A stretch of 64,000 nucleotides of DNA from Vulcanimicrobiota bacterium (GTDB lineage Bacteria; Vulcanimicrobiota; CADAWZ01; Ess09-12): contig JAVHLM010000003.1 of assembly GCA_031082125.1 (NCBI GenBank), positions 288,842-352,841 of the forward strand. Reading direction: 5' to 3'. The translations under genes were made by a program, and so were the position numbers. Positions 1 to 64,000 of this stretch are shown piece by piece. The notes beneath the pieces were generated by a model. The model saw only the letters and a program-made list of their open reading frames with translations. It was not told the DNA's origin and made no database searches. The number at the start of each line of letters is the position of its first letter. The first letter of the stretch is position 1.

Positions 1-652
1 GCCTCCCCCTTCCCCGTCTCCGGAGGCTTCGCCTGTCATCACGCCGGGGCCAGGAGAGGCAGGGAAGTCCCTCAGCCTTGAGGCAGTGCTCCAGAAGATG
101 AAAGAAGCGAATGCGGGGCTCAAGGATTACTCATCACCCATAAGGATAACGGGCTTGGCGAGCTATTCCATTATCGACACTGCTCTTTACATTGAAGGGA
201 CCTATTATTTCAAGACACCTGACAAGCACAGGCTCAAGATAAGCAAGGGCCCCCACTACCTGGCCCAGTATCCCCAGGCCTTCGGCTGGAGCCTCCCCGA
301 CCCCCGGGAGTGGACAGGCAAGGTGAAGGAGGTCAATGAAAACGGGAAAGACTATTTCCTTGTGAAGCTTATCCCTGTGATGGGGCAGGGTGACCTGTTG
401 AAAAACGAGTTATGGGTTGATAAAAAGTCCTACCTTTTCTCCAGGCAGGTCTCCTATTACCGTGACAAGGGCATGATGACCATAGAGAGCTCATACCGGG
501 TGGTGGAAGGCTTTCATGTATTTGACAAACTTATTGGGCACTTTGAGTTTCCCAAGAAGCACCTGAAGGGCAAAGCCCAGGCTGAGTACGGCGAGTACAG
601 GATAAACGGGGGCATCGACGATGCCGTATTCCAGGATGAAAAGAAAAAATAG
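1..652 (+). CDS. LolA-like outer-membrane lipoprotein-sorting family protein; 5' end lies outside the window
   Basis: The frame of the listed ORF (GTG at 86) stays open back to nt 2, so the gene is 5'-truncated by the window edge. The sequence (EAVLQKMKEANAGLKDYS...YFKTPDKHRLKI...WVDKKSYLF) resembles LolA/LppX-fold lipoprotein-sorting proteins. The stop is at 650-652. Confidence 0.5.
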   Translation, partial: PPPSPSPEASPVITPGPGEAGKSLSLEAVLQKMKEANAGLKDYSSPIRITGLASYSIIDTALYIEGTYYFKTPDKHRLKISKGPHYLAQYPQAFGWSLPDPREWTGKVKEVNENGKDYFLVKLIPVMGQGDLLKNELWVDKKSYLFSRQVSYYRDKGMMTIESSYRVVEGFHVFDKLIGHFEFPKKHLKGKAQAEYGEYRINGGIDDAVFQDEKKK

Positions 653-664
653 GGGAGCCCGGCT

Positions 665-1819
665 TCACGGCGACGGCGGCAAAGGGACCTTTATCTTCTC
701 TTCGTATACCTTCAGGGCAGCCTCTATCACCCTGTCCATGTTGAGATAGCGGTAAGTTCCCAGCCTTCCGCCGAAAATGACGTTCCTGAGCCCCCGGGAA
801 TCCTGCATATAGCGCTCATAGGTTTCCCGGTCCTCACTCCTGTTCACAGGGTAGTAAGGCTCGTCATCGCCTTCAAGGCTCTTGGAATACTCGCGGAATA
901 TCAGGGTCTTTTTCTCTCCATAGGCTCTCTCGCGGTGAAGGTGCCTGAACTCATGGATCCTGGTGAAGGGGACGGCGGAGTCTGCATAATTCATCACGGC
1001 CGTGCCCTGGTAATCTCCCTCCTCAAGGATCTCCCGTTCAAAAAGGGAGGTCCGCCATGCCAGTCTGCCGTGCCGGTAGTTGAAAAAGCGGTCAAGAGGC
1101 CCCGTATAGACGATCAGGCAGTCATCGCCCAGCAGGTGGCGCACCTCAAAAAAGTCCGTATTGAGATGGAGAGAGATATTGGGGTGGGCAAGCATTTTCT
1201 CGAAGACGCCGGTGTAGCCGCAGAGAGGGAGGCCCTGCCAGGGATCGTTGAAATAGTTGCTGTGATAGCTGTAAGATACGGGAAGCCTTGCCATGATATC
1301 AGAGGGAAGTTCCCTTGGATCGACGCCCCACTGCTTGATGGAGTACCCCCTGATAAGGGCTTCATAGAGAGGCCTTCCCACGGAGGAAATGGCCACTTCC
1401 TCGAAATTTGAGGGTGTCGGGGAGCCCTCCTTTTCGATCTCGCTGCAGAGAAACGCGCGGGCCTCCGAGGGCTTGAAATTGGCTTCATAGAAAGCATTTA
1501 TGGTGCTGAGATTGATGGGCATCTGATACACCCTGCCCTTATGCTCGGTAAGCACCTTGTGCTGATAATCGTTGAAAGGGGAGAACCTGCTTATATAACG
1601 CCATACCGCCTCGCTCGAGGTATGGAAAATATGGGAGCCGTACTTGTGGAATTCTATACCCGTCTCCCGATCAGTCTCCGTGTAGCAGTTACCGCCTATA
1701 TGGGCTCTCTTTTCAACAAGGGCCACGGGCTCTCCCATGTCGGCGGCAATTCTTTCCGCTATGGTGGCGCCGAAGAACCCCGCACCGGCCACGAGATACC
1801 TGAAGTGCTCAAAGCTCAT
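665..1819 (-). CDS. glf: UDP-galactopyranose mutase
   Basis: Clear N-terminal FAD-binding signature AGAGFFGATIAERIA...VEKRAHIGGNCYT and GIEFHKYGSHIFHT. The 384-aa length is typical of Glf. The start ATG directly abuts the stop of the upstream GT2 gene (TAG-ATG), with GGAG five nt upstream. Confidence 0.9.
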   Translation of the reverse strand: MSFEHFRYLVAGAGFFGATIAERIAADMGEPVALVEKRAHIGGNCYTETDRETGIEFHKYGSHIFHTSSEAVWRYISRFSPFNDYQHKVLTEHKGRVYQMPINLSTINAFYEANFKPSEARAFLCSEIEKEGSPTPSNFEEVAISSVGRPLYEALIRGYSIKQWGVDPRELPSDIMARLPVSYSYHSNYFNDPWQGLPLCGYTGVFEKMLAHPNISLHLNTDFFEVRHLLGDDCLIVYTGPLDRFFNYRHGRLAWRTSLFEREILEEGDYQGTAVMNYADSAVPFTRIHEFRHLHRERAYGEKKTLIFREYSKSLEGDDEPYYPVNRSEDRETYERYMQDSRGLRNVIFGGRLGTYRYLNMDRVIEAALKVYEEKIKVPLPPSP

Positions 1820-2661
1820 CTAAAGCTCCATATCTTTAAGAAAATTGCGCTTCCTCCCGAACTGCTTCACCGTGTCCTTCAGCATCGAGTCAAAATCCCT
1901 CACGGTGGGCTGGAACTGCCCCTCGGCCTTGTCATGGTTCTGGTGTATCACAAAAATGTCTTTCGGCGAGTTGGTCACCCAGTTCAGGAGCCTCCGGCGC
2001 TGGATAAAGTCGAAATCCACGGTGCCCCAGTGATCGGACTCGTTGAGGCCCCCGAATTCCTTCCACTTCGTGCGAAGCATACCGCCGAAAATCCAGGATT
2101 CCCACTCATCACAGGTCTCGGCAAATGAGGGCGTGCTGTACGGGTTTATTACCATGCCGAGGTACTCCTCCTTGTAGAGAGGCTCCTTGTTGTCATAAAA
2201 TCCCTCTATGTTCCTTATGGCATAAAAATCGTTCTCCCAGTCCACCGAGTCAATCTTCTCCTGCATCGAGAAGGTGAGATAATAGGTCCGGGAGTTAAAG
2301 TAGTGGTCGGGGTGGGCTCTCAGGGTTCTGTTGGCCTTTTCAATGCAGTCAAAACAGATCATCACCTCGGGATGGGCGATGTAGACAAACTCCCCCCTTG
2401 ATTTCATGATGCCGCGGTTGACGATGGCGCCGGCATCCCTCCACTCCCCCGGCTTCTTGTCATCGAGCTTCACGTAACTGATCTTGAGCTGGCCTGAAAA
2501 GGACTTCACGAGAGCCTCTGTGTCATCGGAAGAGCCATCGTCAAGAATGATAAGCTCGAAGCGCTTCTCGGTCTGCCTGGCGTAACACTTGAGGGACCGC
2601 TTCAAGAGGTGGGCGCGGTTGTAGGTGCACAGCACGACGCTGGCAAAATCTTTTATCACTG
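1820..2661 (-). CDS. family 2 glycosyltransferase, possibly a galactofuranosyltransferase
   Basis: GT2 motifs VVLCTYNRAHLLKRSLKCYARQT and LIILDDGSSDDT. The ORF-track start at 2758 is probably too long. A GTG at 2659-2661 sits 8 nt after a perfect GGAGG (minus-strand reading GGAGGAAGCAGTGATAAAAGAT), giving about 280 aa. Confidence 0.8.
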
Positions 2662-2669
2662 CTTCCTCC

Positions 2670-3599
2670 TTACTTCTTAAGGACCAGCATGAGCCATCGC
2701 GGGGGAATGGTCTCCTTCCTTGCAATCTGTTCCCTGTGTTCATCAAGAAGCTCATCAATCGCCCCTGTCGTCTGGGGCAGGTCGCCCCCGTAATCGTGAA
2801 AGGCCATGATGCCTCCTGGAACTATATGAGGCCAGATGGCATGGAAATCATGCTTCACCACTTCAGGCTCATGGTTCCCATCCAGAAAGGCAAAGACGAA
2901 TTTCTGGTCCTCACTGAAACGGAGCGTTCTTGAGTCGCCTTTCACCACGCGGATGTTGGGATATTCCCTTGTGTTCTCGAGAAAAAGCTCTTCCTGGTTG
3001 CGGCCGCCCAGAAGCAGATGGTAGATATCGGCCATTGCATAGCCGGCGGTATTGACGGTCCTGTCAACGTCCGGGTCAAAAATATCGACGGCATAGACCT
3101 TTTTCCCCCAGGGAAGCGCAGCCTTCGCAAGCTTTGCCGTGCCGCCGCCGATGAAGCACCCTATCTCCAGGAAATCCCCTTCAAGCCGGAAAAGGTCGCA
3201 CTCTTCCATGAGAGCGATAAAGATCTCATAGCCGACGAGATCACTGATCGTGCCGTAGGGAAACCGGTAGATATAGAGCTTTCTCGGGAAGGGATTGCCC
3301 TTTCCAGGGAGTTCCATATGCGTCCTCACAAAAGAATCAGCAGGATCTTTTTCATACCGGATCATTTCCTGAAAGTTCCCGAAACCCCTGCAGGTTGGCA
3401 CCTTTTTTGATCGGCTCACCGGGAAAAACTGGCGCAGGGGATCTACGTGGAGCGCCTGAGAGAAAGCGACCGCTACGCAAAGGTTTACACAGAACAGGAC
3501 GCCCGGGAGGCAGCCTGCCACGAAGCGCAGAAACATGCCGATTGATTTGAACCAGTGCAAGGTCACTGAAGACCCAACAGCTTCACCGCCAGAAGCCAC
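2670..3599 (-). CDS. class I SAM-dependent methyltransferase (TylF/MycF-like O-methyltransferase fold)
   Basis: FLEIGCFIGGGTAKLAKAA...KVYAVDIFDP matches the Rossmann SAM-binding motif of macrocin-O-methyltransferase-like enzymes. There is an N-terminal hydrophobic segment. The start is uncertain: GTG at 3599 or ATG at 3536. Confidence 0.6.
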   Translation of the reverse strand: MASGGEAVGSSVTLHWFKSIGMFLRFVAGCLPGVLFCVNLCVAVAFSQALHVDPLRQFFPVSRSKKVPTCRGFGNFQEMIRYEKDPADSFVRTHMELPGKGNPFPRKLYIYRFPYGTISDLVGYEIFIALMEECDLFRLEGDFLEIGCFIGGGTAKLAKAALPWGKKVYAVDIFDPDVDRTVNTAGYAMADIYHLLLGGRNQEELFLENTREYPNIRVVKGDSRTLRFSEDQKFVFAFLDGNHEPEVVKHDFHAIWPHIVPGGIMAFHDYGGDLPQTTGAIDELLDEHREQIARKETIPPRWLMLVLKK

Positions 3600-3607
3600 A
3601 GCCAGTT

Positions 3608-4783
3608 TTACGCATTGTCAGGGCCCTTTGCTTCAGCGGGGGACCCTTCCGCGGCATTGACGACGTACCTCCTGGTCGGGTACACCTTCATATCGGCGTC
3701 GATCACCTTTCTGGTCACAGGGTCCACGTAGAGATCAATCTCCCCCACCTGGCGGCCATGGGAGCCGGCTTCGACGATATAGGTCTTGTGAGGGTAAGGA
3801 CCTGTATCAAAGGCCGCGTTGGCCGTCTTGTGGTCATGACCCGCGACAATGACGTCAATGTAAGGAACCTGGGCGGCAAGGTGCTTGAGCTCCTCCATGC
3901 TGAGCTGCACTTCCTCATCACTGAGGGTGTAGTCCTCGGTGAGGTGGCTGCCCTCATCCTTGATATCGGTGATTCCCTTGTGGACAAGAGCTACGATGAC
4001 CTCTGCGCCTTCATGGCGCATCTCATCGACGCTCTTGAGAAGGGATGCTGATTCAGAAAGGGCCGTAATATCATCGCCCATCTCGGGATGCTGCGGTGTG
4101 TGCATCTTTGTGGTGGTAATTCCCACAAAGCCTACTTTTACCCCCTTGATATCGGCTATGAAGTATGGGACAGTGCCTGAGATAGGCTTCTGGGTATCCT
4201 TATCAAGCAGGTTGGAGCTTACGACTCTCGCCTTGAGCTCTTTGAAATATTCCTTGACTGCCACGCCACTGCCCCACTGGAACTCGTGGTTCCCCGGCAC
4301 CACGGCGGTATAGCCTTCCTTGTTGAAAAACTCGACAATCCTGCCGAAACGGTCGGGGTCGCCGTGATTGGCCGTGTTGCCCGCGTCGCCCGAATCCACC
4401 AGCACTGCATCAGGGTTGACACGCTTCAGCCTTTCAACAACCTTTTCAACGGCAGGGAGGGTGCGGGTAGCGCCATGAAGGTCGTTCGTGTGGATGAGGG
4501 GGATCTTTATGAGGTTACCCGGCGATGCGGCGCTTTCCGGGGGAGGCGGATTGTTTTCCGGTTCTGATTTTTTGTTGCTCTTGGGCTTCTTCTTTGCGGC
4601 CGCTTCCCCGTGAGGGGCAGCAGGGGCTTTCCTCTCCGCAGACTCACCAGGGACATCGCCCCGGGGCTTGAAAGAATCAGCAGGCTCATCGACTGCTGCA
4701 GGCTCTGAAAGATTCCGGGCCTGCGGTTCCGTGAAAGGGAGACTGACGTTTCTGAAGGCCGGGAACTGCACTTCACCCACCAT
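3608..4783 (-). CDS. calcineurin-like metallophosphoesterase, 5'-nucleotidase/UshA N-terminal-domain-like
   Basis: Motifs IHTNDLHG, DSGDAGN, GNHEF and VAGHDH of the metallophosphatase fold. The N-terminal about 90 aa are low-complexity and Pro/Lys-rich. RBS GAGGAG 7 nt before the ATG. Confidence 0.7.
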   Translation of the reverse strand: MVGEVQFPAFRNVSLPFTEPQARNLSEPAAVDEPADSFKPRGDVPGESAERKAPAAPHGEAAAKKKPKSNKKSEPENNPPPPESAASPGNLIKIPLIHTNDLHGATRTLPAVEKVVERLKRVNPDAVLVDSGDAGNTANHGDPDRFGRIVEFFNKEGYTAVVPGNHEFQWGSGVAVKEYFKELKARVVSSNLLDKDTQKPISGTVPYFIADIKGVKVGFVGITTTKMHTPQHPEMGDDITALSESASLLKSVDEMRHEGAEVIVALVHKGITDIKDEGSHLTEDYTLSDEEVQLSMEELKHLAAQVPYIDVIVAGHDHKTANAAFDTGPYPHKTYIVEAGSHGRQVGEIDLYVDPVTRKVIDADMKVYPTRRYVVNAAEGSPAEAKGPDNA

Positions 4784-4900
4784 AGCGCTGCTCCTCTCGA
4801 AAACTGGGTTTCACCCTCAAGATGATTATACCTTATTACGGGCCTCAGGGATATTGAGAAATTGTAAATTTTCGGAGCCGGGAAAGAGAGCCGCTCTGCT

Positions 4901-6157
4901 TCAGCGGTATGCAGGGAAGAGATCATGGTCCGGCCACCTTGTGACACCTGCTGCAGCCTCGTGGAGCGCCAGATCAATCTCGCCGTACTCGACATAGTTT
5001 GAAAGAGCGCACTCATTGAAGAGGACGACCCATGAAAAACCGTCATGACGGCGCACAAGCAATGAGTAGGTCCCCGGGAGGAGGCCGGCATGCCAGTAAT
5101 TGGCCTTCCCTGAAGACCCCACAGGCCTCACGAGCCAGCCGCACCCGTAATAATAGTCCGAGGGGCTGCCATCATCTTCAATCCAGGCGGGGGCTGGCGG
5201 CCGCCCGTACATGGCCTTCCTGAACTCGGCAGTGAAAAGCTCCCGGCATGACATTCCGTCAAGGGCAGAGGCAAACCTTGCCAGGTCTAAGACCGATGCA
5301 AGCCAGCCGCCATGGGAGTCCATGGCTTCAAGGCAGAAGCCTCCATAGGGACGGAGGACCACAGGCGGCGTCTTTCCGGGAAATACGCTGGACTCCTGTG
5401 TTGAATCACTCTCATAATAACATACCTCACCGGGAGCGCGCTCGCCGGGGAGGGTTTTGCCAAGGCGCATGCCCTTTATTCCCATAGGCTCAAGAAGGCT
5501 CTCTTTCACGTATTCTTCGTAGCCCTGGCCCGATAGCGCCTCAATCACCCTGCCCAGCACGCAGTACCCGAAGTTGGAATACGAGTAGCGGCTTCCCGGA
5601 TCGAAATCAAGAGGTTTTTTGAGCATGTGGTCTATGATCTGCTCCTGGCGGGCAGGAGGCGTCATGCCATGCTCCTCGGCAATAGGGCGGGACTGGAACA
5701 TGGGGTCGCCGCTCTCCCCGCTTTCCCAGCCCGCCGTGTGCTGGAGCAGATGGCGGAGGGTAATCTGCCTGAGCCTCGGGTCGGCAGGGTCCTTGACGGC
5801 AGGATATTTCTCACTGGAGAGGAGAGGGAAAGCGTGTGAATCAAGGCTCACCTTGCCGCCGCTTTTCTGGATGAGAGTAAAAAGGGCTGCTGCAGTGAAA
5901 GGCTTTGAGATGCTGGCAATGCGGAAAAGCGATGTTTCCTTTACAGGCTCCCCTTTCTTCCTGTCTGCCACGCCGTATCCCCGGGCATAGACAAGGCGGC
6001 CGTCCTTGACGACTGCCAGGGCGCCGCCGGGGATCTGGTGCTTTGTCATGTAGCGCTCCATGGTGCTGTCGAAGCTCCCGAATTCCTTGCCGGCACAGGC
6101 GGGGGCTCCCTGGAATACCATCATGAGAATAAACAGGGCGCGGCACAGTAGTTTCAT
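4901..6157 (-). CDS. serine hydrolase, beta-lactamase/transpeptidase fold (class C-like)
   Basis: Signal peptide MKLLCRALFILMMVFQGAPACA. SxxK motif SISKPFTA, with YSN later. Start placed at the second Met (6157) because it begins the signal peptide. Confidence 0.7.
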   Translation of the reverse strand: MKLLCRALFILMMVFQGAPACAGKEFGSFDSTMERYMTKHQIPGGALAVVKDGRLVYARGYGVADRKKGEPVKETSLFRIASISKPFTAAALFTLIQKSGGKVSLDSHAFPLLSSEKYPAVKDPADPRLRQITLRHLLQHTAGWESGESGDPMFQSRPIAEEHGMTPPARQEQIIDHMLKKPLDFDPGSRYSYSNFGYCVLGRVIEALSGQGYEEYVKESLLEPMGIKGMRLGKTLPGERAPGEVCYYESDSTQESSVFPGKTPPVVLRPYGGFCLEAMDSHGGWLASVLDLARFASALDGMSCRELFTAEFRKAMYGRPPAPAWIEDDGSPSDYYYGCGWLVRPVGSSGKANYWHAGLLPGTYSLLVRRHDGFSWVVLFNECALSNYVEYGEIDLALHEAAAGVTRWPDHDLFPAYR

Positions 6158-6246
6158 TGAGCACCTCTCTCGAAAATGCATTATCCCGAGGTGGATTCAC
6201 CTGGAGAGCTGTTTATTCCTTTTGAATCACAAAAGAGCCGGGGTAC

Positions 6247-6666
6247 TTATGAAGAGCCCTGGAAAACCTCTCTCAGCTTTTCATAGAGCCCGGGAAAGCG
6301 CGTCATTTTCACTATTTTTCTCTCGGGCGAGATGAAGGTGTGCACCGATGTTCCTGAGGCAATGAGCTCATGGTCCTTTTTCGCTTCATAGGCCAGGGTA
6401 ATTCGCGCATTGGTCATCCCTACGGGGACCGTCACGATGGTGAGCCAGTCTTCATACCGGGCCACCGATCTGAGCTGGCACGTGAAAAACACCACGGGAG
6501 CCCAGATTCCCCTTCTTTCGAACTCGGAATAAGAGAGGATGTGGCGCGCGAAGAAATCTGTCCTGCCGGCTTCAAAATATACCGGGTACACGGAATGATG
6601 GACCACACCCATCTGATCGGTTTCCACATAGCGGACCTGCAGCTTTATCTCTGACAGAAAGGGCAT
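6247..6666 (-). CDS. acyl-CoA thioesterase, 4HBT/YbgC-like hotdog fold
   Basis: MPFLSEIKLQVRYVETDQMGVVHHSVYPVYFEAGRTDFF is the canonical hotdog thioesterase N-terminus. The listed 230-aa ORF is over-extended. ATG at 6664-6666 with AAGGAG 8 nt upstream. Confidence 0.7.
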   Translation of the reverse strand: MPFLSEIKLQVRYVETDQMGVVHHSVYPVYFEAGRTDFFARHILSYSEFERRGIWAPVVFFTCQLRSVARYEDWLTIVTVPVGMTNARITLAYEAKKDHELIASGTSVHTFISPERKIVKMTRFPGLYEKLREVFQGSS

Positions 6667-6722
6667 TTTCCTTGCTCCTTCTCTGAATGACAAAGAAGAT
6701 ATTCCTGAAAAAATGAGGGCCG

Positions 6723-7097
6723 CTATCTGCTTCCCGCGCCGCCCCTCTTCAGGGAAAAGAACTTCACCCCTGCCATGATGACTATCACCAGGCCGATGAG
6801 GGTGATGAGGCAGAATGGAATTATAAAGACGATATGGCGATGGTCCGAGAGGGTCGTCGTGCAGAAAACGGGCCAGGCACATATTCCTCCGATACCGAGA
6901 AGAAGAACCAGGCCGCCCTTTACCCCAAGAGTGATGCAATCCTTCACTTTCTTGATCTCCTGCTTCTCTTCGGTCCCCTTCTGAGTGACCTTCTCGCGGT
7001 GCTCAGCCTCCATCCGGGCGAAATCCCTCTGGGTGAGGGAACCGCGCTTCCTGCCTGAAGAAGAACGGCCTGGGCCTGAATCATTATTAAAGCTCAC
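6723..7097 (-). CDS. small membrane protein (2 predicted TM helices), unknown function
   Basis: ORF with two clear hydrophobic helices (LVLLLGIGGICAWPVFC and IVFIIPFCLITLIGLVIVIMAGV) after a charged N-terminus. It sits upstream of the thioesterase on the same strand. No homology recognised. Confidence 0.35.
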   Translation of the reverse strand: MSFNNDSGPGRSSSGRKRGSLTQRDFARMEAEHREKVTQKGTEEKQEIKKVKDCITLGVKGGLVLLLGIGGICAWPVFCTTTLSDHRHIVFIIPFCLITLIGLVIVIMAGVKFFSLKRGGAGSR

Positions 7098-7287
7098 CTT
7101 TTCCTCCCGCCTGTGCTGTCCCCCGGTGGGGCAGCGTTATGATGCCTTATTATTTTATCATGTCAGGGGGAAAATGAGAAGACCTTCAGGCCTCTTGAAA
7201 TTTCTATACATTGAGAGTAATATAAGAGAGTGGCTCGAAGAGACTTGAGCGGCAGGATACTACCGGTAGAAGGGGAGGAAAACCTCT

Positions 7288-8757
7288 ATGGAGATAAGTT
7301 TTGACAGAACCGCACAAGGTCCGGCACAGAGAGCGACCACGGCTGCACCGGCGAATGGGCTTTCAGGGGGCTCTCTCCCGACCGATCAGGCAAAGGACAC
7401 CTGGTCCGGATCTGCCACGCCGCAGAATACAGCCCCCCGGACCATGAAAAATATTTCCACCGCCAGCGCCTCCGAGGCCCTCTTCAAGGGAGAAGAGCAG
7501 GCCGTAAAGGTGCCATCCGAGGTCATGTGGAGCTTCCAGGCTCCTGCTGCTTCCAATGCGCCTCCCGTCACCGGCCCTCCGGGAAATGTCTATGTAAGAG
7601 CCGGATCGGACTTCCTCTATGCCGTTGATACCAAGGGAGCCGTCTTATGGAGCACAAAAGTGGAAGACACTTTCGGCAGGGAACCGGCTATTGACAGTAA
7701 GGGTAATGTTTACTTCTCCGACAGCTCATTCGGCACCATGAAGATTGCCTCGCATGATCCCCAGGGAGGAAAACGCTGGGAATACACCCAGCAGGTGACC
7801 GGCACGGGCTCCAAGACCGAGGAAGATGACCGCATACTGCTTGATGCCCCCTCAAACACCATGATCCTCTGCCTCAAGAACAGGCTCTTTGGCCTGGATA
7901 TGAGCTCGGGAGCCTGCAACTGGACCTTCAGCCTCTCGGACTATGAATACGGGGAAGTCGGGCACCTCAGACAGGGGCCCGGCGGCAGCTATTATCTTGC
8001 CTCCAACGTGGATCACCAGATCCATATCCTTGATCCTAAGACAGGCAAGGAGACAGGGAAATTCAAAGGCACGCAGGATCCCCACTCTTACCTGGGGATG
8101 GCGGTGGGACAGGACGGCACGGTCTTCACCACCGAGGAGCTCGGCGACTGGAACAAACGGGCGGTCCGGGCCCAGAAGCCCGACGGAAGCACCTTGTGGC
8201 AGAGCAGGAGCGCCGAGTACGTGAGGGATCCTCTCGTGGGACCTGACGGCACCGTGTATATCCAGCGCAAGGAAGGCCGGGAGAAATACTGCCTCGACGC
8301 CCTCGAGCCCGCCACCGGCGAGCTGAAATGGTACAGGCCCATGCCGGGCGGGAACTGCGACGATCCGCTGCTGATGGCCGACGGCAGCCTCCTCATAAAG
8401 GCTGATGAGCCTGCCGATCCCGCCACAAAGCGGCCCTGGAAAAAGGGTTGGCACAGGGCCATGGAAGAAGATCCCGTCAGCAAAATATACTGCCTCAGCC
8501 CCGGCGGAACGGTGAAGTGGACCCTCGAGCCCGGGTTATGGCTCCACTCGAAGCTCACCCTCGACGAGAGCAAGGGTATCCTCTACGGCAGCGACAACAC
8601 CGGAGGATGCCTCGGCATCAACATAAGCAAGCTTGATGAGACAGTGATGAAAATCCGCGAACAGTCTGTGCCCGACGACGGCAGCCCGCTCAAGATTGTC
8701 CTGGAAGAGGACTGCGTCGATATCGGAGGCATCCGCCTCCCCGTAGGCAGGGGATAG
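7288..8757 (+). CDS. PQQ-like beta-propeller repeat protein (BamB/YxaL-like)
   Basis: Repeated ~40-aa units of the type G.VYa.d..G.lyAlD..tG...W (for example NVYVRAGSDFLYAVDTKGAVLWS, HILDPKTGKETGKF, LDALEPATGELKWY). Confidence 0.65.
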   Translation: MEISFDRTAQGPAQRATTAAPANGLSGGSLPTDQAKDTWSGSATPQNTAPRTMKNISTASASEALFKGEEQAVKVPSEVMWSFQAPAASNAPPVTGPPGNVYVRAGSDFLYAVDTKGAVLWSTKVEDTFGREPAIDSKGNVYFSDSSFGTMKIASHDPQGGKRWEYTQQVTGTGSKTEEDDRILLDAPSNTMILCLKNRLFGLDMSSGACNWTFSLSDYEYGEVGHLRQGPGGSYYLASNVDHQIHILDPKTGKETGKFKGTQDPHSYLGMAVGQDGTVFTTEELGDWNKRAVRAQKPDGSTLWQSRSAEYVRDPLVGPDGTVYIQRKEGREKYCLDALEPATGELKWYRPMPGGNCDDPLLMADGSLLIKADEPADPATKRPWKKGWHRAMEEDPVSKIYCLSPGGTVKWTLEPGLWLHSKLTLDESKGILYGSDNTGGCLGINISKLDETVMKIREQSVPDDGSPLKIVLEEDCVDIGGIRLPVGRG

Positions 8758-8771
8758 CGCCGGGGCAGGCG

Positions 8772-10082
8772 TCAGGCCTTTCCGGGATCTTCCTTCTTCT
8801 TCGGGAGCTTCAATCCATCTATCACGATGAACTCCTCATCCTGCTCCACCGTCTTCTGCTGCTCTACCGGCGCGGCCTCGGGATTCTTGGCGATCTTCTC
8901 CGCCTCGGCCTTCATGGTGAGGGCCGGTACATTCATGGCATAGAGCTTTCCGTTATTGCAGCCGAAATAGAAGTTGCCTTCCCCGTCGCAGGCGGGAGGG
9001 CAGTGAATATAGCTGTCGGCATGGTACTGCATCTGCTTGACGCCGGTCTGCTGGTCCAGGCAGAGGACCATGTTCCTGTCGGTCACCACATAGAGAAGGC
9101 CATTCTCGGCAGGCACTGGCTCTACACGGAGCTCGCCGCCGATGTAGAACTCCCACTTGTGCTGCCCCGACACGGGGTCCACGGCATAGAGGAGATTGTC
9201 GTTGTTCCCCACGTAAACGGTGCCGTCGGGACCTACCACCGGCGTGGGAAGGATCCAGTGGCCAGTAGGGAATTCCCATTTCCCCTCCCCTGTCGAAGGA
9301 TCGATGGCGTGAAGGGTCTTGTCAATGCACCCCGCGTATACGGTACCATCGGGGCCTACGGCGGGAGAATTGCGGAGCATATCGCCGGTCTTGTATTTCC
9401 ATTTCTCTTTGCCTGTTCCCGATTCAAGGGCGTACACGCAGCCGTCATGGCCTCCCCCGTACACTGTGCCGTCCTTCCCGAGCACGGGATCTGATTCAAA
9501 GTTCTGGGTGATGGGCGTCCGGGCCGTTATCTTCCGGTTTTTCAGGTCAATGGCGATAAGCCCGCCATCGCCGCGCATCGAAGCCCGGCCATCTTCATAG
9601 ACGGTAATGGAGGCCGCTGAGGAACCTATGGGAAGTTTCCACTTGTCGTCACCCGTTGCAGGATCAAGGGCATGAAGGCATCCGTCATCTTCCACCAAGA
9701 GGAGGGAGCCGTCGGGGGCAAGAACGGCCGGAGGAGGGCCATCGCTTCCCATTTTCTTCTGCCATAGCTCCGATCCGGTCTTTGCGTCAAAGGCGTGGAG
9801 CGCCTTGTCAGGATAGCGGTCGCTTACGATAAGGGTGCTGCCGGCAAGCACGGGGGAGCCCATGACAGAAAGCTCCTTGGTCCACTTCACCTCGGCGGTC
9901 TTTTTTGTGCTGCCTGTCAGAAGAGCCCCGGCAGCCTTCTTTATATCCACGGGCGGGGCCGAGGAAGCGCTTTTCTGAAAAGCATCGCTTATGTTCGCAA
10001 AAGCCTGGGGCGATTCATTCCCAGCCGCCTGAGGCTGAGTACGGTCACCTGGTATCAACGATCCCCTGTCGCGTATCTCCAT
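8772..10082 (-). CDS. PQQ-like beta-propeller repeat protein
   Basis: Same repeat type (LHAFDAKTGSELWQKK, LHALDPATGDDKWKL, VYALESGTGKEKWKY, LHAIDPSTGEGKWEF, LYAVDPVSGQHKWEF). Convergent with 7288-8757. Confidence 0.7.
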   Translation of the reverse strand: MEIRDRGSLIPGDRTQPQAAGNESPQAFANISDAFQKSASSAPPVDIKKAAGALLTGSTKKTAEVKWTKELSVMGSPVLAGSTLIVSDRYPDKALHAFDAKTGSELWQKKMGSDGPPPAVLAPDGSLLLVEDDGCLHALDPATGDDKWKLPIGSSAASITVYEDGRASMRGDGGLIAIDLKNRKITARTPITQNFESDPVLGKDGTVYGGGHDGCVYALESGTGKEKWKYKTGDMLRNSPAVGPDGTVYAGCIDKTLHAIDPSTGEGKWEFPTGHWILPTPVVGPDGTVYVGNNDNLLYAVDPVSGQHKWEFYIGGELRVEPVPAENGLLYVVTDRNMVLCLDQQTGVKQMQYHADSYIHCPPACDGEGNFYFGCNNGKLYAMNVPALTMKAEAEKIAKNPEAAPVEQQKTVEQDEEFIVIDGLKLPKKKEDPGKA

Positions 10083-10264
10083 GATAAGTCCCCCCTTGCT
10101 CGAGTTCTGCCAATGGTTATGTGAATGGCAAGGTTATTATAGCTCCAAGGTCCACGCAAGAGTATTTCAAAAATGTTAACTCTTCGCCTTTTGAGGCCAT
10201 TCCCTTGCATGGCGTCTGATTTTAAAGTATTATAGAGACAGTATCCTGCAAGGAGGGCAAGAGG

Positions 10265-10702
10265 GTGGATAATATCAAGAACATCATTACACAGGCGGGC
10301 GCTCAAAGCCTCAGGGGGGGCATGAAAGTGGCCAACGACGCGGCCCCTGTTGACACTTTTTCCCCATCGGGGAGCTCCGACAAGAGCTTTCTGGAGAAAA
10401 TGAAGGACAAGCTCAAGGGCATCTTCTCCCATGACGACGATTCCCAGGCACAGCCCCAGAAAGAGCCCGGCGGCTGGTACTGCGCGCCCGGCGGGCAACC
10501 CGAGTGGCACCCCCAGTCCAATCCTCCGCCGCCCCAGAACGCCTATGGGCACTGGGCCATCGATACTGCCTGCGGAGCGGCTGACTGGTACTGGCAAAAA
10601 AACTTCGAGCCCGCCGAGGGGCCCACTTACGGCCCGGCATACAGGCTCCCGGGGAGCGATGCCGCCCCTGCGCCGCCGCCGGCACAAGAGCAGAAGCCCT
10701 GA
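10265..10702 (+). CDS. hypothetical Pro/Trp/Cys-containing small protein
   Basis: GTG start 8 nt after AGGAGG. Low-complexity protein (GGWYCAPGGQPEWHPQSNPPPPQNAYGHWAIDTACGAADWYWQ). No homology recognised. Its stop lies 4 nt from the convergent radical SAM gene. Confidence 0.3.
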   Translation: MDNIKNIITQAGAQSLRGGMKVANDAAPVDTFSPSGSSDKSFLEKMKDKLKGIFSHDDDSQAQPQKEPGGWYCAPGGQPEWHPQSNPPPPQNAYGHWAIDTACGAADWYWQKNFEPAEGPTYGPAYRLPGSDAAPAPPPAQEQKP

Positions 10703-10706
10703 GGCT

Positions 10707-12122
10707 TCACCTGTAAGCGCCTTGTTCAAGGAACCAGCCAAGCGGCTGGTTTTCTTCGTTCCTGAGCCTGAGATAGAAACCTATGACTTCCTGGACAAGG
10801 GCCCTGATTCTTATGCATTCGACTTCCACGCACGGGAAGGCATCACCGGCTATCACCAGGGAGCGGTGAAAACATGGCCCCCCGCAGAAAAGACGCGCCC
10901 AGCACGCCGAGCACCCGGGACGCTCCCCCACGGGAACCCTGTAAGGCGCGAGCAGCGATGAGGGGAGAGCGCTCCTCACGTTCCCCAGGGCGAAACGCCC
11001 GTCACCAAAAAAATGATGGCAGGCATATATGGTGCCGTCAGGCGATACGGCCAGGCTGTCTCCTCCCGCCCGGCACCGCAGGAATGCCGGTCTTCTGTGA
11101 TGAAGATTCCTGACGAGGTCATAGACGGGGATGACATGGAGATAGATTCCCTGCTGCACTTTTTCGAGGAGCCACTCGAGAAGGCGCCGGTATTTTTCAG
11201 CAAACTGATGTTCAGGCGCCTCGCCGCCACCGCACGGTTCCCTGCCCCCGCCCATAATCCCCTCTCTTGAATAGAGCTCCACAAGGTCAATCACTGTGAA
11301 GCCCATGGCAGAGAGAGTGATGACGCGCTCCAGAGGATCGCTTTCACGGGTATTTATGGTGGTTGCCGCATAGCGCGCCTTCGGAGATATCGTGGAAAAA
11401 AAACCGGGCAGAAATCCCTTGATGGCCTGGAAGCTCCCCCGGCCGCCGGGAAAAACCCTGGAGCAATCGTGCTCCTCGGCAGTCCCATCGACGGTGAGCT
11501 TCAGGTGAATCTGCCTCCTGCGGCAGAACTCCGCCATCTTACCGGTGAGGAGCGTAGCGTTTGTTGTGGCAGAGATAAAGAGCTCCTTCCCTTTTTTTCT
11601 GAGCTTCTCACCCCACTTTGCCGCCTCGTCAAGGATTTCAGGGTGCAGGAGAGGCTCGCCGCCGATGAAGCAGAGCTCAACGTGAGGGAGAGCGGCACTG
11701 GCCTCCTCCAGAGATTCCACGCACCGATGAAAGGTCTTCACCGACATATCATTCTGCGCAAGGCCGGGAGAGTTTGCACTGAACCTGTTATAGCAATAGC
11801 GGCATACCAGGTTACACCTCATGGTGTTGGCAATGATGAGCCTTGCGAGGGGCACATGGCTCGGTATGCCCGGAAAATGAAGCTCCGTCAGCAGCCCCCT
11901 TTTCTCCAGAATAGCCAGGTTCGCAATGGTATCTTCACCGTATCCCTCAGGATAGGCGGAAAAGTCCACGGCCTGGACGTCGCCGCCGCATTGCTGAAGC
12001 TCCCTGAGAAACCTTCCGAAGTGCTCATCATGCTCGATGAGCGCCATGGAATGGGGAAAATAATAAAAGAACCCGCCCCGGGGCGACGGTCCTTCCTTCC
12101 AGGAGAGATTCCCTGTATCCAT
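10707..12122 (-). CDS. radical SAM/SPASM-domain protein (anSME-like peptide/protein-modifying family) with ~90-aa N-terminal extension
   Basis: CNLVCRYCYN is the CxxxCxxC motif. C-terminal Cys-rich SPASM region CSACWARLFCGGPCFH...CVEVEC. The first ~90 aa lie ahead of the radical SAM core. Confidence 0.85.
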   Translation of the reverse strand: MDTGNLSWKEGPSPRGGFFYYFPHSMALIEHDEHFGRFLRELQQCGGDVQAVDFSAYPEGYGEDTIANLAILEKRGLLTELHFPGIPSHVPLARLIIANTMRCNLVCRYCYNRFSANSPGLAQNDMSVKTFHRCVESLEEASAALPHVELCFIGGEPLLHPEILDEAAKWGEKLRKKGKELFISATTNATLLTGKMAEFCRRRQIHLKLTVDGTAEEHDCSRVFPGGRGSFQAIKGFLPGFFSTISPKARYAATTINTRESDPLERVITLSAMGFTVIDLVELYSREGIMGGGREPCGGGEAPEHQFAEKYRRLLEWLLEKVQQGIYLHVIPVYDLVRNLHHRRPAFLRCRAGGDSLAVSPDGTIYACHHFFGDGRFALGNVRSALPSSLLAPYRVPVGERPGCSACWARLFCGGPCFHRSLVIAGDAFPCVEVECIRIRALVQEVIGFYLRLRNEENQPLGWFLEQGAYR

Positions 12123-12220
12123 GCCTTCTCACTTTGCAGAGGGATGGCGCCGATAAGGCCATGCTTTTCATCATTCTGAGTGTGCTTTTAGAGCAGGCGC
12201 TCCCATTGCACGCCCTCCTT

Positions 12221-13051
12221 CTATATCCTCTCGAGCCAGATGAGGCTCTCCCTGCTCGGCTTTTTCTCCCTGGCCCTGTAGACATCGTCCTGCAATGCCT
12301 CGGCAAGGGTGATGAAACGCCACCCCTCTCCCTTGTACCAGGCGAGAATATCGCGGAGAAAGGCGCCGTTGATGACATTCATATGGATGAGGAGTATATG
12401 GGGTACCTCCCGCCCTGCCTTCTTTTTTGCCAGTGCCTCGGCATAGCGCGTCTTTTCCCTGACGAAGGCCAGGTAACGCGCCCCGACCTCTGATGCGCCC
12501 TTCTCGTCACCGGCCTTGAGCTTTTCATGATACTCGGCATCGAATTCCCAGTCCCTGGGAAAAATGGTGGCCGGTGCAATGACAAGGCCCCGGTCCCTGA
12601 GAAATTCATAGACCTGATCCCTTTTTTCAGCAGTGTCCCCGCGGTGGAGGTAAGGATAGCGGAAGAAATGTGCTCCCGATTCCCACGGGGCAATGAGAGC
12701 TTCACAGAGCTGGATATCTTTTCCGTACTCTCCGGCGCTCACCTCGTTGAGATCAAGGTGGTTGAAGGTATGGTTGCCGATGGTGTTCCCTCGCTCGATA
12801 AACTCCCCGAGCAGCGAGCGCTGGTAGTCTTTCCTTACCCTTCTCCCGGTGACGAAGCCTGTGACTTTGGCCTGAAAAGCATCAAGAGCATCCATGATCT
12901 TCCGGGAATAAGCCTCATCTTTGGCCTGATCATACCTTCCCTCATAGACCAGGGGAAGATCGTCGATGGTCACCGCAAGATCCTTTGCCCAGAGGCCCCC
13001 TGATGACAACAGAAAGAGCAAAAGCGCCATGATGACAAGAAAATACCGCAT
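12221..13051 (-). CDS. polysaccharide deacetylase (NodB-homology domain), secreted
   Basis: Signal peptide MRYFLVIMALLLFLLSSGGLWA. TIDDLP and GNHTFNH motifs of the carbohydrate esterase 4 family. Confidence 0.8.
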   Translation of the reverse strand: MRYFLVIMALLLFLLSSGGLWAKDLAVTIDDLPLVYEGRYDQAKDEAYSRKIMDALDAFQAKVTGFVTGRRVRKDYQRSLLGEFIERGNTIGNHTFNHLDLNEVSAGEYGKDIQLCEALIAPWESGAHFFRYPYLHRGDTAEKRDQVYEFLRDRGLVIAPATIFPRDWEFDAEYHEKLKAGDEKGASEVGARYLAFVREKTRYAEALAKKKAGREVPHILLIHMNVINGAFLRDILAWYKGEGWRFITLAEALQDDVYRAREKKPSRESLIWLERI

Positions 13052-13123
13052 TCCCTCACCTGCCTGCCTGTAACACTTGAGGAGTACTTTGCCAGTCCGG
13101 CGGGAACTCCTCTCTCCGCCAGA

Positions 13124-14314
13124 CTATATCAGCATATCGAACCGGTTGCTCCAGAAGACCATCAGGAAGCCCTGCAGCAAGGCAAGGCTCACCGTGAAAA
13201 GCGTATCTGTCTCGGGATCCCTGGAGAGCTTCGCAAAAAGCAGCGCAAGAGGAAATATCACCAGCATGTAGCGGAGCATGCTCAGAACCAGCACAAAACC
13301 GCCCGAGAGGGGTGCAAAAACGGCGATCATGGTGAGGAGCCAGTATGAAAAACCAATTTTTCTCCAGAAGATCGACACGAGCCCCACGACAGCCAGTACC
13401 ATCATCACATTGAGCTCATATCTGGAATCACCACAAAAGCAGGCCTTGATGATGAGGAGGGGATTCATGAAACGGTTGCCCCATCCTGCCTCCTTGATAT
13501 GAAAGTAAGCGAGGGCATCACCGGTGAGCCAGTAACAGTATGCCATGAACACGAAAAGGCCGAGGGGGAACAGGAGCAGAAAGAGCACATCCGCTCTCAC
13601 CTTCCTGAGGCTGAAGCCTTTACGCTGCAGGTACTCGTAAAGCAGGGGGGCTGCAAAGAAGATCCCGACAGGGCGCGTAAGGGAGAGAAAAAAGCCGGAA
13701 ATCCCGGCATAAAGCCATTTTTCTTTTCTGGAGAAGTAAAAGCACAGGACAAGGAGTAGAAGGAAGAGAGATTCGCTGAAGACTGCCGAGAAAATGAAGG
13801 CGGCGGGAAAGAGAAAGAGATATTTCACCGTACGCTTCGCAGTGTCCTCGTCAGCGTCAAGGCGCACCAACCGGTAGAGCACAAGGCAGGCGAGGATGAA
13901 GCAGAGATTGGAGACCACGAGCCCTGCGATAAAATAATCCTTGATAAAAAAGGCGGCGCACTTAATCAATAAAGGGTAAAGGGGGAAGAATCCGTAAGTG
14001 GCCTGGTTGAATGACTCAAGCGCCTGGCTCACTTCCGGTGAATAGCCGTACCGTGCTATCTTCACGTACCATGCGGTATCCCATGCTCCCCATGTATTGA
14101 GCCACGGATTGTCTATGTAAATCCATCCCCTGGTGAACAAAGGCCCTATGCAGTCCACTGACGCGCGCCCCACGATGGTGAGGATGACTCTGGTGAAAAG
14201 GAAAAGCAGCATGATAAAAGAAAGCTCCGGTGTCCAGAAGGAGACAAGGGCTTGCTTTGCGCTGCGGAAAAAGGCCTGAAGTGCTTTCATCACGCTCTCT
14301 GCTTCCCGGGCCAT
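13124..14314 (-). CDS. polytopic membrane protein, probable GT-C-type glycosyltransferase (DUF2029/mannosyltransferase-like)
   Basis: At least 9 hydrophobic helices. A conserved loop WGAWDTAWYVKIARYGY...GFFPLYPLLIK is typical of GT-C/PMT-like lipid-linked sugar transferases. The assignment is tentative. Confidence 0.5.
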   Translation of the reverse strand: MAREAESVMKALQAFFRSAKQALVSFWTPELSFIMLLFLFTRVILTIVGRASVDCIGPLFTRGWIYIDNPWLNTWGAWDTAWYVKIARYGYSPEVSQALESFNQATYGFFPLYPLLIKCAAFFIKDYFIAGLVVSNLCFILACLVLYRLVRLDADEDTAKRTVKYLFLFPAAFIFSAVFSESLFLLLLVLCFYFSRKEKWLYAGISGFFLSLTRPVGIFFAAPLLYEYLQRKGFSLRKVRADVLFLLLFPLGLFVFMAYCYWLTGDALAYFHIKEAGWGNRFMNPLLIIKACFCGDSRYELNVMMVLAVVGLVSIFWRKIGFSYWLLTMIAVFAPLSGGFVLVLSMLRYMLVIFPLALLFAKLSRDPETDTLFTVSLALLQGFLMVFWSNRFDMLI

Positions 14315-14415
14315 CCTTTTCGGTGAAAAGGGGAACCTTATTAAGTATATGGCAAGACCGCCCCCTTTCCCTTCTGAAAAGCACCGCGGGAGGTTCTTTA
14401 CTCCGCAGCGGAGAA

Positions 14416-15231
14416 ATGAAGGGGCAGATCCTTATGATAAAAGTAATCGGCATCCCTTACGACGGGAACTCATCGTTCATGAAGGGGGCGGCGCAGGCAC
14501 CGCGGCTCATTCGGTCAATGGAAGCCTGCGGGTCGGCAAACACCTTCGCGGAGAGCGGCCAGGACATTGCCTCAGGAAAAGAGTTTGAGGACCTGGGAGA
14601 CATCCCGCTGCCCGGGGAAAGCGCCGCGGAAATCTTTCAGGCAATCAGGCAGACCATGGCGGGCCACTTTGCACAGGGGCATAAAATAGTATGCCTGGGC
14701 GGAGATCACTCCATCACCTATCCCGTTATCGACGCCCTTACGGAACACTGTAAAGGCCTGAACATACTCCACCTTGACGCCCACCCTGATCTCTACGACC
14801 ATTACGAAGACAATCCTTACTCCCATGCCTCGCCTTTCGCAAGGATAATGGAAAAGGGAAGGGTGAAATCCCTTACTTCCGCGGGGATCAGGACTTTTAC
14901 GGCGCACCTGAGGGAGCAGGCGGCAAAATTCGGGGTCCTCTCCATAGAGATGAAAGACTTCCACCCCGGTTTCGTGAAAAGCCTTGAGGGACCTCTCTAC
15001 CTCTCGCTGGACCTGGATGTCCTCGATCCCGCCTTCGCCCCGGGAGTCTCCCACCACGAGCCCGGTGGCCTCGCCACGAGGGAGCTCATAGGCATAATCC
15101 AGGCTCTGGAGGTTCCCCTTGTCGGCGCTGACATCGTGGAATTGAACCCTTCCCGCGATGTGAACCACGTGACGGCAATGACAGCCTACAAGCTGTTCAA
15201 GGAAATCGCGGCAAAAATGCTCCCCTGCTGA
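14416..15231 (+). CDS. speB: agmatinase/arginase-family ureohydrolase
   Basis: GGDHSITYPV, LHLDAHPDLYD and SLDLDVLDPAFAPGVSHHEPGGL are the Mn-binding motifs of the arginase family, and the size fits agmatinase. The listed ORF start at 14230 overlaps the upstream gene. ATG at 14416 follows GGAG. Confidence 0.8.
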   Translation: MKGQILMIKVIGIPYDGNSSFMKGAAQAPRLIRSMEACGSANTFAESGQDIASGKEFEDLGDIPLPGESAAEIFQAIRQTMAGHFAQGHKIVCLGGDHSITYPVIDALTEHCKGLNILHLDAHPDLYDHYEDNPYSHASPFARIMEKGRVKSLTSAGIRTFTAHLREQAAKFGVLSIEMKDFHPGFVKSLEGPLYLSLDLDVLDPAFAPGVSHHEPGGLATRELIGIIQALEVPLVGADIVELNPSRDVNHVTAMTAYKLFKEIAAKMLPC

Positions 15232-15465
15232 CCCGTGAAGACCCCTGCGTCACCACGATGAAAGGCGCCTATCTCTTCTGCGACAGAAACCAGAAGAAGC
15301 GCTGGAAGACATCGTGCTTGAAGCGGAAGAGGGGAAAGAGGGACCGGCAGCGAAGGTGGAAGTCTCAGACGACTGGGTGATCATCGACAGCATGAAACTG
15401 CAAAGAAAAGAAGAGAAGCCTGCCGGCACTTAAAGAGGCTCCTCCCGGAACCATAAGGAATTCCA

Positions 15466-16752
15466 GTGATGATGAACACGCCTCGCACCTTTTTTCCCTT
15501 GCTCCTGCTGGCGGCAGTGACACTCCTTCTTCTGCCCTGCCCTGCCCGGGCAGAGGTGAACTCATCGCAGCCCTTCAAGGATGAGCTGATGGCTCATGGG
15601 CTTTATGACAGGATGGTAAGGGCATTCAGAACTGCCGGTTCTCTCTCTTACACCGTCGCTTTTCGCTGGGAAAGTGATGGCAGGGAGCTTTCCCGCGCCC
15701 GCTACAAGCTATGGATGAAAAAGCCCAATTTTGCCCGCATCGAGGGATATGATGCGGACGGCGCCCTGAAGAGCACCCTCGTGGGCGACGGAAAGTTCTT
15801 CTGGATTTTCTGGCCCGGGAAAAGACCCTGCTGGAGCTATGAAGATGAAGAGGCTTACCGTGCGACTTCCGAAAAAAGATACATGAAGACGCCTGCCCCC
15901 CAGGGGTGCCATTCACTTGGCCACTCCGTGGGGAAAATGGACTTCGGAATCCCCATCACCATATTGGATCCCAGCATCTTCCACGGGAGCAACGATTCCC
16001 TCCAGGCTCACATTGACGCCATGAGGCTCTGCGGCGAAGAGAAGGTACAGGGTGAAAAGTGCGCCCTCATCGAGGTGAGCTATCTTAAGGGCCAGAGGAG
16101 GCAGTTCTACTGGATTGCAAAAAGCACGTCGCTGCCGCTGAAAATCAAGCAGGTCATCTCTGTGAATAAAATCGTCACGATGAGCGAGGAGCTTTCAGAG
16201 ATGAAGCTGAACGGCGAGATTCCCGGGGTGTCCTTCTCCTGGTCGCCTCCTGCAGGGTGGGAGGAATGGCAGGAGCCCTCTGTGGAAACGGGTCTCCTTA
16301 AAAAAGGAACTGCGGCGCCTGATTTCTCCTTCCCCCTCCTCACGGGCGGCACCTTCACCCTTTCCGAGCAGAAAGGGAAAACGGTATGGCTCATCTTCTG
16401 GCGCTATGGCTGACCGGAGTGCGCAGAAAAATTACCCCGCTTGGAAGCGGTGTACCAGAAATTCAAAGAAAAAGGCCTCCTCATAATAGGCTTCAATGTC
16501 ACAGACGACAGGGAGATAGTCCTTAAAGCCCTGGCGGCGGCCAAGGTCACCTTCCCGAACATCCTTGACTTATCTGAAGCCGCCCACAAGGTGAATTTCG
16601 AGATCTACCAGAAACATGGCCGCGCCGCCGTCCCGCTGAGTTACCTCATTGACAGCCAGGGCATTATCATCGACGCGTGGTATGGCTTCAGTGAAGGCTT
16701 CCCCGAGGTGATGAAGGCAATGGATACTGAGCCTGACAAACCGATAAGATGA
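15466..16752 (+). CDS. candidate selenoprotein: secreted LolA-like domain fused to TlpA/ResA-like thioredoxin domain, with in-frame UGA (Sec) at 16411-16413 giving a UxxC redox motif
   Basis: ORF 15466-16413 and ORF 16441-16752 are in the same frame (offset 975 = 3x325) and are separated only by the TGA. Read-through gives KGTAAPDFSFPLLTGGTFTLSEQKGKTVWLIFWRYG-U-PECAEKLPRLEAVYQKFKEKGLLIIGFNV. This aligns to the TlpA/ResA consensus ...V.LNFWASWCGPCRAEMP.LE.LY.KYKDKG..V.GVNV with the TGA at the first Cys of CxxC. A signal peptide MMMNTPRTFFPLLLLAAVTLLLLPCPARA is present. Confidence 0.6.
16433..16454 (+). promoter_or_regulatory. candidate bacterial SECIS-like hairpin downstream of the in-frame UGA
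   Basis: UACCCCGCUUGGAAGCGGUGUA forms a roughly 9-bp stem (UAC.CCGCUU / AAGCGG.GUA) with a bulged U and a G-rich apical loop. It starts about 20 nt after the UGA, within the range seen for bacterial SECIS elements. Confidence 0.35.
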
Positions 16753-16772
16753 CAGAAAAGAAGGGATAGGCC

Positions 16773-17327
16773 ATGCTCGAAGATACTGATGGAACAAGCT
16801 TCCCTCCCCATTCCCGCCTGGTGGTCGTGGAGTTCACCGGGAGCGGCTCCCTCCAGGTGGAGCGGGAAAACCATGCATCGGAAGAAGTGCCGGTCTCCGA
16901 TGTCCTCTCTCTTCATGGCGCCAGGATCCGCCGAGAATCAATGCGTTTCAGCCCGCAGAAAAAAGGCGGCACCATGATCGGGAAAATGACGCTGCTTGCC
17001 ATGGGAGTGCCGGTCAATCCCCTCCCCGGCAAGCCCAGGGACACGACGACAAAATCCGAAGATATGCACTATGTGCTGGGGATGAGGGTAAGGAAAAGAG
17101 AGGATCTCTGGTTCCTCATGGCCACCTCCTTTAATTTCCGCAAGGCCCTCGGCGCAGACGCCGCTTTCTCCCTGGAGATGAACGTGCGGGCCTTCATCCA
17201 GAAGCTCGGCGACTTCTGCCCCGGTGCGCGGCGAGATCGCTTCTTTGAGGCGGCCCTCGCAAAAGCGGCGCTCCCGGAGCCCATTGACAGCCTCCTGGAA
17301 TTTATAAAGGCTACCTATGGCTCCTGA
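16773..17327 (+). CDS. hypothetical protein
   Basis: 184-aa ORF in a co-directional gene string. No motif recognised. Confidence 0.3.
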   Translation: MLEDTDGTSFPPHSRLVVVEFTGSGSLQVERENHASEEVPVSDVLSLHGARIRRESMRFSPQKKGGTMIGKMTLLAMGVPVNPLPGKPRDTTTKSEDMHYVLGMRVRKREDLWFLMATSFNFRKALGADAAFSLEMNVRAFIQKLGDFCPGARRDRFFEAALAKAALPEPIDSLLEFIKATYGS

Positions 17328-17367
17328 GCATTGCCATTGACCGGGATCATTAAAAGGAGGCAGGCAT

Positions 17368-19032
17368 ATGAAGGGGGCGATGGACAAGGGGCAGAGCATG
17401 AAACAATTGAAGCAGCCTGTCTCCCCTCGGGGCGGGCTATGGGTGTTCCTTCTTCTGTCAGGTGTTTTTTTCTTCTGCGCTCATGAAACCGGAGCTCTGG
17501 AAGATCTTTCCCGCCGGGAAGTGAGAGAGACCATCATTGGCCGTCTTTACCCCACTGTCTGTGATTACCTGGCGATAAGCCCCAACCTGAGGCATTTTGC
17601 CTATGGCAGGAAACATAATGATACCCTTAAGGAATCACTGGTGTATGACGGGAAAGTGCTGGGGACCTATGACAGCATCACAAGCGAATGGCTCGTGTTC
17701 AGCCCCGACAGCAGAAGGCTTGCCTATGTGGCTGATTCATGCACCGTAGTCGATGGAAAGAAAAGTAAGCCCTATGGCAGGTACGATCCCTCCGCAATGA
17801 GATTCAGCCCCGACAGCAGAAGGTTTGCCTACGCGGTGGTGCATGCATGGAATATCTGGCGTGCCGTCATTGACGGGAAAGAGAGCCGGACCTATACCCG
17901 TGTTTCAGATTTCTGCTTCAGCCCCGACAGCAGGCGCCTCGCTTTTCAGGGTGGCCGCGCGGGGAAAGAATTCATCGTGCTTGATGGCCGGGACCTCAGG
18001 CGGTACCCCGGATCGAAGTGGCCCCGCTTCAGCCCCGACAGCAGGCGGTTCGCCTGCGTGGCGACGGACGGTGGAAAAGAATTCGTGGTCGTTGACGGCA
18101 GGGAGGGAAAACGTTACCATTCCATTGCCTTTGACATGGTCTTCAGCCCCGACAGCAGAACTTTCGCCTATGTGGCTTCCCGGGGGGAGAGTCGATGCGC
18201 AGTGAGAGGGGATAAAGAACTGAAGTGGTACGATTCAGTGGGTGAACTCTGCTTCAGTGCCGATAGCAAGAGATTTGCCTATATCGCATCAAAAGGGAAT
18301 AAGCACCGTGCCGTCATCGATGGGAAAGAAGGCAGGGAATATGACAGGATCCTTACCGGCTACGGTGGCGGAATAAGATTCAGCCCCTGCTCGAAAAGAA
18401 CGGCTTATGTTGTCGAAACAGACAGCCCGCCTTCAAAAAAACAGTTTGCAGTCATTGACGGGAATGAAGCGGGGAGCTATGATTCAGTGTCCATGCCGAT
18501 CTTCAGCGCCGATGGGAAGAGAGCCGCTTACATCGCAAAGGAAAAGGGAAAAATGTTTATCGTTGACAATGGGATAGAGATGAAGCGCTACGATAAGGTC
18601 GAATCGCTGGTCCTGAGCCCTGATGCCTCCACGTTGATATATGTGGCCTCCCTTGGGGGAAAGCAGTTCCTCGTCGTGGAGAAGGAGGAAAGCAGGGCTT
18701 ACGATTCCGTCTCCTGTCCCTCTTTCAGCCCCGGTGGCCTGATGAGAACCTGTATAGCATCGCGGGAGGGAAAGCAGTTTTTCGTCGTGAATGGAGATGA
18801 AGGAAAGCCTTATGGAAGAATCATCAATTTCCAGTTTGACTCCCCGACGAGCCTCCATTACCTGGTCGAGGAGGAAAGCCCCCCTGACGCCGGGTACGAG
18901 AGCACCTATATCATTGTGGAGGAAAAACTCCCTCTCCCGGGAGCCATCCACCCCTATTCTTCGGTGACCCGTGAAAAATCACCCCTGTCCTGCAGGAGGC
19001 TCACAGAATGGAGCTGCCTGTTGCTGCCGTGA
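17368..19032 (+). CDS. PD40 (TolB-like) beta-propeller repeat protein, secreted, ~13 tandem repeats
   Basis: RBS AAGGAGG. Signal-like hydrophobic N-terminus. ~40-aa units FSPDSRR(F/L)AYVA...GGKEFVVVDGKEGK.YD repeated about 13 times. The consensus SPDG/SPDS...AY matches the PD40 repeat. Confidence 0.6.
   Translation: MKGAMDKGQSMKQLKQPVSPRGGLWVFLLLSGVFFFCAHETGALEDLSRREVRETIIGRLYPTVCDYLAISPNLRHFAYGRKHNDTLKESLVYDGKVLGTYDSITSEWLVFSPDSRRLAYVADSCTVVDGKKSKPYGRYDPSAMRFSPDSRRFAYAVVHAWNIWRAVIDGKESRTYTRVSDFCFSPDSRRLAFQGGRAGKEFIVLDGRDLRRYPGSKWPRFSPDSRRFACVATDGGKEFVVVDGREGKRYHSIAFDMVFSPDSRTFAYVASRGESRCAVRGDKELKWYDSVGELCFSADSKRFAYIASKGNKHRAVIDGKEGREYDRILTGYGGGIRFSPCSKRTAYVVETDSPPSKKQFAVIDGNEAGSYDSVSMPIFSADGKRAAYIAKEKGKMFIVDNGIEMKRYDKVESLVLSPDASTLIYVASLGGKQFLVVEKEESRAYDSVSCPSFSPGGLMRTCIASREGKQFFVVNGDEGKPYGRIINFQFDSPTSLHYLVEEESPPDAGYESTYIIVEEKLPLPGAIHPYSSVTREKSPLSCRRLTEWSCLLLP
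17560..18840 (+). repeat. tandem degenerate ~110-120 bp coding repeats (PD40 units) inside CDS 17368-19032
   Basis: The 17-mer TTCAGCCCCGACAGCAG recurs at about 17698, 17804, 17916, 18030 and 18140. Diverged copies continue to about 18730. Confidence 0.6.
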
Positions 19033-19401
19033 TGGCGGGAGGCTTCCAGCTCGGAAGGTACTTTGGAAGAAAGATTTAAAGGTGCTTTCCCCCGCACCGT
19101 GATGCCAGGAAATTGCTTACCGCCTCGCACCTCATATATTTTCATCCCCGATAATACCGCCCTCAGGAGCCATGAAAGCGGGGCCGCCCCGAAAGTGGCG
19201 GCAGTTTTATGAACCGAACCATCTATGGCTGTTTGCTCCTGCAGGTGAAAAGCGCTCATGTCCTGAATATTAATGGGGATGTGCAGAAATAGCGGGAGAG
19301 GCCATTTTTCCCTCCCGGAGGCTTTCTTTTCGAGAGTAACCACCCCTTTTGTGCAGTGCATAAGAACTTCATTTCAGGATAAAGATGAGCGCCTGTGCTC
19401 T

Positions 19402-19725
19402 TCACACTGGCTTGTTTTGCTGATGGCCAATTCGTACAGGGAGTGCGGCCCGCACATCCCTTCCTATCCCTACTGCACCCGCGCATTCCTGCCCAGCCGC
19501 TATCGCGCCCGCAGCCTTGAGGGCTCCCACCGCAATTGCACCCGCTGCAAATAGCCCGAAGGATATCATGCCTGCCGCACACAGGCCCACCGCGACCTTT
19601 CCTGTAGCCAGCACACCCACTGCGAAATCACCAGTCGCAATAATACCCACTCTGAGGCCATCTCCGCTGTTGATCACTGGGATGCCCTTTATACAGAGCT
19701 TATATTCCTTCTCGTTTTCACTCAT
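19402..19725 (-). CDS. small Gly/Ala-rich decapeptide-repeat protein (candidate RiPP precursor or membrane peptide)
   Basis: ATG at 19725 preceded by GGAGG with 5-nt spacing. The 108-aa product MSENEKEYKLCIKGIPVINSGDGLRVG-IIATGDFAVGVL-ATGKVAVGLC-AAGMISFGLF-AAGAIAVGAL-KAAGAIAAGQ-ECAGAVGIG has 5-6 decapeptide repeats A(T/A)Gx(V/I/F)(A/S)(V/F)G(V/L/A)x. It lies directly downstream, on the same strand, of a B12-binding radical SAM gene. Confidence 0.45.
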   Translation of the reverse strand: MSENEKEYKLCIKGIPVINSGDGLRVGIIATGDFAVGVLATGKVAVGLCAAGMISFGLFAAGAIAVGALKAAGAIAAGQECAGAVGIGRDVRAALPVRIGHQQNKPV

Positions 19726-19949
19726 AACAAGCCTCCAATAGAAAGAACAAGAATTGAGACACCGGCTTTCGCAGAAAATTATATAATAAATTCCTGGAAA
19801 AGTCCAAAAGTGGGCAAAAGAAGGTCCTGGGGCAGTCTGACCGGGTTGCTCAGCCATCACCAATCAGGCACAGCAATGAACTCCGTTTGTAAACCCGCAG
19901 GCAGAGTCAATGCAGGTGACAGGGCAGGTGAGCCGGCATTCTGGTGCGC

Positions 19950-21356
19950 TCATTCCATTGCAGCCTGTAAGTCTGTCGCGGTTTTTCTGATTTTTTTCTT
20001 ATAAAATATGGGTATTATGGCTCTTTTTATCCCCATTACGGCAAAATTAATAATATGATGCATCTTTATAATACCCATTCCAGAAAGTTTCTTTATAATC
20101 TTCACATACTTCCAGGGGGTATAAAACCTCATGGTAATCTGATCCTTGATGTCTATCAAATCATTGACCTCGTATTTATCAGAAAAAATATACTTGATAT
20201 CATCAATCTCTTTCACATGATAGTCGGGATAGTCATTGATGAGAGTATTCAACGGGGAATACTTATCGGTCATGAGAGTGAATGTTTCGATGGTATCAAT
20301 TCTGGATTTTGCGGCAAACTGAGGAATGCGGAGCATTTCTTCCTTGGTTTCCGTAAAATAGCCCACCATGAAAAAACCGTGGACAAAGAATTTGTAACTG
20401 CTTATTGTGCGTAAAGCCTTTAATGCTTCGGCGGTATCAAATCCCTTGTTCATCAGTTTTAATACGCGGTCACTTGCCGATTCGATTCCAATGGTGAGAA
20501 TTCTTATTCCCGCCTTATACATTTTCTCAAGAACATCGGGATGCTTGCCCACATCAAGGCGAACTGCAGCCATGAAATTTTTCTTCAGCCCTTTCTCAAT
20601 GATGAGGTCACAGATTTTTTCGACACGCTTGACATTTGCGGCAAAGTTGTCATCGGTGATCAATATGACCGGGGCATCGATGGTCATTAATTCTTCCACG
20701 ACAGATTCGGGAGATCTTCCCGTCCAGTTTCTTTTCTGCCCCAGCGGGTTATTATTGAAATTACAGAATTTGCAATGAAAAGGACACCCTCGGGAAGTTG
20801 AGATGAGATCGACGGTAATCCCGATTTCTTTATTGGTATAATCGTACCTGCGAAGTCCCCTGTTCACGATAATGCTGTTGTCAATTGCCTTCAGGTTCCG
20901 GTTCTCATTATGAACTACCGTGCCGTTTTTCCTGAATGAAATGCCATCAATGGCTTCAAAATTCTTTCCCTCTGCAATCTCCCTGATGCTCTCCTCTCCA
21001 TCGCCTCTTACGATGCATGAAACCCTGGGATGCTGCTGAAAAATTTCTTCAACATAGGCAGTGGCTGTTCTGCCTCCCACGATGATGGTATTCTCTTCAG
21101 GCACCTGCTCGATGATTGCTGAAAGTGCGGGGAGCTCAAAGTCCCAGTTGATCGAGACTGCAACCATGGCGCCATTGCCTTTTTTTACCAGGGGAACAAA
21201 AGTCTCTTCATGCCTGAGGTCTACAATGGTGACGGGAATGCCGGCTTTCTCCAGGACTGTCCCGATGATTTCCAGCCCCAGCGGTGGATAGTAATGGTAG
21301 CTGGTTTTCGTTTTTCCCGCATGAGGGTAAATGAGCAAAGCACTTGTAAATTCCAT
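19950..21356 (-). CDS. B12-binding-domain radical SAM protein (class B radical SAM, methyltransferase-like)
   Basis: N-terminal cobalamin-binding Rossmann segment (MVAVSINWDFELPALSAIIEQVPEENTIIVGG) then SRGCPFHCKFC (canonical CX3CX2C). The gene is strongly AT-rich compared with its surroundings. Confidence 0.85.
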   Translation of the reverse strand: MEFTSALLIYPHAGKTKTSYHYYPPLGLEIIGTVLEKAGIPVTIVDLRHEETFVPLVKKGNGAMVAVSINWDFELPALSAIIEQVPEENTIIVGGRTATAYVEEIFQQHPRVSCIVRGDGEESIREIAEGKNFEAIDGISFRKNGTVVHNENRNLKAIDNSIIVNRGLRRYDYTNKEIGITVDLISTSRGCPFHCKFCNFNNNPLGQKRNWTGRSPESVVEELMTIDAPVILITDDNFAANVKRVEKICDLIIEKGLKKNFMAAVRLDVGKHPDVLEKMYKAGIRILTIGIESASDRVLKLMNKGFDTAEALKALRTISSYKFFVHGFFMVGYFTETKEEMLRIPQFAAKSRIDTIETFTLMTDKYSPLNTLINDYPDYHVKEIDDIKYIFSDKYEVNDLIDIKDQITMRFYTPWKYVKIIKKLSGMGIIKMHHIINFAVMGIKRAIIPIFYKKKIRKTATDLQAAME

Positions 21357-21820
21357 AGCATTCTCACCTGATCAACTGATAAAGTATTGAAGCAGAGAGC
21401 ATGTCCAGTCCATTACAGGATTACCATGATCGTGGGCGTGGCACCGGGGTAAAATTTGGAGGCTCATCCGTTTCTGCTCAAAGTGGTGAAATTATAGCAT
21501 AAGTATCCTGGAAAGTCAAAAAGTGATAAAATATTAGAATATGGGGGACCGGTGAGGCCGAGCCTCATGAATTCACCGCGAGCGGGGGGTGACGCACCTC
21601 CCGGCCATGCCGTTATCGACGGTAAGACAGGGCATTTCAGTCTCACACGTAGAAAACGCACCTCTCCATGTTTCGAAAGCGCAGGGATTCTCCAAGCTCA
21701 ATGGTGCACTGCTGGCTGCACGATGGGTAAAACATCTGCATTGACAGGATTACGGTAATAAATATTATCGTTACAGTCCTCACAGCGGATTCGGCCTGCC
21801 TGTGAAGGGGGGAGAAACCG

Positions 21821-22024
21821 CTATGCAGAAAGCTTCTGTCCCGTTACCTTGGTTTTCTTCTTAGGGGTCGGGACCTTATTCACTGGTTCTTCCTTCTTCA
21901 GAAAGGTATCCAGCTTATTGGTTATCATCATCGGAAGCTCGATGAACCTGTCAGCCTCGTACCACATCTTCCCGTTCCAAATATAATTGATACCATCCAT
22001 TTCGCATGTAAATACTTGACTCAT
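21821..22024 (-). CDS. small hypothetical protein (67 aa) within low-GC island
   Basis: ORF MSQVFTCEMDGINYIWNGKMWYEADRF... with a GGAAGAG-like RBS. No homology recognised. Confidence 0.25.
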   Translation of the reverse strand: MSQVFTCEMDGINYIWNGKMWYEADRFIELPMMITNKLDTFLKKEEPVNKVPTPKKKTKVTGQKLSA

Positions 22025-22592
22025 AATTTACTCTTCCTTTCTCTACGTCGAAAACGCCACTGATGTTATGACAGATCCTGCAGACAGCCTTTCGGAATCA
22101 GGGGAAACGAAGGGCATGAGGATAAATGATTAAGGCAGTTCCTCAGGTTAATGGAGCCTGCACTGAAAGTGGATAGGAAAAATAGTTTATCACTATCTCT
22201 ATTATAGCAGAAATATGAAAGATAAGCAATTATCGGGGACAGCTTCCTGACTTTTTGGCCTGTCCCCGGGGTGGTGGTTGATTTTGGTTATGAGCTCCGG
22301 CTCGTGGAGCCACGGCGGAGCTTACCCTGCTCTTTGAGCATGGAAACCATTAATGGCGCTGGAGGTTGCCTCCTGAAGGATTCCATCCCTCTTCTCTTGA
22401 AGCTTACAGAGAATATGGGCAAAGGTCCTACGGCAAATAGTACGCAGCTTCTCTCCAGCACAGCATCTGCGCAGCAATACCGGTAAGAATGCGCTATCGG
22501 CCTTGGGCCTTTCAAAGAATGCCATCAGGACATTGAAGCATATAGGGGTCACTAAGGTGATTTTAAGGAGTATATGACAGAGGAGGAGTATC

Positions 22593-22958
22593 ATGGAAGA
22601 CAGCATGGTCGCCATAAGTCCCTGCACACTGGATCAGGCAATCAAGATAATTCATCTTCCCGCAAAAATTGATTCAAGCACCGCGGAAAAGGTTACTTCA
22701 GAGGCCATGGCCGCCTTTGAAGGGAATCCGGGAGGTATTCTTTTCAATTTGAAGGAGGTCACCTTCGTAAGCAGCGCGGGAATAAGGATGTTCATCATGG
22801 CTTACAAAAAGGCTAAAGCCGAGGGTATCAAGATAGCCATGATACATGTTCATCCCAATGTCTATAAAATCTTCAAAGTGGCAGCCCTCGACAGTGAATT
22901 CAATATCTGTGACAGCGAGGCCCAGGCGCTGAAAGAGGTCTGGCTCCTGCAGTCATGA
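22593..22958 (+). CDS. STAS-domain anti-sigma-factor antagonist (SpoIIAA-like)
   Basis: GAGGAGG RBS. ...LKEVTFVSSAGIRMFIMAYKKAKAEGIKIAMIHVHPNVYKIFKVAALDSEFNI matches the STAS fold and the phosphorylatable Ser context (FVSSAG). Confidence 0.65.
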   Translation: MEDSMVAISPCTLDQAIKIIHLPAKIDSSTAEKVTSEAMAAFEGNPGGILFNLKEVTFVSSAGIRMFIMAYKKAKAEGIKIAMIHVHPNVYKIFKVAALDSEFNICDSEAQALKEVWLLQS

Positions 22959-22998
22959 GCTTATGTGAGAAATACAGAGAGAGGAAGGAGCATTTCCC

Positions 22999-25596
22999 AT
23001 GGCAACAATGACAACAGAAACTGATGTGGCGCAGATCGTTGAAGAGATGGTCAGGCAATCAAAGGAAGCCTCGGCGGTCTTCACCCAGTACAGCCAGGAA
23101 GATGTGGATCGGATCGTCTACGCCGCCGCCAGGGCCGGCGCCCATCACCGTATCGAGCTTGCCAGGATGGCTGTCGAAGAGACAGGAATGGGGGTCTTTG
23201 AAGACAAGGTCATCAAGAATCTCTTTGCAACAGAAAATGTGTACCATGATATAAGGGATATCAAGACAGTGGGGTTAATTCATGACTGTGCTGAGACGGG
23301 GATCATGGAGTTTGCCGAGCCCCTGGGAGTTATTCTGGCGATCACGCCCGTCACCAACCCCACGTCAACCTGCATGTTCAAGATACTTCTCGCTCTCAAG
23401 ACGCGGAACACCATAATCATCTCGCCTGCCAGAAATGCCATGAAGTGCACCAACGAGGCGGCGCGTATTCTCTACGAGGCCGCACTCGAGGCCGGTGCCC
23501 CCGATTATTGCGTCCGCTGGGTCGAGAATCCTTCCAGGGAGGTAACGCACGCCCTTATGAGCCACCCGGATGTCGCAGTTGTTCTGGCTACTGGAGGCAC
23601 GGGGCTCGTCCATGCAGCTTACGGCTCGGGAAAGCCTGCAATCGGTGTCGGGCCTGGAAATGTTCCGGTGTTCATTGAGAAAACTGCCGATCTCGATCAG
23701 GCCATCAATGACATAGTGCTCAGCAAGACTTTCGATAACGGGATGATATGCGCCTCGGAGCAGTCGCTCATTGTCGAAGCTTCGATTAAGGATAAGGTCG
23801 AAGAGAAATTGCGCGCCATGGGAGCCTATTTCCTCTCCCGCGAGGAGACTGAGAAGCTTCAGAATATAGTCATCGATCCCCAGAAAATGACCATGAATCC
23901 CAAGGTGGTTGGCCAGAAGGCAGCGCATATTGCCGAAATGGCGGGAATCAAAGTCCCCCAGGATACGCGGCTACTCATCGCCCCTCTTGACGGCGTAGGG
24001 GATGGGTATCCCCTTTCGCGGGAAAAGCTCTGCCCCCTCCTTGGCTTCTATACTGTCCAGAGCCTTGATGAAGGCGTCAACCTCTGCACCGATCTCACCC
24101 ATCTCGGCGGGCTCGGCCACACGGCCTCAATTTTCTCCAAGGATCCCGAGGCGATAAGGGAATTCGGCGAGACAATCAATGCAGGGAGGGTCATCGTGAA
24201 CGCCCCTTCATCCCATGGAGGCATCGGCGACATCTACAACTGCCTCCATCCCTCCCTTACCCTCGGCTGCGGCGCAGGCGGCCGGAATATCACGACTGAC
24301 AACGTGACGGTGACTCACCTGCTCAATATCAAAAGAATATCAAAGAGGATGGCGAAGATGAGATGGTTCCGTGTTCCTTCCCGAATCTATTTTGAGCCCC
24401 ACTCCATGGATATGTTCCTGAAACAGGAGGCAAAAGAGCTGGGATGCCACCGCGCATTCATTGTCTGCACTGGCTCTGGCATAAGGCAGGGAGCTGTGGG
24501 CCGCCTGGAGCAGGGCCTGCTGGAAGCGGGCATCACGTCAACGATATTCTCCGATATCGCGCCTGATCCCACCCTCGAGATGATTGAGGCCGGCTACAGG
24601 GCCATGGAGAGGGCAAAGCCCGATCTCATCGTCGCCATCGGCGGCGGCTCGCCTCTTGACGCGGCGAAGGCAATGTGGTTCTTTTATGAGCAGCCCGACT
24701 TTTCTTTTAATGACCTCAAGCTTTACTTCATGGACATCAGGAAGCGGATCGTGAAGTTCCCTTCCCTTGGCAGGAAGGCAAAACTCATTGCCATTCCCAC
24801 GACGAGCGGCACCGGGAGCGAGGTAACGGCCTTCACCGTCGTCACCGACAGCACGACGCATAAAAAATATCCCATTGCCGATTATTCCCTCACGCCCGAT
24901 ATCGCCATCATTGATCCCACCCTTGTCATGACTGTTCCTGCCGAAACCACCGCAGATACGGGTTTAGATGCGCTCTCCCATGCGCTTGAATGCTACGTCT
25001 CGATTATCGCCTCCGATTTCACCGATCCTCTTGCCCTGAAGGCCATTCAGCTCATCTTCAAGTATCTCCCCGATGCGATGAAGAACGGGAAAGATGCCAG
25101 GGCAAGGGAGAAACTGCACAATGCATCGACAATTGCCGGCATGGCCTTTGCGAATGCATTCCTGGGAATCAACCACTCGCTTGCCCATATCCTCGGTGCC
25201 ACTTTCCACATCTCCCATGGGCGCGCCAACGCCTTTGTCATGATCCCTGTCCTGCGCTACAATGCCGAAAAGCCCCACAAGCTCCAGGCGTACCCTAATT
25301 ATGAAAGTCCCAAGTCGAAGGAGCGCTATGGGGAGATCGCCCATGCGCTCAATCTCTCTTTCAAGACCCCTGAAGAGGGGGTGGAGAGTCTCGTCAATGC
25401 CATCAAGGAGCTGAAGAAGCAGGTCGGCATTCCCGCCTCACTGAAGGAAGCCGGCATCGCCAAGGCAGATTTCGACAAGCAGATCGACAGGATGGCGGAA
25501 CTGGCCTTTGAGGACCAGTGCACGGTGTCAAACCCGAGCTATCCCCTCGTGGAGGATCTGAAACAGATGCTCAGGGATACCTACGACGGCGTCTGA
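22999..25596 (+). CDS. adhE: bifunctional acetaldehyde-CoA/alcohol dehydrogenase
   Basis: 865 aa. N-terminal ALDH domain (LIHDCAETGIMEFAEPLGVILAITPVTNPTSTCMFK) and C-terminal iron-ADH domain (GGGSPLDAAKAMW...AIPTTSGTGSEVT, HSLAHILGATFHISHG). Confidence 0.95.
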   Translation: MATMTTETDVAQIVEEMVRQSKEASAVFTQYSQEDVDRIVYAAARAGAHHRIELARMAVEETGMGVFEDKVIKNLFATENVYHDIRDIKTVGLIHDCAETGIMEFAEPLGVILAITPVTNPTSTCMFKILLALKTRNTIIISPARNAMKCTNEAARILYEAALEAGAPDYCVRWVENPSREVTHALMSHPDVAVVLATGGTGLVHAAYGSGKPAIGVGPGNVPVFIEKTADLDQAINDIVLSKTFDNGMICASEQSLIVEASIKDKVEEKLRAMGAYFLSREETEKLQNIVIDPQKMTMNPKVVGQKAAHIAEMAGIKVPQDTRLLIAPLDGVGDGYPLSREKLCPLLGFYTVQSLDEGVNLCTDLTHLGGLGHTASIFSKDPEAIREFGETINAGRVIVNAPSSHGGIGDIYNCLHPSLTLGCGAGGRNITTDNVTVTHLLNIKRISKRMAKMRWFRVPSRIYFEPHSMDMFLKQEAKELGCHRAFIVCTGSGIRQGAVGRLEQGLLEAGITSTIFSDIAPDPTLEMIEAGYRAMERAKPDLIVAIGGGSPLDAAKAMWFFYEQPDFSFNDLKLYFMDIRKRIVKFPSLGRKAKLIAIPTTSGTGSEVTAFTVVTDSTTHKKYPIADYSLTPDIAIIDPTLVMTVPAETTADTGLDALSHALECYVSIIASDFTDPLALKAIQLIFKYLPDAMKNGKDARAREKLHNASTIAGMAFANAFLGINHSLAHILGATFHISHGRANAFVMIPVLRYNAEKPHKLQAYPNYESPKSKERYGEIAHALNLSFKTPEEGVESLVNAIKELKKQVGIPASLKEAGIAKADFDKQIDRMAELAFEDQCTVSNPSYPLVEDLKQMLRDTYDGV

Positions 25597-25646
25597 GGGA
25601 GGGGCATCACCGGGCTTCTTGGTCAGATCATGCAGTGAGGGTATCA

Positions 25647-25670
25647 CATGCCGGGATTATATCCGGCATG
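25647..25670 (+). terminator. hairpin downstream of adhE (candidate terminator, no U-tract)
   Basis: CATGCCGG-GATTATAT-CCGGCATG is a perfect 8-bp inverted repeat 50 nt after the adhE stop. It is followed by an AT-rich intergenic region. Confidence 0.3.
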
Positions 25671-25826
25671 GCCTGCAGCCACCTGCTCTCTCTTTGTACC
25701 TCTTCATGGCGGGATTTTTTACAAAAATGTTACAATAAGGCAACATGTATCTGCTTTTATAATGAATTGTTAACATGAATACCATTAATCATGGGAAAAT
25801 ATCCGTTATATTATAATTAGAAGACT

Positions 25827-26354
25827 ATGGGAGATGGTGGTATGTGGGGAGAAAATCTTGTGGCGTCGATACAGGATGTGATACGGACAAACCCTTTCCT
25901 GTCCTATATTGCGTACCCCCAGGGGACCTCTGACACGAGGCGCAGAGCGGAGCCTGAGGCAGAGAAAAAGGAAGAGCTTCTCCTTTCCCGGGAAGCTCTC
26001 GAGATCGTTCCCATGGAAGAAGAGGAGGCTGACGAGAGATTTCATGACGGAGAGGCAGAGCGTGGAAAAAGTGATGAAGAGCGCCTCGAGGAGATTGACC
26101 GCCATGTCACGGAGCTCCTGACCCTCCTTCTTATGAACCAGGAATACGCGGTAATCGTGCTCGAGAATTTCAACAGGACGCGGGACCTCTTTCTTCAGAA
26201 TCAGCGTCCCGATGCAGAAGCTTCGGAATCAAGGCCCTCATTGAAAGTCCTTAAGCACCTCTCCTTTGAGGAGCGGCTTCCCGCACAATTTCGCCAGGCC
26301 TTTCTCAATCTATTTCTCGAATACCAGGCTCTCAGCCGTTACACAAGCCGGTAA
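25827..26354 (+). CDS. hypothetical acidic protein
   Basis: 175-aa ORF, Glu-rich (EEEEADERFHDGEAERGKSDEERLEEIDRH). No recognised domain. Confidence 0.3.
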   Translation: MGDGGMWGENLVASIQDVIRTNPFLSYIAYPQGTSDTRRRAEPEAEKKEELLLSREALEIVPMEEEEADERFHDGEAERGKSDEERLEEIDRHVTELLTLLLMNQEYAVIVLENFNRTRDLFLQNQRPDAEASESRPSLKVLKHLSFEERLPAQFRQAFLNLFLEYQALSRYTSR

Positions 26355-26604
26355 CGCCACAACAACCCCATGGAATTTTCTATGGAGTATGCTCCCTGAC
26401 ACATTCAGTGCCACTGATTCTTTGGCAGGAGTCTTGAAGGCGATATCGCGGGTGTCCCGCCATACAGAGTGGTGAGGGAGACGACTCCCTGCAAAGGGAA
26501 TTACTCCTTTGAAAACGAATCATCATGACAGGCGCCTTGTCACCTATAAGGCGTTTCACTGAAATTGAGGCATCTTTAACAATGAACATTGGAAAGAACG
26601 TGAG

Positions 26605-28377
26605 ATGGAGCATAGTGAGAAGATAAAGAATCGCCTCGCGGTTATCATGTGGCTCATCCTCTCTGTGAATGGCATTCTTGCCATCTCATCAGGCGGGGCC
26701 TCCAAGAGTCTGGTGTTCATCCTTGTGCTGATTGTTTTCGGCAGCGCCTTGTGCCTTTCTCTCACTGTCGCCAGTACCCGCACCCTCATAAGGCCTGCAC
26801 TGCTTTTTATCATCATCGTGGCTTTTGTGCTCACCATAACCTTTATTTCCCACTTTTCCCCGCTCAGGGAGCCTCTCTCACTCAGTTTCATAATATTGCT
26901 TGTGAGCACGGCATTTTACTTTCAGCCTGCCGAGGCGATTATTCTCACCGCTCTCATGAGCATGATGGAAGCGATTCTTCTTTACCTTCCGGAAAAATCC
27001 ATGGTGGCCCTTGTAAGCACCCGGCTTCTTATCACTGTTACCGGCTATTTTTTCATCGTACTCGTGGCAGGTATCTTTTCCAGTGAAAGCCGCCAGGAGC
27101 TCCGGGCCATCGACGGCGAGGCAGAGAAACTGAAAAAGAGCCTCTCGGACCTGGGAACAGAAAAGGCACAGGTTGAAAAGGAAAAAGCACGGGCTGAAAA
27201 GGAAAAGGCACAGGTTGAAAATGAGAAAGATGAGCTCACCAGGATCCAGGAGAAGCTCAATGCCGAAGTCTCCAGGAGGGAATCCCTCCATCAGATAACC
27301 TGTGACTTCACCCAGACACTTGACAGCAGCGTAATCTCACGCCAGCTCATCGAGATCCTCAAAAGCTCTCTCCCCTTTGAGACTGGCGGGGTATTTCTTG
27401 TTGACAGGGGGCGGCACAGGATATCCTGTGCCGCTGCCAAGGGTCCCTTTAAAGACGAGATGCAGAATCAGTTGAATGATATTTCGGAGAATATCCTTGC
27501 CATAATAGCCGAAAAGAATGAGCTCTCCATTTTTCACAGCATAGAAGAAGATCCCCGCTTTGACAAGATTGCAGGGAGCACGCAAGTGAAATCGGCGCTC
27601 TACGCCCCCATTTCGCTTGATGCTGAGGTGTACGGGGTGATCTGCTTCTGGAGTGCGACGCGTCGCGCCTTCTCAGATATAAGCCTCGAGTTTTTCAAAT
27701 CGGTGATATATGAAGCGGCACGGGCTTTCAAGAACGCGGAAGTTTACCGCATGCTCGATACAAGGTTCAATTTCATTATCACCCTCTGGAATGCCACCAA
27801 GAAGCTCGCCTCGGTGAGCGACCTCTCCAATACGAGCAAGAATGTGCTCAGGCAGGTCATTGAAACCATAAGAGTACTCTTTGATGCCGACGGCGTCATC
27901 CATTATTTTTATGAGCCCAGCATGAGAATCTTTGTCCCCTTCGTGGTGACCTCCCAGGGGATCATTCACAACCCGGACCTGATGGCTTCTGCAGGTATCG
28001 CGACAGAGCATTTCGGGCAGCTGGTCATGAATGCGAAGAAAATAGAAGAAGGGGAGCTCCTGGAGGGGCCTCTCCATGTCCCTAACGTGAACTTCTCCAC
28101 GTCGAAGGGAAAAGTATTTTCAACAGTCGCAAAAATATTTGACGTGACCTCGCTCTACTGGTATCCCCTCGCGGTGCGGGAAAATGTGCTGGGCGCCCTC
28201 GTGTTTCTTTTCAAGACGGGGAGGGAGTGGACCAAGGAAGAATCACAGTTGGTCGATATTTTCTACTACCTCTACACGCTGAGCATTGAGAACCTTGAGC
28301 TTGTCCATGGGCCGGAGAGCAAGGAGAGAGACAGGACGAAGGAGCTCAACAATGGAGGTCAGGAAATAAAGATTTGA
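26605..28377 (+). CDS. membrane-anchored GAF-domain protein (sensor-like) with coiled-coil linker, no recognisable output domain
   Basis: Five to six N-terminal TM helices. Heptad-repeat linker (AQVEKEK ARAEKEK AQVENEK). Two GAF-like segments (...ETGGVFLVDRGRHRISCAAAKG...; ...VRENVLGALVFLFKTGREWTKEESQLV). Confidence 0.55.
   Translation: MEHSEKIKNRLAVIMWLILSVNGILAISSGGASKSLVFILVLIVFGSALCLSLTVASTRTLIRPALLFIIIVAFVLTITFISHFSPLREPLSLSFIILLVSTAFYFQPAEAIILTALMSMMEAILLYLPEKSMVALVSTRLLITVTGYFFIVLVAGIFSSESRQELRAIDGEAEKLKKSLSDLGTEKAQVEKEKARAEKEKAQVENEKDELTRIQEKLNAEVSRRESLHQITCDFTQTLDSSVISRQLIEILKSSLPFETGGVFLVDRGRHRISCAAAKGPFKDEMQNQLNDISENILAIIAEKNELSIFHSIEEDPRFDKIAGSTQVKSALYAPISLDAEVYGVICFWSATRRAFSDISLEFFKSVIYEAARAFKNAEVYRMLDTRFNFIITLWNATKKLASVSDLSNTSKNVLRQVIETIRVLFDADGVIHYFYEPSMRIFVPFVVTSQGIIHNPDLMASAGIATEHFGQLVMNAKKIEEGELLEGPLHVPNVNFSTSKGKVFSTVAKIFDVTSLYWYPLAVRENVLGALVFLFKTGREWTKEESQLVDIFYYLYTLSIENLELVHGPESKERDRTKELNNGGQEIKI
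27166..27228 (+). repeat. 3 x 21-bp tandem repeat encoding heptads in the GAF-protein linker
   Basis: GCACAGGTTGAAAAGGAAAAA / GCACGGGCTGAAAAGGAAAAG / GCACAGGTTGAAAATGAGAAA. Confidence 0.6.
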
Positions 28378-28474
28378 TGAGCAATTCAGAGTTCATAAAG
28401 ATGCCGTTACTTATGCTCTTCTGGACAGTATCATTTCGTCAGAAGCACCAGGCGCTCGATGAGTTGAAATCATA

Positions 28475-30088
28475 ATGCGGCCAAAGTTCATCGAACCATT
28501 TAAGAGTAAAGCCCTTCAGCTTTTGCTGCTTATTGCTCTCCTGCTCATCATCAGGTCCTGCTTCTTTGGCGCGCCGCTCTGCAATGATGAAGGTTACTAT
28601 GGTTACATGGCACAGAGGATGCTTGATGGCTCCCTTCCTTACAGGGATGTCCAGGACAATAAGCCTCCTTTTCTCTATTTCATCTATGCAATCTCGCTTT
28701 TCGTCTTTGGAAAGGTTTCCGACATTGGAATCAGGATCACCGCGGCCCTTTTTGCCTGTGGAACTCTCTTTTTTTTATACAATCTCGCGGAATTGCTCTT
28801 TGACCGGAAGAGAGCCTTCATCTCTTCACTTTTCTTTGCGCTTTTATCTGGTGGGGTATCATTCCTGGGGTGGAGCGCCGAGGCCGAGATATTTATGACC
28901 TTTCCGCTCTGTGCTTCTTATTTTTTCTTCTATAAAGGCTTGAAACAGGCATTGCCGCGCTATTTCCTCTTTTCCGGGCTTGCCCTTTCCGCCGCATTCC
29001 TTATTAAAAGCGTCGCGGTTTTCTACGTTCCCATACTGCTGATTTTTCTTTTTTTATCTATGAAGGTGAATAGAGCACTCATGATAAGATCAAGTCTTTC
29101 TTTTTTGGGAGGATTCCTTGCCCTTAACCTCATTACCTTGATATGGCTCGCCTTTACAGGAGTGCTCGATGATTTTATTCAGTGTGTTGTTCTTTATAAT
29201 ATGGTTTACCTGGCTCATGGTGCCTCCATGAGTGATTTTTTTCCTCTCCTTGGGCGGAGATTCATTGATGACGGGCTCCTGCTTGAGTTAGGCCTGCCAC
29301 TTTCTCTGGCTTTCGTGTCGCTTGCCTATCATATGTTATTTGAAAGAGATGAGAGCTTTATTTTCCTGCTCCTTCTCCTTGTGACAGGTATTCTCCAATA
29401 TTTTCAGGGATGGAAGGTTTTTTCTTTTTACCTTTTCCCCGCTCTCCCGGTCCTGTTCATTCTTGCTGCAGATGGGTTGAAGCGATTGTGGAGCATGGGT
29501 GGGCGCATAAGCCGGGTCATATTCATAGTCATGATGGTTCTCCCGGGAAGCCTTGTATTTCAATATGAGTTGAAATATTGCACAGATTTTAATAATCTCT
29601 GCATAAGCCCAAGAAACAGAACCTATTTTCAGATAAAGGAAATTGCGCTCAGCCTCAGGCAGCGCATGGCCATGGAAGACTATGCCTATAACTGGGGCTG
29701 CGAGGGAGAGCTTTACTTTTACATGGGAAGAAAGCTCCCCACGAAGCACGTGGTCATGGACCGGCTGTACTATCTATCCAGGTCGTCATATACCGGCAGG
29801 CCCTCTTTTCTGAAAGGATTTGTCGCGGCTTCCTTGAAGGAATATGGGGAGGATCTCCTGCGCTCTCTTTCCGCCTCTCCTCCATCTTTCATTATTGTCT
29901 CCTCTCCGTCGCCTGATTTTTCCGCAACAGACTACACAAGAGGGATTGCGGAAGATCTGGAAAAGTTTATCAGCGACAGGTATGAATTATCTGGTACAAG
30001 GGAGCGGATCAGGATATATCGTTTAAAAAAGAGCTCTCCCTCCATGAGAAGGTCCGAGTTTCTCTGTCAGTTTAAGGATGCGCCATGA
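28475..30088 (+). CDS. GT-C family glycosyltransferase (ArnT/PMT-like, polyprenyl-phosphate-sugar dependent)
   Basis: About 12 TM helices. N-terminal loop DEGYYGYMAQRMLDGSLPYRDVQDNKPPFLYFIYAISLFVFGK is typical of ArnT/dolichyl-phosphate-mannose transferases. Confidence 0.7.
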   Translation: MRPKFIEPFKSKALQLLLLIALLLIIRSCFFGAPLCNDEGYYGYMAQRMLDGSLPYRDVQDNKPPFLYFIYAISLFVFGKVSDIGIRITAALFACGTLFFLYNLAELLFDRKRAFISSLFFALLSGGVSFLGWSAEAEIFMTFPLCASYFFFYKGLKQALPRYFLFSGLALSAAFLIKSVAVFYVPILLIFLFLSMKVNRALMIRSSLSFLGGFLALNLITLIWLAFTGVLDDFIQCVVLYNMVYLAHGASMSDFFPLLGRRFIDDGLLLELGLPLSLAFVSLAYHMLFERDESFIFLLLLLVTGILQYFQGWKVFSFYLFPALPVLFILAADGLKRLWSMGGRISRVIFIVMMVLPGSLVFQYELKYCTDFNNLCISPRNRTYFQIKEIALSLRQRMAMEDYAYNWGCEGELYFYMGRKLPTKHVVMDRLYYLSRSSYTGRPSFLKGFVAASLKEYGEDLLRSLSASPPSFIIVSSPSPDFSATDYTRGIAEDLEKFISDRYELSGTRERIRIYRLKKSSPSMRRSEFLCQFKDAP

Positions 30089-30807
30089 AATACGACCTTG
30101 TGGTAGTACTGCCAATCTATAATGAAAAAGAACTGGTTTTCCCTGTTTTATCCTCGTGGATATCGGTTCTGGAGAGACTCAGCAGCAATTTTCTCATTCT
30201 TGCAATAAATGACGGGTCAAGCGACGGGACGGAACAAGCTCTCTCAGCTTTTGCTGATAACTCTTCTGTTGAAATAATAAACAAGGCCAACAGCGGCCAC
30301 GGCCCTACAATACTGATGGGGTACAGGAAGGCGATGAAGCTTGCCCCATGGATTTTTCAATGTGACAGCGACGACGAGATGAAAGCTGAGAGTTTTCCAG
30401 AGCTTTGGGAGAATAAAGACCGTTATGATGTTCTTTACGGTGCTCGAATGGGACGCACACAAAGCCTGGCCCGGCGGATAGTCACTTTATGTGCCGGATT
30501 TACAGTCAAAATGCTCTATGGCCACGGCGTCAAGGATGTGAATACCCCGTACCGCCTCATTCGTTCTACCCTGCTCGAAGAAATCATCAATGAGATCCCT
30601 GATGATACCTTTGCCCCCAACGTCATCATAACAGGAGCCCTCCACGACAGGGGAGCCAGATCGCTCTATGTCCCCATACCATATCATCCAAGGGAAAAAA
30701 GAGGAGGCGGAGAGCTTGTGAATTACAGGCTCATCAGGGCTTCTCTTATCTCCTTTATCCAGACCGTTCAATGGAAACAGAAGACCAGGCAGCTCGGCAG
30801 GAAATAA
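30085..30807 (+). CDS. GT2 polyprenyl-phosphate sugar synthase (ArnC/DPM1-like)
   Basis: ATGA start-stop overlap with the upstream GT-C gene. VVVLPIYNEKELVFPVLSSW...LAINDGSSDGT GT2 motifs. About 240 aa, as in ArnC/GtrB-like enzymes. Confidence 0.8.
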   Translation: MKYDLVVVLPIYNEKELVFPVLSSWISVLERLSSNFLILAINDGSSDGTEQALSAFADNSSVEIINKANSGHGPTILMGYRKAMKLAPWIFQCDSDDEMKAESFPELWENKDRYDVLYGARMGRTQSLARRIVTLCAGFTVKMLYGHGVKDVNTPYRLIRSTLLEEIINEIPDDTFAPNVIITGALHDRGARSLYVPIPYHPREKRGGGELVNYRLIRASLISFIQTVQWKQKTRQLGRK

Positions 30808-31083
30808 GAGGAGGAGATTACTACCCTCCATAGAAAACAGAATCCACCCGCTTTGTGGCCATACCGGCAAAGCGGGCCATGTGGCTCAAGGCCCCCGGAC
30901 ACTTCGACTGGACAGAGGTTGACATGGCACGGCTTCTTGCAGACTGAACAATCATGCCGGGCACAGGAGGTGTGCCAGGTCCACCAGGGCGCCGTGACTG
31001 CTTCACTCATCGTGAGCCCTCATACTTGTCCGAAGCCTGGGACATCACTATCGATCCGGTGAGCACCTGGAGGGCCTGAGGAA

Positions 31084-34000
31084 ATGAAGATTCACAAGCA
31101 CTACACTCTTCAGAAATGGGCACTCCTGGCAGTTTTTTTCATCTTGGCCCTCTGTCTTTCCGCCTGGGGCGCTACCCCCGCTCTGGCTCAGGGCGCAGCG
31201 GACCAGGGAGCCGAGAAAAACAAAGCCGGAAAGCTTCTCAGGGAGGCTGATTCTCTTCTCAAAAAGGGGCTTAATAATGAAGCGCTCAGGAAGTACGAAG
31301 AAGCCTATGAATACTGCGTGAAGCATGGTGACAGGGAAAGCTCAGAGGCAGCCATGGCGCTTTACAGCATCGGCTACACCCACTATCACCTCGGTAACTA
31401 TGACAGGGCCCTTGCATACTATAGTGATGCTCTGAACGCATGGAAAAAGCTCTACGGTGAAGAGCACCCTAAAATTGCGGTGTGCTATACCCTCATGGGA
31501 AATGTCTATGACAAAAGGGGAGACTATGACCTGGCGCTCAACGCTCTGGAGGTTGCTCTTTCACTCTTTAAGAAGCATCATCATGAGAACCATCCTGACG
31601 TGGCGCTCACTTATGATTTTCTGGGGAACGTCCACCGCCATAAAGGTGAGTATCATAAGGCAGTTAAGATCTATGAGATGGCCATCGACTTGAAGAAACG
31701 GCTACAAAGCAATAATGATCACGAGATGGGCACTCTCTATAACAACTTAGGCATAGCCTATGATGAGCTGGGAAAGCTTGATGAAGCCCTCGCCAGTTTT
31801 GATACATCAATTTCAATTCACCAGAGGCTTTTCGGAGAAAACCATCCTACCCTGGCAGCAGCTTATGGCAATATAGGCACGATCCACGATAAAAAAGGAG
31901 ATTATCGCAAGGCAGCGGAGTATTATGAAAAAGCTCTGGCTCTTCAGGAACAATCCGGCATAGAAGACAATCCCTTGCTGGCCAAATTATACAGCCAGCT
32001 GGGCTCATCCTATGAAAACATTGATGCGCACGCGAAAGCCCTGGCCTGCCATGAGAAGGCTCTTACAATCCACAGGAGGCTCTGCGGTGAGAACCACCGC
32101 GACGTGGCAGGGTGCTATATCGATCTGGGCTCTTTCTATGAATCCAGAGGTGAGCTTGAACAGGCTCTTGCCTATTATGAAAAGGCCCTCGCAGTGTACC
32201 GGAAAATTTATGAAAAAGATCATCCCGATACCGCGCGGTGTTATATGAAATTAGGGAATCACTATATAAGAAAAAGGGACTTTGACAGAGCGCTTGACTA
32301 TTTATCCCATGCCCTGGCAGTTCACCGGCAGTTTCTGGGTGCAGAGCACCTAAAAATCGCAGAGGACTACAGGAGTATTGGCAACTGTTATAGTGATAAG
32401 GGCGAATATCAGAAGGCTCTGGACTATCTTGAAAAAGCCCTGGCAATTTTGAAGAAGTCACATGGTGAGGATCATCCCGACATAGCAGCGTGTTATAAGG
32501 ATATCGCATGGATATGTTATTCCAGGGGAGACTCTGAAGAAGCCCTCGCTTATTACGGCAAGGCCCTGGCCATTGACGTGAAGTGCTACGGCGAGGATTC
32601 CGTCTTTACTGCGGCAGACTATGCTCACATAGGTTTCTTTTATTCGGATGAAAAACAGTATGAGAAGGCGCTTGCCTCTTTCAATAAGGGAATGCGTGCC
32701 CTTTCAATGAAGAAGGTAAAAAGCGCCGCTCTTGTGAAGCCCGAAGACCTCCCTCCTGATGATCTCACAGTGATCTTGCTCCGAAATAAAGCTTCAGCCT
32801 TGTATGAGCTCTCGCTGCGGGATAACTCCGGCAAAGAGCTGAAGGAGGCGTCATCGCTCCTTCTCCTGGCCATTGATATTCAGGACAAGGTAAAAGGGGA
32901 TATAAAGGAGACCACCTCAAAGAAACGTTTATCCATAAGATATTCCGAAATCTTTCCACTCACGATAGAGGTGCTCCTCAAGCGGCACGAAAGAGAGAAA
33001 GATTCGGCATATGTAAGTGAGGCCTTTCAGACAGCGGAGCGGGGCCTGTCCAGAGCCTTTCTGGAGATGGTGGGGAAGTCCAGGGCGCAGGTTGCGGGGA
33101 ACCTGCCCGCAGAAGTTCTGGAGAGAGAGGCGGCCCTCAGGGGAGAGCAGAAAGCGCTCGACAGCCTCATAGACAAGGAGAACGGGAAGCCCAGGGAAAA
33201 GAGAGATATGGAGACTCTCAGGGGCTTCTATGGGAAGCGTGCGGAAAAAGAGAGGGAGCTGGAAAGCTTTGTGAGGGAGCTTGAAAAAAAGTATCCCAAG
33301 TACGCCCAGATCAAGTACCCGAAAACCTGTACTTTGAGAGAGGTGCAGCAAGAGGTGCTGGGAGGCCGGGAGGCATGCCTTCTCTATTATGTGGGAACGA
33401 ACCGTTCGTTTCTCTTTGTCATCACGAGAAATGTCTGCGCTCTCTTTCCTCTCCCCGGAACCAAAAAGACGGGAGCAATGGTGAGCCGGTTCAATGCCTG
33501 TATGACTGCAGCGCGCAGGAGCGATTCCTGGGTGAAGGAAGCCGAGCTCGCCGCAGTGTCCCACGAGCTCTACACCGCCCTTGTGAAGCCTGCGGAGCCA
33601 ATGATAAAGGGGAAGGACCTCATCGTCGTTCCCAGCGGCGACCTGTATTTCCTCCCTTTCGAGGCCCTTCTCACCGAGGCCGGTAATGAAGAAAAGCCGC
33701 CTCACTATCTTGTGGAAGACCATGCCGTCTCCTATGCTCCCTCCCTTTCCCTCTACAGTCTCATGAAAACCCTGGAGAAGGGCCGTGCCCGGGCGGCGAA
33801 ACCTCTCCTGGCCTTCGGCGATCCCGTGTACCCCGTCGATGATGATCGCTGCAATGCAGGGATTATTGAGAAAGAAACGATGAGAGACGTGGAGCGGTAT
33901 GGCGCAAAAGGCCTTGTTTTCGGGAGGATAGAGGCCACTGGCGACGAGGTGCGCTCCGTTGCAGAGACGCTCGGTATTTCCCCGTCTTCGAGGGACATTC

Positions 34001-34509
34001 ACCTGGGATTCAATGCGTCAGAGGAGAGCCTTCGCAGGTGCAGCCTCAAGGATTATCGCATGATCCACTTTGCCTGCCATGGCATTGCAGGATACGACAT
34101 GGGCATTGAGCCGGCCCTGGTGCTCTCGCTTTCAAGCACTCCCGCCGGGAAGCCTGAATGTGACGGTTTTCTCACCATGTCGGAAATCTTCAGCCTCGCT
34201 CTCAACAGCGATTTGGTGGTGCTCTCGGCATGCCAGACAGGGCGGGGGAAGCTTGAGAAAGGCGAGGGGCTTGAGGGGATCTCCCGGGCATTTCTCTTTG
34301 CAGGGAGCTCTTCCGTGGTGGCCAGCCTCTGGTCAATAGCAGACGAGGAGACCAAGCTCTTCATGGTGGACTTTTACCGGGTCCTGGGGAAAGGAAAGGG
34401 GAGAAGAGAAGCGCTTCGGGAGGCAAAACTCCGCTTCATCGCCGAGAAGGACTCCAGAAAGAGCCTCCCTTACTACTGGGCTCCCTTCATTCTCATAGGG
34501 CTCCCCTGA
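31084..34509 (+). CDS. TPR-repeat protein with C-terminal CHAT protease-like domain
   Basis: Signal-like N-terminus. About 11 kinesin-light-chain-type TPR units (ALAYYEKALAV...). C-terminal CHAT domain with catalytic dyad context IHFACHGIA and LVVLSACQTGRG. Confidence 0.85.
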   Translation: MKIHKHYTLQKWALLAVFFILALCLSAWGATPALAQGAADQGAEKNKAGKLLREADSLLKKGLNNEALRKYEEAYEYCVKHGDRESSEAAMALYSIGYTHYHLGNYDRALAYYSDALNAWKKLYGEEHPKIAVCYTLMGNVYDKRGDYDLALNALEVALSLFKKHHHENHPDVALTYDFLGNVHRHKGEYHKAVKIYEMAIDLKKRLQSNNDHEMGTLYNNLGIAYDELGKLDEALASFDTSISIHQRLFGENHPTLAAAYGNIGTIHDKKGDYRKAAEYYEKALALQEQSGIEDNPLLAKLYSQLGSSYENIDAHAKALACHEKALTIHRRLCGENHRDVAGCYIDLGSFYESRGELEQALAYYEKALAVYRKIYEKDHPDTARCYMKLGNHYIRKRDFDRALDYLSHALAVHRQFLGAEHLKIAEDYRSIGNCYSDKGEYQKALDYLEKALAILKKSHGEDHPDIAACYKDIAWICYSRGDSEEALAYYGKALAIDVKCYGEDSVFTAADYAHIGFFYSDEKQYEKALASFNKGMRALSMKKVKSAALVKPEDLPPDDLTVILLRNKASALYELSLRDNSGKELKEASSLLLLAIDIQDKVKGDIKETTSKKRLSIRYSEIFPLTIEVLLKRHEREKDSAYVSEAFQTAERGLSRAFLEMVGKSRAQVAGNLPAEVLEREAALRGEQKALDSLIDKENGKPREKRDMETLRGFYGKRAEKERELESFVRELEKKYPKYAQIKYPKTCTLREVQQEVLGGREACLLYYVGTNRSFLFVITRNVCALFPLPGTKKTGAMVSRFNACMTAARRSDSWVKEAELAAVSHELYTALVKPAEPMIKGKDLIVVPSGDLYFLPFEALLTEAGNEEKPPHYLVEDHAVSYAPSLSLYSLMKTLEKGRARAAKPLLAFGDPVYPVDDDRCNAGIIEKETMRDVERYGAKGLVFGRIEATGDEVRSVAETLGISPSSRDIHLGFNASEESLRRCSLKDYRMIHFACHGIAGYDMGIEPALVLSLSSTPAGKPECDGFLTMSEIFSLALNSDLVVLSACQTGRGKLEKGEGLEGISRAFLFAGSSSVVASLWSIADEETKLFMVDFYRVLGKGKGRREALREAKLRFIAEKDSRKSLPYYWAPFILIGLP

Positions 34510-34726
34510 AGGGCTCCTCGGTGAGACCACCGATTCATCAAACTGATGGAAAAGTCTAAAATTTGAGAAAAATAGCAAAGCGGGAGGTCAGAGAGAGGAA
34601 AACTCCTCGCTGAAATGGAAGGTGAGAGACAACTGCTCAAAACAGCTCAGGCCGGTAAAGATCAGCAGAAACAGTCAAAATAACTGCACTTCGCGATCCA
34701 GAGGTTTTTATACTCCAGAGCATAAC

Positions 34727-34756
34727 TGACAGCATCATTATACTCGAGAGTATAAT
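34727..34756 (+). promoter_or_regulatory. candidate sigma70-type promoter (TGACAG-18-TATAAT) for typA, overlapped by paired 18-bp palindromic operator-like sites
   Basis: TGACAG at 34727-34732 and TATAAT at 34751-34756 (18-nt spacer), 46 nt upstream of the typA ATG. The perfect palindrome TTATACTCGAGAGTATAA (34738-34755) has a near-copy TTATACTCCAGAGCATAA at 34708-34725. Confidence 0.3.
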
Positions 34757-34801
34757 GTGCGTCAGTATACCCATAGTAGACGCCATACAGGAGAAGCAAC
34801 A

Positions 34802-36610
34802 ATGCCAGCAACACTGCCGATAAGAAATGTAGCCATCATCGCTCACGTAGATCATGGAAAAACGACCCTCGTCGATGCGCTTCTCCGGCAGAGCGGGACC
34901 TTTCTCCTCAATGAAACGGTGCCGGAAAGGGTAATGGACTCCCTCGATCTCGAGCGTGAGCGAGGAATCACCATTGCGGCGAAAAACTGCTGCCTTACAT
35001 GGGAGGGGTACGTGATAAATATCGTTGACACTCCCGGGCATGCCGATTTCGGAGGTGAAGTGGAGAGGATTCTCTCCATGGTCGATGGCGCGCTCCTCCT
35101 TGTAGATGCGGCAGAAGGCCCCCTTCCACAGACCAGGTTCGTCGTAAAAAAGGCTCTGGAAGCGCGGCTTCCCCTGGTGCTGATCATCAACAAAATTGAC
35201 AGGAGAGATGCACGTACCGAGGAAGTGGAGGAGGAGCTTCTCAATCTTCTCCTCGAATGCGGCGCAGAAGCGGAATACCTTTCAAGCCCCGTAATCTATA
35301 CAAACGCGAGGGCTGGCGCTGCCACGAAGACCATGAAAAAAGAGCCTGTAGATATGAGACCGGTCTTCGAGGCAATCCGCGATTACATTCCAAGCCCTAA
35401 GGTCGAATTGGAAAAGCCCCTCAGCATGATCGTGGCGAACCTGGGATACTCCGATTACGTGGGGAGACTGGCCATAGGGAGAATGAAATCAGGCACCGTA
35501 TCGGTAAATGACCAGGTGCTCATTGCCGGTGAGAATAAACAGTATAAGGGCAGGGTGATGCGAATTTACGGATATGAAGGGCTGAAGATGGTCGAGCTTC
35601 CCATTGCAAGGGCCGGTCAGATCGTGGCGCTCGCGGGGTTTGAAACCATCACCATCGGCGACACCGCAACGAGCCCTGACGACCCTCTCATACAGCCCAG
35701 GATCCATGTTGAAGAGCCCACGGTGAGCGTGATCTTCTCTGCCAATACCTCCCCCTTTGCAGGGAGAGAGGGGAAGTACGTCACCGGCAGCAAGCTGAAG
35801 GAACGTCTCTTCAAGGAGGGATGCTGGAATGTCTCATTGAGGATAGAAGAGGGACAGTCGCCCGACCAGTTTGTTGTTGCAGGAAGAGGTGAGCTTCAGC
35901 TCGCCATCCTTATTGAGACAATGAGGAGGGAAGGCTACGAAATGGAGGTGAGCAAGCCGAAAGTCATCGAAAAAACCATTGATGGCGCGGTCTGTGAACC
36001 CTTCGAAAACCTTGTCGTAGATATCCCCGAGGAATATATTGGCGTCACCCGGGAGTTTATGGCCCTGAGAAGGGGAACCCTCGTCTCCATGTCAGGCTTC
36101 GAAACAGGAATGATCCGCCTGGAATTCCACATCCCCTCGAGAGGCCTTATCGGCATCCGCTCAACATTTCTCACCATTACCAGGGGCCTTGGCATCATGC
36201 ATTCCATCTTTGAAGGGTACAGGCCTCTTTCGGGGCCTATCCCTGCGAGGGTAAACGGTGCCCTCGTGGCCTCCGTGGGAGGCGCGGCAACTGGTTATGC
36301 CATTGCCGGCCTGGCGCAGAGAGGGAAGCTTTTTGTCTTTCCCGGCACCGAAGTCTATAGCGGAATGATTGTAGGTGAGCATGCCCGGGAACACGATCTC
36401 GACGTCAATATCACCAAGCAAAAAAAGCTTACCAACATGCGGTCATCAACGTGCGATGAGACGGTAGTGCTCACCCCCCCGCTTATTCATTCCCTGGAAA
36501 CCGCCATTGAATGGATAAATGACAACGAGTCCATGGAGATAACCCCAAAATCCATTCGCCTGCGAAGGCTCTATCCTCTTTACCAGCCCAAGCACCACAA
36601 AGAGCTGTGA
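34802..36610 (+). CDS. typA: translational GTPase TypA/BipA
   Basis: MPATLPIRNVAIIAHVDHGKTTLVDALL (G1), DTPGHADFGGEVER (G3), NKIDR (G4). Length and C-terminal domain fit TypA. Start moved to the ATG at 34802 after AGGAGA. Confidence 0.95.
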   Translation: MPATLPIRNVAIIAHVDHGKTTLVDALLRQSGTFLLNETVPERVMDSLDLERERGITIAAKNCCLTWEGYVINIVDTPGHADFGGEVERILSMVDGALLLVDAAEGPLPQTRFVVKKALEARLPLVLIINKIDRRDARTEEVEEELLNLLLECGAEAEYLSSPVIYTNARAGAATKTMKKEPVDMRPVFEAIRDYIPSPKVELEKPLSMIVANLGYSDYVGRLAIGRMKSGTVSVNDQVLIAGENKQYKGRVMRIYGYEGLKMVELPIARAGQIVALAGFETITIGDTATSPDDPLIQPRIHVEEPTVSVIFSANTSPFAGREGKYVTGSKLKERLFKEGCWNVSLRIEEGQSPDQFVVAGRGELQLAILIETMRREGYEMEVSKPKVIEKTIDGAVCEPFENLVVDIPEEYIGVTREFMALRRGTLVSMSGFETGMIRLEFHIPSRGLIGIRSTFLTITRGLGIMHSIFEGYRPLSGPIPARVNGALVASVGGAATGYAIAGLAQRGKLFVFPGTEVYSGMIVGEHAREHDLDVNITKQKKLTNMRSSTCDETVVLTPPLIHSLETAIEWINDNESMEITPKSIRLRRLYPLYQPKHHKEL

Positions 36611-36942
36611 ATAATTGGCCTGAAGTCTGATCGGCTTACCCTGCTTCCGAGTAGCCGCTTCAGGCTGATAATGATGGTATGAGGGAGGCAAGCGAGCCAT
36701 GCCCTCATTATGGAAGCAGAGTGTGCAGATACCATGGTGTGTTGAAAGGAGTCTTCATTGCGGTGGGCGAATTTCAGTATTTCAATGCGGTATTCGCCAG
36801 GGCCTTGAAAATATGGCTCTCTATAAAGATACCCGCGTCAATATGCGAAGCCACCTGATAATATCTCTCCCTGCGGGAAAGAATGCCGGCCGCATTTCAT
36901 TGAAAAGCCTGTGTGCACAGACAGTGAGAAGGAGGACCCCTC

Positions 36943-38190
36943 ATGGGAACCAATGAAGGGACAGGAGTCTCTTTCAGAGGGAAAGTCTTCCGCACTCCTA
37001 AAAAGAACCCGGGCAGCCCGCGGCTCATGGAGCCCGAGGAAGCCCTGGAGCTCATGAAACCCTTTCTCAGGAAAACAGGGCTCACGCGCTTTGCGCAGAT
37101 CACGGGCCTTCGAAGCGTGGGCATCCCGGCGGTGAACGCCATAAGGCCCATAAGCCATAACTCATCGGTAACCCATGGAAAAGGCCTCACCCTGGCCCAT
37201 GCCCTGGCCTCGGCAGCAGGGGAGTCCATAGAGCGCTATTGCTGGTTCAACTGTACCGTTCCCGCCTTCAGCAGCACCTATAATGATCTGAAAGAGCGGC
37301 GCACCGTGATCCCCATGGAAAGGCTGGCCCTTTCCAGGTTCTCGCTCTTCAGGCCTGACCTTCCTGAACAGTGGATGCTCGGCTGGGACCTCATGCATGA
37401 CGAGGAGGTGCCGGTGCCTTTTTCATCGGTGAGCAGGTCCGGCACCTGTTTCACCACGGAGCTCCGCTCCTTCCAGAGCACGTCAAACGGCCTCGCCTAC
37501 GGCGTGGACTTCCTGGAGGCCCTCTCTCAGGCAATCGAGGAAGTGGTGGAGCGGGACGCCGTCGCCTGCATGGATATGGCCCTCCTGTCAGGCCGGATAC
37601 CGCTCTCGAAAGTCCGCGTGGACCTCTCCACCATACCTTTCGAGACCATCGGGGGACTCATCGGAAAAATTGAAGAAGCGGGGCTCCTCCCTGTCCTGCT
37701 GGACTGCACTACCGATACGGCGATCCCCGTTTATCACTGCATGCTCCTCGATGACAAGAAATGCTACGTCGGATCAGGGGCGAGCCTGAGCCCCGAGACC
37801 GCCATGGCAAGGGCCTTCACCGAAGCGGCCCTCGCCCACGCCGTGCTGTTCAGCGGGGTGAGAGACGTTTATTTCAGGGACGAGAGGCTTGCAGGCTCGC
37901 TCGTCGATTTCAGGAAGCAGATGGCAGAATCCCTCGAAGCCCCGGCGGAAAGGAGCGCACGTGGCCTTTCCGCCGAAAGGACCGGGTCCTTTGAGGGGGA
38001 CATCGCCGTGATGAAGGATAAACTCCGGGGTGCCGGCATCGACCAGCTCATCGTGATAGACCTTCCAGAGCCAGGCCTCCCGGGGAGCGTGGTAAAGGTG
38101 ACGGCCCCCGGCCTCGAGGGATACCACCATACTATTGCCTATCGTCCGGGCTCCAGGGCTCTCAGCCGCATGAGCGGAGAGCGGCCCTGA
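36943..38190 (+). CDS. YcaO-domain protein (TfuA-associated type; ATP-dependent backbone amide activation)
   Basis: AGGAGG RBS. N-terminal LTRFAQITGLRSVGIPAVNAIRP and the canonical YcaO ATP-binding region GKGLTLAHALASAAGESIERY. Later TTDTAIPVYHCML (TD..IPV motif). Confidence 0.85.
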   Translation: MGTNEGTGVSFRGKVFRTPKKNPGSPRLMEPEEALELMKPFLRKTGLTRFAQITGLRSVGIPAVNAIRPISHNSSVTHGKGLTLAHALASAAGESIERYCWFNCTVPAFSSTYNDLKERRTVIPMERLALSRFSLFRPDLPEQWMLGWDLMHDEEVPVPFSSVSRSGTCFTTELRSFQSTSNGLAYGVDFLEALSQAIEEVVERDAVACMDMALLSGRIPLSKVRVDLSTIPFETIGGLIGKIEEAGLLPVLLDCTTDTAIPVYHCMLLDDKKCYVGSGASLSPETAMARAFTEAALAHAVLFSGVRDVYFRDERLAGSLVDFRKQMAESLEAPAERSARGLSAERTGSFEGDIAVMKDKLRGAGIDQLIVIDLPEPGLPGSVVKVTAPGLEGYHHTIAYRPGSRALSRMSGERP

Positions 38191-38242
38191 AAGCCCGGGG
38201 AACTGCGAAAGCGGTAAGAATATAAAAGAAAGGAGGGATGAC

Positions 38243-38530
38243 ATGTCTTTGGAAAAAGCGAAAGATGCGCTGAAGAAGATCATGAATGATCCGGACTTCA
38301 GCAGGAAGATGATCAATGTGAAGAGTGATCAGGAAGCGATAGAGCTCCTCTCTTCCCATGGCTTCAAGTTTACCAAGGAAGAATTCGAAAAGGCGAAGCA
38401 TGAGATGAGACAGGCTGTTATCAGCGACGCTGAGCTCGCAGGCGTGGCTGGAGGAAGCGACAGCTCCAACAAAACAGCTTATCCGGTTGCGAACAGTGTG
38501 ACAGTCGGAGCGGCGGCGGCTGCTTTCTAG
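38243..38530 (+). CDS. Nif11-type RiPP precursor peptide with Gly-Gly leader cleavage motif
   Basis: AGGAGG 7 nt before the ATG. Leader MSLEKAKDALKKIMNDPDFSRKMINVKSDQEAIELLSSHGFKFTKEEFEKAKHEM is a Nif11-family leader. ELAGVAGG is the double-glycine motif. Predicted core is SDSSNKTAYPVANSVTVGAAAAAF (24 aa). Confidence 0.8.
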   Translation: MSLEKAKDALKKIMNDPDFSRKMINVKSDQEAIELLSSHGFKFTKEEFEKAKHEMRQAVISDAELAGVAGGSDSSNKTAYPVANSVTVGAAAAAF

Positions 38531-38614
38531 AAGGCCATGAAGGGGCACACCGGCATCAGAGCGGTGTGCCCCTCATGAATTCCCATGAAGCCTTACAGGG
38601 CGGGAGGAATGTTC

Positions 38615-40009
38615 ATGAAGTGCGTGATCTTTACAGGGCCGACCCTCTCAAAGGAGGAAGCCCAGCCCTGGCTTGAAGCCATCTATCTGCCTCCCGCCAG
38701 GCAGGGAGACATAATAAGCGCCATATTCACCCACATGCCCGACATCATAGGCATCATCGACGGCGCGTCCTATCCGGACCTGGAAGTATGGCACCGGGAG
38801 CTGCTCTACGCGCTTGAGAACGGCATTGCCGTGTACGGCTCATCGTCAATCGGGGCGCTCCGGGCAGCGGAGCTGGATATCCATGGCATGCAGGGTGTGG
38901 GAAAGATATATGAGGGCCTCAAGGGCATTGAGGTGAGCGACGATGACGAGGTAATGTGCCACTATGAGTGCAGCGGCTCTCACCGGCGCATCTCCGAGCC
39001 CCTGGCGAACATCAGGGCGACTTTTGAGGCCCTCCACAGGGAGCGGCTGATTGACGGGAAGCTTGTGGCGACCCTTCCCGCCCTGGCGAAGTCGCTGCAT
39101 TACAGGAAGCGCACCTTTCAGGCGATCCTGGAAAAAGCCCGCAACGCCGGGGTGCTTTCCGAAAAGCAGGCCGAAGAGCTTCTCAATCATACGAGGTCCT
39201 GTTACGTGGATCTCCAGAAAGAAGACGCGATTGAACTTCTCAAGGCCGTCAAAAAGGCCATGGAGACCGGCGGCAGGGCACCGTACGGGAAGATTGTTGA
39301 CCGTTCCGACGATCTGATCTTCCACGTGGCGAAGTACAGGGACCGCACCATCTCACGTGACGGCGAAGGGGAAGGGCTCCCCCTGTTCTCGCTGGTGGAT
39401 TACATGGTCCTTACCCACCCTGAAGCCGACGAGCTTGCCGTGAGTGCAAAGAACCGTTTCCTGGCGGGAGTGCTTGCCGACATGCTTCACGTTGAGGCAT
39501 CTGACAGGGAGACAGGGGAGGAAGCCCTGACCTTCAGGACGCGCTATGGCCTCGAGGATCAGGAGCGATTCGGAGAGTGGCTTGCCGAAAACGATCTCGT
39601 CGAGGAAGAGTTCAGGCGGCTGATGGAACAGAACGCGAAGATGAAGGCGCTTCATGACTGGCTGAGGGACAAGCTCGGCCAGAGAAAGTTCACAAGGGTC
39701 ATCACCGATGAGCTCATGCTGACGGACCAGTATTCCCGGTGGGTCGGGAAAGCGCTCCTGGCCGAGAAGCTCTATCAGGAGCGCCGCGAGTACGGCGAAG
39801 AGCTCTTGAGCATCGAGGCTCCGGAGAAGCTGGTAAGGGACCACGTGGCGGGGGCTCCAAGGGAATGGCACAGGATCTTCAGGAAGGTCATGGAAGGGAT
39901 GGAGATCACCGATATCATGCTGAAACACCAGCTTGTCAAGGCCAGGATAGAGAGGGAGACGCTGGAAAAGGCGCTGCTGAGGCATCTCGAGCCGGCGGCC
40001 CACGAGTGA
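38615..40009 (+). CDS. TfuA-like protein (YcaO partner for thioamidation) with ~270-aa C-terminal extension
   Basis: MKCVIFTGPTLSKEEAQ...IYLPPARQGDIISA...IIGIIDGASYPDLEVWHRELLYALENGIAVYGSSSIGALRAAEL matches the TfuA domain. The start is taken at 38615 (GGAGG + 7 nt); an alternative ATG is at 38585. Confidence 0.8.
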   Translation: MKCVIFTGPTLSKEEAQPWLEAIYLPPARQGDIISAIFTHMPDIIGIIDGASYPDLEVWHRELLYALENGIAVYGSSSIGALRAAELDIHGMQGVGKIYEGLKGIEVSDDDEVMCHYECSGSHRRISEPLANIRATFEALHRERLIDGKLVATLPALAKSLHYRKRTFQAILEKARNAGVLSEKQAEELLNHTRSCYVDLQKEDAIELLKAVKKAMETGGRAPYGKIVDRSDDLIFHVAKYRDRTISRDGEGEGLPLFSLVDYMVLTHPEADELAVSAKNRFLAGVLADMLHVEASDRETGEEALTFRTRYGLEDQERFGEWLAENDLVEEEFRRLMEQNAKMKALHDWLRDKLGQRKFTRVITDELMLTDQYSRWVGKALLAEKLYQERREYGEELLSIEAPEKLVRDHVAGAPREWHRIFRKVMEGMEITDIMLKHQLVKARIERETLEKALLRHLEPAAHE

Positions 40010-40024
40010 TGAAAGGAGGCTTTT

Positions 40025-41899
40025 ATGACCCGCAAGCCCGTTGATGTGCTGCTTCTCAACCCGCCCCTCAGCCTGCCGATGCCCTATCTGAGCATCCCTG
40101 TCCTTGCCTCGTACCTCAGGTCGCAGGGAATCAGCGTTGCCGCGTACGACGTGAACGGCGAGTTCTATTACCGCTTCATCACAAGAGAAAACGTACGCAG
40201 AGGGATCTCCCACGCGGCGGAGAGGCTCCAGGTGCTCAACGGCAGGGAAGAGCTGCGCTTCACCGAGATGATTGAGTATATCTCCAGTTACTACTACCTC
40301 ACGGAAGTGGAGAAAAACCTCCCCAAGGTCACGGCCTATCTTTTCCCCTTCTCGGACTGGAAACTGCTCCAGCAGCTTGATATCGACAAGCTTTTGATGA
40401 CCCTCGCAACTCTCCCTTATTTCCCGGAGATCCTGGTCACAAAGCCCCAGTTCATGTACACAAGCCCTTACTATGAGTTCTCATCGAAAGAGATTATGGA
40501 GAGCACAGGCCATGAGAGCTTTTATTCCGCCGCGGTGAGGGAGATCATGGAAGATCTCCTCAGTGAGTATGACCCGAAACTCATCGGTATCTCGCTCGCC
40601 TTCAGCGTACAGGCCCTTCCCGCATTCCTGATGGCGCGGTTCATCAAGGAGATTAGGCCTGAGTGCCACCTCACCATAGGGGGGACCTTCGTCTCATCGT
40701 ACATGCGCAGCCTCAGGGACGACACGCTCTTCCGCCATGTGGACAGCTTCGTGCTTGACGAGGGGGAGTTCCCTCTTGTGCAGCTTTTGAGGGAGTACGC
40801 CGGGGGAAAGCCCGACCTCAGAAAGGTTCAGAACCTCATCTTTGCCGAGAAGGGAGAGGTGATCTATACCGGGCCTGCCGAGCCCTTTGACCTGGAGAAG
40901 TCCTCCGCGCCTGACTACGGGGTTTTCCCCCTTGAGAAGTACACGGTGCCCCGCGAGGACCTCATGATACTCTTCAGGATCGCGAGGGGCTGTCCCTGGC
41001 AGAAGTGCACCTTCTGCAGGACCGACATCCCCCAGTGCAGCAACTTCCAGCAGCCCTCACCGGAGCTGCTCTATGAACAGTTCCGGGAGGTAGTGAAACA
41101 GACGGGGGCGCGCCGCTATTACTTCACCTCCGACAGCGCCGATCCGCTGGTTCTGGAATATTTTGCAAGGAGAATCATTGACGACGGCTTGAAAATAGAC
41201 TGGTACTGCCACACCCGTGTTGACCTGAGGCTTACCAGGGAGCGCTGCGAGCTTTACGGGAAATCAGGGTGCACCGGCATCTATCTCGGTGTTGAGACCT
41301 TCAACGACAGGATACTGAAACTGATGAACAAGGGCATCACTTCTGAGTGTGCAGACCGGGTCCTCCGCCAGGTTGAAGGCGCCCTGGACCTCCGCCTCTA
41401 CATGATGGTGGGCTTCCCCGGCGAGACCAGAGAAGAGGCCCTTGAAGACTTCCGCAGAGTGCAGGAATATCTGAAGCTCGGCCTTATCAAGGACTACCAC
41501 TTCTCACCGGTGCAGATACTGCAGGGCTCCGCCATGTACCGGGACCTCGAAAAATACGGCATCACCAGCCTCATCACCACCGAGGGGGCCGATCTCGAGG
41601 GCGAGGTAAGCAACTTCACAAGCAGCGGGATGTCGCTGCAGCAGGTCATCGAATTTTTCCAGCAGTACGCTGCCGACCGCAGCAAGATCTTCCCGGAGTT
41701 CTTCTCCTCGGAGGGCCGGGAGCACCGGAGCCTCCGGATCAATGGCCGCGAGGTGGAGGCTGCCTTTGACATCGCTCAGATCGTGAGGACGGTGGACAGC
41801 CTCTGGGAGTTCGCGTACCTCACCAAGTCAAGATGGCTGGCCCTCGGCGAGAGCCGCATCGCCCCCCTGAAGCCCATGCTCACCGGGATGAGGCAGTGA
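40025..41899 (+). CDS. B12-binding-domain radical SAM protein, paralog 1 of 3
   Basis: N-terminal B12-binding Rossmann region (VDVLLLNPPLSLPMPYLSIPVLASYLRSQGISVAAYD). Cys cluster ARGCPWQKCTFCRTD has CX4CX2C spacing, checked against the DNA frame. About 620 aa. Confidence 0.8.
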   Translation: MTRKPVDVLLLNPPLSLPMPYLSIPVLASYLRSQGISVAAYDVNGEFYYRFITRENVRRGISHAAERLQVLNGREELRFTEMIEYISSYYYLTEVEKNLPKVTAYLFPFSDWKLLQQLDIDKLLMTLATLPYFPEILVTKPQFMYTSPYYEFSSKEIMESTGHESFYSAAVREIMEDLLSEYDPKLIGISLAFSVQALPAFLMARFIKEIRPECHLTIGGTFVSSYMRSLRDDTLFRHVDSFVLDEGEFPLVQLLREYAGGKPDLRKVQNLIFAEKGEVIYTGPAEPFDLEKSSAPDYGVFPLEKYTVPREDLMILFRIARGCPWQKCTFCRTDIPQCSNFQQPSPELLYEQFREVVKQTGARRYYFTSDSADPLVLEYFARRIIDDGLKIDWYCHTRVDLRLTRERCELYGKSGCTGIYLGVETFNDRILKLMNKGITSECADRVLRQVEGALDLRLYMMVGFPGETREEALEDFRRVQEYLKLGLIKDYHFSPVQILQGSAMYRDLEKYGITSLITTEGADLEGEVSNFTSSGMSLQQVIEFFQQYAADRSKIFPEFFSSEGREHRSLRINGREVEAAFDIAQIVRTVDSLWEFAYLTKSRWLALGESRIAPLKPMLTGMRQ

Positions 41900-43794
41900 T
41901 GAAGAAAGAAGCAGAGGTGCTCCTCATCAATCCCCCCTTCGCAGAGCCGCGGCCCTATATCAGCATCCCCACGCTTGTTTCATATCTTGAGTCCCGGGGC
42001 ATCCGCACCGCGGCATATGATCTCAACTGCGAGTTTTTCTACCGCTTTCTCACAAGGGAGAGGATCCGCAGGGGCATAGAATATGTTTCGGAGAGGTTCC
42101 TCGAGCTTAACGGCAGAGATGAGCTCGCCTTCAGGGAGATGCTTGAATACACGGTATGCTGCGATTTGCTCAGGGACATGGAGGAGCACCTGGGGAAGCT
42201 CACCCTGGCGCTCCTGCCTTTTTCAGATTTCCAGATACTCAGGAGCCTGGAGCTTGAGAGCCTGCTCAGCGGCCTCACGACAGCCCCCTATTTTCCCGAG
42301 CTCCTGATCTCGAAGCCCCAGTTCACTTATGCAAGCCCCTATTTCGAGTACTCCACGGCCGACATCGCGGAGAGCACGGGCCATGAGAGCTTTTATTCCG
42401 CCCTCTTAAGAGAGATAATCGCTGAAATACTCGACGAGTATGAGCCCAGGGTGGCGGGCATCTCAATAGTGCTCACAGAGCAGGTGGTGCCTGCTTTCCT
42501 TGCGGCACGCATCATCAAGGAGTTGAAGCCTGACCTTCATGTAACGGTCGGCGGGCCCTTTGTCTCCACTTATCTGAAGGATCTCAAGAACACGGTGCTC
42601 TTTGATTACGTGGACAGCCTGGTCTTTGACGAGGGTGAGCTCCCCCTCGAGCAGCTCGCCAGGGAGCTCGCGGGCACGAAGCCCGACCTCGGGAGAGTGC
42701 AGAACCTCGCATATCTGAAAAACGGGAGCCTTGTATCCACTCCCCCGGCAGAAACACTTCCTGCCGAGGCATCGCCTCCTCCCGACTACAGGGCCCTTCC
42801 CCTGGACAGGTATCTTGTCTCAGAAAGAAACGCCGAGATGCTCTTCAGGCTCTCGAAGGGATGCTCGTGGCACCGCTGCACCTTCTGCAGGACCGACATC
42901 GCGATGTGCCGGGAATACCGGCAGGCCCCTCATTCCTTCGTCTATGAGAGCCTGCTCGAGGTCATCAGGGACACGGGGTGCGGCAGGTTCCGCTTTACCA
43001 GCGAAGATTCTGACCCGCTGCTCCTTGAGCATATCTCGAAGAGGCTCCTGGAAGACGGCATATCCATAAAGTGGCGATGCCACGCACGCGTTGACGCGCG
43101 GTTCACCAGGGAGCGCGGCGAGCTCTACCGCAAGGCGGGGTGCACGAGCCTTTACCTCGGCGTGGAATCTTTCAGCGACAGGATCCTGCGCATGATGAAC
43201 AAGGGGATTACCTGCGGGCTCATTGACAGGGTCCTCACAGAGCTCGGCGGCGGCGTTCCCGTGCGCCTCTATATGATGGTGGGATTTCCGGGGGAGACTG
43301 AAGAAGAGGCGCTCGCCGGGTACGGGAAGGTGCGCTCCCTTCTTGAGCAAGGCCTTATCGGCGACTATAAGTACTCTATCTTCGAGATGCAGTCAGGATC
43401 AGAAGTGGGGGAGCACCCGGAGCGTTTCGGCCTCAGTGATCTTAGCCGTTACCCGCGCTCGGACCTGCCCTCTGAGATACTGGAGTTCGAAAGCAGAGGG
43501 ATGCCCAGGGAACGGGCTCTCATGCTGGCCGCAGAGTTCGAGAAAAACAGGAGAGAGTGGGATCCCCAGCTGGACAGGGTCTGTGAGCGCTATGAAGAGA
43601 CGGTTGAGCACGTCACTGTGAAGGGAGACCCCGTGGAGGTGAGGTTCAACGTCAAGGAGATACTGGAGAGAATGGCCCATTCCACGGGGCTCTATTTCCT
43701 CCCCCGGATCGGGGAATGGATACGGTACGGGGAACAGCATATCACCCCTGTCAGGGCTGCCCGCCGGGCGTCGCAGCCGCTCAGCACTGTATGA
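41899..43794 (+). CDS. B12-binding-domain radical SAM protein, paralog 2 of 3
   Basis: ATGA overlap with paralog 1. SKGCSWHRCTFCRTD. Collinear similarity to paralog 1 throughout (for example SPYYEFS/SPYFEYS, ESTGHESFYSA in both, YMMVGFPGET in both). Confidence 0.8.
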   Translation: MKKEAEVLLINPPFAEPRPYISIPTLVSYLESRGIRTAAYDLNCEFFYRFLTRERIRRGIEYVSERFLELNGRDELAFREMLEYTVCCDLLRDMEEHLGKLTLALLPFSDFQILRSLELESLLSGLTTAPYFPELLISKPQFTYASPYFEYSTADIAESTGHESFYSALLREIIAEILDEYEPRVAGISIVLTEQVVPAFLAARIIKELKPDLHVTVGGPFVSTYLKDLKNTVLFDYVDSLVFDEGELPLEQLARELAGTKPDLGRVQNLAYLKNGSLVSTPPAETLPAEASPPPDYRALPLDRYLVSERNAEMLFRLSKGCSWHRCTFCRTDIAMCREYRQAPHSFVYESLLEVIRDTGCGRFRFTSEDSDPLLLEHISKRLLEDGISIKWRCHARVDARFTRERGELYRKAGCTSLYLGVESFSDRILRMMNKGITCGLIDRVLTELGGGVPVRLYMMVGFPGETEEEALAGYGKVRSLLEQGLIGDYKYSIFEMQSGSEVGEHPERFGLSDLSRYPRSDLPSEILEFESRGMPRERALMLAAEFEKNRREWDPQLDRVCERYEETVEHVTVKGDPVEVRFNVKEILERMAHSTGLYFLPRIGEWIRYGEQHITPVRAARRASQPLSTV

Positions 43795-45629
43795 AAAAAC
43801 CTGTTGACGTGCTTCTCATCAATCCTCCCTTCTCAAGGCCCGATGAGCCTGTGATAGGCATCGCCACCCTCGCGGCATATCTCAAGACGAGGCAGATCAC
43901 TGTCGAGGCGAAAGATGCAAGCCTCGAGCTCTTTCGCAGAACAGTAACGAATGACTGCATCAATGAAGAGAGAGCCTATGCCGGAGAGAGGTTCACGGAG
44001 CTCAACGGCAGAAGCGTTCTCGACTTCTGCGGGATCTATGAGTACGTGAGGCTCTTTTCCCTGCTTCTGCGCCTGCAGGGGCTTCAGGGCATCTTTGATG
44101 ATGCCGGGGGGGATCTCTGGGAAAAGCTCAGGCATGCAAGCGACACGGTGAGGTCCTCGTTTCTCGAGCTTGCCACGGCATCGTTCTTTCCCCGCTTCAT
44201 ACTCTATGGAGGCCCGCCGACCTTCAGCTGCCACTCTCCTTACCACCACTTCTCCAAAGCCGACATACTCGCTTCCCTTGACGATCCCGCCTGGTACTCC
44301 GAGGCGCTCGAGAATACTATTGCACTGTACTTTGAGGAGATGAGCCCGCGGATCGCCGCAATCTCGGTGTCATACTTTAACCAGATTATTCCGGCCTTTC
44401 AGTGCGCCCGCATCATAAGAAGGATTGCGCCGGGTGTCCATATCAGCATGGGAGGATCGGCGGTCCAGATATTTTTTCGGAAGGTGAGGGATACCGGGCT
44501 CTTCGCCATTGTTGACACCATTGCCACCGGAGACGGCGAGGCGACGCTCGAGGCGCTCTCACGAGAGCTTCAGAGGAAGTCAGCCTCACTGGAGGCGGTG
44601 CCAGGAATCATCTACCTGTCAGGCACGATGGTGAAAAAAAATGACCCGGCGCCGCCCCTTCCTGTTGAAGGCCTCTCCCTCCCCGATTACAGGGCCTTCC
44701 CCCCGGAAGACTTCATGGCCGGCCCCGAGGCAATGCGCTTGCCCCTGAGGCTCTCGAAGGGGTGCTCCTGGGGCAGGTGCTCCTTCTGCCGGACCGAGCT
44801 TTCCATGATAAAAGCGTACCAGGCGCCGACGGCGGGGCGCCTCTTCCCGATGGTCACCGATTTCATCATTGCCACGGGGTGCCGGAAGATCCACTTTGCC
44901 GACGAGTCAATTGATCCCGAAGCCCTGGAGGAGATCTCGAAAGAGCTCATCGGCAGGGAACTCACCCTTGACTGGAACTTTCAGACGAGAATCAACAGAA
45001 AGATCACTGAGAGGCGCTGCAGGCTCTTCAGGGAGGCGGGATGCTCGGCCATCTCCTTCGGTGCAGAATCCTTCAGCGACAGGGTCCTTGGCCTGATGAG
45101 CAAGGGCATCACGGCAGAGCTCATAGAAAAGGTGCTCTATGAGGCCGGGAGCGTTCTGCCTGTCACCATCTTCATGATGGTGGGCTTCCCCGGCGAGACC
45201 GAAGAGGAAGCGAGGGAGAGCTTCAGGAAAGTCCGGGAGCTTGCCCGGGCAGGAGTGATCCGCGATTATATCTACTCCCCCTTCATTATCCACTCAGGCT
45301 CTGCAATGATGGCGGAGCCGGGGCGCTACGGCATCACCGAGCTGCACCACGGTCCTGGAGAAGACCTTTCACCTGATATCATCGATTATCAGTGCACCGG
45401 CATGGCAAGGGAAAAAGCCAGGGAGCTCTTCATCGAGTTTTCCCGGAGCCAGGCAGGCCGCCGGCCCTGGCCGCCGGAGGTCAGGATAGGAAAAAATACC
45501 GTTCCGCGGAGGTTTGACGTGGAAGAAATGATGGGGATCATTGCCCGGGAGACCTCCATGCGCCCTGCGATGCCCCTCTACCGCCTGATCATCACGGCAG
45601 AAGCGTCGCTTGCTCCTGAATCCATATGA
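43791..45629 (+). CDS. B12-binding-domain radical SAM protein, paralog 3 of 3
   Basis: ATGA overlap with paralog 2. SKGCSWGRCSFCRTE. The family block FMMVGFPGETEEEA is shared. Confidence 0.8.
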   Translation: MKKPVDVLLINPPFSRPDEPVIGIATLAAYLKTRQITVEAKDASLELFRRTVTNDCINEERAYAGERFTELNGRSVLDFCGIYEYVRLFSLLLRLQGLQGIFDDAGGDLWEKLRHASDTVRSSFLELATASFFPRFILYGGPPTFSCHSPYHHFSKADILASLDDPAWYSEALENTIALYFEEMSPRIAAISVSYFNQIIPAFQCARIIRRIAPGVHISMGGSAVQIFFRKVRDTGLFAIVDTIATGDGEATLEALSRELQRKSASLEAVPGIIYLSGTMVKKNDPAPPLPVEGLSLPDYRAFPPEDFMAGPEAMRLPLRLSKGCSWGRCSFCRTELSMIKAYQAPTAGRLFPMVTDFIIATGCRKIHFADESIDPEALEEISKELIGRELTLDWNFQTRINRKITERRCRLFREAGCSAISFGAESFSDRVLGLMSKGITAELIEKVLYEAGSVLPVTIFMMVGFPGETEEEARESFRKVRELARAGVIRDYIYSPFIIHSGSAMMAEPGRYGITELHHGPGEDLSPDIIDYQCTGMAREKARELFIEFSRSQAGRRPWPPEVRIGKNTVPRRFDVEEMMGIIARETSMRPAMPLYRLIITAEASLAPESI

Positions 45630-45645
45630 CAGGGAGGAGAAAAAC

Positions 45646-46746
45646 GTGTTCACAGAAAAGAGCCGCCTTTCCCTCAAGAGAACCATATACTCGGTGATGC
45701 TTGACGGCAAAGATCTCGTGCTTCTTTGCACCCCCTGCGAGCCCGTGGTGCTGAAGGAGCTCTCACCTTTCAGAAGGGAACTCCTCATTCTGCTTGACGG
45801 GAGGCGCACCGCGGGAGAGATCATGCAGGAGCTGAACGCGCGGGGCCATCGGTGCATTTTCAGCAAGGTGAGGGAAGAGCTTGATCGGCTCGATGAGTGG
45901 CTCCTTCTGGAAGAGGAGGGTGATGCTCCTTTGCCGGAGGATACAGAGCATGCGGGGCGTAACGACCGCACGCGCCTGTGGTTCGCCGCCAGGAGGACCT
46001 CAGGTGCCTCCTTTGCCCGCCAGGCAGAGAGAGATCTCCAGTCGGCCCATATCGTCCTCTTCGGCCTGGGAGGGCTGGGCTCGCAGCTCTTCACCCAGCT
46101 CCTGCTGACAGGCATCGGTGAGATCACCGCCGTTGACTGCGAGAAGGTGGAGGAGAGCAACCTGAACAGGCAGAGCCTCTTCTACGAGAGCAACGTGGGC
46201 CGCCTGAAGACGGAGGCTGCGGCGGAGCGGGCCCGGCTGATGAACAGCTCAGCATCCATTCATTTTGTGGATAAGAGAATCGCCTCGGCTGGAGACTTCG
46301 CCTCACTGATGGCCCCTGCGAGCCTGGCGCTCCTCGCCGCCGATACTCCCCGCGACATGATATTCGACTGGATGAACGAGGCCAGTTACACGACAGGCGT
46401 GCCGGTGCTCTACAGCAACGGTGTCCTCCAGTCCTCCATGGGGATCGGCCCGCTGGTGATCCCTGGCAGGACGGCGTGCTATCAGTGCTCGATGCCCGAA
46501 GGCGCCCGTTTTGAAGACCCCCTCGTGGAGCAGATCAACAGGCGGCACTGCCACGGGGTGATACTCCCTCCTCTTGCCATGTGCGCGGGTCTTATGGTGC
46601 TTGAGCTCGTGAGGCATCTCACTGGATGCGAACCCTGCCGGATTTATGACCGCAGGCTTCACATGGACTTCAGAAATTACCGGATGTGGTTCCAGGATAT
46701 AGAAAAGCGCCGGAGCTGCCCTTTCTGCGAACAGAGAGCGCCATGA
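45646..46746 (+). CDS. E1-like (ThiF/MoeB/HesA-family) protein with N-terminal PqqD-like RRE domain
   Basis: GGGAGGAG + 6 nt + GTG start. The N-terminal ~90 aa (YSVMLDGKDLVLL...ELLILLDGRRTAGEIMQELNARG) resemble RiPP recognition elements. E1 Rossmann motif IVLFGLGGLGSQLF...ITAVDCEKVEESNLNRQ. Paired CxxC zinc motifs (CYQC...CPFC). Confidence 0.75.
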   Translation: MFTEKSRLSLKRTIYSVMLDGKDLVLLCTPCEPVVLKELSPFRRELLILLDGRRTAGEIMQELNARGHRCIFSKVREELDRLDEWLLLEEEGDAPLPEDTEHAGRNDRTRLWFAARRTSGASFARQAERDLQSAHIVLFGLGGLGSQLFTQLLLTGIGEITAVDCEKVEESNLNRQSLFYESNVGRLKTEAAAERARLMNSSASIHFVDKRIASAGDFASLMAPASLALLAADTPRDMIFDWMNEASYTTGVPVLYSNGVLQSSMGIGPLVIPGRTACYQCSMPEGARFEDPLVEQINRRHCHGVILPPLAMCAGLMVLELVRHLTGCEPCRIYDRRLHMDFRNYRMWFQDIEKRRSCPFCEQRAP

Positions 46747-46807
46747 CAGGCTGCAGGCTCCCCGCCGGTGAATTGGCGCCCGGCAGGCTTCCTGAGGTGT
46801 GCCTTGG

Positions 46808-49711
46808 CTAGGTGAGCTGGCGGTCCGCCAGCTTCCTGAAGGTGCCCTCGACGCTCATGAGCTCTTTGAAGGTGCCTGCCTGCACGATCCTCCCTTTCTC
46901 CAGCACATAGATCCTGTCGGCCTTCACCACGGTGCTGAGCCTCTGTGCTATTACTATCTTTGTGGCCTTGAGAGTGAGAAGCTGTTCCGTCACCACGCTC
47001 TGGACCCTGTTGTCAAGAGAGCTCGTCGCTTCATCGAAGAGCAGTATTCTCGGCTTTTTCGCCAGGGCCCGGGCTATCAGGAGCCTCTGCTTCTGGCCTC
47101 CTGAGAAAGTCTGTTCCCCTTCCATGACCACGGTGTGCATTCCCATCGGCATGGCCTTGATATCCTGGTCTATGCCGGCTGTCCTTGCTGCCTCCCACGC
47201 GTCATCGAGGGAGAGCTCCACCGAGCCCGAGATGTTGGAAAAGATATCGCCGGCCATCAGCTCGCTTTTCTGCAGCACTGCTCCAATCTGGCTCCTCACG
47301 GCCGAGATGTCGAGGGTCCCGAGGTCTCTCCCGTCATAGTAAAGGGCCCCCTGCTCGGGCGCCTCAAAGCCGAGGAGGCACCTGAAAAGGGTTGATTTCC
47401 CTGATCCCGAGGGCCCCACGAAGGCAATAAACTCGCCGGGCTTCGCCTGGAAGGTGACGCTCTTCAGCACCATGGGACCGTCGGTCCTGTAACGGAAAGA
47501 GAGATTGCTCGCCTCCACGGCACCATGGAGCTCGCCGGGGTCAAGCTTCTCCTCGTCAACCTCCTGTAATGCCTCAAATATAGGCTTCATCCTGTCGTAG
47601 AGGGGAACGCTCCTTACGAGCTCCCCCGCAATGGCACCCAACTGGATCATGGCGGCAAGAAACCCGGTGAAGGCGGCGTTGAAAGCGAGAAAATTCCCCA
47701 GGCTCATGGAGGTCCCTCCGATGACCTCAGCGTTATGCTCCATGGTGGCGGCGAGAGCAAAAATTGCGCCTGCGGACAGGAGAGGGAGCATTGAGGTGAA
47801 GACCTCGAGACGGGCGCCCACAAGGCCGGCTTTATAGGAAAAGTTTTTCTGACGCGAGAACTTCCCGGCCCATTCTGAAAAAGCGAGAGCCTGTGCCCCT
47901 GCTATCTTTATCTTGCCGATCCCTTTCACAAGGTCAAAGACGAAGCCATAGAGCTGTCCCTGGATATTGATCTCTCTGCGGGCGAGGGAAAGCTGGAGAG
48001 AGCTGGCAAGAATAATCGCCGCGAGCAGTGCCAGGGCAAAGAGAGCGGCAGTTATTGCAAGACTGCTCTGATAATAGAAAAGGATCAGAAAGCTGAAGGA
48101 GGCATAGATCGCCCCCTGTATGGCCGGTAAGGCAAGGCCCTCGAAGAACTGGCTCATGATGGAGTCGAAGCCCAGGGAGCGCATGGCGAGATCACCTGAC
48201 GAGTACCTGTTGAAGAAAGCGCAGGGCAGGGCCATGAGCCGATCCCACAGGGCGCACTGGATGACGCCCTTGGCCGTTCCTTCCATCCTGAGAAAAGCAA
48301 CACCCTGGGTAAACTGAAAGACTGCCACCGCAAGAGAGCCCGCCAGAAGGGCCACGGAGAGCTGCACCAGGAGGGGCATCTCCCTTTCCGGGACTATCAA
48401 GTCAAAGATTATCCCCGTCGCCACAGGAATAAGCAGGCCGAATAACCCCATTGCCATCGCCACAAAAACCGATACCTTCATGTCGGATTTAAGCAGCGGC
48501 AGGCTGATGAGCAGGATATCCCGTAGGGAAAGAGGTTTATTGGGAAAGGGCCTGTAGAGCATGTAAGCCTTAGTATCAATGGAGGCGGCTCTCTCCCTGT
48601 CAACAGGAAACTCGGAAATTTCACCTGAAGCAACCCCCTTATAGCGTCCTTTACAAGGCAGAAGAGCCAGAGGCTTCCCCGATTCCTTGAGAAAACCGAC
48701 CATGGGCCCCCTTTCCCTCTTCCACCAATCACCTTCGAGGGTGACTCTCCGCGTCCTCACCTTTGACGCTCTTGAAATGGCCGAAAGAGAGAGGGGTGGA
48801 GCATTCTCCCCATGCGAAGCAGGAGGCTCTTTCAGCGTGAAATGCATATATTCAGCCACACGCCGGCAAGCGTTGAAAAGAGGCGATTCGCCGGAAGGCG
48901 CCTCCTCCCCGGGTGAGCCTGCCTTCTCCGTTGATGAGGCGAGATAATGGAGGGCTTTACTCAATACCTGGCCCTCATGCTGCCTCCTCTGCTCAATGGT
49001 CTCCGATTCCCTGCGCTCCTGCCCGTCCATCGAATGGCCGATGGCGCAGAGCACCGCCCTGTGAAACGCGCTGAGCCCGGCAAGCTCCCGGTCTTCCGCG
49101 ACGTAGTGGGCGGTAGTCAATGACTTCAGCCTTGAGGGCTCGCGGCATGATGCCCATCCAAGGCGGGAGAGGGGGAAGTATGAGCCGGAAAGGGCGCATG
49201 GCTCTCCATCGATGCCCATAAATGCCGAGGCCCCTTCCCGGTGTGAGATCCACAGGACGGGAGCGAGTGAGCTGATGGCGTCATCCTTCTCAGCGAGGTA
49301 CTCTTCACCTTCGGTGAGAAGCCTCAGCTTTCTTGGAAGTGATGCCGTTCTGAGAAGCCCCCTCGAAAGCGCCTCGATCCATCGGTCAGCAAGAGGGACA
49401 AGCTCCGCGCCAACTGCTGAGATACTTGTCTCTTGGAGCTCTGTCCCGTTTTCGCCCACGGCGAGGAGTGCGATGCCCTGAAAGGGCTCGAAACCGAAGA
49501 GAGCCTCATCCTTCTCAATTGTGCAGACATAATGACGGTATGAGGCCGCGCCGCCATGCCTCACGGCAAAGATATTGACACGGTTTTTCCTCACTATCCA
49601 GACAGACCCCGTTCCTTCGGCAAAAAAAGGCTCATTTCCGCCGACGGCTCTTCTGCCTTCAGGTCTGTTGCTCTCGTTTCTGCCGTCTCCTTCCATGCTC
49701 CGCTCCCTCAA
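46808..49711 (-). CDS. ABC transporter permease/ATP-binding protein with ~420-aa N-terminal cytoplasmic extension (NHLM/Nif11 bacteriocin-export type, non-peptidase subunit)
   Basis: C-terminal half has six TM helices and an NBD (Walker A GPSGSGKST, signature FSGGQKQRL, Walker B ILLFDEAT). The N-terminal 420 aa have no C39 Cys/His motif and no recognised domain. Confidence 0.75.
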   Translation of the reverse strand: MRERSMEGDGRNESNRPEGRRAVGGNEPFFAEGTGSVWIVRKNRVNIFAVRHGGAASYRHYVCTIEKDEALFGFEPFQGIALLAVGENGTELQETSISAVGAELVPLADRWIEALSRGLLRTASLPRKLRLLTEGEEYLAEKDDAISSLAPVLWISHREGASAFMGIDGEPCALSGSYFPLSRLGWASCREPSRLKSLTTAHYVAEDRELAGLSAFHRAVLCAIGHSMDGQERRESETIEQRRQHEGQVLSKALHYLASSTEKAGSPGEEAPSGESPLFNACRRVAEYMHFTLKEPPASHGENAPPLSLSAISRASKVRTRRVTLEGDWWKRERGPMVGFLKESGKPLALLPCKGRYKGVASGEISEFPVDRERAASIDTKAYMLYRPFPNKPLSLRDILLISLPLLKSDMKVSVFVAMAMGLFGLLIPVATGIIFDLIVPEREMPLLVQLSVALLAGSLAVAVFQFTQGVAFLRMEGTAKGVIQCALWDRLMALPCAFFNRYSSGDLAMRSLGFDSIMSQFFEGLALPAIQGAIYASFSFLILFYYQSSLAITAALFALALLAAIILASSLQLSLARREINIQGQLYGFVFDLVKGIGKIKIAGAQALAFSEWAGKFSRQKNFSYKAGLVGARLEVFTSMLPLLSAGAIFALAATMEHNAEVIGGTSMSLGNFLAFNAAFTGFLAAMIQLGAIAGELVRSVPLYDRMKPIFEALQEVDEEKLDPGELHGAVEASNLSFRYRTDGPMVLKSVTFQAKPGEFIAFVGPSGSGKSTLFRCLLGFEAPEQGALYYDGRDLGTLDISAVRSQIGAVLQKSELMAGDIFSNISGSVELSLDDAWEAARTAGIDQDIKAMPMGMHTVVMEGEQTFSGGQKQRLLIARALAKKPRILLFDEATSSLDNRVQSVVTEQLLTLKATKIVIAQRLSTVVKADRIYVLEKGRIVQAGTFKELMSVEGTFRKLADRQLT

Positions 49712-49715
49712 TTAC

Positions 49716-51914
49716 TCACATCTCTATCAGGTTTCTGTAAAGTCCCTCTTCCTTGATGAGGGACTCATGGGTCCCTCTCTGCGCGACCTTGCCGCCGTCG
49801 AGGACGACGATCTCGTCACAGTCCCTTATGGTGCTCAGCCTGTGGGCAATGATGACGGTGGTGCAGCCTCTTCTTCTCAGGTTGCCGTCAATGGCGAGCT
49901 CCGTGAGGGGGTCCAGTGCGCTTGTAGCCTCGTCAAGGACTATGATGCGGGGGTTCGTGACGAGAGCCCGCGCGATCTCCAGTCTCTGGCGCTGCCCGCC
50001 GCTGAAGTTTCTCCCCCCTTCCTCGACGAGGCTTTCATACCCGGACTCCCTCTCGTTGATGTCGTCGTGGATGGAGGCGTCCTTTGCCGCCAGTACGATG
50101 TCGGTTTCCTCTACGGCGGTCTCCCAGAGTGTCAGATTCTCCCTGATGGTGCCCTCGAAGAGCATGATGGTCTGATCCACCTGCGAGAGGCTGCTCTTCA
50201 GGATACCTGCCGGGACCTCTGCGAGAGGCTTGCCGTCAAAGAGCACCTCTCCCTGCCAGGGGGCGTAGAGGCCGCAGAGTATCTTTGAGACCGTCGATTT
50301 CCCGCTGCCTGACGGGCCTATGATGGCAACCCTCGAGCCGGGAGAGAGGGAAAGGCTGAAGCCCTGGAGGAGGGGCGGGTCAAAAGGGCCGTATCCGAAG
50401 GTAATGTCCCTCAGCTCGACAGTCCCTTCAAGTTTTCCGGCCCTGGCCGCGCCATCACCGTTGGTCTTACCGGGCACTTCCCCTTCATCGCTCTCCCGGC
50501 GGCCCGGCAGAGCGCCTTTCACTTTGTAGCGGAACACGTCATCAATCCTGCTTATGGTGCCCTCAATCTCCTGGATGCTCGCGCCGAGGTTCACCAGGTT
50601 ATTGATGGGAGTCACGAAGAGGGCCATAAGGCTCTGGTATGCCACAAGGGACCCTATGGTCATCTTGCCGTTCATCACCATGAGGCTTCCCAGAATCAGT
50701 ATGATGACGTTTCCCAGCGATGAGAGTGACGCAGGCAGGATGGAGAGCGCAGATGTCAGGAAATTGAGCTCCTGCTCGCCGTTTATCACCCTTGTGAAAA
50801 TCCCGGCCCACCGGGAGAAGAAATCCGACTCAGTGCCGCTCGCCTTGAGGGTCTCTATGTAGCGGAGCCCGGAGATTGACGTTCCGACGAGCTTGCCACG
50901 GTCGTTGAGAAGCCTCAGGTTCCCATGGACCCTTCTGTCTGAGACATATTTAAGGGCCACGAAATTGAGGGCCGTGAGAAAGAGGCAGATGGCCGTGAGG
51001 CGCGCGCTGTAGAGAAAGAGGATGACAAGGTAGAAGAGGGCAAGAAACACATTCAGGATCGTGACGGAGAGCTGGTTGGAAAGGAGCTGGGCTATCCTGT
51101 CGTTGAGGGAGACCCTCGAGACGATGTCGCCGGCGAAGCGTTGCTCGAAAAACTCTACAGGAAGCCTGAGGAGGCGCCAGAGGTACTTGCCGGACTCGCT
51201 GACCGAGAGGTGCGTTTCCAGCCTCAGCAGGCAGAACCTCTGCAGCCACGTGAGGAATCCCCGGAGCACTGCGATGATGAGCATTGCCGTTACCAGGGGA
51301 AAAAGCATGGTCTCGACGCCGCCTGAAAAGATACCATCTATGAATATCTTGGTGAAGAGAGGGACTGCCATGCCGGGCAGCACCAGGGCAAGTCCCGCGA
51401 GGAGGGCGAAGAAAAGGGCTTTCCGCGAGCCCCCCACCCTTGTGTTCAGGCTGTCGATAATGGTCCTTCTGCTCCCCTCTCTCCTGAAGTCCGGCCCCGG
51501 CTTGAAGGTGAGCACCACGCCGGTGAATGAGTCGCTGAATTCCTGAGGGGACACCTTTCTCGGTCCGAAGGCGGGATCGTTGATATAAAACCACTCCCTG
51601 CTGAAGCCTTCGACAACCACGAAGTGATTGAAATTCCAGAAGACGATGAGAGGAAATTCCTGCCCGCAGAGCTCGTCAATATCGAGACTTAAAGCCTCGG
51701 TGACAAGACCATACTCCCGTGCGGTCTTCACTATGTTGAGGGCTTTGCTCCCGTTGCGCGTCACGCCGCATTCTATTCTCAGCTTTTCAAGAGGCACATT
51801 TCTGCCGTAGAAGGAGAGCACGATGCCCAGCGCCGCCGCCCCGCATTCAAGGGCTTCCATCTGGAGCACTGTCGGTGTCTTTACTCTCCGGGAGCGTTTT
51901 TTTTCAGCGTTCAT
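49716..51914 (-). CDS. bacteriocin-processing ABC transporter with N-terminal C39 cysteine peptidase domain (SunT/LagD-like)
   Basis: N-terminal C39 domain TVLQMEALECGAAALGIVLSFYG (catalytic Cys) ...FNHFVVVEG (His). Six TM helices. NBD (GPSGSGKST, FSGGQRQRL, IIVLDEAT). Confidence 0.85.
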   Translation of the reverse strand: MNAEKKRSRRVKTPTVLQMEALECGAAALGIVLSFYGRNVPLEKLRIECGVTRNGSKALNIVKTAREYGLVTEALSLDIDELCGQEFPLIVFWNFNHFVVVEGFSREWFYINDPAFGPRKVSPQEFSDSFTGVVLTFKPGPDFRREGSRRTIIDSLNTRVGGSRKALFFALLAGLALVLPGMAVPLFTKIFIDGIFSGGVETMLFPLVTAMLIIAVLRGFLTWLQRFCLLRLETHLSVSESGKYLWRLLRLPVEFFEQRFAGDIVSRVSLNDRIAQLLSNQLSVTILNVFLALFYLVILFLYSARLTAICLFLTALNFVALKYVSDRRVHGNLRLLNDRGKLVGTSISGLRYIETLKASGTESDFFSRWAGIFTRVINGEQELNFLTSALSILPASLSSLGNVIILILGSLMVMNGKMTIGSLVAYQSLMALFVTPINNLVNLGASIQEIEGTISRIDDVFRYKVKGALPGRRESDEGEVPGKTNGDGAARAGKLEGTVELRDITFGYGPFDPPLLQGFSLSLSPGSRVAIIGPSGSGKSTVSKILCGLYAPWQGEVLFDGKPLAEVPAGILKSSLSQVDQTIMLFEGTIRENLTLWETAVEETDIVLAAKDASIHDDINERESGYESLVEEGGRNFSGGQRQRLEIARALVTNPRIIVLDEATSALDPLTELAIDGNLRRRGCTTVIIAHRLSTIRDCDEIVVLDGGKVAQRGTHESLIKEEGLYRNLIEM

Positions 51915-51917
51915 GCA

Positions 51918-52742
51918 CTAAAACCTGACTGGAAGCATGAGGGAGAGCGGCGTCACCGTTTTCAAGATAACGGTGGCGGAGCAGGGAGTGACATTGCTGA
52001 TCTTGATGGCGGGCCCCCTGCCTGACGACCACTTGTAGCCGCTCACGGTGGAGGCATCCCTGGTGGGGATGGCGCGGATTCCGATCTTCGGGGTTCCTTT
52101 CAGGCAGATCTCTGCCAGGGTCTCATTATGGACTTTCCTCATCACCTCGGCCCTGGTGACAGGAAACTCCGTGATGCCGGCGACCTTCCCGTAAATGAAG
52201 CCGAAGTCCTGCCTGTTCACCGTCGAGGGGGATATCAGAATGTCCATGCCGGGCGTTACAAGCTTTCCGTTCTCCATTGAAATGAAAATGACGGCATCTA
52301 TTTCTGAAGTTTCGGCCTGAACGGTCCCGAAGGTTTCTTCCTGCCTTATGAAGTTACCCTCGTCAAAAGGGAGCGATACGAGAATTCCCGTCATGGGGCT
52401 TTTGATTTCGAAGGCATCGCCGCCGGAGGAATCGGTCCTTCGCACCCTTGCGAGCACCTGGTCCCTTGTAACCCGATCTCCCTGCTTCACCGGCAGGCAT
52501 TCTATGGTTCCTGCCAGGCCGGCGATGATTCCTTTCATTTCCCCCATGCCCAGCAGCATTCCCTCTCCGCTTATGGTGATGGGAATTCTTCCAAAAATCA
52601 GCCACAGGATCGCGAAGAGTATAAGGACCCCTGAGGCGGCGAGGGCAAGCCACCCCCTGGAGCTTACAATGGTGACGCACTGGTCGAGCTGCTCCGGCGA
52701 GGTGAGCTTCTGTAAGGCCTCTTTCCTGTATATCTCCCTCAT
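51918..52742 (-). CDS. HlyD-family membrane-fusion/secretion protein (bacteriocin export accessory)
   Basis: MREIYRKEALQKLTSPEQLDQ then a single TM helix and a beta-barrel/lipoyl-like periplasmic domain. It lies immediately upstream of and is co-oriented with the two ABC genes. Confidence 0.75.
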   Translation of the reverse strand: MREIYRKEALQKLTSPEQLDQCVTIVSSRGWLALAASGVLILFAILWLIFGRIPITISGEGMLLGMGEMKGIIAGLAGTIECLPVKQGDRVTRDQVLARVRRTDSSGGDAFEIKSPMTGILVSLPFDEGNFIRQEETFGTVQAETSEIDAVIFISMENGKLVTPGMDILISPSTVNRQDFGFIYGKVAGITEFPVTRAEVMRKVHNETLAEICLKGTPKIGIRAIPTRDASTVSGYKWSSGRGPAIKISNVTPCSATVILKTVTPLSLMLPVRF

Positions 52743-52910
52743 AAAAAGATAGTTCTATGGAAATCTCTTTTTCCTTCCTTGTTGAACCTTCCAGCTTCAC
52801 TACTTAAAAGCATGGCAATCTGCTATTCGCAAACTCAGAATTCCCATAACGAAAGCATCTTCCGTCTATGCGGGCTGATTTGCAGTGAGTCGGACGAGAG
52901 GACGGGCCTG

Positions 52911-54398
52911 CTAAAACAGGTCCTTCGCCTCCACAATTTCAATGTCTCCGGTGGTAAGGCCTGGATCATATTTCAGCACCTGCTCATCTACCTTCCGTTC
53001 ATCTTCAGGGAGCGCGCTCTTATACACGGGGCGTGCGTCGATTTTTCCCAGCAGCCGGCCTTTGAGGGTCTCCGGGTCGTCGGTGACAAATACCATCTTT
53101 ACCTTCCGGTCGGCAAGCCTTCTTCCAAGGGCCGAAGATACCTCGCCGGCGGTTATCTTCTTCATCCTCTCCCCGATGGAGGCTATGAAATACGGAATAT
53201 GATAAAAATCGGAATCCATTGAAAATCCAAGTTTCTGGAAGGGGTCATAGTCCCAGAGCTTTGAGTTGTAGGTCACGAAATCCCTCATTATCCTGAAATC
53301 CTTCTCAGAGAGGCCCTTTTCGGCCATCTGATTGAATTGATAGAGCGCATATCTGGCGGCGAAACAGGCATTCTCATTGCTGAGGCTTCTGAGCCATATG
53401 GAGAAGTACTGCCGCAAGCGGGGGATCCTTACGCCGGGCATCTTGTCCTGGCCGCCTTCCCTGAATTTTTCAAGGTAGGAATAATCGCCGTAGTTGAAGC
53501 CGCGGACCTTGCGAAGCTCGCGGCTGAGCAGGCAGTTGAGATAGCGGTGCTGCCCGAAGTGCGCATTGGTAATCATGAGCGGATAGAAATCATCATCGGC
53601 GCGGGTGAAGTCAACGGGGAATCCCAGGGCTACGTCACAGGCGTCGCCATCTTTCCTGATGATCAGCACCCTGTTTCTTTCGATGGGCTCCGGGGTACCT
53701 ATGGCTTTCATTTCAGGCTTTCCCGGCGGAAGCGCGTCGAGATCGCTCATCACCTGCTTTTTTATCATGCCGCATTCACGGCCGGCTACGCCTAGCTCGT
53801 AATTCTCCTTTGTATAGCGCGAGGCGAAAAAAGAGGTCACCTCCCGGACGGTGAGAGCCGCGAGAGATTTCTCCGTGCCTGAATCGGGTGTCCCATAGGG
53901 GTGGCCTCTGTAGATGAAGCGCTCCAGAGCCGCCTGGGCCAGGCTTTCACCATGCCTGGAGATATGGTCGCGGTGGTTCGCGGCCTGGGCCAGGGCACGC
54001 TGAAGCGAGTCTGCGTTTATACGGGGCGAGGTAATTCCTGCAATAAAAACAGGATAGACCTCATTGAACTTTTCCCTGTGGGCTTTGAAGAAAAAAGTGG
54101 TGATCTCTTTGTCAGCCTGCGCGGAGAATGATGCTCCCGATGCCGGCGCCTTTTCGTTGATCGCCCTGTCTATCTGTTCCTCAATCAATCGGGTGGTGAC
54201 ATAATTCAGGCCCTCTTTCCCTTCGGGATCATTGACGGCTCCGGTGCGGAACGAGAGCACGACATACACGACCTCCGAGCCCGGGAGTGCCAGCGTGGTA
54301 ATGCCGGTATTCTTCTCCTTATCAAGCTCAATGGCATTTGTCGGTAAGGTGAGAGCGAGAATAAAGACCAGCACGATGCAGAATCTACTCATGAGCAT
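52911..54398 (-). CDS. M16-family peptidase-like protein lacking the HxxEH motif (probable non-catalytic partner subunit), secreted
   Basis: Signal peptide. Pitrilysin-like two-domain architecture but no HxxEH zinc-binding motif. Overlaps the upstream M16 gene by 14 nt. Confidence 0.6.
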   Translation of the reverse strand: MLMSRFCIVLVFILALTLPTNAIELDKEKNTGITTLALPGSEVVYVVLSFRTGAVNDPEGKEGLNYVTTRLIEEQIDRAINEKAPASGASFSAQADKEITTFFFKAHREKFNEVYPVFIAGITSPRINADSLQRALAQAANHRDHISRHGESLAQAALERFIYRGHPYGTPDSGTEKSLAALTVREVTSFFASRYTKENYELGVAGRECGMIKKQVMSDLDALPPGKPEMKAIGTPEPIERNRVLIIRKDGDACDVALGFPVDFTRADDDFYPLMITNAHFGQHRYLNCLLSRELRKVRGFNYGDYSYLEKFREGGQDKMPGVRIPRLRQYFSIWLRSLSNENACFAARYALYQFNQMAEKGLSEKDFRIMRDFVTYNSKLWDYDPFQKLGFSMDSDFYHIPYFIASIGERMKKITAGEVSSALGRRLADRKVKMVFVTDDPETLKGRLLGKIDARPVYKSALPEDERKVDEQVLKYDPGLTTGDIEIVEAKDLF

Positions 54399-55752
54399 CC
54401 TTCCCTTCGGTGAGCGTCACCACGATCCGGTTCTTTTCCGCAAAGTATTTCTCCGCGGCGGCCTTGATTTCTGAAGGCTTCACCCTGAAGTAGTTGTCAT
54501 AATAGAGATGAGCCGCCCGGGTATTTCCTGAAAGAAAGTACGGTCTCGCGTACGTAAAGGCGATCCTGTTCAGTGAATCAAGGTTCGTGAGGGTTTCGAA
54601 GCGCCTTTTCTCTTTTATCTGCCGCAGTTTTTCCGGATCGCAGGGATTTTTTCTGACGGAGTCAACCTCCTGGAAGAAGATCTCCTTTGCCTTCTCTATA
54701 TCCTTTTTATCTTTCAGCTTCATAATGGTGGTAAACAGGCCCGGGTCGCGGGTAGAGCAGCTGCCCGGGAAATCGACAGTGGTCGCGATCTTCTCCTCGT
54801 ACACCAGGCGCTTGTAAAGGGGGGAGCTTTCCGAGAAGGAGAGCTCCTGGATGAGGTCAATGGCAGGGATCTCGATATTCTGAGGATCATAGCCGGGAAT
54901 ATGGTAGGAGATCGAGAGATACGGAGAGGTCTTTCCGGGATAGAGGATGTCTGCCCTTCTTTCGGCGCCCTGGGGCGGCTCAGGGGGAACCTCGGGAAGA
55001 TCTTTGCCACACTTGAGCGACCCGTAATTCTGCCTTATTATCTCTCTCACTTTCTTCTCATCGATATCTCCCGCCACCACGAGCCGGCAGTGATTCGGCT
55101 TATAATAGTCACGGTAAAACTTCATCACCCTTTCGCGGTTTTCGGGCATTTTCTTCAGGGTATCAAGATGCTCCGGCATATCCCTGTATGGGTGGATGGT
55201 ATAGGCGATCTGATAGAGCTTGCTGTCAAGCATGCTCAGGGGCATACGGTAATGCCCCAGGTACTCCCCCAGCACCGCTCCTGTCTCCGCTCTGTATTGA
55301 TCGTCAGGTATCACGAGGCTGCTGAGCTTGTCCGTCATTATCTCGGTAAGCCTCCTGAAGGCCTCCCGGGGAAATATCCTGTAATAACAGGTATAGTCAC
55401 TGGCGGTATAACCCTGTGAATAGACGCCATACTGTGCATAGTATTCATCAACTTTCTCGACCGGATAGTGCTCCGAGTCGCGAAACATCAGGTGCTCCAT
55501 CAGGTGGGTGTACTCGATCTCCTCAGGCTTCTTTTCAGAGCGCATCCCCACATCGAAGGCCAGGAAGTCCATCATCACCCCGTCATCTCCGCACTTTATG
55601 AGCACGACTTCCATACCGTTATCGAGCCTGTAGGACTCCACCGGGAAAGAGAACAGTTCGGCATAAGCGGGAGCAGTGACAAGCAAGCAGATCAAAAATA
55701 GCAGGCCCCCATGGAGAAATTTCCTCATAGTACCTCCTTTCACTGAACTCAA
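54385..55752 (-). CDS. M16-family zinc peptidase (active subunit, inverted zincin HxxEH)
   Basis: Signal peptide. HLMEHLMF (HxxEH) and downstream E in ...GASAFTSWDYTCYY-like context (YTASDYTCYY). Confidence 0.7.
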   Translation of the reverse strand: MSSVKGGTMRKFLHGGLLFLICLLVTAPAYAELFSFPVESYRLDNGMEVVLIKCGDDGVMMDFLAFDVGMRSEKKPEEIEYTHLMEHLMFRDSEHYPVEKVDEYYAQYGVYSQGYTASDYTCYYRIFPREAFRRLTEIMTDKLSSLVIPDDQYRAETGAVLGEYLGHYRMPLSMLDSKLYQIAYTIHPYRDMPEHLDTLKKMPENRERVMKFYRDYYKPNHCRLVVAGDIDEKKVREIIRQNYGSLKCGKDLPEVPPEPPQGAERRADILYPGKTSPYLSISYHIPGYDPQNIEIPAIDLIQELSFSESSPLYKRLVYEEKIATTVDFPGSCSTRDPGLFTTIMKLKDKKDIEKAKEIFFQEVDSVRKNPCDPEKLRQIKEKRRFETLTNLDSLNRIAFTYARPYFLSGNTRAAHLYYDNYFRVKPSEIKAAAEKYFAEKNRIVVTLTEGKDAHE

Positions 55753-56029
55753 TAGTGTCCCCCATTAAGGGAATCAGGTATTCTTAAGATTCCTTGAACG
55801 CCATGCCTTGTTCAAGAGCCCGCTCACCCTGGATGACAGGAACCTGGGGCCCGGCCTCCGCAGCAAATTATACAACAAATCTCTGAAAAAGTCCAAATTT
55901 TCAAGCCCATCAGGTCATGCCCCTTCACCCGTGGACAATGCCGAAGACCCTCACCGGGGGAAAATATGCCCGTGCCGTAGAATGATTACAGGATGCTTGC
56001 AACCATGCTTCACGGAGAAAGTGCATACC

Positions 56030-57193
56030 ATGAATGTCATATTCCTGTCACCCCATTTTCCGCGGCAATTCCACAATTTCTGCGCAGCCCTGAAACGGAG
56101 AGGGGTCACCGTGCTCGGTATCGGCGACACCCCGTGGGAGGCCCTTGAGCACCCTGTCCGCGCATCGCTGACCGAGTATTACCACGTGCAGAACATGGAG
56201 GATTACGAGCAGCTTTACCGGGCAGTGGCCCTGGTCATTCACCGCTACGGCAGGGTGAGCAGAATCGAGTCGCTCAACGAGCACTGGCTTGTATCCGAGG
56301 CTCGCCTCCGGACCGATTTCAACATCGAGGGGATACAGCTCGACACCATTGATGACATAAAGCTCAAGTCACGGATGAAGACAAAGTACCGCAAGGGCGG
56401 GGTTCACGTGGTTGACGGGAGGAGAGTGGCCGATCTCAGGGAAGCTCTCTCATTCGCGAATGAAACGGGATTCCCCCTTGTGGCGAAGCCCGATAACGGG
56501 GTGGGAGCGGCATATACGTACAAGGTCTCGTCCCCCGGGGAGATCGAGCAGGTCTTTCACGAGCATCCCCATATACCGTATTTCCTGGAAGTCTTCGTGG
56601 ACGGCGATATCTACAGCTTCGACGGCCTCACGGACCAGGAGGGCGTCCCTGTCTTTTATACCTCCCATACCTTCAGCTCGGGCATCATGGAAATCGTGCT
56701 GGAGGATCGCCATGTCTACTACTATTCGCTCCGGGAGATCCCCAAGGACCTGGTTGACGCAGGTCTAAAGACCCTTAAAGCCTTCGACGTGCGCGGCAAG
56801 TTCTTTCACCTTGAGTTTTTCAGAACCCATAAAGAGGGGAAGCTCGTGGGGCTCGAGGTCAACATACGGCCTCCCGGGGGATTCACCACCGATATGTTCA
56901 ACTATGCCAACGATATTGATGTCTACCAGGAATGGGCGAATATGATCGCCTTCAACGAGTTCCGCTCGCCGTACTCACGGAAATACCACTGCTGCTATAT
57001 CGGCAGGAAGATGCAGAAAGGATACGCCCACTCTCATGAAGCCATGAGGGAGAGGTGGGGCGGCTGCCTGCTGGCGGAAGGGGAGATGCCCCCCGTCTTT
57101 GCCCGGGCCATGGGAGATTACTATTACCTGGCCAGGGCCAGTGAGCGGGAAACCATCCTGGAGCTGGCCGGCTATGCCCTCGAGCTGGGATAA
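56030..57193 (+). CDS. ATP-grasp domain protein (carboxylate-amine/peptide ligase-like)
   Basis: FPLVAKPDNGVGAAYTYKVSSPGEIEQVF and EVNIRPPGG resemble ATP-grasp ATP-binding loops. Start moved to the ATG at 56030 (MNVIFLSPHF). Confidence 0.6.
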   Translation: MNVIFLSPHFPRQFHNFCAALKRRGVTVLGIGDTPWEALEHPVRASLTEYYHVQNMEDYEQLYRAVALVIHRYGRVSRIESLNEHWLVSEARLRTDFNIEGIQLDTIDDIKLKSRMKTKYRKGGVHVVDGRRVADLREALSFANETGFPLVAKPDNGVGAAYTYKVSSPGEIEQVFHEHPHIPYFLEVFVDGDIYSFDGLTDQEGVPVFYTSHTFSSGIMEIVLEDRHVYYYSLREIPKDLVDAGLKTLKAFDVRGKFFHLEFFRTHKEGKLVGLEVNIRPPGGFTTDMFNYANDIDVYQEWANMIAFNEFRSPYSRKYHCCYIGRKMQKGYAHSHEAMRERWGGCLLAEGEMPPVFARAMGDYYYLARASERETILELAGYALELG

Positions 57194-57687
57194 GGGGCCC
57201 TTTACTCGTCGAATCACTTGAAGAGGCAAAAGTTCACGACTTTGCCGTCCCTGGACATGACGAACGTAATGCCCCGGTTATTGTAGCGAAGTATCTTGCC
57301 TGAGCCTCTTGGCGGAGAGATTGTTTTCGCCATATTCGGAGACTGCCGACCAGACTCTTTTGAGAGTGAGCCTGTCGGTGCGTTTGGGAAGCTCAGGGCT
57401 TTACCCTCTCTTCTGAGTCGAAGCACTATCCTTCCCTGGGCTTCAAAGGCACCGTAAAGAGCATCCATCCCTCGCCGTCAACAATCGAGAACAGATTATT
57501 GCCGGCCTTTGCCTCCCATTTGCCATGCTCTTCATTAATACTGTCCACATTTACAAATTTCTTCGCCATGATTTAACATTTCTGAAATGGTTTCTGGAGA
57601 ATTCTCATGCTATAATTCTAAAGGAGTTTTATTGGGAGCAGGGGGGGTTACCAGGCATACATTGAGACACAAAGTGAGGAAAAGGAC

Positions 57688-58518
57688 ATGGACAGTATCT
57701 CATCACGCCGGACAATGGGAGACATCAGCGAATACGCGGCTTCTGGCATGGCAAAGCATACAGGCGACGACGACAGCCCTGCAGTAAGATATGATGGCGT
57801 TGAGCTTTCAGAAACCGCCTCAGCACTAAAGGACAAGAAGATATGCATCGATCCCGGCCATGGCGGCGGCGATTCCGGCGCCGTGGGACCAACCAAGTTC
57901 ACTGAAAAAGAAGCAAATCTTGATATAGCTCTGAACCTGAGGCGATACCTCGAAAGCAAGGGTGCCAGGGTCATAATGACAAGAGACACTGACACATCCC
58001 TGACATCTTCGGTTTCCGGGGTAAAAGAGCTTGGCGCCCGCGTCAAAGTAGCCAATGAGAGCAAAGCGGATGTCTTTGTCTCAATCCACAACAATGCCTC
58101 TGATAATTCCGCAACCGGCGGCACTGAAACCTATTATTATGCAAAGGGAAGCGCCGCATCAAAGCTTCTTGCGAGGACCGTCTTTGACCACCAGGTGGAA
58201 AAACTGGGGCTGCACCCCCGTGGCACTTTCCCTGCAAAATTCTATGTCATCAAGTACACTGACATGCCCGCTGTGCTCTCCGAATCGGCCTTTGTGAGCA
58301 ATGCCGAAGAAGAGGCGAAGCTCAAGGATCCCGCATTCCGGCATACCGTCGCAGAGGCCATCGGTGATGGCATAGAGGAATATTTCGTAAAGATGCAGGG
58401 AGGCAGTATTGATTCCAGCAAACCCAATCTGCCCGATGACGGGAAATGGGACCCTCTTCCCTGCGAGAAATACCTCACTGTGGCTCAGAAAAGCACCTCA
58501 TATTCTTCAGAGCTATGA
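57688..58518 (+). CDS. N-acetylmuramoyl-L-alanine amidase (Amidase_3/AmiC family)
   Basis: KICIDPGHGGGDSGAVGP...EKEANLDIALNLRRYLESKGARVIMTRDTD...FVSIHNNAS. Confidence 0.8.
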   Translation: MDSISSRRTMGDISEYAASGMAKHTGDDDSPAVRYDGVELSETASALKDKKICIDPGHGGGDSGAVGPTKFTEKEANLDIALNLRRYLESKGARVIMTRDTDTSLTSSVSGVKELGARVKVANESKADVFVSIHNNASDNSATGGTETYYYAKGSAASKLLARTVFDHQVEKLGLHPRGTFPAKFYVIKYTDMPAVLSESAFVSNAEEEAKLKDPAFRHTVAEAIGDGIEEYFVKMQGGSIDSSKPNLPDDGKWDPLPCEKYLTVAQKSTSYSSEL

Positions 58519-59270
58519 AAAATGGACGAATCTACAAGGGTACCTGGTCTCAGCATGTGACGCGCAAGGTGCTTGCCCAGCACGACCAGTGGGCGCACGG
58601 AAGGGGCGGCCAGCGCCTCCACCTTTGCGGAGCCAACCTTGACGGGATGCGGGCCACTGGGACCAGGATGATCGACGCCCGCTTTGAGACATGCAGCCTT
58701 GTGGACGCACAGATCTCTGCTTCGATCCTGAGCGACATCGAGATGGAGGATTGCGTCCTCACCCGGGCTGCCTTCTCCCGGTCGGACATGGATCGGGCCA
58801 TCCTCTACGGGTGCCGCTTCACCCAGGCCGACCTCCGCCTGGCCCGCCTGCGGATGGCTGACATTGTCGGATCCGATTTCAGCAGTGCCCTCCTCGATCG
58901 CGCCGATCTCACCGACGCCATCCTCAAGGAGTCGATCATGCGGGGTGCGCTGATCTATGACACCACCTTCGACCGTGCCTATGTAGGGTACTGCGACTTC
59001 TGCGATGCCGATCTCTCGGCCCAGGACGCCGTCCACCTCTGCACTGCAGAGGGAACGTGGTTCTTCCGCTGCGACTTCCGCGGCTCCAACTGGGAGGGCC
59101 GCCATCTCCGCAACACCCGCTTCACCTCGTGCCGCTTCCACGGGGTGCGGGGAAAGCCGGTCATCGACGGGGAGTATGCCATGGAGCGCCCGAACTTCGC
59201 CGCTGACAACGATGGTGAGGACATCAGATCCGGGGAGGAGATGTTCCGGCTGTGGGGGGCGCCCCCGTAA
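58515..59270 (+). CDS. pentapeptide-repeat protein
   Basis: ATGA overlap with the amidase gene. Tandem A(D/N)LxxA-type pentapeptide repeats (CGANLDGMRATGTRMIDARFETCSLVDAQISASILSDIEMEDCVLTRAAFSRSDMDRAIL...). Confidence 0.7.
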   Translation: MKNGRIYKGTWSQHVTRKVLAQHDQWAHGRGGQRLHLCGANLDGMRATGTRMIDARFETCSLVDAQISASILSDIEMEDCVLTRAAFSRSDMDRAILYGCRFTQADLRLARLRMADIVGSDFSSALLDRADLTDAILKESIMRGALIYDTTFDRAYVGYCDFCDADLSAQDAVHLCTAEGTWFFRCDFRGSNWEGRHLRNTRFTSCRFHGVRGKPVIDGEYAMERPNFAADNDGEDIRSGEEMFRLWGAPP

Positions 59271-59316
59271 TAGACCGGATTTGTACCATCTCCCGGCCAA
59301 AGGCTGATCATACCAT

Positions 59317-60570
59317 ATGAGGAGGCACTGCATGATGACTTCAGCTAAAATACTCTTTACAGCCTTAGTGCTCATCCTGATGGCTGTCATCCTGCCATTA
59401 TCAGGATCGCACTCTGCCTTCGCAGAGAAGCTCCCACCTCCTGGAGAGCTTGTGCGGTACAAGCTGATTGGAGCCTATGCAAAACCTCAGATTGATTCCT
59501 TATTCAAACCAGGCGCTCTTGAAAATATGCTCTCAAAGGGCGATGGTAATGTCAAGACGCCTGGCTCTGCAGAGAATGCAGTCAAAGCCTACCTTGTGGA
59601 GTACAGCACTGCCAACACAGACGGCAAAACAGTTGCCGTATCGGGACTGCTGCTGGTGCCCGACCCCTCATCAGGGCAATTCCCTGTTTTATCATACCAG
59701 CACGGCACAATTTTTGAAAGAAGAAAGGCGCCTTCATATCTCAACTCCTGCAGCGAATCAATACTCATGCTTCACACCTTTGCCGCCCATGGGTACGTGG
59801 TCTCGATGCCGGATTACATTGGCCTGGGCCGCTCGCCCCTCATGCATCCCTATCTTGTCGCCGGATCGGAAGCTTCATCAAGCCTGGACATGCTGAAAGC
59901 ATCAAAGCAGCTCTGTGCAAAACTGGGTGTTGCTCTGAATGGCACACTGTTTCTTGCGGGGTATTCACAGGGTGGGCATTCCACCATGGCGCTTCAGAGG
60001 CTTCTCGAGACAGAGCATCGGCCTGACCTGCCTGTAACCGCTTCGGCACCTATGGCAGGACCATACAACCTCTATATGCTCTGGAGCACGTGGATCGGCA
60101 GGCCCTGCTATCTCTCTTCCGCGGTAATGGCAAAAGGGGTGCTCGCCTATAACAACGCCTATAATCTTAAACTGCCAATGGGAGAAATATTCCGCCCGCC
60201 CTATGACGGTACTGTTGCGACACTTCTTGATGGAAACCACCGTGAGGAAGAGATCATCGGCATACTGCCCCGCAATCCTGCCGCACTGTTCACCAGGAGC
60301 TTCCTGAAAAGGATGAATACGGGGAATCACCCATTTTACACTACAATGAAGGCCAACAACACATATGAATGGTATCCTGAGGCTCCCACCACCCTCTACC
60401 ACGGCATGAAAGACGATGTAGTACCTTACAAGGCTTCTGAAATCGCCTATTATTTCATGAAACGGGGCAGCGACAAAGTGAGGATATGCAATCTGGGCGA
60501 TTACAACCATATGACTGCCTTCATCCCGGCTCTGTTCACCGCAAAGGGATGGTTTGACAGCTATAGATAA
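59317..60570 (+). CDS. secreted alpha/beta-hydrolase (lipase/esterase-like)
   Basis: Signal peptide. Nucleophile elbow LAGYSQGGHS (GxSxG). Later D and H residues consistent with a catalytic triad. Confidence 0.65.
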   Translation: MRRHCMMTSAKILFTALVLILMAVILPLSGSHSAFAEKLPPPGELVRYKLIGAYAKPQIDSLFKPGALENMLSKGDGNVKTPGSAENAVKAYLVEYSTANTDGKTVAVSGLLLVPDPSSGQFPVLSYQHGTIFERRKAPSYLNSCSESILMLHTFAAHGYVVSMPDYIGLGRSPLMHPYLVAGSEASSSLDMLKASKQLCAKLGVALNGTLFLAGYSQGGHSTMALQRLLETEHRPDLPVTASAPMAGPYNLYMLWSTWIGRPCYLSSAVMAKGVLAYNNAYNLKLPMGEIFRPPYDGTVATLLDGNHREEEIIGILPRNPAALFTRSFLKRMNTGNHPFYTTMKANNTYEWYPEAPTTLYHGMKDDVVPYKASEIAYYFMKRGSDKVRICNLGDYNHMTAFIPALFTAKGWFDSYR

Positions 60571-60614
60571 TTACATGTGATAGAGATACAATGTCAGGAA
60601 TCAGCCGGAGATTT

Positions 60615-61727
60615 TCATCGCACCAGGCTCTTATAATTTTTTCTTGATTCACCAATCGCATCGGCAGCGAGCATGGCATTGAGGACTTTTTCAGGAGTCA
60701 TCGTGCCCGCCTCGTGATGGATGGCTTCCGTGGGAGCGCAGGCCTTTTCAGCAGCCTTCATCAGTTTATCCCGGCTGGTATTTTGCAGGCCGATATCGGC
60801 AAGGGTAGTAGGCAGGCCGATTTCCTCACAGAAGGAGAACACTTCTGCCGATTCCCGACGAGAGGCATCGGTGAGTTGAAGACCCGCCAGGAGGCCGAAG
60901 GCGACTTTTTCACCATGGTAAAACGAATGGGTTTCTTCCAGGGCGGTGAGCCCGTTGTGAATGGAATGAGCTGCCGCCAGTCCGGAGCTTTCAAAACCGA
61001 TTCCGCTCAACAGTATGTTCGCCTCTACAATGTGGTTCAGGGCCGGCGTGACGATATGCTTTTCGCTGGCGACTTTAGCCGCTGCACCGTACATCAGCAG
61101 GGTATCATAACAGAGCCTGGCGAGATTGAGCCCTGCCATTGTACTATATCCGCCGCACTCGTTCAGCGATTTTGTGCGATCGCACGATCTGGCTTCGAAC
61201 CATGTGGCCAGCGCATCGCCTATACCGGAGATCAGGAATCGAGCGGGAGCATCGGCAATGACAGACGTATCAACCAGCACTATCTGCGGGTTCATTTTTT
61301 GATAGGAGACTGAGTGGAAGAGCCCTTTCTCCGAGTAGATGACCGCACAGCCGCTGCATGGCGCATCGGTCGAGGCAATGGTGGGAACGATGATCACAGG
61401 AATCCCGAGACGATCCGCAGCGATTTTTGCCGTATCTATCGTCTTCCCACCACCCATTCCGACAAGAACGTCTATATTTTTGCCGGTCATACTGCTGGAA
61501 AGACGCTTTAATTCATTTTCACAGCACTCCCCCTGAAACGGCTCGATACCAATCGAGTGTTCAGTCAAACCATTCAGGTATCTGGGAAGGACTTTGTCTT
61601 TCACCGTACCGGATGCCAGGATTAACCCTTTTTTACCTAACAAACTGACCCAATCGGGTAATTGGTCGAGAACTCCCTCACCCTGAATATATTTTCCTGG
61701 AAAAACTGCTTTCAAGACCATATTCAT
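60615..61727 (-). CDS. gldA: glycerol dehydrogenase-like iron-containing alcohol dehydrogenase
   Basis: GMGGGKTIDTAK NAD-binding loop, metal-binding His pair (AAAHSIHNGLT) and length 370 aa, as in GldA. Confidence 0.75.
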   Translation of the reverse strand: MNMVLKAVFPGKYIQGEGVLDQLPDWVSLLGKKGLILASGTVKDKVLPRYLNGLTEHSIGIEPFQGECCENELKRLSSSMTGKNIDVLVGMGGGKTIDTAKIAADRLGIPVIIVPTIASTDAPCSGCAVIYSEKGLFHSVSYQKMNPQIVLVDTSVIADAPARFLISGIGDALATWFEARSCDRTKSLNECGGYSTMAGLNLARLCYDTLLMYGAAAKVASEKHIVTPALNHIVEANILLSGIGFESSGLAAAHSIHNGLTALEETHSFYHGEKVAFGLLAGLQLTDASRRESAEVFSFCEEIGLPTTLADIGLQNTSRDKLMKAAEKACAPTEAIHHEAGTMTPEKVLNAMLAADAIGESRKNYKSLVR

Positions 61728-61892
61728 ATCCTCCAGGGAAAAGATTCATTTGTCTTGGCACCTATAATAACCACGGCACACTGGACCATATAAGCTAATG
61801 CCTCACGTATATTCTCGCTTGTGCCCGTGGGAAACCTCTTTGTCCCTCTGCATGGGCTTGTAAAGAAAAGCCAGATTCTGATTTCTTCAGCA

Positions 61893-63197
61893 TTATTCAT
61901 CAAGTGGTATGAACAACGGGCCTTTGAAAGCTTTCATGATATATTCAACGGGAAGCCCGTTTTCGAGCAGTTTGACCATATTTACCATGTACCTGGAGAT
62001 ATGGCGGTAGTATTTTTTCAATCCTCTGCAGAGGTAATTCAAACCCTCTTCCTCATCAAAGGTTTTTAAAAAGCGATGTCTCGGGCATTGCCCCCTGCAG
62101 ACATAAATGAAACTGCATTCCCGGCATTCGAGGGGGAGGAGTTTTTCCTTGGCAGCGCCGAAATCCATCTGTTCTTTTTTGTTGAGGAGCTGTGCCGGGC
62201 TGTCATTCAGAATATTTCCGAGACGGTATTCAGGATAGACATAATGATCGCAGGAATATATGTCGCCGTTGTGCTCAATTACCATGCACTGCCCGCATTG
62301 CGCCCCATACATGCAGTTGGAAGCGGGGATTCCATACCAGGCGGCTAGGATCCATTCAAAATTCATGACAAAAATCTTAGCCACGTCATTTCTGACCCAT
62401 TCATCAAAGACGCTCCCTAAAAAATCTCCAAATGCCTCGGATTCTACACTCCAGGGTGTTACTGACAGTACAGGCTCATTTTTGCCGATATGGGGAGGCA
62501 TGGCAAGGCCCTGTTCCATGGCTTTGCAGTCCCTTGCTCTCTCAACTACGGGAATGAACTGAACGAATTCCACTCCTTCGTTTTTCAAGAAATGGTAAAC
62601 ATCAAGAGGATGCCGGGAGCTTTCGCGGTTGACGCAGGCGAGGACATTATACTGAACTCCATGGTTCTGAAGCAGTTTCAGCCCGTTCATCACTTTATCA
62701 AAAGTGGAGTCTCCTCCCCTGTCGCGCCGGTATAAATCATGGAGTTCCCGTGGCCCGTCAAGACTGATTCCCACCAGGAAATTGTTCTCGGCAAGAAAAC
62801 TGCCCCATGGGTCATCCAGCAGAGTTCCGTTGGTCTGGATCGAGTTGGTTATCTGTTTTGCGCCTGTAGTATACTTTTTCTGCAGCTGGAGTGCTTTCCT
62901 GTAGAAATCAATACCCATCAATGCCGGCTCGCCGCCCTGCCAGATAAACTGGATCTCGGGTCCCGGGCTTGCATCGATGAATTTTTTTACAAAAGCCTCA
63001 AGCACCTCAGAAGACATGCGGAATTTTGAATCATCTGGGAAGAGGGCTTCCTTTTCAGTATAAAAACAGTATTCACACCGGAGGTTGCAGGAAGGACCGC
63101 CCGGTTTCGCCATAAGCTGAAAACTCCGGGGCTTTGCCGGCGATAATGACGGATTGTCTTCCCTTTTTTCATGAACCTTGCTGTTTTTGTCCTGCAT
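61893..63197 (-). CDS. anaerobic sulfatase-maturating enzyme (radical SAM/SPASM)
   Basis: GGPSCNLRCEYCFY (CxxxCxxC). Twin C-terminal Cys clusters (CMYGAQCGQC, CRECSFIYVCRGQC). Immediately downstream of a sulfatase gene. Confidence 0.85.
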   Translation of the reverse strand: MQDKNSKVHEKREDNPSLSPAKPRSFQLMAKPGGPSCNLRCEYCFYTEKEALFPDDSKFRMSSEVLEAFVKKFIDASPGPEIQFIWQGGEPALMGIDFYRKALQLQKKYTTGAKQITNSIQTNGTLLDDPWGSFLAENNFLVGISLDGPRELHDLYRRDRGGDSTFDKVMNGLKLLQNHGVQYNVLACVNRESSRHPLDVYHFLKNEGVEFVQFIPVVERARDCKAMEQGLAMPPHIGKNEPVLSVTPWSVESEAFGDFLGSVFDEWVRNDVAKIFVMNFEWILAAWYGIPASNCMYGAQCGQCMVIEHNGDIYSCDHYVYPEYRLGNILNDSPAQLLNKKEQMDFGAAKEKLLPLECRECSFIYVCRGQCPRHRFLKTFDEEEGLNYLCRGLKKYYRHISRYMVNMVKLLENGLPVEYIMKAFKGPLFIPLDE

Positions 63198-63334
63198 TAC
63201 TCAACATTTCCTTTTTCATGATGCATCGGAATCCAGCGCCACAGATGCCGGTATCGGGGCTGTCTTATTGTGAATACTGAAAAGGGGACTTGACGCCCCC
63301 TTTTCTCACGTATGGCGGTAAAATGCCCTTTGTA

Positions 63335-64000
63335 TTATTTGAACAGTGTGTTAGACCGGTACTTCTTATAAGTTTCCAGGTGGGTAAGCTTGGCACCATT
63401 GAAGATTCCTAGATAGGGAGTCTTCCTGACAAAATAACTGTGGCTTTCCTTAGGATCGAGAAAAAGGTTGTACATACGGGCATAAGTGTAGGTCAGGGTT
63501 TCGCCCGAGAAACCGCCCGGACTGCTGACATCGGTCATCACATCCTGCTCTGCAGCTTCCATTGCTTTGAATTCCGCGATTCTTGTTCCCGAGAAGGTAT
63601 CCTGAAGCCAGTAATATACCACTCTTCTGTTGGAAGTTCCATTGTCTGAGAGCAGGAAAGAGGTCTGGTCTATGCCGTCGATGAAACGATCCCTGGGCAG
63701 TTTTGATTTTGCTCCTGCCAGGCTTATGGAAGTGTTGTAAATATCGGAAAGATCAAACAGCCCGTCGGAAATCCTTCCGGGTTCAATCATGCCTTTCCAG
63801 TAGACGATGCATGGCACCCGCATTCCGCCTTCCCAGGTGGTGCCTTTTGAGCCGCGGAACGGTGTGTACCCGCAATCGGGCCATGTTTCCATTTCAGGCC
63901 CGTTGTCGGAGGCGATGATGATAAGGGTATTCTCAAGCTGCCCTGTTTCTTTGAGGGTATCAACAATGCGGCCCAGATTGGCGTCCAGTTCAATCATCAC
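63335..64000 (-). CDS. sulfatase (arylsulfatase family), C-terminal portion; 5' end beyond the window
   Basis: NTLIIIASDNGP and PFRGSKGTTWEGGMRVPCIVYW are conserved sulfatase C-terminal-region motifs. The ORF runs to the window edge. Confidence 0.75.
   Translation of the reverse strand: MMIELDANLGRIVDTLKETGQLENTLIIIASDNGPEMETWPDCGYTPFRGSKGTTWEGGMRVPCIVYWKGMIEPGRISDGLFDLSDIYNTSISLAGAKSKLPRDRFIDGIDQTSFLLSDNGTSNRRVVYYWLQDTFSGTRIAEFKAMEAAEQDVMTDVSSPGGFSGETLTYTYARMYNLFLDPKESHSYFVRKTPYLGIFNGAKLTHLETYKKYRSNTLFK

What the first reader, a model, noticed from the sequence alone, without database searches (positions are those of the whole stretch)
46808..52742. Convergent export operon: HlyD, C39-peptidase ABC transporter, and second ABC with a 420-aa unknown N-terminal domain
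The three genes match the tripartite transporter found with Nif11/NHLP leader peptides (peptidase-ABC, non-peptidase ABC, HlyD). The C39 domain (QMEALECGAAALG...H) predicts cleavage after the GG in ELAGVAGG. The second ABC protein has a 420-aa cytoplasmic N-terminal extension with no motif I can recognise. It could be a degenerate peptidase or a regulatory/cargo-recognition domain.
Basis: partly seen in the sequence, partly recalled or inferred. Interest (0 to 1): 0.55.

Follow-up and report, generated by a model that had tools for sequence, protein, structure and literature searches.

The report
Standard Nif11/NHLP peptide export system
These three genes are an ordinary member of the known three-part transporter that cuts the leader off Nif11/NHLP-type modified peptides and exports them, and the "unknown" 420-residue front end of the second pump is a standard, widely conserved part of that family.

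Summary
Three tightly packed minus-strand genes (51918-52742, 49716-51914, 46808-49711) each score above NCBI's curated cut-off for the NHLP/Nif11 bacteriocin export trio: TIGR03794, TIGR03796 and TIGR03797. They converge on a YcaO/TfuA/B12-radical-SAM operon that holds one Nif11-leader precursor ending ...ELAGVAGG|SDSS.

The C39 domain is intact. Gln18, Cys24, His97 and Asp113 align with the LahT150 catalytic residues (E 1e-43). The leader has Val-4, Leu-7 and Ile-12, the LahT pocket positions.

The 420-residue N-terminus of the second ABC protein is not peculiar to this window. It recurs in over 1000 protein clusters (50% identity), mostly at the N-terminus of 950-1000-residue proteins. Full-length relatives are named [quoted passage not shown]. 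An AlphaFold model (pLDDT 89) shows two cyclic-nucleotide-binding-like barrels (Foldseek hits to PKA-R and PKG), a long helix, and an alpha/beta domain where the paralogue has C39. Homology of that last domain to C39 is unproven.

Two local variants stand out. The HlyD protein (274 aa) lacks the roughly 150-residue helical hairpin, as in Chloroflexota, Acidimicrobiia and one Bacillota relative that have no adjacent outer-membrane gene. The H-loop His of ABC2 is Gln.

This is a new member of a known kind, of low interest.

The parts
51918..52742 (-). HlyD-like membrane-fusion/adaptor protein (274 aa) of the NHLP bacteriocin system. It keeps the N-terminal membrane anchor, the lipoyl-like halves and the beta-barrel region. 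It lacks the alpha-helical hairpin of about 150 residues.
   Evidence: TIGR03794 scores 218 bits against a cut-off of 156.2, but in two stretches; residues 110-271 match profile positions 253-417 of 421. In a MAFFT alignment with 416-462-aa relatives, one clean block is missing.
49716..51914 (-). ABC1: peptidase-containing ABC transporter (732 aa), made of a C39 peptidase, a transmembrane domain and a nucleotide-binding domain.
   Evidence: TIGR03796 scores 1013.7 bits against a cut-off of 853.3 over the whole model. Pfam finds C39, ABC_membrane and ABC_tran. It aligns full-length to PCAT1 (4ry2), E 4e-94.
51492..51878 (-). C39 double-glycine peptidase domain of ABC1 (residues 13-141), with Gln18, Cys24, His97 and Asp113.
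   Evidence: PF03412, E 4e-34. LahT150 (6mpz), E 1.1e-43, with QMEALECGAA, NFNHFVV and YINDPA conserved. The LahT catalytic residues are Gln21, Cys27, His101 and Asp117 (PMC6363468).
46808..49711 (-). ABC2: the second ABC transporter subunit, without a peptidase (967 aa from the TTG; probably 962 aa from the ATG at 49696). The H-loop reads AQRLST, with Gln instead of His.
   Evidence: TIGR03797 scores 823.8 bits against a cut-off of 709.4; residues 276-966 match profile positions 2-686. Homologues of 950-980 aa covering 97-98% of the protein carry the NCBI name NHLP bacteriocin export ABC transporter permease/ATPase subunit. H-loop comparison.
48929..49654 (-). ABC2 residues about 20-261: two cyclic-nucleotide-binding-like beta-barrel domains (20-119 and 130-206), followed by a long helix (211-261).
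   Evidence: AlphaFold model built on 42 sequences, mean pLDDT 89.1. Foldseek against the PDB gives 42 hits at E<=1e-3, almost all tandem CNB regions of PKA regulatory subunits and PKG, best 1.1e-6. Weak sequence hints point the same way: cNMP_binding E 0.033 in 2 of 42 relatives, and a Crp/Fnr protein (2gau) at E 0.63.
48527..48883 (-). ABC2 residues 277-395: an alpha/beta domain directly before the first transmembrane helix, in the position the C39 domain occupies in ABC1. It may be a degenerate C39-like domain. In the relatives Cys282 is kept in 85%, and the position where His would fall is Pro in 96%.
   Evidence: Covered by the TIGR03797 model. Secondary-structure order. Column statistics. 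hhalign against C39 gives 112 co-linear columns with P 0.026, but 3 of 30 shuffled decoys score as high.
38243..38530 (+). The presumed cargo: a Nif11-leader RiPP precursor (95 aa) with a predicted cut after Gly71 (...ISDAELAGVAGG|SDSSNKTAYPVANSVTVGAAAAAF). It is the only copy in the window.
   Evidence: TIGR03798 scores 54.3 bits against a cut-off of 32.3; PF07862. Coordinates and single-copy status.
52911..55752 (-). Two M16 (insulinase-type) peptidase genes directly upstream on the same strand, possibly co-transcribed. Both products have signal-peptide-like N-termini. Only the upstream one (54385-55752) has HxxEH. Their association with the exporter is inferred, not shown.
   Evidence: Pfam M16 and M16_C hits. 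Motif and N-termini. An M16 gene also lies near the transporter in L002.

Best explanation
This is a canonical NHLM-type (nitrile-hydratase/Nif11 leader) RiPP maturation and export cassette, in a version without any outer-membrane partner gene in the window.

Shown:
- The three products are members of TIGR03794, TIGR03796 and TIGR03797.
- They lie next to a Nif11-leader precursor and its modification enzymes.
- The C39 domain of ABC1 has an intact catalytic set.

Inferred mechanism: after the core has been modified by the YcaO/TfuA/B12-rSAM enzymes, the C39 domain of ABC1 binds the C-terminal part of the leader (Val-4, Leu-7, Ile-12). It cuts after Gly-Gly, and the 24-residue modified core is passed through the membrane domains using ATP.

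ABC1 and ABC2 most likely work together as a heterodimer. One arm would carry the active peptidase. The other would carry a non-catalytic cytoplasmic module: a tandem CNB-like pair plus an alpha/beta domain at the C39 position. That module either docks the long folded Nif11/NHLP leader or senses a small ligand that gates export.

The short HlyD protein keeps its membrane anchor, lipoyl and barrel parts. It lacks the hairpin that in related systems accompanies a TolC-like gene, which fits export across a single membrane.

The 420-residue N-terminal region is a standard family feature, not a novelty of this locus.
For: - All three proteins score above the curated equivalog cut-offs.
- The gene order HlyD, then ABC1 with C39, then ABC2 recurs in 57 loci fetched from many phyla. 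The genes here are 3-4 bases apart.
- The C39 catalytic residues align with LahT150, ComA and PCAT1. [quoted passage not shown] The window's leader has V-4, L-7 and I-12.
- The precursor is TIGR03798.
- The N-terminal region occurs in 1949 clusters at E<=1e-3 and 1038 at E<=1e-10, mostly at the N-terminus of 950-1000-aa proteins. These carry the family name.
- The fold comes from a pLDDT 89 model plus Foldseek hits to tandem CNB proteins.
- In the HlyD survey, 410-447 aa goes with an adjacent OEP gene. Proteins of 269-290 aa without one occur in Anaerolineae, Thermoflexales, Acidimicrobiia and a Bacillota MAG. No OEP homologue was found in the window.
- The three-gene cassette and its link to NHLP/Nif11 precursors were described by Haft et al. 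2010 (PMC2887384).
Against: - Nothing here is experimental. Cleavage, transport and heterodimer formation are all inferred.
- In relatives both nucleotide-binding domains carry complete motifs, so separate homodimers are not excluded.
- Short-form ABC2 genes in cyanobacteria often lack an adjacent ABC1.
- The CNB-like barrels do not reach Pfam significance. They have Leu-Leu-Ala where cAMP/cGMP binders have Arg-Ser/Thr-Ala (by-eye placement), so a cyclic-nucleotide ligand is unlikely and the ligand is unknown.
- Homology of the third domain to C39 is not statistically supported.
- The rule that a short HlyD means a single membrane is imperfect. Peptococcaceae, Pelotomaculum and Desulfosporosinus relatives have 439-469-aa forms, and two cyanobacterial MAG loci (L031 Crinalium; L033 unnamed) pair a 232-aa form with a nearby OEP gene.
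- The host organism of the window was not identified.
Confidence: 0.8

Rival explanations
1. ABC1 and ABC2 are two independent homodimeric pumps. ABC1 alone processes and exports the peptide. ABC2 does something else, such as producer immunity or export of a different cargo, and its N-terminal sensor controls that activity.
For: In relatives both proteins have complete Walker A, Q-loop, signature, Walker B and H-loop motifs; ABC2 has the H-loop His in 73 of 78 sequences. So there is no family-wide degenerate site of the kind typical of obligate heterodimers. Several cyanobacterial loci have a short ABC2, with or without HlyD, but no adjacent ABC1. PCAT1, ComA and LahT-type transporters work as homodimers.
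Against: ABC1 and ABC2 are adjacent and in the same order in 57 fetched loci across phyla, and are nearly contiguous or overlapping here. Haft et al. found all three families co-distributed with the precursors. The single HlyD gene would have to serve two pumps.
Confidence: 0.25
2. The N-terminal tandem CNB-like module of ABC2 is a small-molecule (nucleotide alarmone) sensor that gates export, as proposed for HetC. It is not a docking site for the leader.
For: Structural similarity to tandem CNB regulators. HetC of Nostoc has a CNB domain fused to a C39-ABC transporter; that domain binds ppGpp in vitro and is needed in vivo (PMC10986499). Free-standing cNMP_binding genes lie next to the cassette in L001 and L003.
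Against: The phosphate-binding-cassette Arg is absent, and no Pfam hit reaches significance. HetC's domain sits on the peptidase-bearing subunit and is single, not tandem. There are no ligand data.
Confidence: 0.3
3. Residues 277-395 of ABC2 are not a decayed C39 peptidase but an unrelated alpha/beta domain that happens to sit in front of the membrane domain.
For: The hhalign score of 17.8 is matched or exceeded by 3 of 30 column-shuffled decoys. A profile search of the PDB finds no C39 or CLD entry. Only 1 of 42 relatives touches PF03412, at E 0.26. No C39 structure appears in the top 50 Foldseek hits.
Against: The domain has the same position relative to the first transmembrane helix as C39 in the paralogue. 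Its order of helices and strands is co-linear over 112 aligned columns. The relatives keep a Cys six residues after an Asp/Gln position, and a Y-x-x-x-D-P motif that resembles the YINDP of C39. The HMMER alignment of ABC1 to TIGR03797 runs back to residue 105, inside its C39 domain. The Foldseek list was dominated by the two CNB barrels, so the test was not clean.
Confidence: 0.35
4. The genes encode a generic multidrug or lipid exporter that merely lies next to the RiPP operon.
For: ABCB1, MsbA and similar proteins give strong E-values through the shared ABC core.
Against: Every such model scores far below its own curated cut-off (for example MsbA 252.7 and 305.7 bits against 602). The three NHLM models pass theirs. 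The presence of a C39 domain, a GG-leader precursor and the conserved three-gene order all argue against this.
Confidence: 0.02

Closest known systems
NHLM/NHLP-Nif11 three-gene transport cassette (TIGR03794 HlyD-like, TIGR03796 ABC with peptidase, TIGR03797 ABC without peptidase; Haft et al. 2010, PMC2887384)
   Same: All three proteins pass the curated cut-offs. The gene order is the same as in 57 fetched loci. A TIGR03798 Nif11-leader precursor and RiPP enzymes lie next to them.
   Different: The HlyD component lacks about 150 model positions, the hairpin. No outer-membrane-factor gene is present. The ABC2 H-loop His is Gln, a change seen only here and in the nearest relatives. The companion chemistry here is YcaO/TfuA plus B12-rSAM rather than the TOMM or LanM clusters of the 2010 paper.
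LahT / LahT150 (PDB 6mpz), PCAT1 (4ry2), ComA (8hf4): peptidase-containing ABC transporters
   Same: The C39 domain matches LahT150 at E 1e-43 with the same catalytic Gln/Cys/His/Asp. ABC1 aligns end to end with PCAT1. The leader has the V-4/L-7/hydrophobic-12 pattern.
   Different: Those transporters are single-gene homodimers with two identical peptidase arms. Here a second, peptidase-less paralogue with a 400-residue cytoplasmic module, plus an adaptor protein, are encoded alongside.
HetC of Nostoc PCC 7120 (CNB domain + C39 + ABC; PMC10986499)
   Same: A CNB-type domain is fused N-terminally to a bacteriocin-type ABC exporter, and it is proposed to regulate export.
   Different: HetC has a single CNB domain that Pfam recognises, located on the catalytically active subunit. 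Here there are two barrels that fall below Pfam significance, located on the non-peptidase subunit and followed by a long helix.
HlyB-type C39-like domain (CLD) of type I secretion ABC transporters
   Same: A non-catalytic N-terminal domain sits at the C39 position and is thought to recruit substrate (PMC6363468).
   Different: Published work describes the CLD as lacking the catalytic Cys. The ABC2 domain keeps a Cys in 85% of relatives and has Pro where His would align. Homology was not demonstrated here.

Membership tests
TIGR03797 NHLP bacteriocin export ABC transporter permease/ATPase subunit | Whole-protein score above the curated cut-off (709.4 bits), with the model covered end to end | tested here: met
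   823.8 bits; residues 276-966 match profile positions 2-686 of 686.
TIGR03797 NHLP bacteriocin export ABC transporter permease/ATPase subunit | No functional C39 peptidase domain | tested here: met
   No PF03412 hit, even at E<=10. The position where His would align is Pro in 96% of relatives.
TIGR03796 NHLP family bacteriocin export ABC transporter peptidase/permease/ATPase subunit | Score above the curated cut-off (853.3 bits), with C39, membrane and ATPase domains | tested here: met
   1013.7 bits over model positions 1-710. Pfam finds C39, ABC_membrane and ABC_tran.
Peptidase C39 (double-glycine bacteriocin-processing peptidases) | Catalytic Cys and His (plus Asp and the oxyanion Gln) present in alignment to solved structures | tested here: met
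   Gln18, Cys24, His97 and Asp113 align with LahT Gln21, Cys27, His101 and Asp117.
Peptidase C39 (double-glycine bacteriocin-processing peptidases) | Proteolytic cleavage of the cognate leader after Gly-Gly | not testable with these tools
   Needs an in vitro assay. Only the motif fit was checked: V-4, L-7, I-12 and GG.
TIGR03794 NHLP bacteriocin system secretion protein (HlyD-like) | Score above the curated cut-off (156.2 bits) | tested here: met
   218 bits.
TIGR03794 NHLP bacteriocin system secretion protein (HlyD-like) | Full-length architecture, including the central alpha-helical hairpin of HlyD-type adaptors | tested here: not met
   The match is split. Residues 110-271 match profile positions 253-417, so about 150 positions are absent. 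The same gap appears in the alignment with 416-462-aa relatives.
NHLM three-component cassette (Haft 2010) | The three transport genes are clustered and associated with an NHLP or Nif11 leader precursor | tested here: met
   The genes are contiguous. A TIGR03798 precursor lies 8.3 kb away in the converging operon.
Gram-negative type I secretion system (ABC + MFP + TolC-like OMF) | An outer-membrane factor gene or partner | tested here: not met
   phmmer with two OEP proteins from related loci finds nothing in the 64-kb window. An OMF encoded elsewhere in the genome cannot be excluded.
Cyclic nucleotide-binding domain (PF00027) | A significant match to the family profile | tested here: not met
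   No hit for the window protein at E<=10. The best among 42 relatives is E 0.033.
Cyclic nucleotide-binding domain (PF00027) | CNB fold (eight-stranded beta-barrel with flanking helices) | tested here: met
   A model with pLDDT 89. Foldseek gives E down to 1.1e-6 and probability about 1.0 to tandem CNB regions of PKA-R and PKG.
Cyclic nucleotide-binding domain (PF00027) | Phosphate-binding cassette with the conserved Arg-Ser/Thr-Ala | tested here: not met
   The corresponding columns are Leu82-Leu83-Ala84 across 139 relatives. The equivalence was placed by eye from the conserved FG73 and the alignment.
C39-like domain (CLD) of ABC exporters | Detectable homology or fold similarity to C39 | tested here: inconclusive
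   hhalign gives 112 columns with P 0.026, but 3 of 30 decoys score as high.

The most novel reading that the evidence does not exclude
The family-wide N-terminal module of ABC2 (two CNB-like barrels without a phosphate-binding Arg, a long helix, and an alpha/beta domain that keeps a Cys but has Pro at the His position) could be the dedicated receptor for the unusually long, folded Nif11/NHLP leaders. That would make this cassette an asymmetric heterodimeric PCAT, in which one arm recognises the leader and the other cuts it. If so, it would explain why these leaders are 70-80 residues long and why they co-distribute with this particular transporter. The hairpin-less HlyD would then be a minimal adaptor for single-membrane hosts.
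Probability: 0.3. Interest if true: 0.5.

Novelty: new member of a known kind. Interest (0 to 1): 0.22.

Why it matters
As a locus it mainly confirms that the neighbouring YcaO/TfuA/B12-rSAM operon makes an exported, leader-cleaved peptide, and it fixes the predicted core as SDSSNKTAYPVANSVTVGAAAAAF. More broadly, no search here turned up a solved structure, a Pfam model or a paper for the first 275 residues of the second ABC subunit, although the region recurs in over a thousand protein clusters. A fold assignment (tandem CNB-like plus a possible pseudo-peptidase) gives a testable idea of how long Nif11/NHLP leaders are recognised or how export is gated. Short HlyD forms were usually found without a neighbouring outer-membrane gene; with exceptions noted, this may help in reading such cassettes.

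Tried and rejected
- Sequence searches with ABC2 residues 1-277, 278-410 or 1-410 alone found nothing in Pfam at E<=10 or in PDB sequences at E<=10. A word-indexed homologue search with the N-terminus found only two weak hits.
- Folding the N-terminus from a single sequence gave a useless model, pLDDT 34.
- A profile search of the PDB with 42 N-terminal regions gave only a Crp/Fnr protein at E 0.63.
- A Foldseek search against the viral BFVD library returned only cupin- and Crp-like or low-probability hits and no C39.
- hhalign in global mode produced a meaningless 4-column alignment. In local mode it gave P 0.026, which I do not accept as evidence after the decoy test.
- hhalign of barrel 1 against barrel 2 was weak (P 0.018) and poorly aligned, so an internal duplication is not shown by sequence.
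- The idea that ABC2 has a family-wide degenerate ATP site, as obligate heterodimers often do, was rejected. The H-loop Gln is confined to this window and two other sequences; the closest homologue, P0003, has the same motif.
- The first genome-collection scans failed: the alignment was too divergent, and the single-protein patterns were too specific. A trimmed 8-sequence alignment worked.
- An exact-sequence look-up of ABC1 found no public contig, and megablast against plasmids found nothing, so the source organism stays unidentified.
- No tRNA genes are present. Promoter and terminator scans were at chance level.
- A test of whether long-form ABC2 goes with recognisable NHLP/Nif11 precursors gave 13 of 47 loci against 2 of 34. 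Detection sensitivity is low and the comparison is confounded by phylogeny, so I draw no conclusion.

Full report
**1. What is in the sequence**

The minus strand carries three closely spaced ORFs: 51918-52742 (274 aa), 49716-51914 (732 aa) and 46808-49711 (967 aa). The gaps between them are 3 and 4 bases.

The listed start of the last ORF is a TTG. An ATG five codons downstream (49696) is preceded by GAGGGAG and gives 962 aa, the length of the closest homologue, so it is the likelier start.

The plus-strand gene upstream of this block ends at 46746, so the two operons converge with 61 bases between the stops. I found no convincing terminator there, and promoter and terminator scans of the region were at chance level.

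**2. Family assignment**

Each protein passes the curated whole-protein cut-off of one NCBIfam equivalog model:

| Protein | Model | Score (bits) | Cut-off (bits) |
|---|---|---|---|
| 967 aa | TIGR03797 | 823.8 | 709.4 |
| 732 aa | TIGR03796 | 1013.7 | 853.3 |
| 274 aa | TIGR03794 | 218 | 156.2 |

Models for MsbA, HlyB, CydCD, SmdAB and similar proteins match through the shared ABC core but fall far below their own cut-offs.

These three families are the cassette that Haft et al. found co-distributed with NHLP and Nif11 leader peptides (PMC2887384).

The converging plus-strand operon encodes:
- a YcaO protein;
- one 95-aa Nif11-leader precursor at 38243-38530 (TIGR03798, 54.3 bits against a cut-off of 32.3);
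- a TfuA fusion;
- three B12-radical-SAM methyltransferase paralogues;
- a ThiF-like protein.

**3. The peptidase**

The N-terminal 150 residues of the 732-aa protein match PF03412 (E 4e-34) and the solved LahT150 domain (6mpz, E 1.1e-43). The QMEALECGAA, NFNHFVV and YINDPA blocks are identical or nearly so.

By that alignment Gln18, Cys24, His97 and Asp113 correspond to the LahT residues Gln21, Cys27, His101 and Asp117 (PMC6363468). The whole protein aligns end to end with PCAT1.

[quoted passage not shown] The window's leader ends ...I(-12)SDAEL(-7)AGV(-4)AGG. Cleavage after Gly71 is therefore well founded as a prediction, though untested. It would release SDSSNKTAYPVANSVTVGAAAAAF.

**4. The "unknown" 420 residues**

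TIGR03797 already covers residues 276-966, so only residues 1-275 lie outside the model.

Alone, the region hits nothing in Pfam or in PDB sequences. An exhaustive HMMER search of 1.84 billion cluster representatives told a different story: 1949 proteins at E<=1e-3 and 1038 at E<=1e-10. Most are 950-1000 aa, with the match at their N-terminus.

Full-length relatives covering 97-98% of the query are named [quoted passage not shown] by NCBI. The region is thus the normal architecture of a large branch of the family.

With a 42-sequence alignment, AlphaFold gave a confident model (mean pLDDT 89.1) with these parts:
- a beta-barrel with a following helix (about 20-119);
- a second barrel (130-206);
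- a 50-residue helix (211-261);
- a disordered linker;
- an alpha/beta domain (277-395);
- the first transmembrane helix (396-419).

Foldseek against the PDB returned 42 hits at E<=1e-3, almost all tandem cyclic-nucleotide-binding regions of PKA regulatory subunits and PKG. The best was 1.1e-6, with probability about 1.0 over 220-250 aligned columns; bicupins ranked lower. TM-scores are low because the two barrels are oriented differently and the query is 420 residues long.

Weak sequence signals agree: cNMP_binding at E 0.033 in 2 of 42 relatives, and a Crp/Fnr protein at E 0.63.

The columns that I place at the phosphate-binding Arg-Ser/Thr-Ala are Leu-Leu-Ala across 139 relatives. I therefore call the module CNB-like and do not predict cAMP or cGMP binding.

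**5. The third domain (277-395)**

This domain occupies the place that C39 occupies in the paralogue.

Points in favour of C39 ancestry:
- The order of helices and strands is co-linear with C39 over 112 hhalign columns.
- Relatives keep a Cys (85%) six residues after an Asp/Gln position, and a Y-x-x-x-D-P motif reminiscent of YINDP. The window's own protein has Ala-Ser in place of Asp-Pro.
- HMMER's alignment of ABC1 to TIGR03797 extends back to residue 105, inside its C39 domain.

Points against:
- The hhalign score of 17.8 is reached by 3 of 30 column-shuffled decoys.
- Profile searches do not find C39.
- The Foldseek list was monopolised by the barrels.

I rate C39 ancestry as likely but unproven. 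Where His would align, 96% of relatives have Pro, so the domain is not a peptidase in any case.

**6. Context in other genomes**

I fetched 80 loci from GTDB species representatives using a motif from the third domain, plus four loci by exact protein look-up.

An ORF and phmmer survey shows the order (OEP)-HlyD-ABC1(C39)-ABC2 in 57 loci. They come from Acidobacteriota, Nitrospirota, proteobacteria, Cyanobacteria, Bacillota, Chloroflexota, Actinomycetota and others.

ABC2 occurs in two forms:
- a long form with both barrels plus the third domain plus the ABC core, about 950-1000 aa, as here;
- a short form with the third domain plus the ABC core, about 680-750 aa, mostly cyanobacterial and sometimes without an adjacent ABC1.

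A few relatives add FHA domains in front.

**7. The short HlyD**

The TIGR03794 match is split; residues 110-271 match profile positions 253-417.

An alignment with relatives shows that the window's protein lacks one block of about 150 residues. It keeps the membrane anchor, both lipoyl-like halves and the C-terminal barrel region. From its position and what is generally known of HlyD-type adaptors, the missing block is the helical hairpin; I did not test this directly.

The length pattern across the loci:

| HlyD length | OEP gene | Where found |
|---|---|---|
| 410-447 aa | adjacent | e.g. Acidobacteriota, Nitrospirota, proteobacteria |
| 269-290 aa | none adjacent | Anaerolineae and Thermoflexales (273-274 aa), Acidimicrobiia, a Bacillota MAG |
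| 439-469 aa | none adjacent | Peptococcaceae, Pelotomaculum, Desulfosporosinus |
| 232 aa | nearby | two cyanobacterial MAG loci (L031 Crinalium; L033 unnamed) |

The last two rows show that the pattern is not absolute. The window has no OEP homologue. I infer, without proof, that the host has a single membrane or at least that this system does not dock on a TolC-like channel.

**8. ATPase motifs**

Both proteins have canonical Walker A, Q-loop, signature and Walker B motifs.

The window's ABC2 has Gln in place of the H-loop His (AQRLST). That is true of only 3 of 78 ABC2 sequences compared; the closest homologue, P0003, carries the same AQRLST motif.

This is therefore a lineage-specific change that probably weakens one ATP site. 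It is not a family hallmark of an obligate heterodimer.

**9. How it most likely works**

Shown: family membership, an intact peptidase, a GG-leader cargo gene nearby, a conserved gene order, and the fold of the N-terminal module.

Inferred: the C39 arm of ABC1 cuts the modified precursor after GG, and the core is exported. ABC1 and ABC2 act together, most simply as a heterodimer with one catalytic arm and one non-catalytic arm. The CNB-like module on ABC2 either docks the long folded leader or senses a ligand. For the second option, HetC of Nostoc is a precedent: a CNB domain on a C39-ABC exporter that binds ppGpp (PMC10986499).

The two signal-peptide-bearing M16 peptidase genes just upstream (one with HxxEH, one without) may trim the exported peptide. 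That is only a guess from adjacency.

**10. Verdict**

The locus is an ordinary member of a family described in 2010.

The only local peculiarities are the hairpin-less adaptor, which is shared with other lineages, and the H-loop Gln.

Among the solved structures, Pfam and NCBIfam models and papers I searched, none describes the N-terminal module of this family, and a targeted structural study would be worthwhile. That is a property of the family, not of this window.

Noticed in passing
window 36943-46746 (+): A RiPP operon with YcaO, a single Nif11-leader precursor (core SDSSNKTAYPVANSVTVGAAAAAF, no Cys), TfuA, three paralogous B12-radical-SAM methyltransferases (624, 653 and 637 aa) and a ThiF-like protein. 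Together these suggest a thioamidated, multiply C-methylated peptide, chemistry reminiscent of McrA modifications and proteusins.
   Followed up: partly
window 38585-40009 (+): The TfuA-related protein is 474 aa, but the TfuA model covers only residues 12-224. The C-terminal 250 or so residues have no family hit.
   Followed up: no
window 52911-55752 (-): Two M16 (insulinase-type) peptidase genes overlap by 14 bases and end 168 bases before hlyD. Both products have signal-peptide-like N-termini. Only the upstream one has the HxxEH zinc motif (HLMEH). An M16 gene also lies near the transporter in L002.
   Followed up: partly
window 46808-49711 (-), ABC2 residues about 918-925: The H-loop reads AQRLST (Gln instead of the conserved His). 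Among 78 ABC2 sequences compared, 73 have His; the closest homologue, P0003, carries the same AQRLST motif.
   Followed up: yes
window 10707-12122 (-), 19950-21356 (-), 61893-63197 (-): Three further radical-SAM genes: a SPASM peptide maturase resembling PapB and nif11-peptide maturases (below cut-off), a B12-binding radical-SAM enzyme, and another radical-SAM/SPASM protein. The window may hold more than one RiPP system.
   Followed up: no
window 31084-34509 (+): A 1141-aa protein with many TPR repeats and a C-terminal CHAT (caspase-like) domain, two genes upstream of the RiPP operon.
   Followed up: no
P0166, P0169, P0170; L067 7078-10980; L082 7117-10980: Some ABC2 relatives (about 1220-1300 aa) carry additional N-terminal FHA domains in front of the CNB-like module. 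This hints at phospho-dependent regulation of export in those lineages.
   Followed up: no
L001 5176-6858; L003 11832-12419: Free-standing proteins with genuine Pfam cNMP_binding domains are encoded right next to the transporter cassette in a Bacillota MAG and a Terriglobales MAG.
   Followed up: no
L012, L014, L026, L029, L030, L035, L044, L070-L077: Cyanobacterial short-form ABC2 genes (third domain plus ABC core, about 700-900 aa) often have no adjacent C39-bearing ABC1 within the fetched flanks. Not all members of this family are paired.
   Followed up: partly
L031 4986-5684 and L033 5938-6636: Two cyanobacterial MAG loci (L031 Crinalium; L033 unnamed) pair a very short HlyD (232 aa) with an OEP gene downstream on the opposite strand. 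This is an exception to the pattern in which a short HlyD has no outer-membrane partner.
   Followed up: no
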